This document shows positions 1 through 64,000 of a stretch of 64,000 bases of DNA, in pieces (within the stretch, counting starts at the first letter, position 1; each line of letters begins with the position of its first letter). Origin of the DNA: Takakia lepidozioides (Eukaryota > Plantae > Bryophyta); assembly GCA_030704615.1 (NCBI GenBank), contig CM060732.1, forward strand, positions 60,140,001 to 60,204,000. Reading direction: 5' to 3'. Under the pieces are notes generated by a model, which worked only from the letters and a program-made list of their open reading frames with translations, was not told where the DNA came from and ran no database searches. The translations under genes were made by a program, and so were the position numbers.

Positions 1-190
1 TAGTTTCCAAAATTTTTGAAGCAACTAAATCTCAAGAGGGTGTTTTTTTTTTGTGTTTTTTTTAAATTTTATAGAGAACAGGGGTAGCAGCCCTGATTAA
101 TTTTATTCCTGGGTGCTTTAACACCATAGAGAGTAGGCCCGATTTTCCTAACACTTAACATATAACACTCTTTCACTCTTTTCTAATGTA

Positions 191-269
191 ATTTTTTCTT
201 TTGTCTTTTTTTCTTTTCTTTTTTGTAAAGGAAACCTGGGAACGACAGCCCACAATTCAGGCCCTTGAG
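191..269 (-). mobile_element. 5'-truncated SINE copy (3' end plus A-rich tail), same family as 25245-25383
   Basis: AAAGGAAACCTGGGAACGACAGCCCACAATTCAGGCCCTTGAG (227-269) closely matches 25245-25287; it is preceded on + by a T-rich run, i.e. an A-rich tail on the minus strand. Confidence 0.6.
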
Positions 270-1131
270 TGCCGCTTGTAGATAGGTCATGGACACCAGC
301 CATTCATGCAACGGAGACTGAACAAGTTATTGGGAGACTCTCTCACATTCTGGGAGGACCCCAGCTGCTTGCATGCTGTCTGTGCGTTGAACAGGGTATC
401 ACGTGTACGTGTACGTTGCTATGACTTGGCTGCTCTTGGACGCTTTCCGACAGATCCTACCCGGGCCCCGCATCATGGGCCCCACTGTGAATGTGATCGT
501 GGCGTTCTCTTTAAACATGGCAGTAAAGATGTCAAGTACTCGTGAAAGTTGGAGTGCCGCCAAGCTCCAAGCTTTACACCCAGGAAGGATAGAGGAAAGA
601 GTCAGCGAACAAAAGCACTAGTTAGCTAGATAAAGTACTGTTTTGACAATCTGTGTCTTCGGATTTTGGTCACTTTTAGGGGATAAGGCCGGAAAACTGC
701 TGCAAGGTGACGCACAGACGATCATCGGGAGGCTCGGCGTTGTGAGTAAGTACATGTGAAATCAGCAAGTGCTGGCCAGAGTCACGTTTTCAAGTGGACC
801 GAAGGGAGCTGGACTGGTTTACATCCCAACTTCGACCGCATTCCGTGGATCATTCCTTTCTAGGTGCTAGGGAAAGAAGATCAGTAGGTGTGTGAGAGAT
901 AGGATGTGAGCTGAATTACTTCGGAAATCATGTAGCTTTTAGATCAGTTGATCAGTTGACAAGACTTCTCTTGAGATATTACTGCTGAAGTCTGTCTGCC
1001 TGCAAAGAGTTACTAGTACCCAAATCAGTACTTTCAGTCCTGTATGGTGTTGGGTCATGAGGGAGATAAAAGGCAGGAGTACTCCGCAAGGACGAACAGT
1101 TGGAAACTTACCAAGTCGAGGAGCTTCCAAA

Positions 1132-3316
1132 ATGGGTGGCTTCTCAGGCTCAGCAGTGCTTTTGGCACTCGGAGGGGTGCTCCTGCTCAGTGGGCAAGCA
1201 CACGGTGAACTTACTCCAGACTACTACGCCTCCACCTGCCCGCAGGTTCAGGCCATCGTCCAGTGCGAAATTTTGACGGCACTAAAGTCGGATGCGCGCA
1301 TAGCTGCATCACTGCTTCGCCTCCACTTTCATGATTGCTTTGTCCTCGTATGTTCCTCACATGGGAAAAAGGAATGGGCGTTTCTTTGTAGCATAACCTC
1401 TACAGAAATCACCAGGACTACAGTATATAGTGGTCACGATTGATTGTACTTCATGCATGTCTCTCTCTCTTAGTCGAATCGGAGGCGAGAACAATGGTGA
1501 GTGATGGATTACTTGCTGACCGGACTGCTCAAGGTTGGCTGTGCGCGACGAGCCTCTATCAATGCTATTAGCTAATCAACATTGACTACCATCTGAGACG
1601 TTGTCCATTGCGTTTCCATCCGAACTGAGTCCGAATTTCACATATATCTATAAATAAACATTTAGTTTCGAATGTTAATTGCGTTATGTTCAGTGATACT
1701 GATGAGGACTTGATGTGGATCCCACAGGGGTGTGACGCTTCTGTGTTACTAGATAGCACATCAGAATTCGCAACTGAAAAAACTTCAAAGGCCAACAATG
1801 GTTCACTGCGAGGGTTCGATGTGGTGGACACGATCAAGGCGGCAGTGGAGGAGTCGTGCCCCAACACAGTTTCTTGTGCTGACCTTTTGGCTATCATCTC
1901 CCTGCAAGCAGCCATCGTGGTAAGCTCAGTGCCATTGTGGTAGTACAATATGCTAGCTAATTCTTAAAGGTCACATAGTACATATATTTCATAACTAAGA
2001 TCGAATTTTTGCTGACTATAGAAATTATGGCGAGGCATGCATTCCCTTTATGTCGTCTTGGACCCACAGTCAACAACTTGACGCTCGATAACATTGCCGC
2101 TCTGCAATGAACTATCCTTGAGCTCTCACTCATCGTGGTTTAATGGTGTGGAGCTCCCTACGGCATGGACATCATGAATGTGTGAGTAAGTTGCAGAGAA
2201 ACTAGGTGAGGATAGCAGTGTATACCACAGACTTGTAGCGCGCAGTGCGAATTGATCCAGGGCCTAGAGTTTCAGATGTAATCCCGCCATTTGAAGAGAG
2301 TCTAGAGCCCTATTCATTGTGTGCCAGGTTCTCTACTTGCATGGTTTCCATGCACCCTTGGAAGAGCACGACCAATTCTTTAAAGAATATATCTAAGTGA
2401 ATTGCTGCGGGGAACATCACATTCAGGACAGTCATTGATTTTCTCGAATGCTTATTACGGTCTCTGATTGCACGACCCCTGTTGGTGGCTCCAGAGCGGT
2501 GGCCAAGGGTATGGCGTGCTTTTAGGCAGGAAGGACGGCTTCAATGCCAGTGCTACTGGTGCCAATGAAAACATACCTACTCCTTTCTTAAATGTATCCG
2601 GGCTTGTTGAAAAGTTCGCAGCTGTCAACCTATCTGAGCACGATATGGTCACTCTCTCAGGTGTGAGTACATGTTTAATGTTGCCCAGCTTCCCATTATT
2701 GGACGAGTCTCTTTACACTGACTAGTTGAATAGGTTCTCAAATGTTGCAGAGTTCTTGTCTCTATCTAGAAGGTTGTGGCATCTTCTGCAATCTAGACGT
2801 CATAGAAATGATCAATTCGCAAAACTAATATCGTGAAGGGCAGGTTCCCACACGATCGGTAGATCACGGTGCAAGAACATAGTGTCACGGTTGTATCCAT
2901 CAGTTGAAAACGGCCTCAATGCGACCTACGCCGAGTCCCTCGAAGATGTCTGCCCCAATAACGGTAATGAGAGTGTTGTCACCGATCTGGATCCAGTGAC
3001 TCCAAACCAGTTCGACAACCAGTACTACAAAAACTTGAGGAATGGCATAGGAGCCCTTCACACAGACACGGTTTTATGGACCACAAAGAGCAGCCAGCAC
3101 CTGGTAAAACATTACAGCAAGAACCTGACCTACTTCTGGACGGAGTTTGGTCGAAGTATGATCAAGATGGGTAACGCCGGGGTCCTCGAAGGCAGCGAGG
3201 GAGAGGTGCGGAGAAATTGCAGGGTGGTGAACTCAAATAACCCTTCAGTACTTGCTACAACTGCATCAGATGAGATCATGGCTGATTCACAGGAATCGCT
3301 TCTTGAATCCGAGTAA
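1132..3316 (+). CDS. Class III secretory peroxidase, 4 exons (1132-1347, 1728-1919, 2495-2660, 2844-3316)
   Basis: Signal peptide; distal His motif RLHFHDCFV|GCDAS; VSCAD; proximal His GSHTIG; FDNQYY; MIKMG...RRNC. GT-AG introns at the canonical positions (192- and 166-nt middle exons). Acidic C-terminal extension, possibly a vacuolar propeptide. Confidence 0.95.
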
Positions 3317-4211
3317 AAGTAAGTACTGCATTAGGCTTGTTTTTACAGGTTCACCTGTGACAACGAACTTCAAACGCCTTCTTTGAGCTGCGACATTCTA
3401 TAATGAAATGAAGCTAGGATGATCAGATACTGCCTTGTCAAATGTTTTCATGAAAATCATGACCGTTGCGAACACTTTTTGCTGTCACAGTTATAGTGTG
3501 TCGATATGGGAATTGAAGATTAGACTACAAGACAAGTACTACAGAGTGGGCTATTCCAAAAAGTATGACTAGATACGAATAAATGAGTTAGGGTGATAGA
3601 GCGCAACTAGCTGGCCTCAGGTTTTGAGCAAGAACTTATAGTGCAAGCTTGAGATTTCCTGCTTGCAGTGTCTTCTTCAAGAAATGACATCTACAAGAAA
3701 ATAACAGCAACAGCTAGCTGTAGATGTTTCCAAGGGCTGTCACGCGATTCTACTTGCAGCCAAGGTCAAGATGTACAAGGAAAACACTCTACAAATAGTT
3801 ACACTTTTATCTTGAAATCACTTGGAAACAACGATCGGTATAAGGTCCTCCAGCAGCTATAGGGCACCTCATTGTATGTATGGGTGACCCATTCATGAAC
3901 AGTGTTACCACCACATGGGTACTGAACTGAAGAAGACACTATATGCCCCTGGGCCCAGTTGATAATATGTTGAGCTGGTTTTCACATAGCTCAATGCAAT
4001 CTGTGAGAAATTTTCACGTCTGACCATATACATATATAATACACGGAGGTTTGAAGAGTTATCCACCCAGAGAATTTGGGTGAATCTCCACCCACATGTC
4101 CAGATGTTTAGAGTGTATTGCAAATTCTTCCATCTCCAGATATATACGTGCATCGTAGACTGTGAAACCCATGCGGACATCGCTAGCCAAAATGGACAGC
4201 GGCTCATTCAT

Positions 4212-4391
4212 GGTGACCTATGTGTCGAGCTTTTGGCCAGCACTTGAAGAGCTATGGGTTTCCTAGTCTAGAGATATCCAAAGCTCATTGAGTATTTTGC
4301 AGGGTGACCTATGTGTCGAGCTTTTGGCCAGCAAGTGAAGAGCTATGGGTTTCCTAGTCTAGAGATATCCAAAGCTCATTGAGTATTTTGC
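4212..4391. repeat. Tandem duplication, 2 x ~91 bp
   Basis: GGTGACCTATGTGTCGAGC...GAGTATTTTGC occurs at 4212 and 4303, nearly identical. Confidence 0.9.
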
Positions 4392-5212
4392 TTGTACCAC
4401 ATTTAGATTTCTGGCTGTTGGGCCTCTGTTGGGCCCACATGTAGCAGAAAGGCGAAAGAGTTGGAAAGCTCTTTGAGTCAAAACATCGTGCCATGTGACT
4501 CCCTCGCTAGCGACCTACGTTGACGCAGGTGTCATCCGTGCACCAAAGCCATTTGCATAGTGCTTTGTCACATTGGGTTCACGCTCTTGTCGTGGTCTCC
4601 ACTGGAATGTGGGATGTCAGCAACCTCCAGGCCTGAGGCTATTTTCGCAATTAGATATATGCCGTCCACAAACTTGTTGTCAAACCTTCAGGGACCTCAA
4701 CGGTGAGTCTCTCCCTCAGTTTCTACATCAAAAACACTATAGATCTAGCCTACATGTGATCTGACGTCATGTTACTCTGACCAGATGGTCTTGGCCAGAA
4801 GGATTATCGCACTTGGGTGATGCGTTTGCTCCCATTCCAATCAACCACACTCATTTCGAATGAGCATTCACCTATTCACTTGCTTGCCAGGGAGCTGAAA
4901 ACAGGCACATTCTAAAACTCTATTCACTCTACACGTTGTCCCAATCTATACATACTGCACAAAGATTCCCAAACGTCTGGCACGGTCTATCGTACTGATG
5001 CTATAAATGACTGTCATTTTTGAATTGGGGGAATCAAGATGCAAGTGTAGAAAGATATGGAGTCATGAAGTTGCAACTGTTGGTGGCAGGAAAATCACAA
5101 CAATTTACATCATACGTGTTGGGGGATGATAGCATGACAATGTTTTGAAACCCCACTGTGTTGCATGTAGTGCTATGAACACTTGCATGCCAGTGATTGT
5201 AATAGAACATTT

Positions 5213-6345
5213 AGGGAATTCCAAAAAGGCCTTGATGTGAAATGCATCGCAATTCACTTGATCACCCCCCTAAAAGTGCGTAATTCAATTGAATTGCAAG
5301 GGCAATTCAATTGAACTAACCCTAATTTGCAATTCAATTGAATTGTCGACACACAATTCAATTGAATTGCTGACTACAATTCAATTGAATTGTAATCTAT
5401 AATTTTTAACTTATTTTTGTATATAATATATAATATGTATGTACATGTATATATTCAAATTATATTTATACACATATAAGAATATAAGCTAAAAACACAT
5501 GTTGCTCGTCTCTTCTTGCTGGCCCTCTTTCTTGTGCCCTTGAGGAAATTGTGGAGTTGTGAAGCCACCCTCAGCCTCAGCGAGAAAGGGAGAGCTAGAG
5601 ACGGAGACAGATCGGTAGCTTCATGTGATTCACTGGCAAAAGAAACATGGCTGGCTCCGAAAAAAACAGACAAAATCAAACCTGACAATTGATGAAAGGC
5701 TTCCCTTGCATCACCATGTAGTCCCCTAACACTAGTATCTGGCCCAGAATAAAGAAAACAAAAAATATGTTCATCTTGAGAATTATCAAAAATTTCGATA
5801 CCCTTACAGAGGTATCATGTTGAAGTTGGGATGTGTGTTCTATATAAGTTTAATATATCAAACTCTTACACGTTGATACTCTTACAGTTGATACTCTTAC
5901 ATTGGTATCACGTTTGGTATATGTACATAGCCATATATTGGCACCAACATCCACAAAGAGAGACAATCCCGCTTTTACAAGCGATTCGTGACTTCCCCTC
6001 TCTCTCTCTCTCGCTCTCCCTTAGGCTTATCTTGGGCTCAAGCCTTACCACGGGCAAAGGATTGTCAGACGGACAGCAAGAATAGACGGGCAACATGTAT
6101 TTTTAGTTTATACCTGTATATATATATGTATAGTTTAAATATATACATATATATATTATATACAGAAATAAGTTAAAAATTATAGATTACAATTCAATTG
6201 AATCGTGTGCAGACAATTCAATTGAATTGCAAATTAGGGTTAGTTCAATTGAATTGCCCTTGCAATTCAATTGAATTGCGCACTTTTAGGGGGTGATCAA
6301 GTGAATTGCGATGCATTTCACATCAAGGCCTTTTTGGAATTCCCT
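5213..6345. mobile_element. Non-autonomous foldback/MITE-like DNA transposon with long TIRs
   Basis: AGGGAATTCCAAAAAGGCCTTGATG... at the left is mirrored by ...CATCAAGGCCTTTTTGGAATTCCCT at the right. Inverted similarity runs >200 bp and continues in degenerate form to about 5620/5985. Multiple CAATTCAATTGAATTG palindromes. Flanks GAACATTT/GGACATTG are only a degenerate TSD. Confidence 0.85.
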
Positions 6346-7105
6346 GGACATTGAGAGTTGAGTTTCATTTCAGCTTTTTGTGGTATGCACGCATGCATCA
6401 GTGTTTGCTTATCAAGGTAGTACCCCACAATGGATACTACTTGCAACTGAATTTCAATTGTGATTTACTTATCTTACCCTAAACATGTGGTTATACTCAT
6501 CGATGCAATTTTTTCAAGTTGTTTGAGTTTTAAGGCTAATACCAGATCTAGACTGTGAACAGTACTAAACTTATCGCATGACCGAGTTCATGAAGAAGCA
6601 TCAGTGCGTTATCATACCAAGTGCGATATTTCTGTTTTAAATTTCTGCGTACTACTCATACCAACTGGTACCACGGCAGGGCTTCAATCCCTGTTATATA
6701 TATATATATTAAAGTGTGATACCACTATCTTTCAACTTGTTTGAGTAAATTCGGTGGCTTGTTAGGGTGTTACCCAATCTATCAAGATGTAAGCCTGATG
6801 GCCTCCTGTCCTGGTTATTTTTTCCAGAACACCCCTATTAATATGATAGAGAGTGCTTCCTCCCCTTTCATTTAAAACAAACGGCTAGTCGCGCATGGCT
6901 CCTCTTTGTGAATAGTGAAATCCATAATAAACTTGAAATTTCATCCATTTATTTTTCATAAACTCTTCTATAAGAGAGATGTTACCTGAGGGAGGTGTTA
7001 CCTCAAGGTCATGAGGTAGTTTTCAACAAAGAAGAGGAGGTGACACCTGGGAAAGCTCAATAGGGGCTTAGCCATTTTTGACACTGATGAGTAGTCTCTC
7101 TTTTG

Positions 7106-8816
7106 AACAAGCCTCAAAGAGCAATTGGCTCTCTTGCTTTGCATTGGCACAACATAAGAGGAAGGTACGACTAGGGAGCATGACTCAGCACAACACACCA
7201 ATCAGCGCCTTGACACGTGTAAGGTACTTTGACCACATTTTCTCCATTGACTTGCATGTCTCCTCAAAGTCTCTCTCTACAAGAGAGCCAATAAAGAGGA
7301 GCCAATATAATATAATAAAAATTGAGTAAATTTCAATACCTAACCAACATGGGTCATAACCATTGGATCATCTGTTGGTCATGTATTAGAGAAGAGTATG
7401 CCTACATAAGGTTGGCTATCAGTGGGCAGGCTTGAGCAGAAGTGAATATTTGGCATATTATTTGAGCATTCTTTTAAGATAAACATATTGAGCTCATGCT
7501 AGACGAATCGTAAAACCATTCCAAAAAAGTCTACTAATGCACAAACTATCTGTTTCTGAAATTCTGGTGAAATTCTTCAAGTTTCGTCTGCAAAACTAAC
7601 ATGGGGTGTTCTTTATGTGTTTTTTTTGGTATATTTAGGGTACCTATTCACTCCAATCCTTTATAAAATCGGTGTACAAGCATATGGCGTCATAATGGAA
7701 TATAACATACTCCGTTGGAGATATAATTTTTAGCAGAAAAAAGACAGTTGCATGCACATAGTCTGACGTAAAAAGTTTACATCCCGACGTAAACTCCAGT
7801 GTTGGACTGGTATATGGGGGTGAGGCGGGGTATCAGCACGGGTAAGGGTATCACGGCAGGGTACCAGACCAGGCGGGTATAAGCAACTGGCAATAACCCG
7901 GGCAGAACATATTGAGGGCAATATAGTGAAACGCTAATACCTGGGCTCCTACCATACCAGCTTGGTATCGCAAGGAACGCAGCTTTGTCAATACCAGTAC
8001 TATGTCTACTGCCGTCACTTGCACCCTAGATATCAATATGTGGAGCGTTATGGATTTAGGGTGCAACATGGAGAGTTGCGGCTCTTTGATTGAGACGATC
8101 TGAATGGCGATTTTGGCGAAAATCTGCTTAGGCTTGGAGCATTGGCTCATTTATCAGCCTGTAATTAGATCCCGCTCCTTGTTATTATGAATTGCGGCAC
8201 TCAGCCGCTGAGGTGAGCGCTTCAGCCCATGAGGTGATCACTTCAGCGATATAATTTGGACAGATTTTTATTTTTCAGTTTAAAAATAAATAATTAATTA
8301 AATAATTAACTGTATTGATACCAGTATTGATATTCCCCCAATATAAGATTTGAAATTTGAAATACTGATACCATACCATACTAGGCCAAACAAAAACAAT
8401 ATACATACCAGACTGGTACATCAAAAGCTTAATACCTACTTTGATACCATTACCTGCCAGGGAATATGGAGGCCTCTTCACCAACAATACCATACCCTGG
8501 CTGGTATGAAATGTTGATGATACCGGTCCAAACACTGGTAAACTCATGATTTGGGATGAGATTCGTCATAACATATGTATAAGACATCATGTCGGTTGTT
8601 CCTATACACCCTTTTTCTTTTTTTCTCTTTATTGGCTCTCTTGTAGAGAGACTTTGCCGAGACATGCAAGTCAATGGAGAAAATGTGGTCAAAGTAGCTT
8701 ACTGAGTGGCAAGGTGCTGATTGGCCTGTTGTGCTGAGTCATGCTCCCTAGTCTTACCTTCTTCTTATATTGTGCCAAAGCAAAGCCAGAGAGCCAATTG
8801 CCGTTTGAGGCTTGTT
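7106..8816. mobile_element. Non-autonomous element with ~190-bp imperfect TIRs
   Basis: 7106-7298 is the reverse complement of 8625-8816 (AACAAGCCTCAAA...GAGAGCCAATAAAGAG). No coding capacity. TSD unclear (TTTGAA/TTTTAA). Confidence 0.8.
7797..8537. mobile_element. hAT-family MITE nested in the 7106-8816 element
   Basis: TIRs CAGTGTTGGACTGGTAT / ATACCGGTCCAAACACTG; perfect 8-bp TSD GTAAACTC (7789-7796 and 8538-8545); many subterminal ATACC/GGTAT motifs. Confidence 0.9.
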
Positions 8817-10075
8817 TTAATAAAGGGAAACACCTGCCAGGAACGACAGCTCACAAATCCAGCACAACCATCTGATCCGGGGACATAATTTTTTTGTCAC
8901 AATGACATGTAAGTAAAATGAAATACAGAATGATAAAAAAAAATAGAGAAAAAAAAAAAACGATGGAGACCAACGCTCATTGCCGCCAAGCCCCTTTCCC
9001 ACTCTCTGCCCTTGCCAGAGTATCGCCAGAGTGCCAAGTATGTAGAGGCTCGGTTCTGCTCCTTCCACAATATTGTCATTTTGCCGCCAACCCACAACCC
9101 CGAGCCTCCCTCCTCCTACGCTATCACTTGCCACTCTCCCTTGGCCATCTCTCATGTCTCGCTCGGTTCCCCCCTAACTCGTCTTGCCGCACCTTTGACT
9201 TGCGTCCTTCCAATTAGTTCTACATTCTGCCTTCCAACATGTTGCTAGATGTCCGGCACCTTTCCTTACTTCTTGTTTGTCAACGACTTGGTGGTACATA
9301 TAAGACCAAAAATACAGAAGTTCTATTGATGAAATTTGGGGGATTTTTTTTCACTTTTTGTATAGACAGGTCCAAAATTATTATGATTATCTCGGATAAT
9401 TAAGTTTCACCCGTGAAATCCGAGTGTTATTATTATATATTTTTAGTTTTTTTTCCAATAATTTCAAACTTGTTTATTTCTTCAATGAATAAGAATTGGA
9501 AGCATAAGAAGAATAGGAATTCAAAGATTAAGGCCCACCATTAACTTTGGGTGTTGATAATTGGTCAGCATGTGAGTGAGCAGGTAAGCAGACCGAAATT
9601 TCGGTGAGCATGAAATCAAAAGTGAATATTAGAGTTATCCGTAAAGGGTCCCACACTCGGCCTGAGAACCCTAAGTTCGGCCAAAACTGGGCATGAGACT
9701 CAAAACTTAGGATGTGAGGGTATCATTAGCAAAAAAACACGGGACCAAACTGGCAAGACTAGGGAAATGGTCGTGGCAGGAGTTTGGACCCGAGTTTTGT
9801 CTTGGTCGAGGCGGAGGCAGTTAGAGCTCACGAGCTCGCGCCATAGCAAACTTATGGAGGAAGGTCGTGCATCTATGGAGCACCTTTTTGTCCATTTTGG
9901 TGTGCTTGTTTGCAGACTAGAGTGCGCGGTGGGGAATCGTGGCCACCATATGGTGTTTTCTTTCTTTTCAGTTGCGTGCATTTTGGTCCTCAGGTGGGCT
10001 TCGGTGACTTCTTCGGAGACTTCTTAGCTGCAGGTTGTCTCATTTAGAGGGTTTAGGGGCAACTTTGCTCTACCT

Positions 10076-10969
10076 ATGGCGGACTATGAGGATGAATTGG
10101 ACTACATCCTCGAGGAGTTTCAAGACACAGAGTGCACTCAAGCATTCCCCGAGCCTGAAGCATTCCCGGACTGCGATGTTCCTTGTAGCCAAAAATTGCC
10201 AGTGAAGAGGAAGAATCCGGCACCACGGATAGACAAGGGGCGGCGGCCAATTGTGGACTTTTTCCACTTGAGTACCATGGCTACGGCCTACAATCGCCAT
10301 TTTTCTATGTACAACAAGGGCAGGAAGTAGGTCACCCAATTGATTCCATCCATGGTGTGGAATGCGATATACACACACTACCTAGTTCTAAGTCCACCCT
10401 AATTCTGAATTTGCTAAGGAGACTCTGAAGGACCGTCTACGGGAAGCGCTTAAGGAATTGAAAAAGTAGGCACATCAAATGAAGAGGATTCTAACAAGGC
10501 GGTGTTATAGAGTGATGAAATGTTGGTGAGGTTAAAGAGTACCGATGGCCATGCCACTCAGAATATACTGAAGAGGCGAAATAGCTTATTACAGTCAGGA
10601 AGTCCGTCCCCGATCCCATCAACAGCTTCTACTGGTGTGGGGGAATCAGATGCACCACCGCCTGTACCTAGTCTTGGCACCAAGTGTAGTCCTGCAATTT
10701 CTAATGCAACTTTAGGGTCTATGTCCTTAGGTGAAAAACCAATGAGCAAGTCTAAGATGCTCCAGCAGCAATCTCGCAGCATTGCTGCCATGGCCCAGCA
10801 ATTTCAGATGTCATCTGAAATCCATGACGCCCTCGTAGCTGCCAAATTGGAGATAAGCCAAGAGAAGCATATCAAGGTCAAAATCAGCAATTTAAAGCAG
10901 GGCCGAGACCTAGGTGTGATAAATGACGATGAGTTTAAGCTGCAGATTAAAGCTATCTTGCATTTGTAG
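10076..10969 (+). pseudogene. Harbinger accessory ORF (putative DNA-binding protein), disrupted
   Basis: Two ORF pieces (10076-10330, 10520-10969) lie inside the TIRs, convergent with the transposase (stops 8 bp apart). The C-terminus KQGRDLGVINDDEFKLQIKAIL is SHOCT-like. Identity is inferred mainly from position. Confidence 0.5.
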
Positions 10970-10977
10970 TGATCTGT

Positions 10978-11470
10978 CTAGTAGTCCCCGTCACAGCCGA
11001 AGTCTGCTGCCAGGTCACTGTGCTGGTCACCTATGATCTCATATGTAAAACCAAACCTTCTTCTTTGAAGAAACTTTGTGAGTAAAGTGGCAGATTGAAA
11101 CATGTGAGTGTATTTCTTTTTGGTGGAGTCGATGCGCTTCATCAAGCGCCTCCATTTTTTTTTCATGCCCCCTATCCCCCATTCAACTCGCACGCAATAG
11201 TCGGCATGCATCTTGTTGTAGGCCCTCACTGTTCCAAGTTCATCAACTTCTATAGGTACTTCGCGCCTGCCCGAATGTCAGAATGTCGCAAGATGGTAAC
11301 GTCATGAAAGGACCCCGGTATCCTGAATCTATGTAAATAAACAGTCCATGATGGTCGAACACGACTGTGCTGTTCATAGAGTAGATCTTCATACGGCCGG
11401 TAAACCATGTTTTGTGCTCTTGATTCTTCTAGGGACGACGAATTTTTGACTAGGGTAACGTCAATCAGGC
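10978..11470 (-). pseudogene. Harbinger transposase, 3' half
   Basis: YNKMHA..VRVEWGIGGMKKKWRRL (third catalytic residue region); the frame upstream reads LIDVTLVK up to the retroelement junction; contains frameshifts. Confidence 0.85.
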
Positions 11471-11797
11471 TGTCAAGTTATTTTACCACTAGTGTGAAAC
11501 TAGCTAGGAAATAGCTAGCTTTTACATATTGACATTTGGGATTGGCCCAAGTGTCAATCCAGGGGTCAAAGCAGATTTAGGCCCTGGAGTGGTTATCTTC
11601 ACAGCAAGCGCGGGAGGCTCATCTTTCTCGAGTTGAGCCTCACCGCGCCTAGCTATGGCGCCGTAGTGTGGATTCCCCATGGCGTGGGGTGCACTTGGCT
11701 TGACTTGTATTTGAGTGATGAGGTTATATATGCATGAGTTTATGCTTCAGCTTTGTGCGCTCGCATGAGCTTGTGCTTGTATTCTTCCTCTTTATCA
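11471..11797 (+). repeat. Terminal repeat A1 (327 bp, TG...CA)
   Basis: Identical to 23177-23503 apart from one substitution seen (CACAGC vs CACGGC). Confidence 0.95.
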
Positions 11798-11813
11798 CTC
11801 GAGAAAGATGAGC
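11797..11813 (+). promoter_or_regulatory. Putative self-priming primer-binding site
   Basis: ACTCGAGAAAGATGAGC is the exact reverse complement of 11617-11633 inside repeat A. No TGG-starting tRNA PBS is present here. It is followed by a 10-bp hairpin (11813-11839). Confidence 0.7.
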
Positions 11814-12479
11814 TCGTATCTATGAGTGCTAGATACGAGTTAGTTGTAGCACTTGTGGTTTTTGCTTGAGAATGAGAGAAACCAAGTTGTTATGCAAGGA
11901 GCACCGTGGAGCTCTTGGTTGTTAGAAGCGGAGGCGATGTGGGTTACGAGGTGGTAAACCTTGGCATTCGATCTTCAGCTTCAGAGATGAAAGCACCATA
12001 CTGTAGGTAATTCCAGAGCACCTTGATGGTTTCAGATTGTGTACATGCATGAGCAAGCACGATTGGGAAGAGGACCAGTCAAGAGCAGATTATAGTGGCT
12101 TTGGTGGCAAAGCTGAGAACTGGACTTGGGAATGCGAGCTGTCATTGTGTGAAGGATTGCAAGACCAAGCGAAAGGGCTGATTTGGCTTGGGGCAAATCA
12201 GTGCACTTTGTGGAGTATGGTGAGATTGGGTTTCAATCTCGAGCTTCAGCATTGAGAGGGCTCTTGTCATGGCAAGAGCAGGGCTGGAACAGGAGCTAAG
12301 AGGTGCGGCAAGGCCATGGAATGTGCACCTAGGGTTTCAGAGCTTGGAAGAAGAGCTCTTGCACCACAAGAGAAGTGTCTTGTGGCTGGAAATGTAAGCC
12401 TTAGGGTTTCAGGAGCTTGGCAAGGGCTGTGGAGTGCTTAGTCTTGTCTTAGAGAGCATCAAGGAGCCAATGAGCCAAG

Positions 12480-12900
12480 ATAGGGGGCTGATATCTCTTG
12501 TGTGAAGAGGTTGCATGTGTGGAGCATGTATTCAGCTCATTGAAGCTTCCATCTTCAAGCTTGGAGGGCAAGCAAGGAAGAGGGAAGGGCTGACTTCCCT
12601 TATGTGAGGGCAATGTATGTGTGGAGCATGCTATCAGCCTGGTGAAGGCTTGCACTTTTAGGTGTGGGAGTGCAAGAAAGGAAGGAAGGGGCTGGTTTCC
12701 CTGTAGGGCATGTAGAGCATGCTTTCAGCCTGCTGAAGCTTGTATTATCAGGTTTGTGGGTGCAAGAAATGAAGCAAAGGAGCTGATTCTCTTATGGTGA
12801 GAGTGGGGCATGTGTGGAGCATGCCTTCAGCCCATTGAGGCTCTTGTTTTCAAGCCTTAGAGAGCTAGAACGGAAGGTCTAGGGCTGGTTTCCACTTGGA
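12480..12900 (+). repeat. About four degenerate ~100-bp repeats in the retroelement leader
   Basis: Recurring GCATGTGTGGAGCATG..TCAGC..TGAAGCTT..CAAG..GAAGGGCTG near 12513, 12615, 12708 and 12808. Confidence 0.6.
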
Positions 12901-13335
12901 GTGAAAGAACAGCACTTGTAGGGCCTATGTGAGTTGGGGTTTCAACTTCAAGCTTGAAGGGAGCACAACTCTTGAAGCAACAGGTGTAGAGGGCTGGAAT
13001 AGGCTCTAAGACAGATGCTATGGCCAATGAGGGGAGTGCTTGAATGAGTGCTCACAAGGGCTGGGAACCAGCATGGCTTGGTTGTTTGCCATTGAGTTTA
13101 GTGGCGTGTTTGGGGAGGCTAAGTGAGAAAGAAGGCTTGGTTTGTGGCAACCACCTCATGGCTTAGGGCTACTATTGTGGTGTGTGGGAGCCGAAAGAGC
13201 AAGGATACCTTGCTGATTTCCTCACAGCCACCATAGCTCGGTGGAAAGAAGCCTAGAGTCCAAGAGACACAAACCCTAGCTTGGCGTGGCTAAACCCCTT
13301 GGAGAAATGGCTAAACTGCCAGAGCGGCCATGTGT

Positions 13336-14683
13336 GGGGCTGTGACAGGCTGTGGCAAGCTGTGACGGGCTGTGGCAGCTGTGACAGGCTGTGATGGGCT
13401 GTGTCAGGCTGTGACAGGCTGTGCCCAGTGGCCTTTGGGGCTGTGACGGGCTGTGCGGGGCTGTGACAGGCTGTGCCCTGAGGCCTGTGGGGCTGTGACG
13501 GGCTGTGACAGGCTGTGCCCAGTGGCCTGTGGGGCTGTGACGGGCTGTGATGGGCTGTGATGGGCTGTGCCCTGTGCCCTGTGGGGCTGTGACGGGCTGT
13601 GTCAGGCTGTGACAGGCTGTGCCCAGTGGCCTTTGGGGCTGTGAGGGGCTGTGACAGGCTGTGCCTGAGGCCTTTGGGGCTGTGACGGGCTGTGAGGGGC
13701 TGTGACAGGCTGTGCCCTGTGCCCTGTGGGGCTGTGACGGGCTGTGTCAGGCTGTGGCGAGCTGTGACGGGCTGTGCGGGGCTGTGACAGGCTGTGCCCT
13801 GAGGCCTGTGGGGCTGTGACGGGCTGTGACAGGCTATGCCCAGTGGCCTGTGGGGCTGTGACGGGCTGTAACAGGCTGTGGCAAGCTGTGACAGGCTGTG
13901 ATGGGCTGTGATGGGCTGTGACAGGCTGTGCCCTGTGCCCTGTGGGGCTGTGACGGGCTGTGTCAGGCTGTGACAGGCTGTGCCCAGTGGCCTTTGGGGC
14001 TGTGACGGGCTGTGACAGGCCGTGCCTGAGGCCTTTGGGGCTGTGACGGGCTGTGAGGGGCTGTGACAGGCTGTGCCTGTGCCCTGTGGGGCTGTGACGG
14101 GCTGTGTCAGGCTGTGGCGAGCTGTGACGGGCTATGATGGGCTGTGACAGGCTGTGCCCTGTGCCCTGTGGGGCTGTGGCAAGCTGTGACCGGCTGTGAT
14201 GGGCTGTGATGGGCTGTGACAGGCTGTGCCCTGTGCCCTGTGGTGCTGTGACGGGCTGTGTCAGGCTGTGACAGGCTGTGCCCAGTGGCCTTTGGGGCTG
14301 TGACGGGCTGTGGGGGCTGTGACAGGCTGTGCCCTGAGGCCTATGGGGCTGTGACGGGCTGTGACAGGCTGTGGCGAGCTGTGACAGGCTATGCCCATGG
14401 CCTTTGGGGCTGTGAGGGGCTGTGAGGGGCTGTGACAGGCCGTGCCTGAGGCCTTTGAGGCTGTGACGGGCTGTGAGGGGCTGTGACAGGCCGTGCCCAT
14501 GGCCTTTGGGGCTGTGACGGGCTGTGAGGGGCTGTGACAGGCCGTGCCTCGGGCCTTTGGGGCTGTGACGGGCTGTGAGGGGCTGTGACAGGCCGTGCCC
14601 ATGGCCTTTGGGGCTGTGACGGGCTGTGACGGGCCGTGCCTGAGGCCTTTGAGGCTGTGAGGGGCTGTGAGGGACTGTGACGG
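13336..14683 (+). repeat. Minisatellite array, ~10-bp unit GGCTGTGAC(A/G) with higher-order variants, in the retroelement leader
   Basis: About 1.35 kb of GGGCTGTGAC/AGGCTGTGCC units interspersed with GGCCTTTGGG and GCCCTGTGGG spacers. Confidence 0.95.
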
Positions 14684-15426
14684 CCTGACCAGTGAGCTGT
14701 GTGGGCCTGTGCTGGTCTGTGGTGGCCCGTGTTGACCTGTGGACGGCCTGTGCTGACTCGTGGAGGCACTGGTGGACTGCCTAAGGACTGGCATGTGGTC
14801 TGGAAGGCCGAATTTTGAAGCTCGTGGAGGGCGGTTTGAGGAGTATCTTCATGATATTCCCATGGTCATGCAAGTGAGGATAGAGAGGAGAGGCAGAGTG
14901 TTGGGATGAGAGCATGCTGGGGTTAGGCATTGCTTTAGCTTCTCTTCCTCGTAGTTTCCACCCTCTCATTAGGCCAAGACCTTTCCGTAGGTGGAGGCAA
15001 GAGTCAGTCCGGGTTTGGGCTGGGGTGTCCTTGCAGGAGCAACACCGTGGAGTTGTTTTTGGTGTGGGGGAGTTGTCGATCTGATTTCTTGTGTTTGGAT
15101 CCCCTCCATACCTGCATGCTTGACTGTGCGCCATGCTAGTTTTGTGTGGGCGCTTGTTTTTATAGGTGATTGGTCCGGATTTGATCACCGGCCAGTCCTA
15201 GAGCATGCTGTCGATGGTGAGGCTGGGGTGATGACCAGCCAGACCATCATTGTTTCTCCTGTGGTGAGGTTGGAGGTGATGACCAGCCAACCATAGGAGT
15301 GCTTGCGGTGGATGCAGGTACAGGTGTAGGCTATGTTAGGAACTTAGTATTCCAAACCATAAGCCGCAACAGGTTCTCTACCCGGTTACCTTGTGAAGAG
15401 GGGGTTAGGGACATGTTCATGACCGG

Positions 15427-18400
15427 TTGAGTGTCAACACGGAGGTGCCACTAGTTGCTGGGGACAGTGCCGGTTCGAGCACTAGCGATACTAGTGGGTA
15501 CACGAGACGAGGTGTGCGGTTTAGGCCACCTTCACCTCCTGTGTCTTCTACGGAAGGTTCTGATTCGGATTGTGAATCGGGAGGACTCATACCGGCGGTG
15601 CAAGTTGTTTCTTTGCCATTGTTGTGGGACACAATGGAGGAGATGTATGGAGCTACCAAGGGGCCACGAAGGTACTCTGGGGCGGTGGGCACCATTGAGT
15701 TGGATGATTTTATCCAAGAGTTTGATAGTTGGTGTGATTTGCAGCAAATGCGCAATCCACAACTATTTACGCCGTTCATGGCATGGAAAGGGCTGTTTCA
15801 GCACCTTGAGGGGCCGCCTATGGATGATTACCATGAGTTCAGGCGGGGGCATGAGGTTGAGATCGAGGAGTGGAGGATGTACTGGTCACCCGACTATGTC
15901 TCCATCACTAGGGGCACTAGAGCCACGAGGGCAGTGGCTACACCTGCCGCTGCACCGGCAGCTTCAGCAAGCAGCAGTGGGACTGGTGGTACAGTAGCTA
16001 CGACGTCCACCCAAGCCACTACCGCACCAGCACTAGCACCCGTGCCTGCCTTCAACCCTGTTGTGGAGTTCTTCGAAGAGTTGAGAGGGAACTACCAAGG
16101 GGTGAGGACAGAGAAGTTGCGGAGCTTGCAAGAGTTCCAACGGAAGCCGACCGAGAGCTTGAGGGAGGCTTTCACTCGCATGAGGCGCTTGATAAATGTA
16201 ACCCAAGGGGTTACGGAAGCTCAGGCAGTCCAATTCTGGTATGGGATATTGGACAAGGAGCTGAGGAGAAGGGTGCGGGATGCAACTCTCCTACAAGCGG
16301 CCCAACCCACCTTAGCAAATGTGTTTTTGCTGGCAGAGCGGATAGAGCTCAACATGGTGGAGGAACGAGTGGTCATGGTGGGATTTGCTAAGGAGACACC
16401 ACGGGGTAGTGGTGCTCCTAGCCAACCACTACCTCAACGTGCTCAAGGCAACAAGGGGGCTCAGGTGAAGCTCAGGGAAGGGCAGAGAGGACCTCAGATG
16501 CAGGGGTCTCTCCCTTCATTTGCTGGCCAACAACGGGCGGATGTGGTGTGCTGGACATGTGGAGGACCCCATGTCAAGAAGGATTGTCCAGAGGGAGGCA
16601 AAGGGCCGGCACATGCACAGCCTGCACAGTTACAGTGTGGGCATTGTGGCAAACACGGGCATGGAGAGGCTCAGTGTTATGGTTTGCATCCTGAGTTGCG
16701 CCCAGGCCAGTTCCAAGGGAACAATGGTGGCCGGGGGCGAGGTGGAGCAGCCCAGAGGGGACGAGGTGGCCAGCCACGAGGCCAAGGGCAAGCTCAACGT
16801 GGCCAAGGACGCGGAGGTCAGGGTGTTGACCAAGGCATGGCCAACCGGCTTCAGCAGCTAGAGCAGAGGCTCGCTGCCATGGCTACAGCTCAGGTGGTAC
16901 CGGCTCTAAGGCCGGATGGTCCACCTCCTGCTCCTGAGGGAGGAGATATGGGAGGCATGGGATTCATGTGTGGAGCAGCACTACCACTAGTGCAGGTGGA
17001 GTCTGCTGCAGCCGTGACTCGAGGAGCAGCACGAGTTCCTGAGCCACGAGGTGCAGAGGTGGAGTTGGATCCACAGCGTGGGGAGGCAAGCCGTCAGGCT
17101 AGGCTTCCTCAGTCATTCACATTGGCGGAGACAGTGTCGACGCCATCCATGGCACCTAGTTCTCGCCCGACTGTTACCGAGGCGGAGGTTACTATGCCAT
17201 TGGGGAGAGCTACACGGGTAGCACCACTACCTAGTGTTGCCAAGGCTACGGCAGCTAGTGTGCTGCTAGGAGCGGCCACATCTGTGTGCCAGGCTCCATT
17301 GTTCTCGGCTACCATGATTGCGACGCCGGGGGTAAGACCAGCTGAGGTGTTCAGGCTGGCAGCTACACTCTGTGAGAGTGGGGAGGTTACTTCATCTTCT
17401 GCGGAGATAGTGGGAGGTGTAGTGCCGGAGGGATCCTCGGATTTGAGGGTCAAGACTGCCACGGCGGCGCCATGGCAAGCTGCAGCTGCCAGGTTGATGG
17501 AGCTGCCAGCTAGGCCAGCCATTGAGCGCGCCATGGTGACACCTGGAGTTGTCATGTTAGACAACCAGGATGGCATTTTCTGTTTGAGTGGACCGGCAGG
17601 CAAGAGGTACCGGCCACTGCGAGTCTTGTTGGACTCGGGAGCTCAGCCACTGATGCTGGGCAGAGCTGCTATTGCAGGCTTGGGCCTCACGGAGGCGGAT
17701 ATGGAGCCTTGTCCTTTCCAGATACAGACGTCTCTGGGAGGATCGGAGCAGGCTCGGGGCATGACACGGCATGAGTTGGCTATCAGACTACGGCCGGATC
17801 ACCCTACAGATGGCTCAGTGATGCGAGCCAAGGCCATTGTGACAGACGCAGTCTCATACGATGTCCTGGTTGGTGGGGCAGTGTTGTACCCCATGGGCTT
17901 CACCCTGGATTTTTGGGAGGAGTCAGCTTCCTATAGGCCTGCATGGCAGTCAGGGGAGGGCCGGCGTGTGCAGCTCCCTGTGACGTTCATAGGAGGAGTT
18001 GCGGTTGCCCAGCGAGGCAAGATGCCGACACTAGCAGCATTCACAGCGGCAGTGAGTTGGCCTAGAGAGTTGCTTGAGGGCAATGCTCATTCAGAGGATG
18101 TACCACCTCCGGGAGAGCAGGATGACATGTATGGTATGGCGGAGTTGCCTACCATGGTTGCTCAGACTCCATTGTGGGGCACGAGCAAGGATTTGCAGCG
18201 GGATGCTGATCGACGGGTGCAACAAGCCTGGGTGGAGGCTTTTGTACCGTCAGGAGAGGAGGAGAGTGTGGGGATTGCACCAGGACCACCTCAATTGTCT
18301 CCATTGGACACCACACCTATTGTGTGGCAGTCTCCGGATGAAGGCATTTGTCTTCTGGACTTGTTTGGCGGGATCAGCACCGGATTGGCTGCTGTGTTAC

Positions 18401-19594
18401 AGGCAGGTGTACGAGTTCGGCGTTACCTGTATGTGGAGAGGGATGAGACTGCACGACGCGTTTCACTTCGCCATGTTGCTCAGTTGGTGCAGCGGTACCC
18501 TGAGTTGTTGTCGGTGTCTGCAATTCGTGGATATCAGCAGGCCTTGCCAGCAGACATTTCGTTGCTGGGGGCGCAGGATTTGGAGCGGGTTGGCTCCATT
18601 GATCTGGTAGTGGCAGGTTGGCCCTGCCAAGGGCATTCATCAGCCGGGCATGGCAATGGATTGCGAGACTCGAGGTCGGGTCTGTTTTGGGAGATGGTGC
18701 GGGTTTTGCGCCACTTGCAGCTTCATCAAGCTGTATCTCCAGCATACATCTTGGAGAATGTGCCACTGATGGGCGATTCTCGGGCCAGGGTGATGGCCAG
18801 TGTGCATCAAGTCCGGTCGTGGCTTGGGTCAGCAGTGTTGCTAGGATGCAGCTACAGTGGGGTCACGGGCTCATCGTCCACGGCTATGGTGGACTAACAT
18901 GATGCCACCCGCACTGCTCAAGCGTGCATTTGATGGGGTGCAGCGGCCAGCACATCTCACAGTGGATAACATTCTGGACACAGGGAGGCAGTCTCAACGT
19001 GTGAGACACGATGACCGTTCGCCTTTGGCAGTGGTCAACAAGGTGGGTCAACCACGAGCAGCATTACCTACACTGCTCAGCTTCCCAGGATCGCATGCTT
19101 TCCGGGATAGTGGACCTGGCCTCCTGTGGGATGCTCAGTTGCAGCAGTTAGTGGAGCCTAATGCTGACGAGCGTGAGCGGGCAATGGGTTTTACCACTGG
19201 TACCACGGCGGTGTCGTCTCTTTCTGAGGCATCACGTCGTCAAGTGTTGGGGCAAGCAATGGATCTCAATTGCTTGACCTGGATTATCAGCTTGGCTCTA
19301 GCTGAGCAACGCAGAGTGCGGAATACACTTCCCTCAATGGTCTCTCTGCCTACCGAGACGGTACAGGCAGTGAGTGGGGGCGAGCATATGAGGACCACGG
19401 GGTGCATGCATCCATGGCACACGTGGGAGGTGCTCGAGGTTCAGAGGGAGTTGGCAGCCAAGGCGGCTGTGATGGATGAGGTTGGGGATTCTTCTCGAGT
19501 TGAGGAGGTCCTCAAGGATGAGATGATGGGGCAGGATGATGCCTTGTCATTGACTGAGCAGGTAGGGAGTACTGCTCAAGAGGTTGCAGCATAG
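15427..19594 (+). CDS. Gag - aspartic protease - DNMT3-like C5 cytosine methyltransferase polyprotein (first ATG 15634; +1 frameshift at ~18844 in this copy)
   Basis: Gag MHR-like FQRKPTESLREAFTRM; Zn knuckles CWTCGGPHVKKDC and CGHCGKHGHGEAQC; protease LLDSGA; MTase motifs LDLFGGI, GWPCQ, LENV, AHRPRLWWTN, ERAMGF, RQVLGQAM. Copy 2 reads through the frameshift position in a single frame (LLDAAIVGS). Confidence 0.9.
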
Positions 19595-22500
19595 CAACCA
19601 CGGGACGCGTCCTCTACCTCTAAGCCCACTGGACTTAAGGTTGTAGTTACGGAGGACAATTGGGAGCCTGACATTGGACCCATTGTCACCGGAGGAGAGA
19701 GACGACGTATACGGCGGTTCCTGAGGGCTTACAGGAATTGCTTTGCCTTCAGTTTGAAGGACTTGGGAGCACTGAAGGGTCAAGAGATCCGTATTGAGTT
19801 GGCCACTGACACGCCAATCTTTCGGAGACCCTATAGATACAGTGACATGGAGAGGTCTTTGATTCAGATGAGGACTCAAGATCTCTGGGAGGCAGGTTTG
19901 GTGGAGCTCTCTGGTGGAGAGTATGCTTCAGCCACAGTGATGCCAGCCAAGAAGGATGTCTATGGCAATTGGACGGAGAGACGTATGTGCGGTGATTACC
20001 GGCCTGTAAATCGTCAGACCAAGTCCGATAAGTATGCCATGCCAACACCAGAGGAGATCTTTGATGCCATCGGGCATGCTAAGGCCTTTAGCACTTTGGA
20101 TTTACGATCCGGATATCACCAGTTGCCAATCAAGGAGGCGGACAAGCAGAAGACGGCATTCTGGGGGATCAATGAGCACGGCAAGGATTGCCTATATCAG
20201 TGGCGGTTCTTACCATTTGGGCTTAAGAATGCTCCTGCAGAGTTTCAGAGAGTCATGGATAGGATTCTAGCAGGGGTGGACTTTGCTCGGTGCTACATAG
20301 ATGACATCATCATCTTTAGTGTTACGATGGAGGAGCATGAGAGACACCTTCAGGTGGTATTGGAGCGCTTGAGAGCGCACGGATTGAAGTTGCATCCGGG
20401 GAAGTGCAAGTTTTTCCACAACCAGATTGAGTATCTGGGTCACATGATATATCCTGGAGGATTGGGGGTACAGCAGACTAAGGTAGAGGCCATTGCACAA
20501 ATTCCACGCCCCACGGATGTGAGCCGAGTTCGAGCTTTCATGGGGTTGGCAAACTATTATAGACGGTTTGTCAAGGGATTTAGTACCATTGCAAAGGCTC
20601 TAACCAAGCTGACCAAGGTGGACCAGGAGTGGCAGTGGGAAGATGAGCAGGAACGAGCTTTTCAAGAGCTCAAGGCGAGGTTGACCTCGGCGCCTATCTT
20701 GAGACGACCTATCAGGGGGCGTCCCTTTCAGCTGCATACGGATTGGAGCATGCTGGGGCTTGGAGCGGTGCTCACACAGGTGGATGATGAGGGAAGAGAG
20801 TTCGTAGTGGCTTACGCTAGCCGCTCGAACAACGCTGCAGAGGCTAAGTACAGCTCATATGAGGGAGAGTGCTTAGCTGCAGTGTGGGCCGTGGCACACT
20901 TCAGGTGCTATCTATACGGCAATCTTTTCACCCTTGTCACGGATCACCAGCCACTCAAGTGGTTGATGGAGTCAGACAAGCTTACAGGGAAGCTTGCACG
21001 GTGGGCACTTATACTCCAGGAGTATGACTTTCAGGTTGTGCATCGACCGGGTTTGGTCAATCGGGATGCGGATGGATTGAGTCGCAATCCATGCATGAGC
21101 CAGCAGGATGACACTGGAGCTCGGTGGCATGGTGAGACGGACGAGGAGATGGTGCCGGGATGGCACGCATCTGCATTTTTGTGTATCTTGGCATCGGGAG
21201 GTCAGATTGGACCTACAACAGGGATGACTGTAGACGGAGTGTCTGAGGACCCTGAGGCTAGTGATGAGCTAGGTGGTGCCAGAGATATACATGAGGATTC
21301 GGCTGTGTTGGACTACCTCCGCACGGGAGACACGGCAGCCATTGTGACTGCCAGGGAGAGGGATCGGATCCTGCAACGAGCCAAGAGGTTCAAGTGGGAG
21401 GGGATACACCTACTTCGAGTGTGGGAGGGTGGTCGGGTGAGGATTGTGCCTCACCCCACACAGCGTGCACGGTTAGTGCGGCATGCCCATGAGGAGTTGG
21501 GGCATTTTGGAGTGCGACGCACTCACAGTTTACTGCAGGGGCAGTATTGGTGGCGTGGTATGCATACAGAGGTGCAACAGTTTGTGGCTAGGTGCATGGT
21601 GTGTGACAGGGTGCGTGCTTCATTCAACGCCCCTACACCACAGTTGCATCCTTTACCTATCATGGGATTGGGCTACAGGTGGAGTCTTGACTTCGCAGGA
21701 CCGTTGCCACTGACTATGCGCCACCACAGATATGTGTTGGTGATGGTGGAGCACTTCTCCAAGTGGATTGAGTTGGTTCCATTGCCTGACAAGGCTAGTG
21801 AGGGGGCTGCGTATGCATTCTTGGATCGTGTGCTTAGCCGATTTGGTGCTCCAGCTGAGGTACTCACGGACCAAGGGAGAGAGTTCTTGGGGGAGTTTCA
21901 GGCTTTGTGTGATAAAGCCTTGATAGACCACCGCACCACTTCTCGGGATCATCCTGAGGCCGATGGCTTAGCAGAGAGAGTTGTTCAGACGGTGAAGAGG
22001 GGTTTGCGCAAGTATGGCTTGCAGAAGGGACACCTAGGAGATTGGGATCTTCAGGTTCCTTGGTTAGCCATGGGCTACAGGTTCAGCAAACAAGCATCAC
22101 TTGCCTCCTTCTCACCATATTTCCTTCTCTTTGGCCGAGAGCCGGATTTGCCTGCAGCCATTCGTAGGGACACTGCTCAAGTCCTTAACCTTGACGATCC
22201 GGACGTGTGGGTACGTGCATGTGATCAGCGTGCAGAGTTGTTCAAGAAAGTCATGCCCATGGCTTTTGAGAACCTTGCCATTGCACAGCACCGTGATACG
22301 TTGAGGTATGCCACTATACGTGGTGGAGGATATCGTCCTGGGGTTCGGAGGTTTAGCCCTGGTGACTATGTTTATTTGCAGCAGACTGCTCCTACGACTC
22401 TGGATGTTACTGCAGGGCGTGTTATTCTGAGGGTTCGAGAGGTGTTGCCCTCAGGGGTCCTGATCTTGGAGGGTCGGGATGGCATGACTTGGAAGGACCA

Positions 22501-22729
22501 TGTGCGTAATTGTGCGCCATGTCACCTTCCCAATGTCGATGGCAGAGTTGACCCAAACTTGGCAGTGGTACCTGCAGGTTTGAGGTGCATGCTCTGTGGG
22601 TCTGCCAAAGGGGCAGCCACCATGCTGGTGTGTGATCGATGCTCAAGGGGTTGGCATATGGGATGCTTGACACCACCTCTTGAGAAGGTTCCTGACGGAG
22701 ATTGGTTGTGTCCACACTGCTTGGGATAG
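19595..22729 (+). CDS. Pol: reverse transcriptase - RNase H - DDE integrase - PHD finger; in frame with the upstream ORF across a single UAG
   Basis: RT motifs RMCGDYR, LDLRSGYHQ, PFGLKNAP, YIDD; RNase H TDWS...E...TDH; integrase HHCC plus D(SLDF), D(TDQG), E(LAER); C-terminal C4HC3 PHD. The frame is open from 19595, upstream of the TTG called by the ORF track. Confidence 0.95.
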   Translation, partial: QPRDASSTSKPTGLKVVVTEDNWEPDIGPIVTGGERRRIRRFLRAYRNCFAFSLKDLGALKGQEIRIELATDTPIFRRPYRYSDMERSLIQMRTQDLWEAGLVELSGGEYASATVMPAKKDVYGNWTERRMCGDYRPVNRQTKSDKYAMPTPEEIFDAIGHAKAFSTLDLRSGYHQLPIKEADKQKTAFWGINEHGKDCLYQWRFLPFGLKNAPAEFQRVMDRILAGVDFARCYIDDIIIFSVTMEEHERHLQVVLERLRAHGLKLHPGKCKFFHNQIEYLGHMIYPGGLGVQQTKVEAIAQIPRPTDVSRVRAFMGLANYYRRFVKGFSTIAKALTKLTKVDQEWQWEDEQERAFQELKARLTSAPILRRPIRGRPFQLHTDWSMLGLGAVLTQVDDEGREFVVAYASRSNNAAEAKYSSYEGECLAAVWAVAHFRCYLYGNLFTLVTDHQPLKWLMESDKLTGKLARWALILQEYDFQVVHRPGLVNRDADGLSRNPCMSQQDDTGARWHGETDEEMVPGWHASAFLCILASGGQIGPTTGMTVDGVSEDPEASDELGGARDIHEDSAVLDYLRTGDTAAIVTARERDRILQRAKRFKWEGIHLLRVWEGGRVRIVPHPTQRARLVRHAHEELGHFGVRRTHSLLQGQYWWRGMHTEVQQFVARCMVCDRVRASFNAPTPQLHPLPIMGLGYRWSLDFAGPLPLTMRHHRYVLVMVEHFSKWIELVPLPDKASEGAAYAFLDRVLSRFGAPAEVLTDQGREFLGEFQALCDKALIDHRTTSRDHPEADGLAERVVQTVKRGLRKYGLQKGHLGDWDLQVPWLAMGYRFSKQASLASFSPYFLLFGREPDLPAAIRRDTAQVLNLDDPDVWVRACDQRAELFKKVMPMAFENLAIAQHRDTLRYATIRGGGYRPGVRRFSPGDYVYLQQTAPTTLDVTAGRVILRVREVLPSGVLILEGRDGMTWKDHVRNCAPCHLPNVDGRVDPNLAVVPAGLRCMLCGSAKGAATMLVCDRCSRGWHMGCLTPPLEKVPDGDWLCPHCLG

Positions 22730-22975
22730 TGGCAGTGGACATGACTGGAGGCAGCTAACAAGACATGGGAGGCCAAGCTCATAGGAGTCAATACATGAGA
22801 TCCCAAGCTCAAGTTCACAGGTTGCAAGACGGCGACTAACGATGGGGCTCTTGCACCCGGCCTCTTGATCTATCGAGTTTGAGTGTAGTAGGGATAGTGG
22901 TGGAGGACTTAGTGAGGCTATGGTCACTATCACATCTTGTGGCTACCTGGACTTAGAGGGACCTAAGCACCAGCT

Positions 22976-22985
22976 AGGGGGGCGA
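22976..22985 (+). promoter_or_regulatory. Polypurine tract
   Basis: AGGGGGGCGA immediately before T-TGTGTGG (start of repeat B1); copy 2 has AGGGGGACGA at the same place. Confidence 0.75.
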
Positions 22986-22986
22986 T

Positions 22987-23174
22987 TGTGTGGACTAGTG
23001 ACTGCCATAGTGGGCAGCGTAGTGGCAGCCTAGTGACTGACTAGTTGTAGCCTAGTGGTTGGACTAGTGGCTGGACTAGTGGTAGACTAGTGGTATACTA
23101 GTGTGTGGTGTGCACATGTGTTGTGTGGTTTTGGACAGCGATGTAGTTGTGTAGCGATATGTATGCGCACGACA
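22987..23174 (+). repeat. Terminal repeat B1 (188 bp, TG...CA)
   Basis: Matches 23505-23692 with one substitution seen; rich in ACTAGTGG units. Confidence 0.95.
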
Positions 23175-23176
23175 GC

Positions 23177-23503
23177 TGTCAAGTTATTTTACCACTAGTG
23201 TGAAACTAGCTAGGAAATAGCTAGCTTTTACATATTGACATTTGGGATTGGCCCAAGTGTCAATCCAGGGGTCAAAGCAGATTTAGGCCCTGGAGTGGTT
23301 ATCTTCACGGCAAGCGCGGGAGGCTCATCTTTCTCGAGTTGAGCCTCACCGCGCCTAGCTATGGCGCCGTAGTGTGGATTCCCCATGGCGTGGGGTGCAC
23401 TTGGCTTGACTTGTATTTGAGTGATGAGGTTATATATGCATGAGTTTATGCTTCAGCTTTGTGCGCTCGCATGAGCTTGTGCTTGTATTCTTCCTCTTTA
23501 TCA
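23177..23503 (+). repeat. Terminal repeat A2 (327 bp)
   Basis: Copy of 11471-11797; joined to B1 by GC and to B2 by T. Confidence 0.95.
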
Positions 23504-23504
23504 T

Positions 23505-23692
23505 TGTGTGGACTAGTGACTGCCATAGTGGGCAGCGTAGTGGCAGCCTAGTGACTGACTAGTTGTAGCCTAGTGGTTGGACTAGTGGTTGGACTAGTGG
23601 TAGACTAGTGGTATACTAGTGTGTGGTGTGCACATGTGTTGTGTGGTTTTGGACAGCGATGTAGTTGTGTAGCGATATGTATGCGCACGACA
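23505..23692 (+). repeat. Terminal repeat B2 (188 bp), right end of the element
   Basis: Copy of B1; directly followed by the TSD AGGC and resumed Harbinger transposase sequence. Confidence 0.95.
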
Positions 23693-24283
23693 AGGCCGAC
23701 ATATCATAGAAAGTCAGGTATATGAGTGGCCAGCCTAGCTCGCTCTTCTGGGATTGGCTAGCGGATTTCGTTTCCAATTGCGTGGTTTATGCAGGAAGAG
23801 ATGAACAGGGCATCAATATCCCACAACGAACTTCTCGACCAATTCCACATAAATGAATCGTAAAGAGTCACGTTGTCATGCTTGAGGTTTAAAATGAAAT
23901 TGAGTAATCGTTGGTGAGAGGTGAGCTTAGATGGCCTGCCAGTGCAAAGTTTTTCTTCGCCCGTCAATCGAGCATTTGAGATGATAGTCGGCACTACCAA
24001 TGCAGCTAGCTCCTCAAACTCTTCTACACTAAAATTAGTGAGCTGCTTGAAAAGTGTAGGTATGGCTCGCATTGTGGCAAGCACATCCCCGACTCCAACC
24101 TCTCGGTCCATAGACTGCCCATAGCCCTCCTCCATTTCGTTAAAATTGAACAAATCTATCGAACTAGAAACAACTAGCGCAGCTTAAAGAAACACGGAAG
24201 CTCTCCATGTCGTCGAACAGATCATTATCACTTGAAGAAGATGAGCTATCATCGCTTGAGGGAGATGATGAGGAGCCTGCCAT
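23693..24283 (-). pseudogene. Harbinger transposase, 5' half
   Basis: ATG at 24283 (MAGSSSS...); FKQLTNFSVEEFEEL and GRPSKLTSHQRLLNFI (HTH_Tnp_4-like); in-frame stops; joins the 3' half as YVG|LIDVT once the retroelement and one TSD are removed. Confidence 0.85.
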
Positions 24284-25244
24284 GTTGTCTGATCGTCACA
24301 GAGACTCTCAGCCCTTAAACCCTAACGCTCAAAAGTCAGATGAAGCAGCCATTGCCTTCATCCCCAGTTTATGATTTGGTGCCCTCTTTTCTGACTTCGT
24401 GCCCATTTTTCTGCACTTTACGGATTTACTCAAACTCAGACCCGTAACTCGGGTCCAAAGAGGGTACCAAACTCAGGCTCACTTTACGAATAATTCTATT
24501 ATGTGAGCACAATTTAAGATTTCCATATACAATAAATTTATATGCTCACATTAATTTATACATATGAGCATTTACTTTTTGTATTTTGTTTAGGTTGGAG
24601 TTTGGATCGGGATCAAGTTCGGCATCCTGTAGTTCTCTAGCAAACCACATATTATACTATCAATGTGTGGAACCAAGCCCGAGCCTATTTCCAAACCTAA
24701 GCCGAACCTATACCCGAAGCCATATTATTTGTGCCAAACCTATAAATCTCGTCACACCTATAGGTTTGATTAGATCCGAACCTAGAACAATTTGGCCCCT
24801 TACACGCTCACATGCTCGCTCACCACTGCTCACCCCCCTTAACTTTGAACCCCTTAGGGCCAAACTCTGATCCCTGACTTCCCGGCCTCTTTGTTACTCT
24901 TCCCTCTCTAGACTTTCTCACTTTCGCAAGTTCGCTTTTAGCCAGGTTTCATAGATGGTAGATCGTCTCTTAGATTTATGCCCCGGCTGTTGTCATGTGG
25001 TCTGGTTCTTAGCAGCTGTTTCCAGTGAACCATGACTGGTGTCCCTTGCTATCCATTTTGGTGTTATGGGAGTTTAACCCCGATTGTACTGTCTTATGGC
25101 CTCTCACGAGGTCATTTTTTCCTCGTTCTAATTTGAGTAACAGGGCTCCGTTCCCCCTTTAAACAAATATATATATACTAAATTTATTACAGGTAATAAT
25201 ATAATTACATTTATAATGTGCTTTGCAATATATATATGTATATT

Positions 25245-25383
25245 AAAGGAAACCTGGGAGCGACTGCTCACCATTCAGGCCCTTGAGGAGGGGGAAACCT
25301 GCAGGACAGAGTAGCAGGATTTAAACCCTGAACCACCAGTGTCACGGCACACAGTGCACTTATCCAACTGAGCTACCAGCCGC
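25245..25383 (-). mobile_element. tRNA-derived SINE (~140 bp)
   Basis: Minus strand has A box TAGCTCAGTTGG and B box GGTTTAAATCC; the acceptor stem does not pair; a non-tRNA 3' body shared with 227-269 ends in an AT-rich tail. Confidence 0.7.
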
Positions 25384-26697
25384 AGGTAATATATTTTACT
25401 TGGGTGTAAATTGGACACTATTCTATCATTAAATACAAAAATATACTAAGAAATTGCTATAAATTAAAAAGGAAACAAAAAAAATTGTGTAACTAAATTG
25501 AGACAACAACTATAATTGAGTTTATCTTATAATTTCAACTAATGAATTCACATTGTGATTAAAAGGGTCTCCGTCCCCTTTAAAAACAAATTAAAATAAA
25601 TTAAAATAAAAAATCACATTGTGAAGATTGAATAGAGGATATGATGCATCTAAAAGAGGTTTTGCAGAGGACCACCAGGTCTCAACACATGTGAGGTTCT
25701 GCCAAGGGGTTTATGGAGACCGCTGGTTCTGGTTCCTCCTCCATCTCTAAATCCCTGCTCCGGTTCATCCTTCTATCGTTAGTGAGGTAATAACATAATA
25801 CGTTTGCAAACATAAATACAAACCATAGGCCTGTTGTAATTACATTTTTTTGAGAAAACATTTGGAATTATTGGAACCGGGATATTAACCCTTAATTTCC
25901 CAAGCCCTTTTTGGAGTTTTTAACAATCTTGGGTACCCAGCTGCAGTAAATTGCCCCTAGAAAACTACCAAAAATCATCCATAGATTCCAGCCACATAGT
26001 TTCTGGCCCAGCTCATTTATGCCCAACATATCAAAAAATGAGCCAACTCCACCATGGAATTGTCAGATTATAACGTTGGCCCGAAACTCAAATTTCAGGT
26101 CTCAAAGGACAAGTGGGAAAAAATTAGGTTTGACCAAATCAATACCTGGCTTTATCCAATTTTGCTTGCCCACCATTTCCAAATCCACAGGGGGAATGGC
26201 TGCTAATTGCAGCTCCAACAGATTTTTTCACCTATGGTTACTTTGTATGTAATTACATAGGGGTTAAAATCTAAAAATTGACAAGGAAAAATGTGCCTCC
26301 AAACGAAGTACTTTTTTTTCTACAAAATTTCTAAAACCCAAGGGTGGATGTGTGTATGTAATGCTCACACACCACAAGGTGAAGTGGTTTATATATATAT
26401 ATATATAAGTTTTTACTAACTTTATTGATTTTACAATTTGGGCCTGTTTACCCGCCACGTCAGCAGTCAGCAAACCCTTTACAAGGCCAAAGTCTGACAT
26501 TGTTACCTTAGATATTTTCTGTAGGTGGTAGCTTTTGTTTTTTGTTAATTTTTCTTTTTGCATCATATTCGAGACAAGTCCTTTGTCATAAAAGCTTCAA
26601 GAGTGCCGGCCCATCAGAGGAAATCCGCTGAAATTAGGTGGAAGTGGAAATTCAGAGCGACCCAATTCGGGTCGCTTGGGAAATCAAGGGTTAAAAC

Positions 26698-26800
26698 CAG
26701 TGTTGGGCGGGTATGTCATCATGACCTACGGGGCCGGACTTGTGACTATAAAAACCCATTAGAAGCCCGCCAGGCCCGGACTTGTACCCACCCAACACTG
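26698..26800. mobile_element. Miniature hAT-like MITE (103 bp)
   Basis: TIRs CAGTGTTGGGCGGGTA / TACCCACCCAACACTG (15/16); no convincing TSD. Confidence 0.55.
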
Positions 26801-28399
26801 ATAACTACCTGCATACCTGCCTGGAGGTAGATGTAGGAGATTAGTTAGTGATTCTATGACTATTATTGATCGAGTTTTGATAGCGGCCAGGGAGTGTTGA
26901 GGGTCACACTTTGCACGGGTACTCAGTTGGGCAGAATGCTGCAGATCTGCTCAGACATGCTATAACTTACTCGCACTGTGATCCATCCTCGATTCCTCGT
27001 GTGATTCCAGTGTGCAGTGGGAATCACGTGTGCGTGGCATGACACTCAAATCACAGATTCTGACGGGTCTTTGGATGGTGTCATAGACCAAGAAAGGGCT
27101 CACGAGTCACATACTAAGCTAGCCGCCTTGTACAGGTGAGAGAGAACAGGGATCAAGCGCTAGATGGACGTCACTACGTCACTACCGATCTTACTTGTGG
27201 TGGAAGCGGGTGAAGCCTTTGATCTCACCTGGCCAATGACCTCCTAAATCGGCCTATGGTCCTCATGTCCCTCCTCATATTTTGTTTCGGACCTTCTTGT
27301 GCAGCTTCCATGGCGGACGCTGAAGGGGCAACGCCATCCTACGGCTTCATCTTCCACAGTTTCTTCACCCTTGTACACCTTCCAGTTCATAACAATGACA
27401 TATGGCCTCCCAACGCCAAGTTCATTTCTATACTCTTTAATTCCAGAGGGCCCTAAATGGTACTCGCCGGGTGCTTGAATAGTTCTCATAGTATTTCCTT
27501 TCACCTTGTTTTGTACATGTCAGTTGGTTTTTGTACATGTCAGTCCTCTTTTATGAAGAACAGTTTTCTTCAGGACCAACAATCAGAGGTTTTTTGTGGC
27601 TGACGAATTAGTTTTCGTACATATCAAATAGTTTTTGGAATACTTTCAGGTATGCCACAAATTGGAGTTGTCACCAAGAGATGAGGAAGACTGACTCTCA
27701 GATCATGCAATCCGTCACCACTCAACTGCGATATCTTTGTTATATGAAAGTACCATCTTCGTAGCTAGTTTTATAAACTGGAAGTAGTTCTTGAAAGGCT
27801 TTAATGACACAAAGGAGGCGGCCTGACACGGACCACCTTTGCATTTACCAAACAACAGGTATCACGGGTCCACTGCGTTGCTATCGAGTGGGCAGCAGAT
27901 GCGTAAGTAGGTCTGGCTGTGTGTTTGCAGACCACACAGAAGGTGAGGCTCTCCACGTCTCCACTCCCTCTGTTTTAAACTTCCATTCACTCGGCGGGTG
28001 GGAACGTGGGAACTGACTGTGATGATGAAGGAAGCAAGTTTCTTGCGCACTGTGGGTATGATTGTGTCCGAGTTGCGGACTAACAATAGTAGGAGCTTAT
28101 CCTGCAAGCCTGGAGCCTAATAGCTATGGCGGCGATGAAGCAGCTTGTCAGACACTCTCACAGCTGGAAGGCTTCAAGCGCCGGACAGCCTGCACTTACG
28201 CTCTCTGCCATTTGCGTGTGGGGTCCGGATAAACGATAATCATGTTTTTGGCTCCACACTGGTATGCTTACGGGATTTGAGCCCCGGATCACTTGCTGTG
28301 CAGCTCCATTATGTTCCCAGGCTGTTGGAAGCTCCATTAACACTGGAGAAATGCATGGCATGCTCCTACATCATTTCAGAACAGAGACACTCTGGCCTT

Positions 28400-29450
28400 C
28401 TTCCAATAAACAAAGTCCTAGAGGTCAAAAAACGAATGTTTGGGGGGGAACTCTGCCAGAGGGAGAGCCGCGCGAGAATTTCGTGGGCCATACATAGAAG
28501 GGGATGTATTGCATAATAGAAAAAGGTGCTGGGTATCTCCAAGTTTTACGCATAACATCATTGAGTCCCTTGGTAAGTGACAAGTTATGAATCCCAGTTT
28601 TGTGGGAACAATGACTGTTCGAAGTTTATTGCACAATCTCTCGGATTAGTATTCAAATGCGAGATGGAGAGGATGAGGATCGCCCATCATCAGCGGGTAT
28701 TTCTCAAGACGGGTCACGGGTTGTTAGGAACTTTCGAGTCTTTCATGAATTGGCCATTGGAGGCCGTGCTATTCCATGGGGCTGGGGCCAAGTGTTAGTA
28801 ATAATGAACTTGTCTGTACAATGTACTTTTGCTAATGCCATACTTGTACCGCAACGAGGTGCACGCGGTGAGGTCAGATTGTATGAACTGTTTGAACATT
28901 CAGCGGAACTTCTGGGAAGTTCAGTAGGCTAGGCATGTTGTCTGTGGTGCCCAAAAATGACGAAACTCTGACTGTTGGTGGAATAGACGTGCAAAGAGAG
29001 TCTCTCCTTCTCATACATACATGTCGCAAAAGTTCTTTCAATAGGCTGGCATGAAAGACACGATTGCGACTTTGAGACGTCCACTTCTCTCGTGCTACTG
29101 TTCAAAAAATTTATAACCCAACGTCCATAGAAATTAGCGACAGGAGAGCCTGATGGAGAGGGAGAGATGGCCTTGGACCGGTTTATTGAATGTCTTTGAA
29201 TCATTCTCATCACAGTACACGAGCATTCTACTGGAGTATGCAAGAAAAAGAATATCTGAGATACTTAGCTGACGAACATATATTAGTTCTACTTTGTAGG
29301 GTGCAAGTCGCCCCAGGAGTGTCGTCAAGATAAGACCAATGGATATCGGCAAAGTTCACTGCACATGATGAGGGGACCCTTGATCCGAATAATGTATATA
29401 CTACAGGTTGCACGAGCTGAGATGCAAAGCAAGCCTGAGCAAAATTTGAG
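28400..29450 (-). pseudogene. Degenerate LINE ORF2 remnant (RT C-terminus and zinc finger)
   Basis: Fragments NFADI (FADD-like), KYLR (KYLG-like) and LCVKLGDTQHLFLLC (zf-RVT-like) occur in the expected order across broken frames. Boundaries approximate. Confidence 0.45.
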
Positions 29451-29698
29451 CGAAATCAAATCCATAAAATCAGGCAGCCAGGGAGTGTCGCTTGACAAGA
29501 TCAGGAAGATAGCTGATCTCCTAGCTAAACTCTAAAGATTCGCTTTCCCTGTGGGGGCAACAAATCTACACCATGCAATGCCAGGACAATTCCCACTCGC
29601 AACTGTCCACATACAGTTAAGGCTGCAAGAGCTATGTGATGGGAAGGAACAGGCCTGCTGATTATGGGCCCAGAATTTTCTGCATCCTGGTTATGCTG

Positions 29699-31709
29699 TC
29701 AACCCTGAGGAGGCGTTGAGAGGTCGGAGATAACTGTGGGAAGGATCTTGTCCGTGAGCTGTTGATAAAAGTGGGTGGTGGGATGAAAACTATCCCAGAA
29801 CAAGTAGCCGTATCCATCAGCACAACTTCCAACGGCCGCGTTGCACAAGATTGCAGTCTCAAGGTCTCCAGTTCCGCAGCAGGCCGTCCTAGCCTGAGTG
29901 AATCCTGTACAGGAGAATGAGAATGACGGAATATCAAAATACAGGAACTTTTTTGGAACTCTGTGTCGATAATTAAACAGAAATATAGTCACGTCCGGGC
30001 CGAGCAGGGACCCATCGTACAGGGTGGAACAAAGAAGAAAGAGAGGGAGGCTACAGGGTAAACTGAGTAAAGGGATTTCCAGAGAACTCTGGAGAGATCA
30101 AGCTTACCGTATTGCGTGGGATTTTGAAACACTTCGTAGAGGTAGGTGTAAATGTCAAGAATGAACAACCGCGCTCCTGACATCTGCGGTTTCATCTCCT
30201 CCTCGACGAGTTGCTGTAATCCAGCGTTAAATCTAAGAGCCACTTGATTATATTCCTCGATGCATTTTCCTTGACCGTTGTGCAGGGAAATCTGTGCTGG
30301 AAGGCACCCGATTGGCGGGAGACCTAAAATCACAATTTTGCGCGCCCCAAGACCGTAAAGCTCCTGTATCATCGTCAAAGTCAGCATCTCTGAAACTTAA
30401 ATCGCATTCAAGGCTAGTTTTACAAACTCACGTCTCTCTCAGATTCTGTCTCTCACGCTAGCTGCACCATAGTTCACAATGCCTCAGCCTCTTTTCTCCC
30501 TATCTTCGATTTACTGCGAGATAAATGTGTCTTGCACTCCCACTCCGTCGTGGTGGTTCTCTTCACCTCCTTGAAAACATGCGACATGTCCTGGGAACAG
30601 ACAACATTCTTAACTAGCAGTGATTGAGGCGACCATACTGCCGAATGCTATACCGCAACGCAGAGCACATGGACATAGTTATCAAATTTAGAAACATCGT
30701 CAGCAGCTCAATTTCGCTGAAAGAAAAGAGACCCACCAACCTGAACATACTGCCGGAGATTGCCAAGGAGTAAGGCTTGGTATCCATCTGTATTGTACTG
30801 TTGAGACAGCACCGGATTCATAAAGTAGTTGTTCACGTAGTCATTGGAACCTGAGCCTATCGCATACAGGGCATTGCTCAGAATATAGTTTCCTCTCTCT
30901 TGCCCGGCAACGGTCAAGACCTCCCGTCTGTACAATTTGTACCACGCTAACTGTGCCGTCATTCCCTTCACGTTCTGCACCACAGGACACCACGATCAGC
31001 AACATAAGGGAACCTGCAAGACTTCACATATTCTATATGACCAAAGCGTCAACATGGCTGCATTCAGACCCATCTGAGTCTAATAATTCAGATTCCACCA
31101 AGTTTGGGTGTCACATTGCCCCGCAGCAGGCTTACACATGCAGTGATGGTTGGGACTCACAAAATGCAAAGCTGTGTCATCGTTCAACCCCGAAGCTGCC
31201 GATGCGAAATTGACACCGGTCAGAATAGCCTCCCCGTGAGCATTGGGGTCTAAATAAGCAGGTATCAATGGAAGCCCCAGTTTGGTAGCTGCAGCAGGGA
31301 CCACTTCAACAGGTTAGGAGAGATGCAAAAGCTCCGTAAGCTTGAGGTGTATCGTGTGGATACGCAGATAGTTATAAGAGCGCTCAACTCCCAGATCAGG
31401 CAAAAGTTGGTAGAGGGGAAGAAATTCACCTGCATAGTCGACGACCAGTTGTCCATCGGAGAACCGTCCGGTGGGTTTACCTCCTTCAAACAGCCTCCCA
31501 TACGGCGCGAAATCACTCTTGACAACTGTGACAAGGTAGTTGTTATTCCCTACATCCAGTGTCGAATCACCAAAAATGATGAGGGCAGGAACAATGGGTT
31601 GTGAGACATTCGCGCAGAGCACTGTTCTACCGAGAAATCCAACCGCAGCCAAAAGGAATGTCAGTCCCATTTCCCATACTAGACACATATCCAAAAGCCT
31701 TGACCTCAT
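29699..31709 (-). CDS. GDSL esterase/lipase, 5 exons (31709-31430, 31288-31161, 30974-30741, 30363-30108, 29904-29699)
   Basis: [36 protein letters not shown]...PIGCLP, FWDSFHP; signal peptide; GT-AG introns in canonical GDSL positions. The start could be a downstream Met. Confidence 0.93.
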
Positions 31710-32949
31710 CCTTCTGGGTCGAATACTAGAGGAGGCTACGCTGAGCGTGTAAACACCAGCGCCCTCGCACTAGAGACGAACAACGTTACAGAATGAGCTC
31801 AAATGCGTGAAGAGAGATCGTAGCAAACCAGTACGCAGAGACTACATACTCTACACTTGGGGGCTGCCATAAATGTCTGAGTGGGCCCAGGAGACAGGGT
31901 GGCAGCCCTGCTCTCTCCTCAGTCCTCACCAAAACTCTGGTCTTCCCGCAGTATTCTTTCTTGGGAGGAGCTGATGATGAGACAGTTAGCCCAGAAGGTG
32001 TCATCTGAAAAGTGCATATCCATCCTCACTATCACCACCTTGTGATGATGAACACACATCTATATGTATTATGTACAATCAACCCTGGATAAACACTGGA
32101 ATTTGTGATGTTGATACCCCTTATGTGGGGCACCGACAGATGATTAGACATTTGAGTTTAGAGATGAAGCCGATGAATCCCATCAACCCAGCTTGCTCCT
32201 GCTACTTCTGAAGCAGTCATATAGATGGCATGAGTGAACTACATTACTGTTTCTGCAGCAGCAACTCCATCATACAATGGAGATGATAAAGAAACACAAT
32301 CATGGGAGAAAGACTTGGTTAGAATTTGCATTAAGGGCATTCGAGGACGGTTATTCATTTGGAGTATTGTTGTGTTGATCTGAGAATAGCACATCAAGCA
32401 ATCCTTCAAAAGGAAAACATCCACTGGTACACATATCCTAATCTTTATTTTAATCCCTCTGCACCCTCTTTATGTGTTTATCCCTATACATGTTAAATTC
32501 TCTGCTGCTCTGGAGGCCTAACATTTATCAGGGTTGACTGGAATAAGGGACAGTGTATAAAATAAGAAGATCATGTAGCTGGAAAGGGTACACATGCAAA
32601 TGCTAATCAAGAAGTCTCTTAATCTCTCTTTGCCTTGCCACCTTCCCAGGCTGATCTCGAGGTGCAGCAGTTATAGCTCGAATCCGAGGGCAGTGTTTCC
32701 CCCCAAACCCAACACGGATGCCCGTCGACGGCGACGGTGTCGGAAAGATTCCGTTTTAATGGATGTTCCGTGAATGATACTCGAATCGTGCCAGGGGTTT
32801 CTTTCAACTGCAAACTGGATGGAGCTGTTCGCTCTGGAGCTGTGCGATGGCTTTGGCGGAGGAGCGACATGCAGGTGCAGGACCTAAACGCCGACTGCTA
32901 CACTCTTTCAGAAGTATGACAGACTCACCATGGCTTTCACTTTTTCTTG

Positions 32950-34460
32950 GATGGAGCTGCGGGCGATGGTGTTTTGAGTCTCTGGCAGGTAAGTATCCAT
33001 TTCCCATGTGGGGCAAGCTCTACAAGTGTGTGCACAGAGACTGAGGCGCGTGGGTCACCTGCAGGTGGAAGTCTTTTTCTTTTGGTGGGTTTTATTTGAG
33101 GTTGAAAGGGGAGCCTCAGAATCTGAACAGCCTGCAGAGGCTGTATTTGTTCATGAGAGAGGGAATTGGGCTTTGCTTTCTTGATGCTGCTTAAAGAAGC
33201 TGGACAACCTCGTCTTACACCGTAAATTTGTAGCAACTGCTGCAATGGGCATCGGTGGAGTATGAAGAAAAGAACCGAGTGAGGGATTGAGCTGATCTCA
33301 AATGTTATCGGATGTTGAGGAATTTTGTTGAATTTCGGGGCAATTTTAACGAGAAGTCGTTGAGCCCATTTGATCTCAAACCTGTGTTTTTCCTAACAAA
33401 TCAAACGCCTTCCAGATGGATCAGCACCTGGTGAGTTTCCTTGATAATTGTTAGAGCTGGGATTCGCCATCCAGGTCCTGAAAAGGGAACTTAGTGTGAA
33501 TTAGTGCTCCATGGTGAAATTGGAACATGTATATCTACTTCATGAGTTTGGAAATGAGTTTTTTGGATAGTGTGGGCAATCTCCTTTTCAAACTGTCTTT
33601 TATTGGGTTTTTGGGAACCTATAGTCTCTTTCTCAAGGTCCTATCCGAAGAGCTGTAACTAGAATTTACTTTGTCGCTCGTCCACGAATGAGGGTGTTGA
33701 TAGCATCTAATCTCTCTATCTTCCATGAACTTAGGAGAAGAAGGCTTTTACCACAACCACGCGTCCTCTTCAGGCTTGACCTGAATTCCCGCAATAGATT
33801 CAGTGAACCCTTGTTGTTTATTCAAATTCAAAGAAGTCATCCACGCAATTTAAGCTGGAAAATCTCTGCATTAGGGTGTTTCATTTGTATGGACACCTTT
33901 TCTGCAGCATTTCTGTTCAGATCTCATAAACCTCTCAAAATACTTCTGAGATTGTTTGGGGTTGTTTGAGAACAGCTTCTTATTCCCAGAAAGACCTGAT
34001 AGAGGACCAGTGGATTATTCTGTATAATCCACTGGAGGGGGACTCCCTGCATCTGCCTGTCCCCCTCCACCACCTTAGTCTGTATGGAAATGAGAAAGAG
34101 ATTGATGAAGGCTAGATTTATAGCCAAGACTATCAGTTGGGGAGAAGCTTCATAATCGATGCATTTCAGGCACACTTGGGCAGTCCTGAGTTACAACGTT
34201 TGTTGCAACATTCTCATAGATCTACTGTGCAAGTTAAGCTTGACTAGTGGGTAGGCACAGAAGTGATCCAGATATGCAACACTCTGATATGCAATTGCAA
34301 AATTTAGCCACCAAGGCACGCATACCAGTGATCTCCACAGGCGACAGAGATGAATAAACATGACCTCCGGGTTGTGCACCATGTGTTTTGCTGGATGATT
34401 AACTGAGTGAAGCCCCAAGCTGCAGAGCTTCAAATCACCCGTAGACAACACTGTGTCCAA
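32950..34460 (-). pseudogene. Degenerate LINE ORF2 remnant (endonuclease to RT)
   Basis: TGDLK (GDFN-like), LDH (SDH-like), GPGW/GPDG-like and YGVRRGCPAS (GVRQGCPLSP-like) in LINE order; heavily frameshifted. Boundaries approximate. Confidence 0.5.
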
Positions 34461-34998
34461 ACTCCTCAGTGCAACCTCTCCCTCTGGAAGGCTAGGGGAG
34501 AGGATGCCAGATAGGGAAGAATAGGGTGCAAAGAAAGACAGAAAAGGAGATGATTAAAAATAGCCTTGGTTTACTGGTTGTTCCTACATTATGTTTATGC
34601 ATGAATCGCCATGTCAAAAGCCTCCCATTTTTGCTCTTTCTGCTCTCACTATTGATGTTTATCCTCCTCTCTGTCCATCTAAGATGATTCCAAGCTTTTC
34701 CTTTCCCCAATCTGTCGAAGAGATATATCCGCGATCATTATGCATGTTTGTTACTCGTGATGTGCATGTGCTGTAACCTCCCCACCGTGCGACTGGAGGT
34801 TTCGGTTTTGTTGGGATTTTTCTTTGTGTGACCATCACTGAGAAAGTCGGCCCTCAGACCTGAAGTGTAAACAGGCCAACGATAGCCGTTAGGAGGCACA
34901 TGCTACCTCACAGGCGTTTCCAGATGTGTTAAAAGATCAGATGGACCTACTGTTATCTGTACATCATTGAGCCTTCTGTACAGTACCCGATGGTGGTT

Positions 34999-35493
34999 GA
35001 ACAAGTTTGGTGCAATGAATCACTTGGTAAGCATTGTCACCAATTCTACGCTGTAAGATTCCTTGTATGCTTTTTCTTGGTGTATAATTACTCAAGCTAC
35101 CCTCATTAGTTATGTTCTCTGGGTTTCATAGCCATCATGAGACACTGTACACTGTTTCAGCGTCATTTTCTTTTTGGGAAAACTGTTTCAGATGCCATCC
35201 CCCACTGAAAGAAAGGCTACAACAATGTCTTGAACCTCCGCCAGGAACAAGTCTGGTGCAATGAATCACTTGGTAGGCATTTTCACCAATTCTACAATGA
35301 GAGGTTCCTAGTATGCTTCTTCCTGCTGTTTAATTACCCAAGCAGAATGTTCTCCCTCTTGATATCTTCTATCTTTCACAGCCATCATGAGACAATACAC
35401 ACTATTTGCATCTTTTTCAAAAATATTTTCATGATCAGGAAACTGTTTCAGAATGTTGTCTCTCACTGGAAGAAAGGCTGCACAATGTCTTGA
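34999..35493. repeat. Diverged tandem duplication, 2 x ~246 bp
   Basis: GAACAAGT.TGGTGCAATGAATCACTTGGTA at 34999 and 35245; both units end ACAATGTCTTGA. Confidence 0.85.
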
Positions 35494-35670
35494 GTCCGAG
35501 TCTTTTTTCCCCGGTTGTTGAGAGATGTGTGGATGAGGTGTCCCGAGTCTATTCTAAACTCGGCAACACTGCACTAACACTTGCTGAACAGTATCATCTG
35601 TATAAACCCAGTAGTGGGTGGTTTGTCGTTTTTGTTTATTTGATTGAATGGGAAATAGTCCTCCAAGGAT

Positions 35671-38600
35671 TTAGATGTCAGCGAACGCATGGTAGTTGAT
35701 GGAATCCAACACAATATATCGGATTCCTGCCATGGTAGTTACCAGTGTTAAAATCACTGACAACACAATAACGAACCAATGCCATGTCTTCCGTTGCCAT
35801 GTGAAGTGGTTGCCGTTCACCTGCCATAGCCAATTAGAGAGAGAGAGATACAGACAAAAGGGAAGAGATAAAAAAGTAAACTGAAGTTGCCTTTCAAATA
35901 ACAGCATTGTAGACTTTGATTAACTACATTGCTGTGCTGTGAGGACGCAGAAAGAAAACAGAAGAGAGGGAGCGATTGCTTTTTCAATGTAGTAGCTAGT
36001 GGTTTGTACAACCTGAGTGTAGTCACAAAATGAGAGCCACTGCCTTTTGTCAGGAGCGGGACACTATTTTGCTCTCTCAGATTGCAATTGGGGCATGTCA
36101 TGCCCTATTCACAGGCAAGAGAAACATGTTAATAACTTGGCTTCCGCTATATTAAATAGAACTGTTAATTATGAATATTTCCCTACACAGAGGTTCAGAA
36201 AATTGTAATGCTCCAAGTGCAGGGTTACTTACCTTGAGGTACATATGGTGGATGATGCCTGACTCAAGAGGGAAGGCAGCCAGAGCCCCTGTGAGGGAGA
36301 CAAAATCCCCGAAGAAGGGAAGCAGGGCTCCCAAGAAAGTACTAAAAGTGATGTAGGTCCCCCGTGTGATGATGCGCACTACAACACTATGAGCTGACCA
36401 CTCATTCGCATTCTTTTGCATAAAATGTGTGTCCATGTATTCGTACATGGGTGTTGCATAGATCTGTATCCAAGGGTAAATTGCACCAGACACTTATTCA
36501 AAACAGTGATCCGAAGAAATTATCGAGGGTGAGAATGATCTCTATAGTTTCATATCATTGCAGAGAACTAATTTCAGGAGGGAGTAAGGAATGGGGGAAG
36601 ATGAAAGTTTCGGTTGGATTCGAGGAGTTGAATGAACTTGGAATACTTGGAATCTATGAGCCAACTTATCAGGGCAATGAGTTACTTACATGCATGCAAA
36701 TAATTGCTTGGAAGAAGGCCGCCACATTTGCAACTGTTACCCATGACTTGGGACCAGAAAGAGAGCTCAGTAAGAATGGAGAGACTGCATTGCCGTATGC
36801 CCAGTAGCCCACAAATATGAGCACTATGAATGGGAAAGTCCCCAGTGTGAACTGCATAGCGAGTGCTCTGTATATGTTTGTTGTTGAAGGCTGCTTAACT
36901 GTCGCCTGCCACATTAGATGATACTCAAGTGTAAATCTTGCCAGCAATTTGAAGTTATTTTGTAGTTTACAGGCTACTCATCAGGTAATACTATACATGT
37001 ACGGCTGCAAGGCTATGGTGGTTAGCATTAGCAACTCTCCTCAAGACTCTTGACCTGCACTGTCACTTGCTTTGTTTCAACTTCACTGGTACTCGTCTGT
37101 CTCCTAACCTCTCTTCCCCTTCTCCATCCCTCTTTCCCTTCTTTCTGTGTACTTATCAGTGTGCTTAATGATATGCCATGCTGGTTCATTCTCAATCACC
37201 AAAGTCTAAGGTAGAAGAGGCAGGCACCTGCATCTCGGGAAGGATGCCTGTGTTGAATGCGAATGCAATGGTGGCCAAAGCTCCAATTGCATTCCAAGTT
37301 CTTGGTCCTGTTTTTCCCAGGACTGAGTAGTCCCGGGGCGCTGTAGCCTTCAGTCCTATAGCCACAAGAAAAAACAAGTAAGCCTCATGGTCTTGGAGTT
37401 GTGCACAGTCATACTCTTCTGGAGCAAATGGAGGAGGTGAAAGAGAGGTGCCAGGTGCATAATTAAGGCATGTAAATGTAGAAAAGACAATGAGACAAGT
37501 GCAAAGAGGAATACATACCATCAGAGATTGAAATGACAATAGCTATGGTAGTGTAGACAAAGCTGAGAAGCAGTGAAAAACCGGAGAAGAACCGCAAGGC
37601 ATGCAAATGGGGCACTGCAAAGGCGAATATCCCCATGCAGGTTCCAGCTATGACTATCCAAATAGGAAGCTTCATCTCTGGATGGTTATCACTGAATGCC
37701 ATCCATATTGCCTGCACATTCCAAACATCCCGTTACAGTGCCATACTTTCGGAGCTTTCACCACACGTTGATGGATGTATGGAGGGCTCATGCTTTGTCC
37801 AGGGTATAGGTAGAAGATCCTGATCTACATGTGAACTGCCTTGAAGGCATTTGAGAGCCTGGGGAGAGTCAGCATAAAGAAATGTTATATTATAACGGCC
37901 TCGGGAAGCTCAACGAGAGAGAAAGAACGAAACACTTTAATGTAGAGGGGCCGGCCCTAGATCAAGAGAGAGAAAGAGGGAGGGACATACCTTAAGAGCT
38001 TCACCCGACAGTATTACGAGACCAATGTTGCCGATGCTTAGGTTCACATACTGCACCAACCAAGTTGTCTTGTACATTCTCCTACCTGCAGTAGTTTACA
38101 TATCCAGCCAATCTCAAGCAACAATGTTCAAGTTTTCCGCTCGTTCTCAAGAATCTAACGAGATTTTGGGATGGACTTCCAGGGGAACACATATAATTCA
38201 GCTTAAACTGTAGTTTCAAATGCTTAATCAATTGTTAACCCTATCTCCATAATGCCATAAGAGAGGAGAACAGGTTAATTAGAAGGGCTCGCGGACGTAC
38301 CGGCGACAACAAACCTATCCAGCTGCTGCCTATGCTTTGCTGGAAAATTGTGCACACAAGATTGAAATGCAGCATACTCAAAGGTAGGAGCAGATCAGAC
38401 ATACCATAGACACTGCCGGCTAGGTCACGGTACCGAATGTGGCGCTTTCCTCCAGTCTCATGGAGACTGCCCAGCAAGGAGTTGTTGTAGAAGGAGATGA
38501 TGCCACCCCCGATGAAACATATTGGTCCCGCAATCCAACCTAGGAAGGACATGATCAGTGCAGGATATCCCAATATGAAGGCGTTGTTGAGGGCCGCTAC

Positions 38601-39152
38601 CAAATGGAATCCCACCTCCCACCATGTGTCTGCAGATCATCCCACGTGAAGTAGTCAGTTATGGCGAAGAGTACTGTGAAGACACACCTAAGGAAAGTCT
38701 GGTCTTTGTATATACTGCTACTGATTATGACTGGTAATAGTGTAATTGTGGAACCTTGGAGAGGCAAAGAGATGGATGGTCAGTACTTAGTAGACACTAG
38801 GATGCAGTGTGACGTTTCCATACTCAGTTTCACTAGGTTTGTACAGATCAGACTATCTCTACATCCTTCACCGCAACATATAGCCGCTTTGATCTACCAC
38901 CTAATGCAATAAATTGTAGACTTAACTTGCAACTTAGAATGAAATGAGGTCGATGCATATACAAGGCTGCAATTGCATCACTAATGAGGAAGGAGGAATC
39001 TTGCCTTGCCCGATGCGATGCACTGATGCGTCTGTTACCAAGGGCTCCGCGCTATCTTCTGGCGGGCACGGAGGACCGACGTGCAATCTACCTGCCTCTG
39101 TATCCACTGAGCTGAGGCGCTGGCTACTGCTCAGCATCTTGTTGAACTCCAT
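35671..39152 (-). CDS. Proline/GABA transporter-like amino-acid permease (AAAP, ProT subfamily), 8 exons (39152-39005, 38629-38405, 38085-37991, 37711-37519, 37355-37228, 36905-36690, 36463-36233, 35820-35671)
   Basis: DTWWEVGFHL, GGKRHIRYRDLAG, FAFNTGILPEMQATV, GYWAYG, LPFFGDF, YHAFADI*. Exon phases are consistent; intron 1 needs a GC donor. Confidence 0.92.
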
Positions 39153-39224
39153 CGTGCTGCTGATTTGTGAGCTGTGGTGTTTTTGTGGGTACTTAAGTGC
39201 TAGCTAGATTATTTATACTAGAGC

Positions 39225-39960
39225 CCTCTCTTCCCCCGAGACAGCTGCTAATGATGCTAGTCCTCCCTCCAAGACTCCCGTTGGCTGCTGAAAAATTCCA
39301 GTCTCTCCCTCCGAGACTCAGCGTCCTGCTACTCCTCCCTCCGAGACTCCCCTTGGCTGCTATCTCTCCCTCCGAGACTCAACGACTACTCAACGTCCTG
39401 CTACTCCTCCCTCCGAGACTCCCCTTGGCTGCTGTCTCTCCCTCCGCACGACTACTCAACGTCTTGCTACTCCTCCCTCCGAGACTCCCCTTGGCTGCTG
39501 TCTCTCCCTCCGAGACTCAACGATTACTCAACGCAACGTCCTGCTAGTCCTCCCTCCGAGACTCCCATTGGCTGCTGAGAAATTCCAGTCTCTCCCTCCG
39601 AGGCCCAAGGACTACTCAACGAACGGCTCGACAGTTAATATTACCTAGTGTGAGCATCTACTGGTCGCCTTGTCCACACTGCATTCCCATTACCTGGTGC
39701 CCATCTAGTTCCCTCTCTCTCCCTCTTAGCCCGCTGTGAATTACTCCTCGTAGGAATCGGTTGCAGAGAACTACACAATCCGCCGCGACAGTCTCTCCCT
39801 CCGAGGCCCAACGACTACTCAACGAACGGCTCAACGACAGCTACTATTACCTAGTGTGAGCATCTACTGATCGCCTTGTCCACACTGCATTCTCATTACC
39901 TGGTGCCCATCTAGTTCTCTCTCTCTCTCCCTCTCAGCCCGCTGTGAATTACTCCTGCTT
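39225..39960. repeat. Complex minisatellite plus ~200-bp duplication immediately upstream of the transporter
   Basis: Repeated CTCCCTCCGAGACTCCCCTTGGCTGCT units (39255-39600); block 39590-39770 is repeated at 39790-39960. Confidence 0.85.
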
Positions 39961-41267
39961 AGGGATAGGTTGAGCACTACACAATCCGCGACGCTCTGCT
40001 ACAGCTCCAGTCCTCTGATTATGGCAAGCACAACAGACAATCTGTCTGCATGCTCATGCTCAACTTCGCTGTCTCGCAGTCGTCTTCCTCCTCCCATACA
40101 CGGAAGATCCAACCAACCACCGCCCGCGAGCACGCCACCCCCGCACACTAATCTCGAGAAGAGCAACAAACAACCACCAAAGCTCGCCCCTTTGCCCAAC
40201 CTGTCCCGCTCTTGGGGTCCACAATTTCATCCATCTCACAACATCCGTCCTTCAACTGTCAGCGAAGACCATCCATCCTATTATTTCACCGGCCGTTACT
40301 ATCTACTTTCATTCGCTAATGGATGTAAAGAGGCGAACCATCCATACCCGAAACTGTTTTGAAGCTTCATTCGTCCATAATTTGCGTACCGGTTCCATTA
40401 GGTGTACCATTTTATTTTTCGTTTTATTTTTAGTTGTCGTGCGTTCAATCTAAGGGCCACTTGTCCTTCTGGCTGGAAGCGGGGAAAGTGGATGAATATG
40501 GATGAATATGGATGAATTCGAAACAGAGTGGACGAAAAATCCTATTGTTAGCACGGGCGCCCGTGCAGTGGCAGAATGCAGAGCACGGCCGCGGGCCGGG
40601 TCAGGGGAATGGACCCGTCCGGTCCACGGGCCGCGGGTCAGCCGACCCGTGACATCGGCGCGGGCGCGGCAGTGGCGGGAAAGAATGCATGCGTCGGATG
40701 GGATGCATGTCATGTCATGTCATGGTGACGGTGATGTCGCTTAGCGGCGACGACGGCGTCAGAGCGGACATGCACGAGAGAGCGATGGCGTCGGTGCAGA
40801 CGTGCAGACGAGAAAGCAAAGCAAAGCGGCCTGCGATGAGGAGGACTGCCGCAGCCCTGCTGCACTCTTGTCGTGTTTCCCTTGCCCTTGTGCTACTCCA
40901 AATGGAGAGCAGAAAGTGGGCCATCTTCTCATGAACCGAAGAGCTTAAAAACAGCTTCAATCTGAAGTCGTAAGATGGGCGTAAGATGTAGGTAGGATTG
41001 CAGTGGTTTGAGGGGGATGTAGCTTGATGCTCACTGTTTTGGACGTGGAAGGTTGCTCCGAGCTCGTGATGCTTGTCAGGTACGGCTGCTAATGACTGTG
41101 CACGAGGTGGATACATAAAGGACATTGACACAGCTCACAAGGTGATAGCCCGGGCAACTGTTTTGGCCAGATATGATTAGCTACCGACTTCATCTTGGGA
41201 GTTGGGTCTGGAGAGAGGCACAGCTTGTTTAACAGAACTCGTAATAAGTTACAACAGAGCTACAGTT

Positions 41268-44200
41268 GCGTAGCCCAAAGAGCCGATGGACGGATGATCG
41301 AAGGACCGAAGTTAGGAACCTAAAGATGATTTCCTTCTGCTTCACCCAAATTTCACCCAGAGCACCCTGCTCTCGGGTGAGATTTCAGTTTGGAGTGTGG
41401 TTCATGTATACTAGTTTTTCATATAGTTTAACAAATCAGAAGATGGCGGACAAATTAGTACATGTTCCTGAACTGTCCAAAGTTCTGGAATTTTAAGCCT
41501 TCTGACAATTTCTGAGTTGTAGTCATCTCCTACTTGTACTCCACGGCTTGATAACATTGGCTTTTTGAGGGTGATGGAGTGACTCCATTAGATGTCAGAG
41601 CTTGTCCAAACAAAGATTCCTTCACGCATTATGATGAACAAATGTTGCAATGGCTGCCTCAGAATTGACACTCCTATCTGGGCTGACATGAGCTATCCAA
41701 CAGGCTTAAATGCATCCTTTTATGGGGCCCTGAAAAATGTGGAAGCCATAGTCAAATAGAAACAGATGCAATCTAAATATTCTCATGCAAATGCACATAC
41801 ATGCAGTGATTTACATAGAGCTCTTTCGCTCACTTGCTTTACGATTTCCTTGCAATTTTCCTAGACTGGGAATGGAGACCATGGGTAAGGCCTAGCTATG
41901 CAAAATCTCGACAAGTGCCCTTTACAAATATTGAAATGTACAGTGTTGAATTGCATATGGCAAAGTCCATCAGGGTGGTACACAGTACTGCTGCGCACTT
42001 ATCTCCCCAGTCGGACATCCTCAGTCTCTGCTTCCTCTGCCTCTGGTACCAAAATGACATCACCTGCATGATTCAAATGCCCTCTGTATGTTAACCCAAC
42101 ACTAAATCAGAGGTGACCAAAACCACCATCAACACATATTGGTGACCTTCCACACAAACCACATGGGCTTTATCTTGACCAATGTAACTTTGGAAACTGC
42201 AAGCAACCATAATATCGTCGCATTAAGTTGTTTCTCAGTGCAAGATTTCCTCAAGCCATACAATCTGGCGTGAGCTACAAAAATTCCACTACCACTTGTA
42301 GTGTGCAAGTCTCATAAAAGATTACAAATCTTGCAAGGGACTGAAACACACCCAGAGTATTGATGGTTTAATTTAACACTCTGTTTCAAATCATCAGGCC
42401 GCAGTTACCTTCTTTGTAAGTTTTCTTCGTAAGTCCGAGCTGTGCTATTCATTCCATACCTTGCAACATCACAGCTACATTTTATTCATATGATACCAAT
42501 GATACTCTACCTGAAACAATAAAATTGGGATCTTCTATCCCATTGGCAGCCTGCAGAGCCTGAATCTTTGTACCAAATTTGCGAGACAGAGCATACAGCG
42601 TGTGCCCCTGCAAAATCAACACAAACCACAAACGAGCAACATGGTGGGACATGTGACATTGCCTTACAGCCCACATCCTCTCTCTGACATGTAAGGCAAG
42701 CAGCCATGATCACTCATATGTAGCCCAACCTACTCAAGAAACAAGGAATCTATGGAAAACTCAATCCCTTTTACGTAGCTGCTCACTCAGTGTATGGAAT
42801 CTGAGGGTCTGAGACACTTCACTCCTGTCTGAAAATGTCCTTGTTACATTAGCCTTGGAAAAGAACTATTGCAGTGTTCACCAGTTCAACCTTATACTTT
42901 GTGTACCAATATTCATTTTCAGTAACAGATCCTCGTCCCCGCAACTTTGGGAGGATAAATATAGACTGCAATGAAAGGGATGGAGAATAACTTCTTGATC
43001 ACATATGTCTTTGGAACCCATACCTCCTGTCCTGGGACAATGTGAGTATGTACACCGACCTTGCCAGAGGAAATTAGCAGTACTGCAGAATCTTGACCTT
43101 GTCTCATCCAAAGGCTCATTTTGGGGTTTTGCTTTGATACCTCTCTCCAAACCATACCCGTAAATGCTAAGTTCAGAATTAACTTCATTTTCAAAGCAGG
43201 TTGTCTATTCGGCCGAGTCATCACTTAGGGAGGCATTTTGTAGGTGCTCTGTAGTAGTGCATAGATTTAGGTCTGGTTTTCTGTGGCTGGGTACTTTCTA
43301 TGTCTAGCATACGATTTTGGGATTGCGTGGACATCAAAAAGCTCCTCTCTCTTAACTCTCTCTTATCTCATGTGCACATACACACATCCACATTGGCCTG
43401 TTTGCCCATACCTCCATGAGGACATCCACACGAATATTGTACCGCTCGGCAAGGTCTCACCCCGCTGAATCTTGTACACAAAATTGCCCATGGGCTGCTC
43501 CGCTTCACCCAGCCCCATCACAGTTAGTAACAAAAGGAAGCCACTCTTCCAATGCGCATCCAGACGAAAACGAACATCTAATACGGCGCCGTTAACATCA
43601 TCAGGCCGAGTGCGAGACAAAACAACTCAGTAGTCTTGTAGCATTACATGACAGATCCAGTCAGAATTTACAGCAGATGAGAACACATGTAGCGGCCCAT
43701 TGTACCACTGTTTCCAAAACTTACATAGAAGTTCCCACTCATTCCATGCAGCTATAATGAGGGCCAGGGTGATAAGCAGCAGTGATACAAAGGCGAAAAC
43801 ACAGGTAATAATTCCACAAGGTACCTTTCGAAATTGTTCCTCGTTATTCTTGTGCCACTGGAGAAATCGCCGTGGGTTTGGCCTGCCAGCCACCGGCAAA
43901 CCTACTTATCTCGGGACATCTGGACACCAAAATCACTTGTCTTGTCTCTTTGGGGAACTTGTATCTTATGGATGCCTTGACAAAGAGCGAATTGGAATGT
44001 GGAAGACCAGAATCGATGTAAACAGAGGCAAGTCCCATTACTGGACCAAGCCTTCAGCATCGCTAATGGCTACTATTCTAGTGTTCCACACCACATCATG
44101 GGTATGTGTCTCGTCAATTTCAAATTGACAAGTCTTAAGGACGTGCTAAAGCCAAATGGGAAGGTATCCACCCTAGGAATGTAACTTACTTCCTGTCGCC

Positions 44201-44841
44201 ACCATCAGAAGCCACAGCTCTCGTGCAATGGAGTCATTCTCTTCGCGAGTGCCTCTGTCTCTGATGAACCCAACCGGCAGCAGGAAGCAATCACAGGAAA
44301 ATAAAGACCGTAATTAGAGCAATTCAAGCAGTAGACAGTTCGTGAAATTCCCACCATTCTTGCCCACTGTTGAGATTTGTTGCTTCGTGTAGTACGTGTA
44401 GAGATGCAATCGATCGCTTGTTAGTCAGCTCAAATGTTATATGCATTATGGAAAGACTTTCTCAAAAGCACCGTTCTTGGCAGAGGCCATGTGAACCCTG
44501 ATCGATTACAAGCCACCGACCTGTCCAGCAATCTACCACCGTACTAGTGATAAACCACAAAGGTGGCCTGATAATCTCTACTCAATTGCTCATAAATTGC
44601 TCTTCCAATCATGCAAGATACTTGAAGAAACTGAAGCTACGAAATGGGTGATCAAAACGACCTCAGAAATTCTCAGCTCCCTTCCCCTGGTCGGCTTTTC
44701 GCTCAATGCTCAATTACTTGGAATTACAGTCGGGCCGGGAGCTATTTTCACAGTTAACGCCCTTGCTTTTAAAAGAAAACACAACCCAAGCCGAAGGCGC
44801 CGCCAACGCACTTGGAGGACGTCAATGACACACTTCAGCAA
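41268..44841 (-). pseudogene. Duplicated, inactivated copy of the LysM gene region (paralogous to 49841-53632)
   Basis: Colinear high similarity including introns; 10-bp deletion in LysM1 (loses WEI, frameshift at ~43450); loss of the ANSILSAEN exon start near 43041; no start codon. Confidence 0.88.
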
Positions 44842-44848
44842 CCGTGGA

Positions 44849-45418
44849 TGTACAGGAGAATGAGAATGACGGAATATCAAAACACAAGAACTTTGTAGCA
44901 ACTCTGTGTCGACAATTAAACAGAAACATAGTCACGTCCGAACCCAGCAAGGACCCATCGTACAGGATGGAACAAAGAAGAAAGAGAGGGAGGCTACAGG
45001 GTACACTGAGTAAAGGAATCTCGAGAGAACTCTGGAGAGTTCAAGCTTACCGTATAGTGTGGGATTTTGAAACACTTCGTAGAGGTAGGTGTAAATATCA
45101 AGAATGAACAACCGCGCTCCTTACCTGTGTGGCTTCATCTCCTCCTCGACGAGTTGATGTAATCCAGCGTTAAATCTAAGAGCCACTTGATTATATTCCT
45201 CGATGCATTTTCCTTGACCGTTGTTCAGGAACATCTGTGCTGGAAGGCATCCGAGTGGCAGGAGACCACTCGCAATATGAAAACATGCGACATGTCCTGG
45301 GAACAGACAACATTCTTAACTAGCAGTGATTGAGGCGACCATACTGTTGAATGCTATACCGCAACGCAGAACACATGGATTTAGAAACATCGTCAGCAGC
45401 ACAGTTTCTCTGAAAGAA
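44849..45418 (-). pseudogene. Fragment of the GDSL lipase gene (intron 4, most of exon 4, part of intron 3)
   Basis: Matches 29906-30324, then jumps to about 30572-30725; fused directly to the LysM duplicate. Confidence 0.88.
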
Positions 45419-45589
45419 CCGTAAAGAACTGCTCAAATTTGATAGTGGATGTGGAGGGTATCTTACTTAGTGATGTTAGTAAGGAAGTGGTGGGCTGCTC
45501 CACCATAGCCAGCGTACATCTTGAGCCTTGCATTAGCCAGCAAAGAATGAACAGGCATCATCCATTCATTGCTTGCCTGTATTGCAAGA

Positions 45590-45610
45590 CCCTAAACCCT
45601 AAACCCTAAA
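45590..45610. repeat. (CCCTAAA)3 interstitial plant telomere-type repeat
   Basis: Three perfect units, flanked by a ~25-bp direct repeat ACAGGCA.CATCCATTCATTGCTTG. Confidence 0.75.
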
Positions 45611-46161
45611 CAGGCACCATCCATTCATTGCTTGATTGCCTGTGGCATCACCCTACTCTACACCCCAATGAATGATGCCTGCAAACAATGTTCATGAATT
45701 TTGTCTTTCCTGGGCAATACACATTTTTGCTTTGTTAGAGCATCCGATCCCCACCCTTGAGCCCCAAAGAGTCCGTGTAACGCCAATCTTACATGATCGG
45801 TTCCGGGCCTGTTGGGTTCTGTGGCGAAGCAGCCCCGACTCGCGCACACCCTTGCCCCTGAATTGCCCACGCTATCCCCGCGCACCTCGCCTCCCATGGG
45901 CAGGAAGGGGCGTGGTCGCTGCCATGCATGCGCTAGACATGGGCATGGTCACATTGACTTGGATTCAGGGGCCTATTCGGGGCCTGAATACAGCGCTCGG
46001 GTTCAGTGCACGGAACAATATTCAGTGCCAGCTTTTCATGGGATATAGGGTTCAGTGCAAGGGTGTGGACGTTTCCGCATTGTATACACTCATATTCCGT
46101 TGTGCCGGGTTCAGTGTAGGGTGGGGATGCTCTTAGACTGGACTAATCTTGCTTCACATTA

Positions 46162-47157
46162 CCGTCCCTTATCAACCGTTTAGGCGATAATTAATTCAGA
46201 TTGAAAGTGCTTAAGACGTTTTGGGAATTTTTCAAATTTTGGCCTAATTGCACGGGAATTATGGGACCAAAGTGCCTAATGCCGAAGAATTCCAGCAAAA
46301 AACTTTCAAGCCTCTTCCCATGTTGTTTGTAATAAGATGAAAATATCATTGAACAAAAATCAATACAAATATATGCCTGCGGAAATAACTTCCTACAAAT
46401 CCCAATCTAGTGACTTAGTGAGCACCGTACGAGCTTGAGCCTTGGAGCACCGCGTACAACAAAGAGGTGCATTTTTAGGGTTTGCACGAAAATGAAGGGT
46501 AGCTGGAGCCTGCAAGCTTGGAGGCGATTTGAGCTGGGCCTGTTGGCATGGGACAAGATGCCCATGGGCATTGGGTTTCTATTTTGTATTGTTATTCTTA
46601 AGAAAATAAACTTTTTTCTTTTCTCATGTGCCTAATTCAAAAAGCTTTTAGCATAAGGATGCCTAATGTGAGAAATGGTTTGAGAAACGTGCCTAAGAGC
46701 ATCTCTGCGGTGAGCACGGCACGTCAAACGCTATATGCCCGGGGTTACAAGGGCGACGGTAATTTTTGCAAGGACGGGTTGGTTGGAACTCCAGGGTTGG
46801 GACGGTACTAGACACAACAGAGATAGCCCCCGGGCAGCCCACCCCTTGATCACAATCTGGGCGTGTTGATGAGGACATCATATCGCATTAACTCCCAAAT
46901 AACTCACAAGTTTAATGTAGCGTGGTTGGCGGGGTCTCAGTATAATTGGCAAAAGTGCCTGGCAAGAGGCAGGATTAAGGTGGGCCGGTAGCAAATCTGC
47001 AGGGCTGAGCCAACTGTGGAGCACTTTTTTGGACCCAGCGCCCGGAGATTGCCGTTTTGGGGCAAGTGCCGCGGCACCGTGGAGATGCTCTAAGCAGTCT
47101 GTTTGGTTTTTACTAATTATTAGGCGCAAAAATGCCTAAACCGTTGATAAGGGACGG
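46162..47157. mobile_element. Tc1/mariner-type MITE
   Basis: 24-bp TIRs CCGTCCCTTATCAACCGTTTAGGC / GCCTAAACCGTTGATAAGGGACGG (23/24); TA on both flanks. Confidence 0.88.
46697..47090. mobile_element. Tourist-type (PIF/Harbinger) MITE nested in the mariner MITE
   Basis: TIRs GAGCATCTCTGCGGTG / CACCGTGGAGATGCTC; TSD TAA on both sides. Confidence 0.88.
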
Positions 47158-47610
47158 TATTTTGTTGCCTAGTTGGTTTTTGGTGCATGTTGGGTGGTGT
47201 GGTGTTGCAGGCCACCCTATGTTGCAGTGGGCAAAGTCTTTATGACTGAGGTTCAATTTCTCCATAGGGTACTTTATAGATTAGACTTCCTGTTAACTGT
47301 CTTTGTGTTGTGACTTCTAAGTTATGTGCTTCAATGGTGCTGCCAATACTGCATTTGTATGTTGCCAAATTACACCCATCAGCACTTCAACCATAGCCTA
47401 AATGAGTCAGTACTTATGGATTTCCATTCGCCAGCTTGTGTCTACAAGCAAATGGATGGTGTCGCATAATCCAGCCACCAGACTCAAACTCTGTAGCCAC
47501 TCTTTTCGGAATCAGATTCTCTGCTATAAGTAGCCACACCAACTGAATCTTCCCCTCCCAAGGTGCCACTCATGCCTCATTCAAAATTCAAGAAAAAAAT
47601 CCCTGCTGCC

Positions 47611-47703
47611 AGAGATTGCCAAGGAGGAAGGCTTGGTATCCATCTGTATTGAACTGTTGAATTGTGCACTTTTAGTGCATCAAGGCTTTTCTAGGAATTC
47701 CCT
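47611..47703. other. ~50-bp GDSL exon-3 scrap fused to a collapsed end of the 5213-6345 foldback family
   Basis: GAGATTGCCAAGGAG.AAGGCTTGGTATCCATCTGTATTG matches about 30756-30800; the following GCACTTTTAG..CATCAAGGC..GGAATTCCCT resembles 6280-6345. Confidence 0.6.
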
Positions 47704-48360
47704 ACATATGTCCCGCTTTGCCTTGCAGCGATGAATGCAACTTGGTCCTGTAAGGCTGTGGCGCCAGATAGAAGACTTTTGGACATATACTTCACCCCTA
47801 CCTCACAAGGACAAGCGATGTTGCTCTGTGTGATCCACACAAAAGGAGTGGGAGAGAGCTACAAGGGTCAGAAGGGACAAAACAGGCTTTGAATTTCATA
47901 CAGAACATCCAAAGAAAAATTTGTGTACTCATCAGCCAGCAGTCATGCTCCTGTAACTGGCATGACCACCAACATCATCTCAAGCCTCTCTTTTCAATTA
48001 CAGGGTCTTAAATTTGAGAGTCCTGCACTTGGCCAGTACAGCAAACCACTGTTCATGAATGTGGAAGTGGATTTTGCACAACCCGTACTTCCAGCAAATT
48101 TTGACCTTGCCAGATCGGCAGCCCACATGCAGGAACCCCTGGTTAGACCTATCCAAAACACTGAGGATAAGCACAAATTGAAATGCAGCCATATATCCAG
48201 AACTGAAATGTTGGTGACTGACTCTGTTTAGCAAGTCTTCAGCTATGTTAGCTTTCAAATTGAATGTACAGTGACTAAAAACTAGTGTTGCACAGAAAGG
48301 CACCACCCAGCTCTTAATAAATTCACGAATGAACTTGACACATCACACCAGCAAACATTC

Positions 48361-49002
48361 TTATGACAGCTTCACCTCAACATCAACACCAGCAGGCAAA
48401 TCCAGTTGCATCAAGGCATCAACCGTTTGTGCATTGGGATTTTCGAGGTCAATAAGGCGCCGGTGTGTTCGAATCTCAAAATGCTCTCGTGAGTCTTTGT
48501 TTACGTGCGGGGAACGTAATACACAGTACACCCGTTTCTTGGTTGGCAGTGGAACAGGCCCCATTGTTTGAGAATTTGAATTTCGAGCAGCTTCCAGAAT
48601 TTGCTGGCATGCTTGTTCTATCAGAGGGACCCAGTAGGAGCGCAGCTTGATACGAATTTTTTGCTTGGGGACAGCCTGACCAATATGTTACAGAAGAAGT
48701 CAGTCAGAGAGACATTAACACACAATCTGGCTATTTCTCAACTCCTGATTAAAGCTCTGCACAATGCACAACATTTCAGCTGCATGTAGCTCGACACGAG
48801 AGTCAGAAAAACTGAAGTGTCTATTCTGAAATGACCACAACACTCAGAATACTGTTGGAAGGGCAATGTACTTAGAAATATGCTGCGCAGCAACCTTAGC
48901 AGAGTCATGCTACTAAGCAAAATTTCCACCAGGTAGTCCAAGGCTCCCAGGCCTGTCAAGCCAGACCAAAAACCCTGGACATTCACTAGTACCTGTGAAT
49001 GC

Positions 49003-49033
<31 letters not shown>

Positions 49034-49794
49034 TACATTCGCTTTTAAATCCTCTATAGGGTAAAGTGCCCGCGGATAACTAAACCTCCTCGAGTTCGTG
49101 TGGGGTTGTAACGCACCATGAATGTGGAATTCGATCCCCAAAATCCAATAGTCACGTGCGGTTCGCTGGCATTGACCACTCACAGCAAACATGTAGCTAA
49201 TTTTAACAGCACTACTGCGGCCATCAACCTCAACAAAGGCATCACCATGTAGTTGCGAATCTACTGCCAGTCACACTGCAGGGTAAGAGGGAGTGAGTGA
49301 GAGGTGTGGGTGAGAGGTCTTACCAGAGGAGGAGCACCAGTGGCAACTGCTGCCCTAACTGACAAGCTTAGGTTGTTCTGCTTTCTGGAGGTGCTAGCAC
49401 ACGCTTCCCACAAGAAGCTAACTGGTCTTGAACTTGACACAGGTCCATGTGCCCGGAGACCTTCGAATGTGGACAGATAAGTGACAGCCTGCAATAGCTG
49501 ATTTTAGAATCCCACTGAATCGGACCATGAAATTTACGAGAAGGCCCAGACACCATGCAATTTCTACTGACAAAATATCCATGTATTTGGCAAGAGAAAC
49601 TGATACCAAATTCACCAGTGCTGTATTGCAACTACTTTATGAGGATCTCGGGCACAGCCCAGAGGACGTACCCCGGACGATGAAGAAGCCCCACGAGAGC
49701 GTGAGGGCGGAGACGCAAAGGCCGAGTAGTGGGAGACAGAGGACGATGCCACAGCCAGAGATGTGAGAGCAGGTGTTGCCATGGTGGACGCCAT
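48361..49794 (-). CDS. PRPS10: Nuclear-encoded plastid 30S ribosomal protein S10 (exons 49794-49672, 49488-49324, 48675-48361)
   Basis: Ser/Ala-rich transit peptide; KQKIRIKLRSYW...[38 protein letters not shown]...LDLPAGVDVEVKL. A small additional middle exon cannot be excluded. Confidence 0.93.
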
Positions 49795-50610
49795 CGTTGA
49801 GAAGAGATAAGAACCCGAGATGGGCGTAAGATGTAGGTAAGCGTAGCCCAGAGCAGCCGATGGACGGATGATTGAAGGATTGAAGGTAGGAACTAGGAAC
49901 CTACAGATGATTTCCTTCGGCTTCACCCAAATTTCACCCAGAGCACCCTGCTCTCGGGTGAGATTTGGAGTGTGGTTCATGCACACTAGTTTTTCATACA
50001 TTTTAACAAATCAGAAGATGGCGGAAAACTTAGTACATGTTCCTGAACTGCCCAAGTTCTGGAATTTTAAGCCTTCTGACAATTTCTGACTTGTAGTCAT
50101 CTCCTACTTGTACTCCACGGCTTGATAACATTGGAATTTTTGAGGGTGTTGGAGTGACTCCATTATAACTCAGAGAACTTGTCGGAAGAAAATTCCTTCA
50201 TGCATTGTGATGAACAAGTGTTGCAATGGCTGCCTCAGAACTGACACTCCTATATGGGCTGACTTTACCTATCCAACAGTAAAAGGCTTAAATACATCCT
50301 TTTAGGGGGCACTGAAAAATGTGGAAGCAGTAGTCAAATAGAAACAGATCCAATCTAAATATACTCAACATTTGTGCAAATGCACATACATGCAGTGTGT
50401 GGTGAGGGTCGTATAGCTCTTTCTCTCACTTGCTTTACACTTTCCTTGCCATTTTCCTAGACTCTTTTTTCAGCCACTTTAAATGGAGACCATGGGTAAG
50501 GCCTAGCTATGCAAAATCTCGACAAGTGCCCTCTACAAATAGTGAAATGTACAGTGTCGAATTGCAGATGGCAAAAGTCCATCAGGGTGGTACACAGTAC
50601 TGATGCGCAC

Positions 50611-53600
50611 TTATCTCCCCACTCCGACATCCTCAGTCTCTGCTTCCTCTGCCTCTGGTACCAAAATGACATCACCTGCATGATTCAAATGCTCTCTGTA
50701 TGTTAACCAAACACTAAATCAGAGCACCATCACACATATTGGTGGCCTTTGACGCAAACCACACGGGCTTTATCTTGACCAATGTAACCTTGGAAACTGC
50801 AAGCAACCGCAGTTAAGTTGTTTCTCAGTGCAGTTAGGATATCTACATCACTTCCTCAAGCCATACAATCTGGCGTGAGCTACAAAACTACCACTTGTAG
50901 GGTGCAAGTCTCATAAAAGAGTACAAATCTTGCAAGAAGGGACTGAAACTATGACCACACCCAGAGTATTGATGGTTTAATTTAACACTCTGTTGCAAAT
51001 CATCAGGCTGCAGTTACCTTCTTTGTAAGTATTCTTTGTAAGTACCGAGCTGTGACATTCATTCCATACCTTGCAGCATCACAGCTACATTTTATTCATA
51101 TGATACCAATGATACTGTACCTGAAACAATAAAATTGGGATCTTCTATCCCATTGGCAGCCTGCAGAGCCTGAATCTTTATACCAAATTTGCGAGACAGA
51201 GCATAAAGCGTGTCTCCCTGCAAAATCAAAACAAACCACAAACAAGAAACATGGTGGGACGTGTGACATTGCCTTACAGCCCACATCCTCTCTCTGACAT
51301 GTAAGGCAAGCAGCCATGATCACTCATATGTAGCCCAACCTACTCAAGAAACAAGGTACCTATGGAAAACTCAATCCCTTCTACGTAGCTGCTCACTCAG
51401 TGTATGGAATCTGAGGGTCTGAGACACTTCACTCCTGTCTGAAAATGTCCTTGTTACATTAGCCCTTGGAAAAGAACTATCGCGGTATTCACCAGTTCAA
51501 CCTTATACTTTGTGTACCAATATTCATGTCAGTAACAGATCCTCATCCCCGCAACTTTGGGAGTATAATTTGACTGCAATGAAAGGGATGGAGAGTACCT
51601 TCTTGATCACGTATGTCTTTGGAACCCATATCTCCTGTCCTGGGACAATGTTTTCAGCACTCAAAATACTGTTTGCCTGTACCAATTCGAGACCCCATTC
51701 AGTTTAGGCAGCAACCACAGTTTGTTCCATTGCTGCAAAGAAGAGTGGATACCTTCAATCTATGCCCATGTGTGCCCCACCTGCAGTACAGGGTTGAGTA
51801 TGTACATCCAAGTGTTTGAAGACCTTGCCAGGGAAATTAGCAGTATTGCAGAATCTTGACCTTGTCTCATCAAAACTCTTAATTTGGGATCTTGCTTTGA
51901 TACCTCTCTCCGAACCATACCCGTAAATGCTTAGTTCAGAATTAACTTCATTTTCAAAACAGAATGTCTATTCAGAGGCGGGTCGCCACCTAGCAGAGGC
52001 ATTTTGTAAGTGCTTTGTAGTAGTGCATAGATTTAGGTCTGGTTTTCTGTGGCTGGGTACTTTCTATGTCTAGCATACGATTTTGGGCTTGCGTGGACAT
52101 CAAAAAGCTCCTCTCTCTTAACTCTCTCTTATCTCATGTGCACATACACACCTACATTGGCCTGTTTGCCCATACCTCCATGAGGATATCCACGCGAATA
52201 TTGTACCGCTCGGCAATCTCCCACAAGGTCTCACCCCGCTGAATCTTGTACACAAAATTGCCCATTGGCTGCTCCGCTTCACCGGCCAGCCCCATCACAG
52301 TTAGTAACAAAAGGAAGCCACTCTTCTGATGCACATCCAGAAAAAGACAAACATCTAATACAGCACAGTTAAAGGTTGATTCTGGTGTTCAGATTTCTTC
52401 AGGAAAGCTCGACCATAGAAGAATACCCTGTTCTTCAGCATATGAGAACACATGTAGCGGCCCATTGTACCACTGTTTCCAAAACTTGCATAGAAGTTCC
52501 CATTCATTCCATGCAGCTATGATGAGAGCCAGGGTGATAAGCAGCTGTGATACAATTTCAAAGGCAAAAATATATGTAATAAGTTTACAAGGTACCTTGC
52601 GAAATTGTTCCTCGTTATTCTTGTGCCACTGGAGAAATCGCCATGGGTTTGGCCTGCCAGCCACCGGCAAACCTACTTATCTCGGGATATCTGGACACCC
52701 AAATCACTTGTCTTGTCTCTTCGGGAAACTTGTATCTTATCGATGCCTTGATAGAGAGCGAATTGGAATGTGGAAGACCAGAATCAACATGAACAGAGGC
52801 AATTCCCACATATCATGGGTATGTGTTAAGGTCTTAAGGACGTGCTAAAGCCAAATTTGAAGGTATCCACACTAGGCAAATAATCGAAATGTAACTTACT
52901 TCCTGTCGCCACCATCAGAAGCCATAGCTCTCGTGCAATGGAGTCGTTCTCTTCGCGAGTGCCTCTGTCTCTGATGAACCCAACCAGCAACAGGAAGCAA
53001 TCACAGGAATATAAAGAGCGTAATTAGAGCAATTCAAGCAGTAGACAGTTCGTGAAATTTCCCAACATTCTTGCCCACTGTTGACATTTGTTGCTACGTG
53101 TAGAGATGCCATCGATCGCTTGTTAGTCAGCTCAAATTTTATATGCATTATGGAACGACTTTCTCAAAAGCACCGTTCTTGGCAGAGGCCATGTCTGATC
53201 GATTACAAGCCACCGACCTGGCCAGCAATCTACCACCGTACTAGTGATATACCACAAAGGTGGCCTGATAATCTCTACTCAATTGCTCATAAATTGCTCT
53301 TCCAATCATGCAAGATACTTGAAGGAACTGACAGCTACGAAATGGGTGACCAAAAACGACCTCAGAAATTCTCAGCTCCCTTCCCCTGGTCGTCTTTCGC
53401 TCAAAGCTCAGTTACTTGGAATCACAGTGGGGCCTGGAGCTATTTTCACAATTAACCTGCCCTTGCTTTTTCAAAGAAAACACAACCCAAGCCGAGGGCT
53501 GATGGTTCAATGGCTGACGGATGCGATCGCAGATGAATGCATGGGAAAACAAAAAAACACGTCACAAACACAGGATTCTCACAAGAGGCACCGCCAACGC

Positions 53601-53690
53601 AGTGTGAGAACGCCAATGACACACTTCAGCAAGCGCAGTTGAAGCCGACACCAGCCTTGAGCTTCTACTCAGCGGTAACACCAACGCCAT
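50611..53690 (-). CDS. Tandem two-LysM-domain protein with putative organellar transit peptide (5' exon structure uncertain)
   Basis: Spliced LysM1 YKIQRGETLWEIAERYNIRVDILME|ANSILSAENIVPGQEIWVP and LysM2 TYVIKK|GDTLYALSRKFGIKIQALQAANGIEDPNFIVSG|DVILVP; last exon 50675-50611; likely ATG at 53690 (MALVLPLSRSSRLVSAS). Confidence 0.75.
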
Positions 53691-55163
53691 AGCACATCCA
53701 CCTCCTTCACTTTCTTCTCTACAAACCCACACGTACAAACACCCACACACGATCTTCTCTCTCTCTCTCTCTTTCGCTCTCTTTACTCGTTGAAATTGAA
53801 CCTCACAGACACAGACAGACAGACAGCTCCGATTCTCTCTCTCTTTCTTCGAGTAAACAGAAACACGCACAGCACAGTACAGAGGAGAGTGAGGTCTAGG
53901 AGATTTGCATTACCTCCATGGAGGTATTTTCTCTAGTATTACTAATAAATACTGTGGAAAACGGGCTAATGATACTTAAGTATTCCTCTGCGAGTAGTGA
54001 GAAGAAGCCATGTGTCCTGTCTTTAAGTCGAAACGTGTTGGTTATAGTTACCGGGTGCAGCCGGTTGAGCTGATCGCTTGCTGTCGACGATAGTTTTCAT
54101 CCACTGAGAGGGAGACTTCGTTCGTAGCGATGACAAGCTGAATGTTCATCCATCTTCCTGGAACAGAAACCAAACTTCTGCTCAGTTGAAGGTAGATTTA
54201 AGTTAGTAAGTTGAAAATAATCTCAATTATTATTAACCACACATTTTTACTAGTGTATCTTTTCCGTGGAGAGATGATGGTGTGTCTGTGGAAGCATGTT
54301 AGCTGCTTTGCACTACATCAGCTTCACAAGCCTCGGTTTACAGTCATTCTGTTGCCTCTCTCTCCCTCGTACGCACACCACCCCTCTCCTTTGCAGTCTA
54401 TCAAGCAACGTTGTTTTGTATTCATTCCCGATGGTCTACAAATCAAGGTTGCTTTTGTTTTGGGGCAGACTAAAAAATGATGACTTGACACTATAGCACC
54501 CTATTCCTCCTCTACACTAAAACTAGTCTCCGACTGACGTCTTTAGCCTTCAATTGTCACTAGATTAAGAGTTTATCCGTAAATTCAGACCTGAGATCAT
54601 TGTGAGTTGTTAAAAAATGCCAATTCAGCTGAGTTTGCTTTCCCTCCATAAAATGTTACAGAATACCCAGTTTAACCGAGTACTTCATGAAGAAATGGAG
54701 CCCAAGCGACCACTGTGTCACTCTCATGGATCAAACAATAAATCCCAGAGGGACAGACACATGAACCAGTAGAGATTGAGCAAAGATAGCTAGGAGAGAA
54801 AACCGTCCAATGGGAGGTGGGAATGGGTCAACATCATCGAAGGCCACGTTCAGAATACGAATTGTAAACAGAGCTAGTAAGACATAAATCAACATCATAC
54901 AACTCTTTAGAATCTTCATGCACGTACAAGTCTTTGTCCGTAGTCGTCAAGGAAGGGCCGATTGCCGCCGTGGCACCCTCCCATTTGCCAAGAGCAGTGG
55001 TTGTTATTTTGAATATTTTCCTACCTTATTTGGCTTTTCTTACCTGCCACTCCGTATTTGGGTGCCTAATTGATGGCTTCTCCAATGGCATTTGCATCGC
55101 TGCAACATTAAAAATACCCGGAAAACAGCTCAAATGACAAATTATTGTCTTTGGAAAAAAGTA

Positions 55164-55841
55164 TGTCGTGCGCATACATATCGCTACACTACTACATCGC
55201 TGTCCAAAACCACACAACACATGTGCACACCACACACTAGTATACCACTAGTCCACCTCTAGTCCAACCACTAGTCCAATCACTAGGCTACAACTAGTCA
55301 GTCACTAGGCTGCCACTATGTTGCCCACTATGGCAATCACTAGTCCACACAATGATAAAGAAGAATAATACAAGCACAAGCTCATGCGAGCTCACAAAGC
55401 TGAAGCATAAACTCATGCATATATAACCTCATCACTCAAATACAAGTCAAGCCAAATGTACTCCACGCCATGGGAAATCCACACTACGGCGCCATAGCTA
55501 GGCGCGGTGAGGCTCAACTTGAGAAGGATGAGCCTCCCGCGCTTGCCGTGAAAATAACCACTCCAGGGCCTAAATCTGCCTTGACCTGTGGATTGACACT
55601 TGGGCCAATCCCAAATGTCAATATGTAAAATCTAGCTATTTTCTAGCTCACACTAGTGGTAAAATAACTTGACAGCTGTCGTGCGCATACATATCGCTAC
55701 ACAACTACATCGCTGTCCAAAACCACACAACACATGTGCACACCACACACTAGTATACCACTAGTCCTACTACTAGGCTACAACTAGTCAGTCACTAGGC
55801 TGCCATTATGCTGCCCACTATGGCAGTCACTAGTCTACACA
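55164..55841 (-). repeat. B-GC-A-T-B terminal block of copy 2 (B2 55164-55351, A2 55353-55674, B1 55677-55841)
   Basis: Same order and the same junctions (GACAGCTGTC and TTTATCATTGTGTG) as copy 1. Confidence 0.95.
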
Positions 55842-56101
55842 ATCGTCCCCCTAGCTGGTGCTTAGGTCCCTCTAAGTTCAGGTAGCCACAAGATGTGATA
55901 GTTACCATAGCCTCACTAAGTCCTCCACCGCTGTCTCTACTACACTCAAACTCGATAGATCAAGAGGCCGGGTGCAAGAGTTGCCCCATCGTTAGTCGCC
56001 GTCTTGCAACCTGTGAACTTGAGTTTGGGATCTCGTGTATTGACTCCTATGAGTTTGGCCTCCCATGTCTTATTAACTGCCTCCAGTCATGTCCACTGCC
56101 A

Positions 56102-59100
56102 CTATCCCAAGCAGTGTGGACACAACCAATCTCCGTCAGGAACCTTCTCAAGAGGTGGTGTCAAGCATCCCATATGTCAACCCCTTGAGCATCGATCACA
56201 CACCAGCATGGTGGCTGCCCCTTTGGCAGACCCACAGAGCATGCACCTCAAACCTGCAGGTACCACTGCCAAGTTTGGGTCAACTCTGCCATCGACATTG
56301 GGAAGGTGACATGATGCACAATTACGCACATGGTGCTTTCAAGTCATGTCATCCCGACCCTCCAAGATCAGGACTCCTGAGGGCAACACCTCTCGAACCC
56401 TCAGAATAACACGCCCTGCAATGACATCCAGGGTCGTAGGAGTAGTCTGCTGCAAATAAACATGGTCACCAGGGCTAAACCTCCAAACCCCAGGACGATA
56501 TCCTCCACCACGTATAGTGGCATACCTCAACGTATCACGGTGTTGTGCAATGGCAAGGTTCTCAAAAGCCATGGGCATGACTTTCTTGAACAACTCTGCA
56601 CGCTGATCACATGCACATACCCACACGTCCGGATCATCAAGGTTAAGGACTTGAGCAGTGTCCCTACGAATGGCTGTAGGCAAATCCGGCTCTCGGCCAA
56701 AGAGAAGGAAATATGGTGAGAAAGATGCAAGTGATGGTTGTTTGCTGAACCTGCAGCCCATGGCTAACCAAGGCACCTGAAGATCCCAATCTCCTAGGTG
56801 TCCTTTCTGCAAGCCATACTTGCGCAAACCCCTCTTCACCGTCTGAACAACTTTCTCTGCCAAGCCATCGGCCTCAGGATGATCCCGAGAAGTGGTGCGG
56901 TGGTCTATCAAGGCTTCATCACACAAAGCCTAAAACTCCCCCAAGAACTCTCTCCCTTGGTCCGTGAGTACCTCAGCTGGAGCACCGAATCGGCTAAACA
57001 CACGATCCAAGAATGCATACGCAGCCCCCTCACTAGCCTTGTCAGGCAATACAACCAATTCAATCCACTTGGAGAAGTGCTCCACCATCACCAACACATA
57101 TCTGTGGTGGCGCATAGTCAGTGGCAACGGTCCTGCGAAGTCAAGACTCCACCTGTAGCCCAATCCCATGATTGGTAAATGATGCAACTGTGGTGTAGGG
57201 GCGTTGAATGAAGTACGCACCCTGTCACACACCATGCACCTAGCCACGAACTGTTTGCACCTCTGTATGCATACCACGCCACCAATACTGCCCCTGCAGT
57301 AAACTGTGAGTGCGTCACAGTCCAAAATGCCCCAACTCCTCATGGGCATGCCGTACTAACCGTGCACGCTGTGTGGGGTGAGGCACAATCCTCACCCGAC
57401 CATCCTCCCATACTCGGAGCAGGTGTATCCCCTCCACTTGAACCTCTTGGCTCGTTGTAGGATCCGATCCCTCTCATTGGCAGTCACAGTGGCTGCCATG
57501 TCTCCAGTACGGAGGTAGTCCAACACAGCCGAATCCTCATATATATCTCTGGTACCACCTGGCTCATCACTAGCCTCAGGGTCCTTAGACACTCCGTCTA
57601 CAGTCATCCCTATTGTAGGTCCAACTTGACCTCCCAGAGATTTTGAGTCCTCATCTGAATCAAAGACCTCTCCATGTCACTGTATCTATAGGGTCTCCGA
57701 AAGATTGGCGTGTCAGTGGCCAACTCAATACGGATCTCTTGACCCTTTAGTGCTCCTAAGTCCTTCAAACTGAAGGCAAAACAATTCATGTAAGCCCTCA
57801 GGAACCGCCGTATATGTCGTCTCTCTCCTCCGGAGACAATGGGTCCAATGTCAGGCTCCCAATTGTCATCCGTAACTACAACCTTAAGTCTAGTGGGCTT
57901 AGAGGTAGAGGACGCATCCAGTGGTTGCTATGTTGCAACCTCTTGAGCAGTACTCCCTACCTGCTCAGTCAATGACAAGGCCTCATCTTGCCCCATCATC
58001 TCATCCTCGAGGACTTCCTCAACCTTAGAAAAATCCCCAGCCTCATCCATCACCGCCACATTGGCTGCCAACTCCCTCTGAACCTCGAGCACCTCCCACG
58101 TGTGCCATGGATGCCTGCACCCCGTGGTCCTCACATGCTCGCCCCCACTCACTGCCTGTACCGTCTCGGTAGGCAGAGAGACCAACGAGGGAAGTGCACT
58201 CCGCACTCTGCGTTGCTCAGCCATAGCCAAGCTGATAATGCAGGTCAAGCAATTGAGATCCATTCCTTGCCCCAACACCTGACGACGTGCTGCCTCAGAA
58301 AGAGACGGCACCGCCGTGGTACCAGTGGTAAAACCCATTGCCCGCTCACGCTCGTCAGCATTAGGCTCCACTAACTGCTGCAACTGAGCATCCCACATGA
58401 AGCCAGGTCCACAATCCCAGAAAGCATGCGATCCTGGGAAGCTGAGCAGTGTAGGTAATGTTGCTCGTGGTTGACCCACCTTGTTGACCACTGCCAAAGG
58501 CGAACGGTCATCATGTCTCACACGCTGAGACTGCCTCCCTGTGTCCAGAATGCTATCCACTGTGAGATGTGTTGGCCGCTGCACCCCATCAAATGCACGC
58601 TTGAGCAGTGCGGGTGAGATCAAGTTAGTCCACCATAGCCGTGGACAATGAGCCTGTGACCCCACTATAGCTGCATCTAACAACACTGCTGACCCAAGCC
58701 ACGACCGGACTTGATGCACACTGGCCATCATCTTGGCCCGAGAATCGCCCATCAGTGGCATATTCTCCAAGATGTATGCTGGAGATACAGCTTGATGAAG
58801 CTGCAAGTGGCGCAAAACCTGCACCATCTTCCAAAACAGACCCGACCTCGAGTCTCGCAATCCATTGCCATGCCCGGCTGATGAATGCCCTTGGCAGGGC
58901 CAACTTGCCACTACCAGATCAATGGAGGCAACCCGCTCCAAATCCTGCGCCCCCAGCAACGAAATGTCTGCTGGCAAGACCTGTTGATATCCATGAACTG
59001 CAGCCACCGGCAACAACTCAGGGTACCACTGCACCAACTGAGCAACATGGCGAAGTGAAACGCGTCATGCAATCTCATCCCTCTCTACATACATGTAACG

Positions 59101-62100
59101 CCGAACTCGTATACCTGCCTGTAACACAGCAGCCAATCTGATGCTGATCCCGCCAAACAAGTCCAGAAGACAAATGTCTTCATCCGGATACTGCCACACA
59201 ACAGGTGTGGTGTCCAATGGAGACAACTGAGGTGGTCCTGGTGCAATCCCCGCACTCTCCTAGTCTCCTGATGGTACAAAAGCCTCCACCCAGGCTTATT
59301 GCACCCATCGATCAGCAACCCGTTGCAAATCCTTGCTCGTGCCCCACAATGGAGTCTGAGCAACCATGGCAGGCAACTCCACCATATCATACATGTCATC
59401 ATGTTCTTCTGGAGGTATGTCATCCTCTGAGTGAGCGTTTCCCTCAAGCAACTCTTCAGGCCAAGTCACTGCAGCTGTGAATGCTGCTAGTGTCGGCATC
59501 TTGCCCCGCTGGGCAACCGCAACTCCTCCTATAAATGTCACAAGGAGCTGCACACGCCGGCCCTCCCCTGACTACCATCCAGGCCTATAGGAAGCTAACT
59601 CCTCCCAAAAATCCAGGGTGAAGCCCATGGGGTACAACATTGCCCCACCAACCAGGACATCGTACGAGACCGCATCTGTCACAATGGCCTTGGCTCGCAT
59701 CACTGAGCCATCTGTAGGGTGATCCGTCCGTAGTCTGATAGCCAACTCATGCCGTGTCATGCCCGAGCCTGCTCCGATCCTCCCAGAGACGTCTGTATCT
59801 GGAAAGGACAAGACTCCATATCCGCCTCCATGAGGCCCAAGCCTGCAATAGCAGCTCTGCCCAACATCAATGGCTGAGCTCTTGAATCCAACAAGACCCG
59901 CAGTGGCCGGTATCTCTTGCCTGCCGGTCCACTCAAACAGAAAATGTCATCCTGGTTGTCTAACATGACAACTCCAGGTGTCACCATGGCGCGCTCAATG
60001 GCTGGCCTAGCTGGCAGCTCCATCAACCTGGCAGCTGCAGCTTGCCATGGCGCCGCCGTGGCACTCTTGACCCTCAAATCCGAGGATCCCTCCGGCACTA
60101 CACCTCCCACTATCTCCGCAGAAGATGAAGTAACATCCCCACCCTCACAGAGTGTAGCTGCCAGCCTGAACACCTCAGCTGGTCTTACCCCCGACGTCGC
60201 AATCATGGTAGCCGAGAACAATGGAGCCTGACACACAGATGTGGCCGCTCCCAGCAGCACACTAGCTGCCGTAGCCTTGGCAACACTAGGTAGTGGTGCT
60301 ACCCGTGTAGCTCTCCCCAATGGCGTAATAACCTCCGCCTCGATAACAGTCGGGCGAGAACTAGGTGCCATGGATGACGTCGACATTGTCTCCGCAAATG
60401 TGAATGACTGAGGGAGCCTAGCCTGACGGCTTGCCTCCCCACGCTGTGGATCCATCTCCACCTCTGCACCTCGTGGCTCAGGAACTCGTGCTGCTCCTCG
60501 AGTCACGGCTGCAGCAGACTTCACCTGCACTAGTGGTAGTGCTGCTCCGCATATGAATCCTATGCCTCCTATATCTCCTCCCTCAGGAACAGGAGGTGGA
60601 CCATCCGGCCTTGGAGCCGGTACCACCTGAGCTGTAGCCATGGCAGCGAGCCTCTGCTCTAGCTGCTGAAGCCGGTTGGCCATGCCTTGGTCAACACCCT
60701 AACCTCCGCGTCTTTGGCCCTGTTGAGCTTGCCCTTGGCCTACACCCCGTGCCTGGCCACCTCGTCCTCTTTGGGCTGCTCCCCCTCGCCCCCGGCCACC
60801 ATTGTTCCCTTGGAACTGGCCTGGGCACAACTCGGGATGCAAACCATAACATTGGGCCTTTCCATGCCCGTGCTTGCCACAATGCCTACACTGCAACTGT
60901 GCAGGCTGTGTATGTGCCGGCCCTTTGCCTCCCTCTGGACAATCCTTCTTGACGTGGGGTCCTCCACATGTCCAACACACCACATCCACCCGTTGTTGGC
61001 TTGCAAATGAAGGGAGAGACCCCTACATCTGAGGTCCTCTCTGCCCTTCCCTGAGCTTCACCTGAGCCCCCTTGTTGCCTTGAGCACGTTGAGGTAGTGG
61101 TTGGCTAGGAGCACCACTACCCCGTGGTGTCTCCTTAGCAAATCCCACCATGACCACTCGTTCCTCCGCCATGTTGAGCTCTATCCGCTCTGCCAGCAAA
61201 ACCATATTTGCTAAGGTGGGTTGGGCCGCTTATAGGAGAGTTGCATCCCGCACCCTTCTCCTCAGCTCATTGTCCAATATCCCATACCAGAATTGGACTC
61301 CTTGAGCTTCCGTAACCCCTTGGGTTACATTTATCAAGCGCCTCATGCGAGTGAAAGCCTCCCTCAAGCTCTCAGTAGGCTTCCGTTGGAACTCTTGCAA
61401 GCTCCGCAACTTCTCTGTCCTCACCCCTTGGTAGTTCCCTCTCAACTCTTCGAAGAACTCCACAACAGGGTTGAAGGCAGGCACGGGTACTGGTGCTGGT
61501 GCGGTAGTGGCTTGGGTGGACGTCGTAGCTACGGTACCACCAGTCCTACTAGTCCCACTGCTGCTTGCTGAAGCTGACGGTGCAGCGGCAAGTGTAGCCA
61601 CTGCCCTCGTGACTCTAGTGCCCCTAGTGATGGAGACATAGTCGGGTGACCAGTACATCCTCCACTCCTCGATCTCAACCTCATGCCCCCGCCTGAATTC
61701 ATGGTAATTATCCATAGGCGGCCCCTCAAGGTGCTGAAACAGCCCCTTCCATGCCATGAAAGGCGTAAATAGTTGTGGATTGCGCATTTGTTGCAAATCA
61801 CACCAATTATCAAACTCTTGGATAAAATCATCCAATTCGATGGTGCCCACCGCCCCAGAGTACCTTCGTGGCCCCTTGGTAGCTCCATACATCTCCTCCA
61901 TTGTGTCCCACAACAATGGCAAAAAAACAATTTGCACCACCGGTATAAGTCATCCTGATTCACAATCCGAATCAGAACCTTCCGTAGAAGACACAGGAGG
62001 TGAAGGTGGCCTAAACCGCACACCTCGTCTCGTGTACCCATTAGTAGCGCTAGTGCTCGAACTGGCACTGTCCCCAGCAACTAGTGGCACCTCCGTGTTG

Positions 62101-62108
62101 ACACTCAA
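56102..62108 (-). pseudogene. Disrupted gag-PR-MTase / pol of copy 2
   Basis: Fragment ORFs match copy 1. The MTase segment 57928-59037 is uninterrupted. About 1309 bp of RT/RNase H is deleted at a GGGAGG microhomology (57630-57635). Confidence 0.92.
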
Positions 62109-62834
62109 CCGGTCATGAACATGTCCCTAACCCCCTCTCCACAAGATAACCGGGTAGAGAACCTGTTGCGGCTTATGGTTTGGAATACTAAGTTCCTAAC
62201 ATAGCCTACACTTGTACCTGCATCCACCGCAAGCACTCCTATGGTTGGCTGGTCATCACCTCCAGCCTCACCACAAGAGAAACAATGATGGTCTGGCTGG
62301 TCATCACCCCAGCCTCACCATCGACAACATGCTCTAGGACTGGCTGGTGATCAAATCCGGAACAAGCGCCCACACAAAACTAGCATGGCGCACAGTCAAG
62401 CATGCAGGTATGGAGGGGATCCAAACACAAGAAATCAAAACGACAACTCCCCCACACCAAAAACAATTCTACGGTGTTGCTCCTACAAGGACACCCCAGC
62501 CAAACCCGGACTGACTCTTGCCTCCACCTAAGGAAAGGTCTTGGCCTAATGAGAGGGTGGAAACTACGAGGAAGAGAAGCTAAAGCAATGCCTAACCCCA
62601 GCATGCCCTCATCCCAACACTCTTCCTCTCCTCTATTCCCTCACTTGCATGACCATGGGAATATCATGAAGATACTCCTCAAACCGCCCTCCACGAGCTT
62701 CAAAATTCGGCCTTCAAGACCACATGCCAGTCCTTAGGCAGTCCACCAGTGTCTCCACGAGTCAGCACAGGCCGTCCACAGGTCAACACGGGCCACCACA
62801 GACCAGCATAGGCCCACACAGCTCACTGGTCACA

Positions 62835-63220
62835 CCCGTCACAGCCCCACACAGGCCACAGCCTATCACAGCCCATCACAACCCCAAAGGCCACAGGCAC
62901 AGCCTGTCACAACCCTACAAAGGTCACAGGGGTCACAGCCTGTCACAACCCCTCAAGCCCGTCACAGCCTATCACAGCCCTACACAGGTCACAAGGGTCA
63001 CAGCCCCTCACAGCCCCTCACAGCCCCACAGGCCACATGACACAGCCTGTCACAGCCCTACAAAGGTCACAGGGGTCACAGCCCCAAAGGCCACAGCCTG
63101 TCACAACCCCTCACAGCCCGTCACAGCCTGTCACAGCCCCAAAGGCCACAACCTGTCACAGCCCTTCACAGCCCCATAGGCCACTGGGCACAGCCTGTCA
63201 CAGCCCTACACAGGTCACAG
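62835..63220 (-). repeat. Leader minisatellite of copy 2 (GTCACAGCCC units on +)
   Basis: Same core unit as 13336-14683 but with different higher-order spacers (e.g. AAAGGTCACAGGG); the element is truncated here. Confidence 0.9.
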
Positions 63221-64000
63221 TTTTCTGGTGAGCAAATTTCATATCACTAATATATTACGATAGTACATGTATATATATTATAAATATGATAATGGTAATA
63301 ACTAAGGAAACCTGGAAATGTCAAAACCCTTAGTTTTGGATTTTTATCTTCTGTCTATATTTTAGACAATTAAAATTGTAGGTCTTAGTTATGTGAGCTC
63401 TAACCAAAGCATTTTTTTATCTTTAGGGTTCGGTCGCACCTGCATGTTAGTAAGTCAATCGGGTTAGCTAATTGACGTTAGCGGCAGGGCGACGGCCGCA
63501 CATGTTGATTAGGAAGTTGGTTAGATAACCGGCCGATTAACAGCCGTTAAACACTATAACGGGGAGATTTAACACCTCCTCCATGGCGGTGTTAAATCTT
63601 GATCTGCGATTAAAAATCGGGCAGCAGCGGAGAGGCTCTTGTAGGCACCAGACGCACGCGATGGCAGGACTCGCGTCACCATAGACTGCAGAGGGGAGAG
63701 TGAGGACACACACTACTCAGTTTTTTTTATCATCATAGACAGAAACTGCTAGGGAAAATGTAGGAGAGAGTGTAGGATCAAAGCATATCTTCCACAACGA
63801 CGTTGGACACCACAGGCAGTGGTGATGGCTTTAGGGTTAATGAGGTTGAAATGCAAAGCAAGACTCCTAGCTGAAAAAGAGCTAGAGATAGAAACTGGAA
63901 TAAGACAGAAGTTCGCATCCTAGCTGCCACAAAGCGGCAAGAATGGGAGGCCGAGTGGAATGGTTCCAATGCACATGGTAATATGAGTTGTGATAAAGTG

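Follow-up and report, generated by a model that had tools for sequence, protein, structure and literature searches.

Permuted terminal repeats of a Gypsy-type element in Takakia lepidozioides suggest that head-to-tail joined cDNA may be the substrate of integration

In retroviruses and LTR retrotransposons, integrase joins to host DNA the very ends that reverse transcriptase (RT) has produced, and 2-LTR circles are regarded as by-products. Split direct repeats in the order A1-B1-A2-B2 have been described for PAT, Ngaro and TOC elements, which are tyrosine-recombinase retrotransposons (PMC4157794). For KnitGypsy-Dnmt3 of Klebsormidium nitens, the legend of Fig. 4c reports a DIRS-element repeat structure together with Gypsy domains and leaves it unexplained, and in the same paper DNMT capture is regarded as confined to the lineage of K. 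nitens (de Mendoza et al. 2018, Nat Commun 9:1341, PMC5890265). Cleavage of the palindromic 2-LTR junction has been reported for the integrases of PFV (PMC1180852) and HIV-1 (PMC1905944, PMC4372172), and Tf1/Sushi and plant Tcn1 Gypsy elements are described as self-priming, with a primer binding site (PBS) that is complementary not to a tRNA but to sequence close to the 5' end of the RNA (PMC6317226).

In this study, we analysed a stretch of 64,000 nucleotides of the T. lepidozioides genome (the window). It contains a Gypsy-type element of 12.2 kb (11471-23692) whose left end is a repeat A (327 bp) alone and whose right end reads polypurine tract (PPT), B (189 bp), GC, A, B. This layout, with AGGC on both sides, had been proposed in a preliminary description and is confirmed by the repeat coordinates; the length of B includes a leading T, previously counted apart (188 + T). 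The features of the element and of a second copy are as follows.

11467-11470, + strand: left copy of the target-site duplication (TSD), AGGC; 4-bp TSDs are confirmed in relatives
11471-11797, + strand: A1, 327 bp, left terminus TGTCAAG..., 99.7% identical to A2
11617-11632, + strand: GCTCATCTTTCTCGAG, self-primer site within A1 that probably lies at or close to the 5' end of the RNA
11798-11813, + strand: PBS of the self-priming type (CTCGAGAAAGATGAGC), directly after A1
12484-12832, + strand: tandem repeats of about 100 bp in the leader
13337-14687, + strand: 1.35-kb satellite with a 10-bp period (GGGCTGTGAC) in the leader, present in copy 2 as well
15409-18897, + strand: ORF encoding the N-terminal portion of a C5 DNA methyltransferase, with further matches, both weak, to Gag and aspartic protease
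18845-19594, + strand: continuation of the polyprotein in another frame, with an in-frame TAG at its end that is common to copy 2
19595-22729, + strand: RT, RNase H, integrase (H2C2 zinc finger and DDE core) and C-terminal PHD finger
22976-22985, + strand: PPT AGGGGGGCGA, directly 5' of B1, conserved just before B in each relative with a located B1
22986-23174, + strand: B1, 189 bp, from the repeat comparison with B2
23171-23180, + strand: GACA-GC-TGTC palindrome spanning the junction of B1 and A2, a candidate att site for cleavage by integrase
23175-23176: GC spacer between B1 and A2
23177-23503, + strand: A2, 327 bp, from the repeat comparison with A1
23504-23692, + strand: B2, 189 bp, right terminus ...CACGACA; host read depth falls about 1000-fold after 23692
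23693-23696, + strand: right copy of the TSD, AGGC
55164-64000, - strand: second, older copy, 93-95% identical, with a 1.3-kb deletion in RT and its left end beyond the window
about 55164-55843, - strand: right-end block of copy 2

A1 and A2 differ at 1 position, as do B1 and B2, and chance cannot account for repeats of 327 and 189 bp at more than 99% identity. The element starts with TGTC and ends with GACA, and past 23692 the host read depth drops from about 1,060,000 to about 500. The Pol region has the Gypsy order PR-RT-RNase H-IN with Gypsy-type RT and RNase H, as indicated by successive Pfam matches to RVT_1 (4.6e-33), RT_RNaseH (1.3e-35), Integrase_H2C2 (2.3e-16) and rve (1.7e-13), and by a weak Asp_protease_2 match upstream of RT. 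Alignment to the Ty3 (7q5b) and PFV (3l2q) integrases indicates that the D,D,E residues are kept, and a PHD finger (1.8e-10) takes the place of a chromodomain at the integrase C-terminus. The DDE integrase and the short (4-bp) TSD are also those of a Gypsy element, whereas the two identical terminal LTRs bounded by PBS and PPT are replaced by A only on the left and B-NN-A-B on the right. The ORF at 15409-18897, which stops at a 1-nt frameshift relative to copy 2, contains a C5 DNA methyltransferase match (PF00145, 4.3e-12, aa 1049-1126) inside the Gag-Pol polyprotein. This domain, absent from the preliminary description, lies in a region conserved in relatives, and related database proteins also carry PF00145.

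The second copy in the window has the same junctions as the first (PPT|TTGTG, GACA-GC-TGTC and TTATCA|TTGTG). The flank after its B2 is unrelated to the right flank of the first copy, which rules out a segmental duplication, one of the two findings that would have undone the original proposal. The other, a majority of copies with conventional LTRs, did not appear either: among relatives from metagenome and MAG contigs, which are old, decayed copies with Pol 60-84% identical, 0 of 16 left ends had B in front of A. PPT-B-NN-A-B was found in 17 independent insertions belonging to four LTR sequence lineages (13 from a census of metagenome loci, L030, L082 and the two copies in the window). For the host as a whole, we used contigs of public reads from runs X1 and X4. 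The sequence in front of the A-start is varied (22 contigs from X1 and X4, agreement 0.4), whereas the A end is followed by the PBS in 11 contigs of X1 (agreement 0.99) and 9 of X4 (0.92), and the B-start is preceded by the PPT in 12 contigs of X1 (0.85) and 2 of X4 (0.97). In these contigs the A end adjoins only the PBS or B, the PBS being the only non-B sequence found there, and the B-start adjoins only the PPT or A.

Since recombination can yield tandem LTR structures and the window holds just two copies, we considered whether the layout could have come from a conventional LTR element through rearrangement after integration, nesting of a solo LTR or segmental duplication, or could be an artefact of assembly. 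This explanation is hardly credible and was rejected: the two window copies share identical junctions within different flanks, the layout recurs in independent read sets and in four LTR lineages from other assemblies, TSDs flank the A-start and the B-end, and no conventional copy was seen. Thus, as had been suspected, the layout is a family trait rather than a one-off rearrangement, common to the two window copies, the host reads and the relatives.

The GC of the TSD AGGC is also the internal spacer, so that one element alone could not prove a 4-bp TSD. In relatives, however, TSD and spacer differ (CATA and GC in L076, AATC and AT in L077, AAGG and GC in L018, TCTC and AT in L005), which indicates that the 4-bp TSD is real and that the AGGC/GC match in the window is due to chance. 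The TSD is perfect in 9 of 12 complete elements including the window element, with 3/4 matching positions in two others and 2/4 in one, and the spacer at B|NN|A is 2 nt in 19 of 19 independent junctions, unrelated to the TSD. To our knowledge, tyrosine recombinases make no such 4-bp duplications, and PAT, Ngaro and TOC elements make no TSD. These data bear on a route of the DIRS/PAT/Ngaro type, in which a tyrosine recombinase, unrecognised here or supplied in trans, would recombine a circle with the target. Such a route would account for the A1...B1-A2-B2 layout, which is that described for PAT, Ngaro and TOC (PMC4157794, and the legend on SymbioDIRS in PMC5890265). It is nevertheless very improbable and close to refuted, given the 9 of 12 perfect TSDs, the intact DDE integrase and the TGTC...GACA termini, as in integrase substrates. 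Furthermore, no match to Phage_integrase (PF00589) or other recombinase families was found at E<=5 in the nine stop-to-stop ORFs scanned (126-1162 aa, from both strands of the element, which has further ORFs of at least 100 aa). The element thus departs from the DIRS order in two marks, having a DDE integrase and, in the scanned ORFs, no match to a tyrosine recombinase, and having a TSD, and the earlier reading of a DDE integrase with a TSD and without a recognisable tyrosine recombinase is borne out.

The ends of the reverse-transcribed DNA can be predicted from the PBS and the PPT. The self-primer site and the PBS are complementary at 16 of 16 positions, for which random 16-mers typically give 9, and they pair in the MFE fold (z -8.65), where the folds join the 5' end to the PBS. 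The pairing persists with different sequence in relatives, at 16/16 in L018 and at 15/16 with compensatory changes in L063. Judged from this covariation between lineages, the PBS is a Tf1-like self-primer site, not a tRNA site; its self-primer nature had been missed previously. The start of the minus strand would be fixed at the end of A by the self-primer PBS and that of the plus strand at the start of B by the PPT, so that the RT product should be B-NN-A...B-NN-A. In the LTR so defined, A1 makes up the 3' portion, comprising the end of U3 followed by R-U5, and B1 the 5' portion, with the start of U3. The boundaries here and in relatives support the earlier delimitation of this LTR as B-NN-A (there B-GC-A). 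The insertions instead start with A (TGTC), end with B (GACA) and are flanked by a 4-bp TSD, and the full form keeps an internal A|B joint, at which the predicted RT ends are abutted. RT ends other than TG...CA occur in the L081/L082 lineage, yet its insertions still have the ends TGTC...GACA.

We therefore slightly favour a model in which inserted copies are circular permutations of the reverse-transcribed DNA and the integrase, instead of using the cDNA ends, opens head-to-tail joined (2-LTR-circle-like) cDNA at GACA-NN-TGTC inside the LTR. First, ligation or an end-to-end template switch by RT would connect the two cDNA ends. In the upstream LTR, the integrase would then cut both strands of the palindrome after CA, so that each end would have a recessed CA-3'OH and a 5' overhang of 2 nt, as in retroviral DNA after 3' processing. 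Strand transfer staggered by 4 bp would give A-int-B-NN-A-B; cutting of a one-LTR form, or of both sites, would give A-int-B. A-int-B-NN-A-B would be the sole form able to replicate again, because only there is a copy of R kept downstream. A 2-LTR circle is the putative intermediate, but in its simplest version this model is at odds with one count: random choice between two identical palindromes predicts equal numbers of A-int-B-NN-A-B and its mirror form A-B-NN-A-int-B, which were found in 5 and 0, respectively, of the 12 complete elements.

The preliminary description had taken the A|B junction for cDNA ends joined without loss or gain, and in 13 of 15 independent insertions it corresponds exactly to the RT ends placed side by side. 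The remaining two have extra bases (about 20 nt ending in PPT-like CGA in L005, 1 nt in L015), as expected if the joint is remade in each cycle, and indel variants at the joint were not seen in the host read contigs. Cellular end joining would be expected to leave less tidy joints. This precision and uniformity favour an RT-made joint over ligation. With the integrase step unchanged, the plus strand could reach the end of A, switch end-to-end onto the start of B on the same or another cDNA and run past the next palindrome, and integrase would then cut this open circle or concatemer. The CGA in L005 fits an untrimmed plus-strand primer, and in L078 RT copied far into an untrimmed self-primer, which indicates that run-on synthesis occurs in the family. 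However, the final sequence would be identical to that from ligation, and an RT-made joint by itself leaves the missing mirror form unexplained; we regard this alternative as rather unlikely.

The metagenome census also contained about 22 independent loci with A-int-B only, compared with the 13 carrying the full right-end block. These loci misfit the simplest circle model, and may mean that another substrate is often used, that deletion between B1 and B2 is frequent, or that the B-A-B loop was skipped in some metagenome assemblies. Alternatively, A-int-B would be the main product, arising from integrase cleavage at the internal half-sites of a one-LTR circle or of plain linear cDNA, and A...B-A-B a minority by-product that happens to be the sole replicable form. 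Both ends are present in seven A-int-B elements; the TSD is perfect in four of these, matches at 3/4 positions in two and at 2/4 in one. However, B1/B2 deletion (115-bp repeats 450 bp apart) would yield the same structure with the TSD kept, loop-skipping in assembly could do so too, and both window copies, with bridging depth across A|B in the host reads, show that among young copies the full form is common. We consider this second alternative improbable.

Returning to internal opening of joined cDNA, RT ends and integration ends are separate in all copies analysed, which span lineages with about 30-40% divergence in Pol protein. The DDE integrase must thus find and cleave a site that lies 190-330 bp within the cDNA, and the cDNA-end joint is carried into the chromosome as a fossil. 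It is a nearly even guess that an old Gypsy clade across streptophytes, from Klebsormidium-like algae to liverworts, never integrates via RT ends, its retroviral-type integrase working like an IS-circle transposase, with obligatory cleavage of head-to-tail joined cDNA at an internal palindromic att site. If so, the circular or joined form, long held to be a retroviral dead end, would be the true precursor from which an entire lineage of retroelements integrates. The family, which carries a cytosine methyltransferase and a PHD finger, provides a natural system to test joined or circular DNA as the normal substrate of an integrase, and would show a possible origin of split direct repeats without a tyrosine recombinase. 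Software that searches for LTRs as a pair of identical terminal repeats would probably misplace the boundaries of such elements.

Among the known systems that resemble the element, KnitGypsy-Dnmt3 has the same set of Gypsy domains, a polyprotein that includes a Dnmt-type C5 methyltransferase and, according to the figure legend, repeats in the order A-coding-B-A-B (PMC5890265). The layout itself is thus already in print since 2018, and the earlier statement that no such Gypsy lineage was known does not hold against that legend. The main-text passages of that account give no TSD, PBS/PPT, palindrome or mechanism. New here are the Tf1-like self-primer PBS with covariation, the GACA-NN-TGTC palindrome at B|NN|A, and the kept D,D,E without a tyrosine recombinase. 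K. nitens proteins, which may not be KnitGypsy-Dnmt3 itself, are 43-47% identical to the Takakia Pol, and the nearest named relatives are liverwort proteins (65-79% identical). These liverwort relatives carry the methyltransferase too, and its capture is therefore wider than the reported single algal lineage.

With Tf1/Sushi and Tcn1 the element appears to share the self-complementary PBS (16/16, covariation, folds), but it differs in its permuted termini, in the additional DNMT and in a PHD finger that replaces the chromodomain. As in the reported PFV and HIV-1 reactions, a retroviral-type DDE integrase would act on a palindrome of two abutted CA ends and turn circular DNA into integration-competent ends. 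As described for those viruses, however, the palindrome is the joint of the RT ends and the provirus is conventional, whereas in Takakia the palindrome is internal to the RT-defined LTR, the inserted copy retains the RT-end joint, and this is apparently the only route used. PAT, Ngaro and TOC have the same order of terminal and internal repeats, usually read as circular DNA opened inside a repeat, as we infer here; the Takakia element has split direct repeats in the same sense, but they encode a tyrosine recombinase and it encodes a DDE integrase, with TGTC...GACA ends and Gypsy-type RT/RNase H. In bacterial IS3/IS30-type circle junctions, inverted repeats abut with a spacer of 2-3 bp. There, too, a DDE enzyme acts on two abutted circle ends with a short spacer before insertion with a short TSD, although these are DNA transposons that involve no reverse transcription and whose proteins are unrelated at the family level.

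The split arrangement of terminal repeats in the Gypsy element at 11471-23692 (copy 1, plus strand) is real, family-wide and old. Self-comparison of 10500-24700 for repeat pairs, extended by BLAST, gave two pairs of direct repeats: A, first called at 11469-11768 and 23175-23474 and 327 bp long after extension, and B, called at 22985-23174 and 23503-23692. A1 and A2 differ by one base, as do B1 and B2.

Features of copy 1 (plus strand), from sequence reading
directly before 11471: left flank, ending AGGC
11471-11797: A1, TGTCAAG...TTTATCA
directly after A1: CTCGAGAAAGATGAGC...
between A1 and the coding part: leader of 3.6 kb, with satellites
after the leader: coding sequence of 7.3 kb
22976-22985: PPT, AGGGGGGCGA
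22986-23174: B1, TTGTGTGG...CACGACA
between B1 (ending at 23174) and A2 (starting at 23177): GC spacer
23177-23503: A2
23504-23692: B2
directly after 23692: AGGC, then right flank

We write this layout as A-int-B-NN-A-B (the full form), where int is the internal region and NN a 2-nt spacer; AGGC is the 4-bp target duplication (TSD). The leader carries, between PBS and gag, a 1.35-kb satellite with a 10-bp period (GGGCTGTGAC, about 130 units, 13337-14687), which is also present in an older relative of the element on the minus strand (copy 2, at about 62765-63220), and tandem repeats of about 100 bp lie at 12484-12832. GC content is 0.45 in the flank versus 0.55 in the element. Upstream, at 952-3313, are exons that encode a peroxidase of the plant type (PF00141, 1.1e-23), which makes a green plant or alga the likely host.

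The ORFs of copy 1 give weak matches to Gag and protease, and further match a partial C5 DNA methyltransferase (DNMT), RT, RNase H, an H2C2 and rve integrase, and a PHD finger. The integrase keeps D, D and E when aligned with the Ty3 and PFV integrases, and no tyrosine recombinase was matched at E<=5 in the nine ORFs scanned on both strands of the element, in line with the preliminary description, which had recognised none. The cytosine DNMT domain, absent from the preliminary description, occupies aa 1049-1126 of the ORF at 15409-18897, where a 1-nt insertion in copy 1 relative to copy 2, near 18843, causes a frameshift inside the DNMT region. In both copies a TAG in frame (19592-19594) intervenes between the DNMT part and RT; this codon would be an inherited defect or, alternatively, a stop subject to read-through. 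Whereas chromoviruses have a chromodomain at the C-terminus of integrase, this element has the PHD finger there (22592-22726, at the end of the Pol ORF), which suggests targeting via a histone mark.

Copy 2 extends on the minus strand from 55164 to the window end, is 93-95% identical to copy 1 and has a 1.3-kb deletion in RT. All four junctions of copy 1 recur in it, in keeping with the identical junctions that the preliminary description had reported. The sequence beyond its B2 is unrelated, so copy 2 is an independent insertion and segmental duplication is ruled out as the source of both copies. Beyond the window, a Pol search yielded 80 metagenome loci at 60-84% identity, together with two contigs (L081 and L082, 68% Pol identity) in a MAG labelled Synechococcales, which are likely eukaryotic contamination of a cyanobacterial bin; no match to Pol was found in viral contigs. 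By self-BLAST, three loci (L051, L076 and L077) have both the A and the B pair, three (L005, L018 and L053) have A pairs, and ten further loci have B pairs spaced 444-572 bp apart. An exact-pattern scan of metagenome contigs for the B/GC/A junction gave no match. A census of these relatives, which are old copies with broken ORFs, used six junction-spanning queries and grouped loci with common flanks as one insertion. It revealed 13 independent insertions with PPT-B-NN-A-B followed by flank; with the two window copies, the metagenome locus L030, whose LTR sequence is different, and L082, a third LTR lineage in which B1 and B2 are 100% identical, the total is 17, which bears out the earlier view of the layout as a family trait. 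Conventional copies, with B-NN-A at both ends, were also sought, and B-NN preceded A at none of 16 independent left ends, copy 1 included; at one of the left ends (L051) the first 10 nt of A are missing. The TSD is perfect in nine of the 12 two-ended elements (AGGC, TCTC, TGTG, AAGG, TACA, ATTA, TACA, CATA and AATC), with three of four bases matching in two others and two of four in one. B and A are separated by 2 nt in every case (GC in 10, AC in 6, AT in 2, GT in 1), and no variant is more than two transitions away from GC. In the relatives this spacer bears no relation to the TSD, which rules out the GC as part of a 2-bp TSD.

Where reverse transcription would start and end can be read from the PPT and PBS. 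The PPT (CTAGGGGGG..) lies directly 5' of B in every lineage. The sequence after A does not begin with TGG as in a tRNA-type PBS; instead, the 16 nt following A1 in copy 1 match the reverse complement of A positions 147-162 without a mismatch, and relatives have another 16-mer there, whose partner in A lies at positions about 161-164. Against a baseline in which 16-mers drawn at random from the same loci typically score 9, this self-primer pairing is 16/16 in L018, 15/16 with compensatory changes in L063 and 11-13 of 16 in nine more decayed copies. Of the 17 left ends tested, four (L005, L012, L021 and L065) have a best match of only 8-9/16, located elsewhere in A, as is an 11/16 match in L047. 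When RNA is folded from the primer site, at or near which (11617 in copy 1) the transcript is predicted to begin, its 5' end base-pairs with the PBS (z -8.65 in copy 1 and -2.72 in L018). In the available text of PMC6317226, self-priming is described in Tf1/Sushi and, as a prediction, in plant Tcn1 elements, and the pairing here matches it. With the PPT before B and a self-primer PBS after A, the reverse-transcribed LTR should be B-NN-A, in agreement with the B-GC-A proposed before. A-T-B as the true LTR (TG...CA) was rejected, since the PPT abuts the start of B and the PBS the end of A in all lineages, and since A-B never occurs at a left end. In the L081/L082 lineage the reverse-transcription ends are not TG...CA, yet the insertion ends stay TGTC...GACA. 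A 127-bp terminal overlap of L081 was read as an assembler artefact of a collapsed repeat rather than as a sign of a circle. At the single locus represented by L078 and L080, A2 runs into an inverted copy of A positions 1 to about 179 (3700-3878 in L078), beyond which lies host flank. This inverted block extends as far as the primer site's 3' end, and the inverted A-start ends ...GACA at the flank. It resembles a relic of plus-strand synthesis that copied the self-primer untrimmed at its 5' side, and the A-start half-site may have served there as right terminus.

Taken together, these junctions show an uncoupling of reverse-transcription ends from integration ends, with the inserted full form permuted circularly relative to the cDNA that is expected. 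In the simplest scenario, that of the preliminary description, the two cDNA ends would be joined, integrase would cut one internal palindrome, and the opened molecule would be inserted into the target; judged from sequence, we lean slightly towards this route. B-NN-A reads GACA-NN-TGTC, a perfect 10-bp palindrome in copy 1; if both strands were cut 3' of CA, the products would be recessed at CA-3'OH and carry a 2-nt 5' overhang. The A/B joint had been described as reverse-transcription ends abutted exactly, and it does consist of the PBS-defined end of A and the PPT-defined start of B in 13 of 15 independent insertions, the exceptions being L005, where about 20 bases are added and end in CGA, as the tail of the PPT does, and L015, which is 1 nt longer. 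Such tidiness favours a variant of this route with the joint made by RT itself in an end-to-end template switch, which we nevertheless consider rather improbable. The joint was also followed in the host by aligning Logan contigs of public runs to it and to the right end. Contig depth sums to about 10^6 across the element versus about 500 past 23692, and no indel variants were listed at the A/B joint. Unrelated sequence precedes the A-start in 22 contigs of run X4 (agreement 0.4). Among the ends listed, the sole loose sequence after the A end is the PBS (11 contigs in run X1, 0.99; 9 in X4, 0.92), and the sole one before the B-start is the PPT (12 in X1, 0.85; 2 in X4, 0.97). From this pattern, the A-start adjoins host DNA in Takakia lepidozioides and the reverse-transcription ends do not, which holds among the ends listed, with rare exceptions possible. 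The joined-cDNA interpretation, still a proposal, is sensible and has gained support.

Two features are not explained by the simple two-LTR-circle model. In a circle with two LTRs the palindrome would be present twice, in equivalent form, yet the mirror form A-B-NN-A-int-B was found in none of 12 complete elements, versus five with the full form. The frequency of A-int-B, which ends right after the first B, is not explained either; it was counted at about 22 independent loci, a number that may be inflated as metagenome assemblers can skip the B-A-B loop. These relatives lack A2-B2 and still have 4-bp TSDs; they may derive from one-LTR forms, double cutting or later deletion between B1 and B2, or may partly reflect assembly. 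A copy of R follows the coding region in none but the full form, which alone should therefore replicate. This ability would account for its persistence, but not for the absence of dead mirror insertions.

The preliminary description knew of no Gypsy lineage with this layout; in fact it had already been published, in a remark of one line, the legend to Fig. 4c of de Mendoza et al. 2018 reporting DIRS-like repeats with Gypsy domains for KnitGypsy-Dnmt3 of Klebsormidium nitens. The available text of that paper offers no explanation for the layout, and a literature search for the name found no other paper. Among titles and abstract beginnings, a search for split direct repeats, Gypsy and integrase returned no DDE-integrase element with this layout, the matches being tyrosine-recombinase elements, Penelope-like elements, general TE reviews and curation guides. 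The closest named relatives of this Pol are from liverworts (Calypogeia 77%, Riccia 79%, Marchantia 65-78%), K. nitens proteins are 43-47% identical to it, and database proteins from Marchantia polymorpha related to it combine RT with PF00145. The liverwort relatives and these Marchantia proteins indicate that the DNMT-bearing Gypsy clade is wider than the reported K. nitens lineage. What would be new here is a variant of LTR-retrotransposon integration, which merits experiment. The recessed ends predicted for the cut palindrome would be shaped like retroviral ends after 3' processing, and cutting of a palindromic 2-LTR junction by integrase is reported, in the source text available, for PFV and HIV-1.

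Follow-up and report, generated by a model that had tools for sequence, protein, structure and literature searches.

A DNMT3-type cytosine methyltransferase domain between protease and reverse transcriptase of a moss Gypsy-DNMT3-kind retrotransposon, broken in both copies of one genomic window

Cytosine methylation is the main route by which plants silence their transposons, and because of this an element that carries a de novo methyltransferase of its own is counter-intuitive. What such an enzyme does has been open since a 2018 report, in part because its sole streptophyte host was Klebsormidium, whose enzyme produced no methylation in yeast. This question is also raised by a stretch of 64,000 nucleotides from Takakia lepidozioides (contig CM060732.1; hereafter the window, to which all positions refer), where two copies of a retrotransposon with a DNMT domain are found. 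The window also holds peroxidase, GDSL-lipase and amino-acid-transporter exons.

Copy 1 is a 12.2-kb gypsy-type element that reads Gag-protease (PR)-DNMT, UAG followed by CAA CCA, and then reverse transcriptase (RT)-RNase H (RH)-integrase (IN)-PHD finger (Table 1). A previous reading from sequence only had listed six C5-methyltransferase motifs in the order I, IV, VI, VIII, IX and X, all of which are in place, and the domain matches PF00145 (ORF1 residues 1043-1120, E = 4.3e-12, 46.5 bits at a Pfam cut-off of 22 bits). In both copies the domain is fused downstream of Gag-protease, as that reading had noted, with CCHC knuckles and LLDSGA preceding it. The Gag-protease region shows a weak Retrotrans_gag match in Pfam and is collinear with Gag-PR-DNMT proteins of Marchantia and Klebsormidium nitens, while the Pol frame contains zero internal stops and matches RVT_1 (4e-33), RT_RNaseH (1e-35), Integrase_H2C2 (2e-16), rve (1.5e-13) and PHD (1.7e-10).

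Table 1. Positions of the element features in the window
Feature	Position	Strand	Basis or remark
Left target-site duplication AGGC, copy 1	11467..11470	+	repeated at 23693-23696
Repeat X1 (TGTC...ATCA), left end of copy 1	11471..11797	+	BLASTN: 99.7% identity with X2, 329 nt
Primer-binding-like site CTCGAGAAAGATGAGC	11798..11813	+	complementary to middle of X
Array of 10-nt unit GGGCTGTGAC in leader, about 131 copies	13337..14687	+	Tandem Repeats Finder; direct-repeat family
Gag, aspartic protease and linker	15634..18343	+	frame shared with DNMT N half; translation, motifs, collinear alignment
Gag CCHC knuckles (two)	16549-16677	+	
Protease motif LLDSGA	17626-17643	+	
DNMT domain copy 1, whole	18343-19381	+	all six motifs, canonical order
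DNMT N half	18343..18843	+	motifs I, IV (catalytic PC), VI (ENV); translation, Pfam, alignment
Motif I, LDLFGGI	18355-18375	+	translation
Motif IV, GWPCQ	18616-18630	+	PC dipeptide with catalytic Cys, 18622-18627
Motif VI, ENV	18754-18762	+	
Single-base length difference breaking the copy 1 DNMT frame	18844	+	copy 1 one base longer than copy 2
DNMT C half	18845..19591	+	motifs VIII, IX, X to ~19381, then acidic tail; next frame
Motif VIII, AHRPRLWWTN	18869-18898	+	
Stop ending the Gag-PR-DNMT frame	18895-18897	+	
Motif IX, ERAMGF	19175-19192	+	
Motif X, RQVLGQAM	19238-19261	+	
In-frame TAG then CAA CCA, DNMT/RT boundary	19592..19600	+	single stop between frames
RT, RNase H, integrase (H2C2, rve), C-terminal PHD finger	19595..22729	+	Pfam; open to own stop
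G run, polypurine-tract-like, just before Y1	22977..22982	+	sequence
Repeat Y1 (ATTGTG...GACA)	22985..23174	+	99.5% identical to Y2
Repeat X2	23177..23503	+	joined to Y1 via GACA-GC-TGTC, a 10-nt palindrome
Repeat Y2, right end of copy 1	23503..23692	+	one base shared with X2
Right target-site duplication AGGC, copy 1	23693..23696	+	matches left
Copy 2, decayed, RT-deleted	55164..63213	-	5' part not delimited within window; BLASTN, ORFs
DNMT domain copy 2	about 58141-59182	-	TGA between motifs I and IV; SWPCQ; ENM

In copy 1, however, motifs I-VI and VIII-X lie in two different reading frames. Every aligned relative reads through position 18844, where copy 1 carries an extra base, so that its Gag-PR-DNMT frame runs into a stop and everything downstream is out of frame. 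This frame break is the only coding lesion of copy 1. We rejected a programmed frameshift, since the extra base is absent from copy 2 and all aligned relatives and the break falls in the middle of a folded domain. Copy 2 is uninterrupted from motif IV to motif X, carries SWPCQ and ENM where copy 1 has GWPCQ and ENV, and has a TGA ahead of motif IV. An uninterrupted enzyme-coding frame is thus absent from both copies, and neither can make the methyltransferase.

Copy 1 is a very young insertion, with repeats that differ at 2 of 519 positions and an intact target duplication. Copy 2 is an old, RT-deleted relic that is 93.6-94.9% identical to copy 1 in two blocks (BLASTN), lacks the stretch matching copy 1 19898-21196 (RT), and ends Y-X-Y at 55164-55843, with a 23-nt deletion in its Y1. 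Measured from their common ancestor, the tree branch is 0.005 for copy 1 versus 0.14 for copy 2. CpG decay is unsupported as the main source of the differences between the copies, as CpG transitions make up 54 of the 317 substitutions. The earlier description of the element as recently mobile accordingly fits copy 1 and not copy 2; moreover, copy 1 as read cannot make its own Pol and relies on the proteins of other copies.

Which kind of methyltransferase does this domain represent? When the family profile was compared with all PDB sequences, the best matches were DNMT3A (6.4e-25), DNMT3C (4.6e-23) and DNMT3B (3.4e-22), followed by DRM (7e-12), DNMT2 (4e-9) and M.HhaI (1e-7), and neither DNMT1 nor CMT reached E 0.01. 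For the fold, we used residues 905-1236 of an intact Marchantia relative (P0112, whose DNMT frame is unbroken) instead of a broken window copy. The AlphaFold model (pLDDT 92.1, pTM 0.92) gave Foldseek matches that, among those listed down to rank 50, were all DNMT3A/B/C (E about 1e-19), and VIA-align yielded Z = 28.4 against DNMT3 (rmsd 2.7, 274 aligned), compared to 24.8 for M.MpeI, 24.1 for M.HhaI and 22.5 for DNMT1. In both profile and predicted fold, the domain is most similar to DNMT3A/B/C, with DRM, DNMT2, M.HhaI and DNMT1 far behind, and the initial label "DNMT3-like" is supported. The element shares the motif order I-IV-VI-VIII-IX-X with animal DNMT3A/3B/3C, and in the profile alignment the DNMT3A motifs LFDGI, AHRARYFW, ERVFGF and RQRLLGRSW resemble its own. 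Unlike animal DNMT3, it has no PWWP or ADD reader domains, is fused to Gag-protease, has a longer target-recognition region (332 residues versus about 285) and is 19-25% identical to DNMT3. Plant DRM, a DNMT3-derived de novo methyltransferase and the runner-up group in the profile search, has circularly permuted motifs, whereas those of the element are unrearranged.

The protein relatives comprise 107 of similar length and 33 longer ones, among them at least 17 Marchantia polymorpha models with Gag-PR-DNMT intact, such as Mp_4g09160 (1278 aa, 64% identity). The same domain order is found in Marchantia, Calypogeia, Sphagnum and Riccia, and the DNMT domain of copy 1 shares 75% (N half) and 73% (C half) identity with that of Marchantia. 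Metagenome loci (n = 80) divided into 47 with PR/linker-DNMT-RT, 6 with RH-DNMT-INT and 27 that were cut or partial; the DNMT frame was uninterrupted in only 10 of the 80, and in 3 more that were partly covered. A word-indexed protein search with the DNMT region of another family member (P0157) gave three matches. The K. nitens protein GAQ93235.1 ranked fifth when 1.84 billion representatives were searched with the family profile (E = 5e-115). It has the order CCHC-protease-DNMT, is collinear with Marchantia over 569 aa (BLASTP, E = 1e-54) and joins the PR-DNMT-RT side of the tree, although it is only about 26-29% identical to the land-plant element over PR-DNMT. With this Gag-PR-DNMT protein in the same family, the suggested kinship with Klebsormidium elements is supported, and the element is, judged by sequence kinship, a land-plant member of the charophyte "Gypsy-DNMT3" kind. 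Our literature search found no report of Gypsy-DNMT3 elements in land plants.

The charophyte counterpart KnitGypsy-Dnmt3 (de Mendoza et al. 2018, PMC5890265) likewise has an unrearranged DNMT3-type domain in a gypsy-type polyprotein, is intronless, and carries DIRS-like repeats, described in the legend of Fig. 4c as "the same as that of a DIRS retrotransposon"; GAQ93235.1, which shares domain order and family with our element, may be one of that report's own copies. The report places its copies in a divergent Dnmt3 clade and regards acquisition of the DNMT as confined to the K. nitens lineage (PMC5890265), whereas the family found here extends to bryophytes and to chlorophytes, the latter with a different order of domains. 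Other retrotransposons with a cytosine methyltransferase differ in class and host as far as their published descriptions go: SymbioDIRS-Dnmt3 is a tyrosine-recombinase DIRS element, SymbioLINE-DNMT a LINE, and EpiLTRs are chromoviruses with a DNMT4-like domain and Dam (PMC5890265; bioRxiv 10.64898/2026.05.21.726589).

The DNMT/RT boundary suggests how intact relatives may produce the enzyme. The TAG at 19592 is the sole stop separating the two frames and is shared by both copies, and TAG or TAA followed by CAR-YYN occupies this boundary in 28 of 30 family sequences; because the stop recurs with the same following codons, we rejected the idea that it is a defect. The UAG-CAA-CCA of copy 1 reads as an exact match to the tobamovirus readthrough consensus UAG-CAR-YYA (PMC3159437), whereas most relatives have CAA-CCC (or CCT), off that consensus at the last base. 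If the stop is leaky, as the motif alone suggests, most ribosomes would yield Gag-PR-DNMT and a minority Gag-PR-DNMT-RT-RH-IN, and the methyltransferase would thereby enter the particle at Gag-like amounts. The protease might then release it from the polyprotein, and the enzyme could mark the cDNA in the particle or on exit, so that a new copy would arrive already marked. Such a premarked copy could mimic host DNA or damp its own expression; alternatively, the enzyme and the PHD finger of the integrase may jointly influence chromatin at the insertion site. The sequence-only reading had likewise suggested that the enzyme may act on the element's cDNA or change the methylation of the host. On balance, we lean toward the following reading: that a DNMT3-type C5 methyltransferase sits between protease and RT of a 12.2-kb element of the Gypsy-DNMT3 kind, that it is broken in both copies here, and that intact relatives are predicted to make it together with Gag-protease and would likely use it to methylate newly copied element DNA.

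Is the domain still under selection? In the window's clade, PC is retained in 33 of 35 readable sequences and ENV in 29 of 36. Median pairwise dN/dS, taken from mostly decayed copies, is 0.55 for DNMT, 0.55 for integrase, 0.44 for Gag, 0.40 for RT+RH and 0.76 for PR. Across relatives, the catalytic motifs thus appear to be kept, with a dN/dS for DNMT equal to that of the integrase and below 1. Between the two window copies, by comparison, the domain seems to be without detectable constraint: dN/dS reached 2.0 in the N half and 1.6 in the C half (39.5 replacement versus 7.5 silent differences; neutrality p = 0.24), against 0.35-0.47 in Gag, PR and IN-PHD (Fisher's test for DNMT versus the rest, p = 0.001). 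The sequence-only reading had named neutral evolution, or loss of PC/ENV in most copies, as evidence against its proposal; the former applies to the window pair, while most copies in the family keep PC and ENV.

These data bear on an alternative in which the domain is a decaying passenger in this genome's lineage, ancestrally functional but now dispensable and inactive here, with copies spread by the proteins of other elements. The two copies are disabled by different lesions, copy 2 has in addition lost RT, and in both lineages DNMT holds a disproportionate share of the derived replacements (copy 1: 6 in 342 codons versus 4 in 790 elsewhere; copy 2: 25 versus 30). Yet copy 1 keeps every catalytic motif along with its high identity to the Marchantia domain, its single break could date from or after the insertion or be a read error, and the dN/dS estimate is noisy because it draws on two copies and 7.5 silent differences. 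We regard this alternative as unlikely, though it carries real weight.

More improbable, in our judgment, is that the family keeps the domain for something other than cDNA methylation, be it RNA methylation or a noncatalytic DNA- or chromatin-binding role of the Gag-PR product. A sister clade (33 readable loci) has EC for PC and ENT or ENI for ENV but a DNMT dN/dS of 0.36, which hints that selection in that clade acts on a property distinct from canonical catalysis. The K. nitens domain produced no DNA methylation in yeast, an outcome that its authors call inconclusive, and in the same report RNA methylation is raised for a LINE-borne DNMT (PMC5890265). Against this, the window's clade retains the catalytic Cys, ENV, the motif VIII arginines and the SAM-binding motif I, the predicted fold is closest to DNA-bound DNMT3 structures and not to DNMT2, and a related retrotransposon DNMT3, that of SymbioDIRS, methylates CG de novo in yeast (PMC5890265).

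The termini show that the domain lies within a bounded element of unusual layout. Plain LTRs are rejected, since the left end of copy 1 is X only and the right end is Y-X-Y, giving split direct repeats, X-internal-Y-X-Y. The full pattern is present in six relatives (L035, L034, L025, L048, L055 and L043, of which L034 and L035 are apparently one insertion), each with a G run at the equivalent place. The element ends in TGTC...GACA with 4-bp target duplications, which are also found in L035, L025, L048 and L055 and amount to 5 of 6 distinct complete insertions. Opening of a 2-LTR circle at the Y/X palindrome is disfavored: it predicts X-Y-X-int-Y as often as X-int-Y-X-Y, and the former occurs in 0 of 8 readable loci (the two window copies and the six relatives). 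Finally, since non-seed plants have host DNMT3 genes (such as PpDNMT3b of a moss; PMC6453930), we considered an accidental juxtaposition, in which a host DNMT3 fragment lies beside a retrotransposon or has been split by one, or the assembly is chimeric. This reading found no support and has a negligible chance of being right, given that the domain lies inside the target duplications, that each window copy encodes the same order in a single frame, and that this order turns up again at 47 of 80 independent loci and among the annotated proteins of five or more named species.

The site that follows X1 is complementary to X itself, at positions about 147-162 of the repeat for the 16 nt after X1 (14 of 14 in copy 1). 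Relatives show this self-complementarity with other letters (14 of 14 in L025, L048 and L043, 11 of 12 in L055 and 9 of 10 in L035), and a centroid RNA fold pairs the site with the middle of X (z = -5.6). A TGG-type tRNA primer-binding site was not found at the primer-site position of copy 1, and Rfam gave no match within 11000-24000. With canonical Ty3/gypsy elements, copy 1 shares the PR-RT-RNaseH-IN order, the DDE integrase and the short target duplication, but not the identical terminal LTR pair or the tRNA primer-binding site. In repeat arrangement it resembles DIRS/Ngaro/PAT elements, whose split direct repeats are given as A1-internal-B1-A2-B2 (PMC8969392). Those elements, however, rely on a tyrosine recombinase and leave the target site unduplicated, whereas ours encodes a DDE integrase, ends in TG...CA and is flanked by 4-bp duplications; Pfam gave no tyrosine recombinase match in copy 1, where the rve integrase and H2C2 are present instead.

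A broader proposal, which we put forward tentatively and consider possible but doubtful, is that Gypsy-DNMT3 forms one old green-plant lineage, with DNMT between RNase H and integrase in chlorophytes, but after protease and ahead of RT in Klebsormidium and in land plants, Marchantia among them. The streptophyte DNMT would be translated with Gag-protease before a tobamovirus-type leaky UAG, placing many copies per particle to mark the nascent cDNA, and Tf1-like self-priming would go together with split-repeat DNA integrated by a DDE integrase, a scheme undescribed for any gypsy element. The family would offer handles on enzyme dosing and delivery, through the placement before a probable leaky stop, and on an unusual replication scheme, through split repeats with target duplications and a covarying self-priming site. 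Intact Gag-PR-DNMT frames exist in Marchantia polymorpha and in peat mosses, and with the family present in M. polymorpha the question can be put to the test in a plant that is open to transformation and well equipped for methylome work. Matches in a protein atlas were to DNA_methylase clusters. The occurrence of the family in these plants also means that transposon copies swell the number of "DNA methylase" genes counted in bryophytes.

The methyltransferase domain of copy 1 is distributed over two reading frames, and this is because of one base. Translation of 18343-19290 yielded motifs I, IV and VI in a single frame that then runs into stops, with motifs VIII, IX and X in the next frame; the motif coordinates of the sequence-only reading proved correct when checked in the window. 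The responsible base, at 18844, is present in copy 1 and absent from copy 2, and none of ~30 aligned relatives has a break at the equivalent point. The 7.1-kb coding sequence of copy 1 has no other break. A PF00145-type search, as that reading had proposed, matched the Pfam C-5 DNA methylase model to the first part of the domain (E = 4.3e-12; 46.5 bits at a cut-off of 22 bits). Copy 2 (55164-63213, minus strand), which is older and decayed, is unbroken from motif IV through X and carries a TGA stop between motifs I and IV, with SWPCQ replacing GWPCQ and ENM replacing ENV. The 1.3 kb coding for RT in copy 1 is missing from copy 2 as well (57623-57635 versus 19898-21196); the flanking matches overlap by ~12 bases, which points to a short repeat as the site of a deletion. 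A DNMT-to-integrase junction similar to that of copy 2 was seen in the related metagenome locus L005. In each copy, the domain comes after Gag, which has two CCHC knuckles, and after an aspartic protease, in line with the fusion downstream of gag-protease that the sequence-only reading had noted. Throughout the element the coding strand is G-rich (GC skew of 0.16-0.32), and its G+C content lies 10 points above that of its surroundings.

Features of copy 1 and of the neighboring DNA (window coordinates)
Feature	Position	Strand	Remarks
Copy 1, whole element	11471-23692	+	12,222 bp; AGGC on either flank
Copy 1, first part			repeat X1, left end
Copy 1, leader			3.8 kb; contains ~131 copies of a 10-nt unit
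Tandem array of GGGCTGTGAC	13337-14687		~131 copies, 5' leader; also 62829-63213 in copy 2
Gag-PR-DNMT of copy 1	from 15634		ATG at 15634
Sole in-frame TAG between DNMT and RT	19592		
RT, RNase H, integrase, C-terminal PHD finger	to 22729		open to 22729
Peroxidase exons	952-3313	+	host gene
GDSL lipase exons	29702-30396	-	host gene
Amino-acid transporter exons	36155-38636	-	host gene
Ribosomal protein S10/S20e exons (host gene)	48364-48687	-	
DDE_Tnp_4 transposase fragment	10981-11277	-	adjoins the copy 1 insertion site

The copy-2 protein, used as a lone query, matched DNMT3A weakly (E = 0.012). A search with a family profile built from 33 sequences was clearer: DNMT3A (E = 6.4e-25), DNMT3C (4.6e-23) and DNMT3B (3.4e-22) ranked well ahead of DRM (7e-12), DNMT2 (4e-9) and M.HhaI (1e-7), and DNMT1 and CMT were absent from the matches at E of 0.01 or better. 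Because both window copies are broken, we made a fold model from residues 905-1236 of P0112, a Marchantia relative with an intact domain; identity to the two window halves is 75% and 73% (pLDDT 92.1 and pTM 0.92 for the model). For this predicted fold, DNMT3A/B/C accounted for every one of the best 50 Foldseek matches listed (E ~1e-19), and VIA-align placed the model closest to DNMT3 (Z 28.4, rmsd 2.7 Å over 274 residues), ahead of M.MpeI (24.8), M.HhaI (24.1) and DNMT1 (22.5). The motif order of the window domain is unrearranged, unlike that of DRM. Profile ranking and best fold match thus bear out the initial description of the domain as DNMT3-like.

The family extends well beyond the window. 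A word-indexed protein search returned 107 relatives comparable in length and 33 that are longer, the closest at 85% identity. Marchantia polymorpha has at least 17 gene models in the family, including Mp_4g09160 (1278 aa, 64% identity) with a complete Gag-PR-DNMT, and the other named hosts are Calypogeia fissa, Riccia sorocarpa, Sphagnum troendelagicum, S. jensenii and S. fallax. A metagenome contig scan gave 339 confirmed matches, from which 80 loci were retained: 47 have protease/linker upstream and RT downstream of the DNMT, 6 have the DNMT between RNase H and integrase, and 27 are cut or partial. In PHD-bearing gypsy elements of chlorophytes, a homologous DNMT lies after RNase H and ahead of integrase (L038, L044, L049, L061, L063 and L067). 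Since this RNase H-DNMT-integrase order is shared by proteins of named chlorophytes (Hariotina reticulata P0137 and P0144; Scenedesmus sp. PABB004 P0217), the same DNMT domain is found in two positions among related green-plant elements.

An exhaustive profile search retrieved 553 representatives (50% clusters) with E of 1e-30 or better, the fifth best of the whole library being GAQ93235.1 of Klebsormidium nitens (E = 5e-115). This protein has the order zinc knuckle, aspartic protease, DNA methylase; it is collinear with the Marchantia protein over 569 aa, a stretch that starts in the protease and includes the whole remaining DNMT (29%, E = 1e-54), and likewise with window ORF1 over 400 aa (26%, E = 9e-27). 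Kinship with Klebsormidium elements is thereby supported, by family membership, domain order and collinearity. A quick tree with 38 rows grouped the K. nitens protein with the PR-DNMT-RT sequences; those of chlorophytes grouped on the opposite side. A more careful tree, limited in size, used 63 of 109 domain rows, the 46 left out being mainly near-duplicates and short rows, and also three surplus copies each from Marchantia and Hariotina. Here the two window copies formed one clade (support 100/99), sister (100/99) to a clade with Marchantia, Calypogeia and Sphagnum. By eye, the first ~90 Gag residues (15634-15900) are nearly identical in the window, Marchantia P0112 and Sphagnum P0133; such conservation is unusually high for Gag between hosts so distant, and horizontal spread is a candidate explanation.

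The window's clade, comprising 34 loci and both window copies, largely retains the catalytic residues: of the sequences readable at each site, 33 of 35 have PC and 29 of 36 have ENV. An uninterrupted DNMT frame is found in 10 of the 80 loci (plus 3 partial). Median pairwise Nei-Gojobori dN/dS within this clade was 0.55 for the DNMT, 0.55 for integrase, 0.44 for Gag, 0.40 for RT plus RNase H and 0.76 for protease. Judged by these medians, the DNMT appears to have been as constrained in the window's clade as the core enzymes, on mostly decayed copies that carry neutral change too. Between copies 1 and 2, dN/dS of the DNMT was 2.0 and 1.6 (39.5 replacement versus 7.5 silent differences), which is no departure from neutrality (p = 0.24), whereas Gag, PR and IN-PHD gave 0.35-0.47 (Fisher p = 0.001 for the DNMT contrast). 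The comparison across copies that the sequence-only reading had suggested points to probable selection on the domain at the level of the clade; between the window copies the domain shows no constraint. Polarised against the sister clade, derived DNMT replacements number 25 in copy 2 and 6 in copy 1, and both copies have relatively more of them in the DNMT than elsewhere. With two copies and few silent differences this contrast is weak, yet it gives the strongest indication that the DNMT may have become dispensable in the window lineage. In another clade of these elements, a sister clade represented by L039-L080 (33 readable loci; P0090, P0139), every readable copy has EC for the catalytic PC and ENT or ENI for ENV; dN/dS of the DNMT is still 0.36 there, and its members are mostly without a stop before RT.

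The stop between DNMT and RT (19592-19600) is common to both window copies and recurs at the same site in 28 of the 30 family sequences whose downstream peptide could be recognised, as TAG (23) or TAA (5), with CAA/CAG and then two pyrimidines coming next; we therefore reject the notion that it is a defect. The window's UAG-CAA-CCA exactly matches the tobamovirus readthrough consensus UAG-CAR-YYA, as given in PMC3159437. The context ends in CCC or CCT in most relatives, and a more distant clade lacks the stop. Leakiness of the stop would make Gag-PR-DNMT the main translation product, with a smaller share of Pol fusion. Particles would in that case contain about as much methyltransferase as Gag, in a position to modify nascent cDNA. 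This dosage idea builds on self-methylation as proposed for DIRS elements by de Mendoza et al. (PMC5890265, section 11). Section 10 of the same paper describes the K. nitens domain as inactive in yeast, a result that its authors called inconclusive because human DNMT3B was likewise inactive there.

The ends of copy 1 are not plain LTRs: a 327-nt X forms the left end, and on the right stands Y-X-Y, in which Y is 190 nt long. X1 and X2 are identical but for 1 of 329 positions, Y1 and Y2 but for 1 of 190. The same X-internal-Y-X-Y layout recurs in related loci of two clades, six in all (L035, L034, L025, L048, L055 and L043). It is like the ‘A1-internal-B1-A2-B2’ split-direct-repeat layout of DIRS/Ngaro elements described in PMC8969392, and the legend of Fig. 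4c in de Mendoza et al. 2018 (PMC5890265) gives the Klebsormidium DNMT3-bearing gypsy element a DIRS-like repeat structure. Unlike DIRS elements, the window element's family has a DDE integrase, TGTC...GACA termini and 4-bp target duplications. Such duplications flank 5 of the 6 distinct complete insertions examined (AGGC in the window, CATA in L035/L034, which appear to be one insertion, AAGG in L025, GGTC in L048 and CCAA in L055), and none was found at the sixth, L043.

A G run resembling a polypurine tract precedes Y1 (22977-22982), and the 14-16 nt after X1 (11798-11813) are complementary to mid-X (~11617-11632). The letters of this complementarity covary between clades, and it occupies the same places in L025, L048, L043, L055 and L035. 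The stretch after X1 resembles a self-priming site, presumably of the Tf1 kind, and such a reading would put the transcript start mid-X. A standard scheme with the G run and this priming site would give Y-X-internal-Y-X, an arrangement seen in 0 of the 8 loci with readable repeats; no standard replication scheme is known to yield X-internal-Y-X-Y for a DDE-integrase gypsy element. At the internal Y|X junction, the palindrome GACA-NN-TGTC equals the two integrated termini joined, and X2|Y2 resembles a circle junction.

Our literature searches on retrotransposon-borne DNMTs in Klebsormidium, Marchantia, bryophytes and liverworts found no account of the family in a land plant, and the supplements of a 2025 survey and of a preprint could list such copies. 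The species table of the 2018 paper (PMC5890265, supplement file 3) has Physcomitrella and Klebsormidium and is without Marchantia, and a 2026 preprint cites ‘streptophytes (Gypsy-DNMT3)’ (bioRxiv 10.64898/2026.05.21.726589). In the window, the elements sit in gene-bearing DNA, whose other genes, by sequence, fit a plant. Two direct-repeat blocks (41962-44352 and 50574-53062), 92-97% identical and ~8.6-8.8 kb apart, may represent a further repeat element or else a segmental duplication on either side of the ribosomal protein exon.
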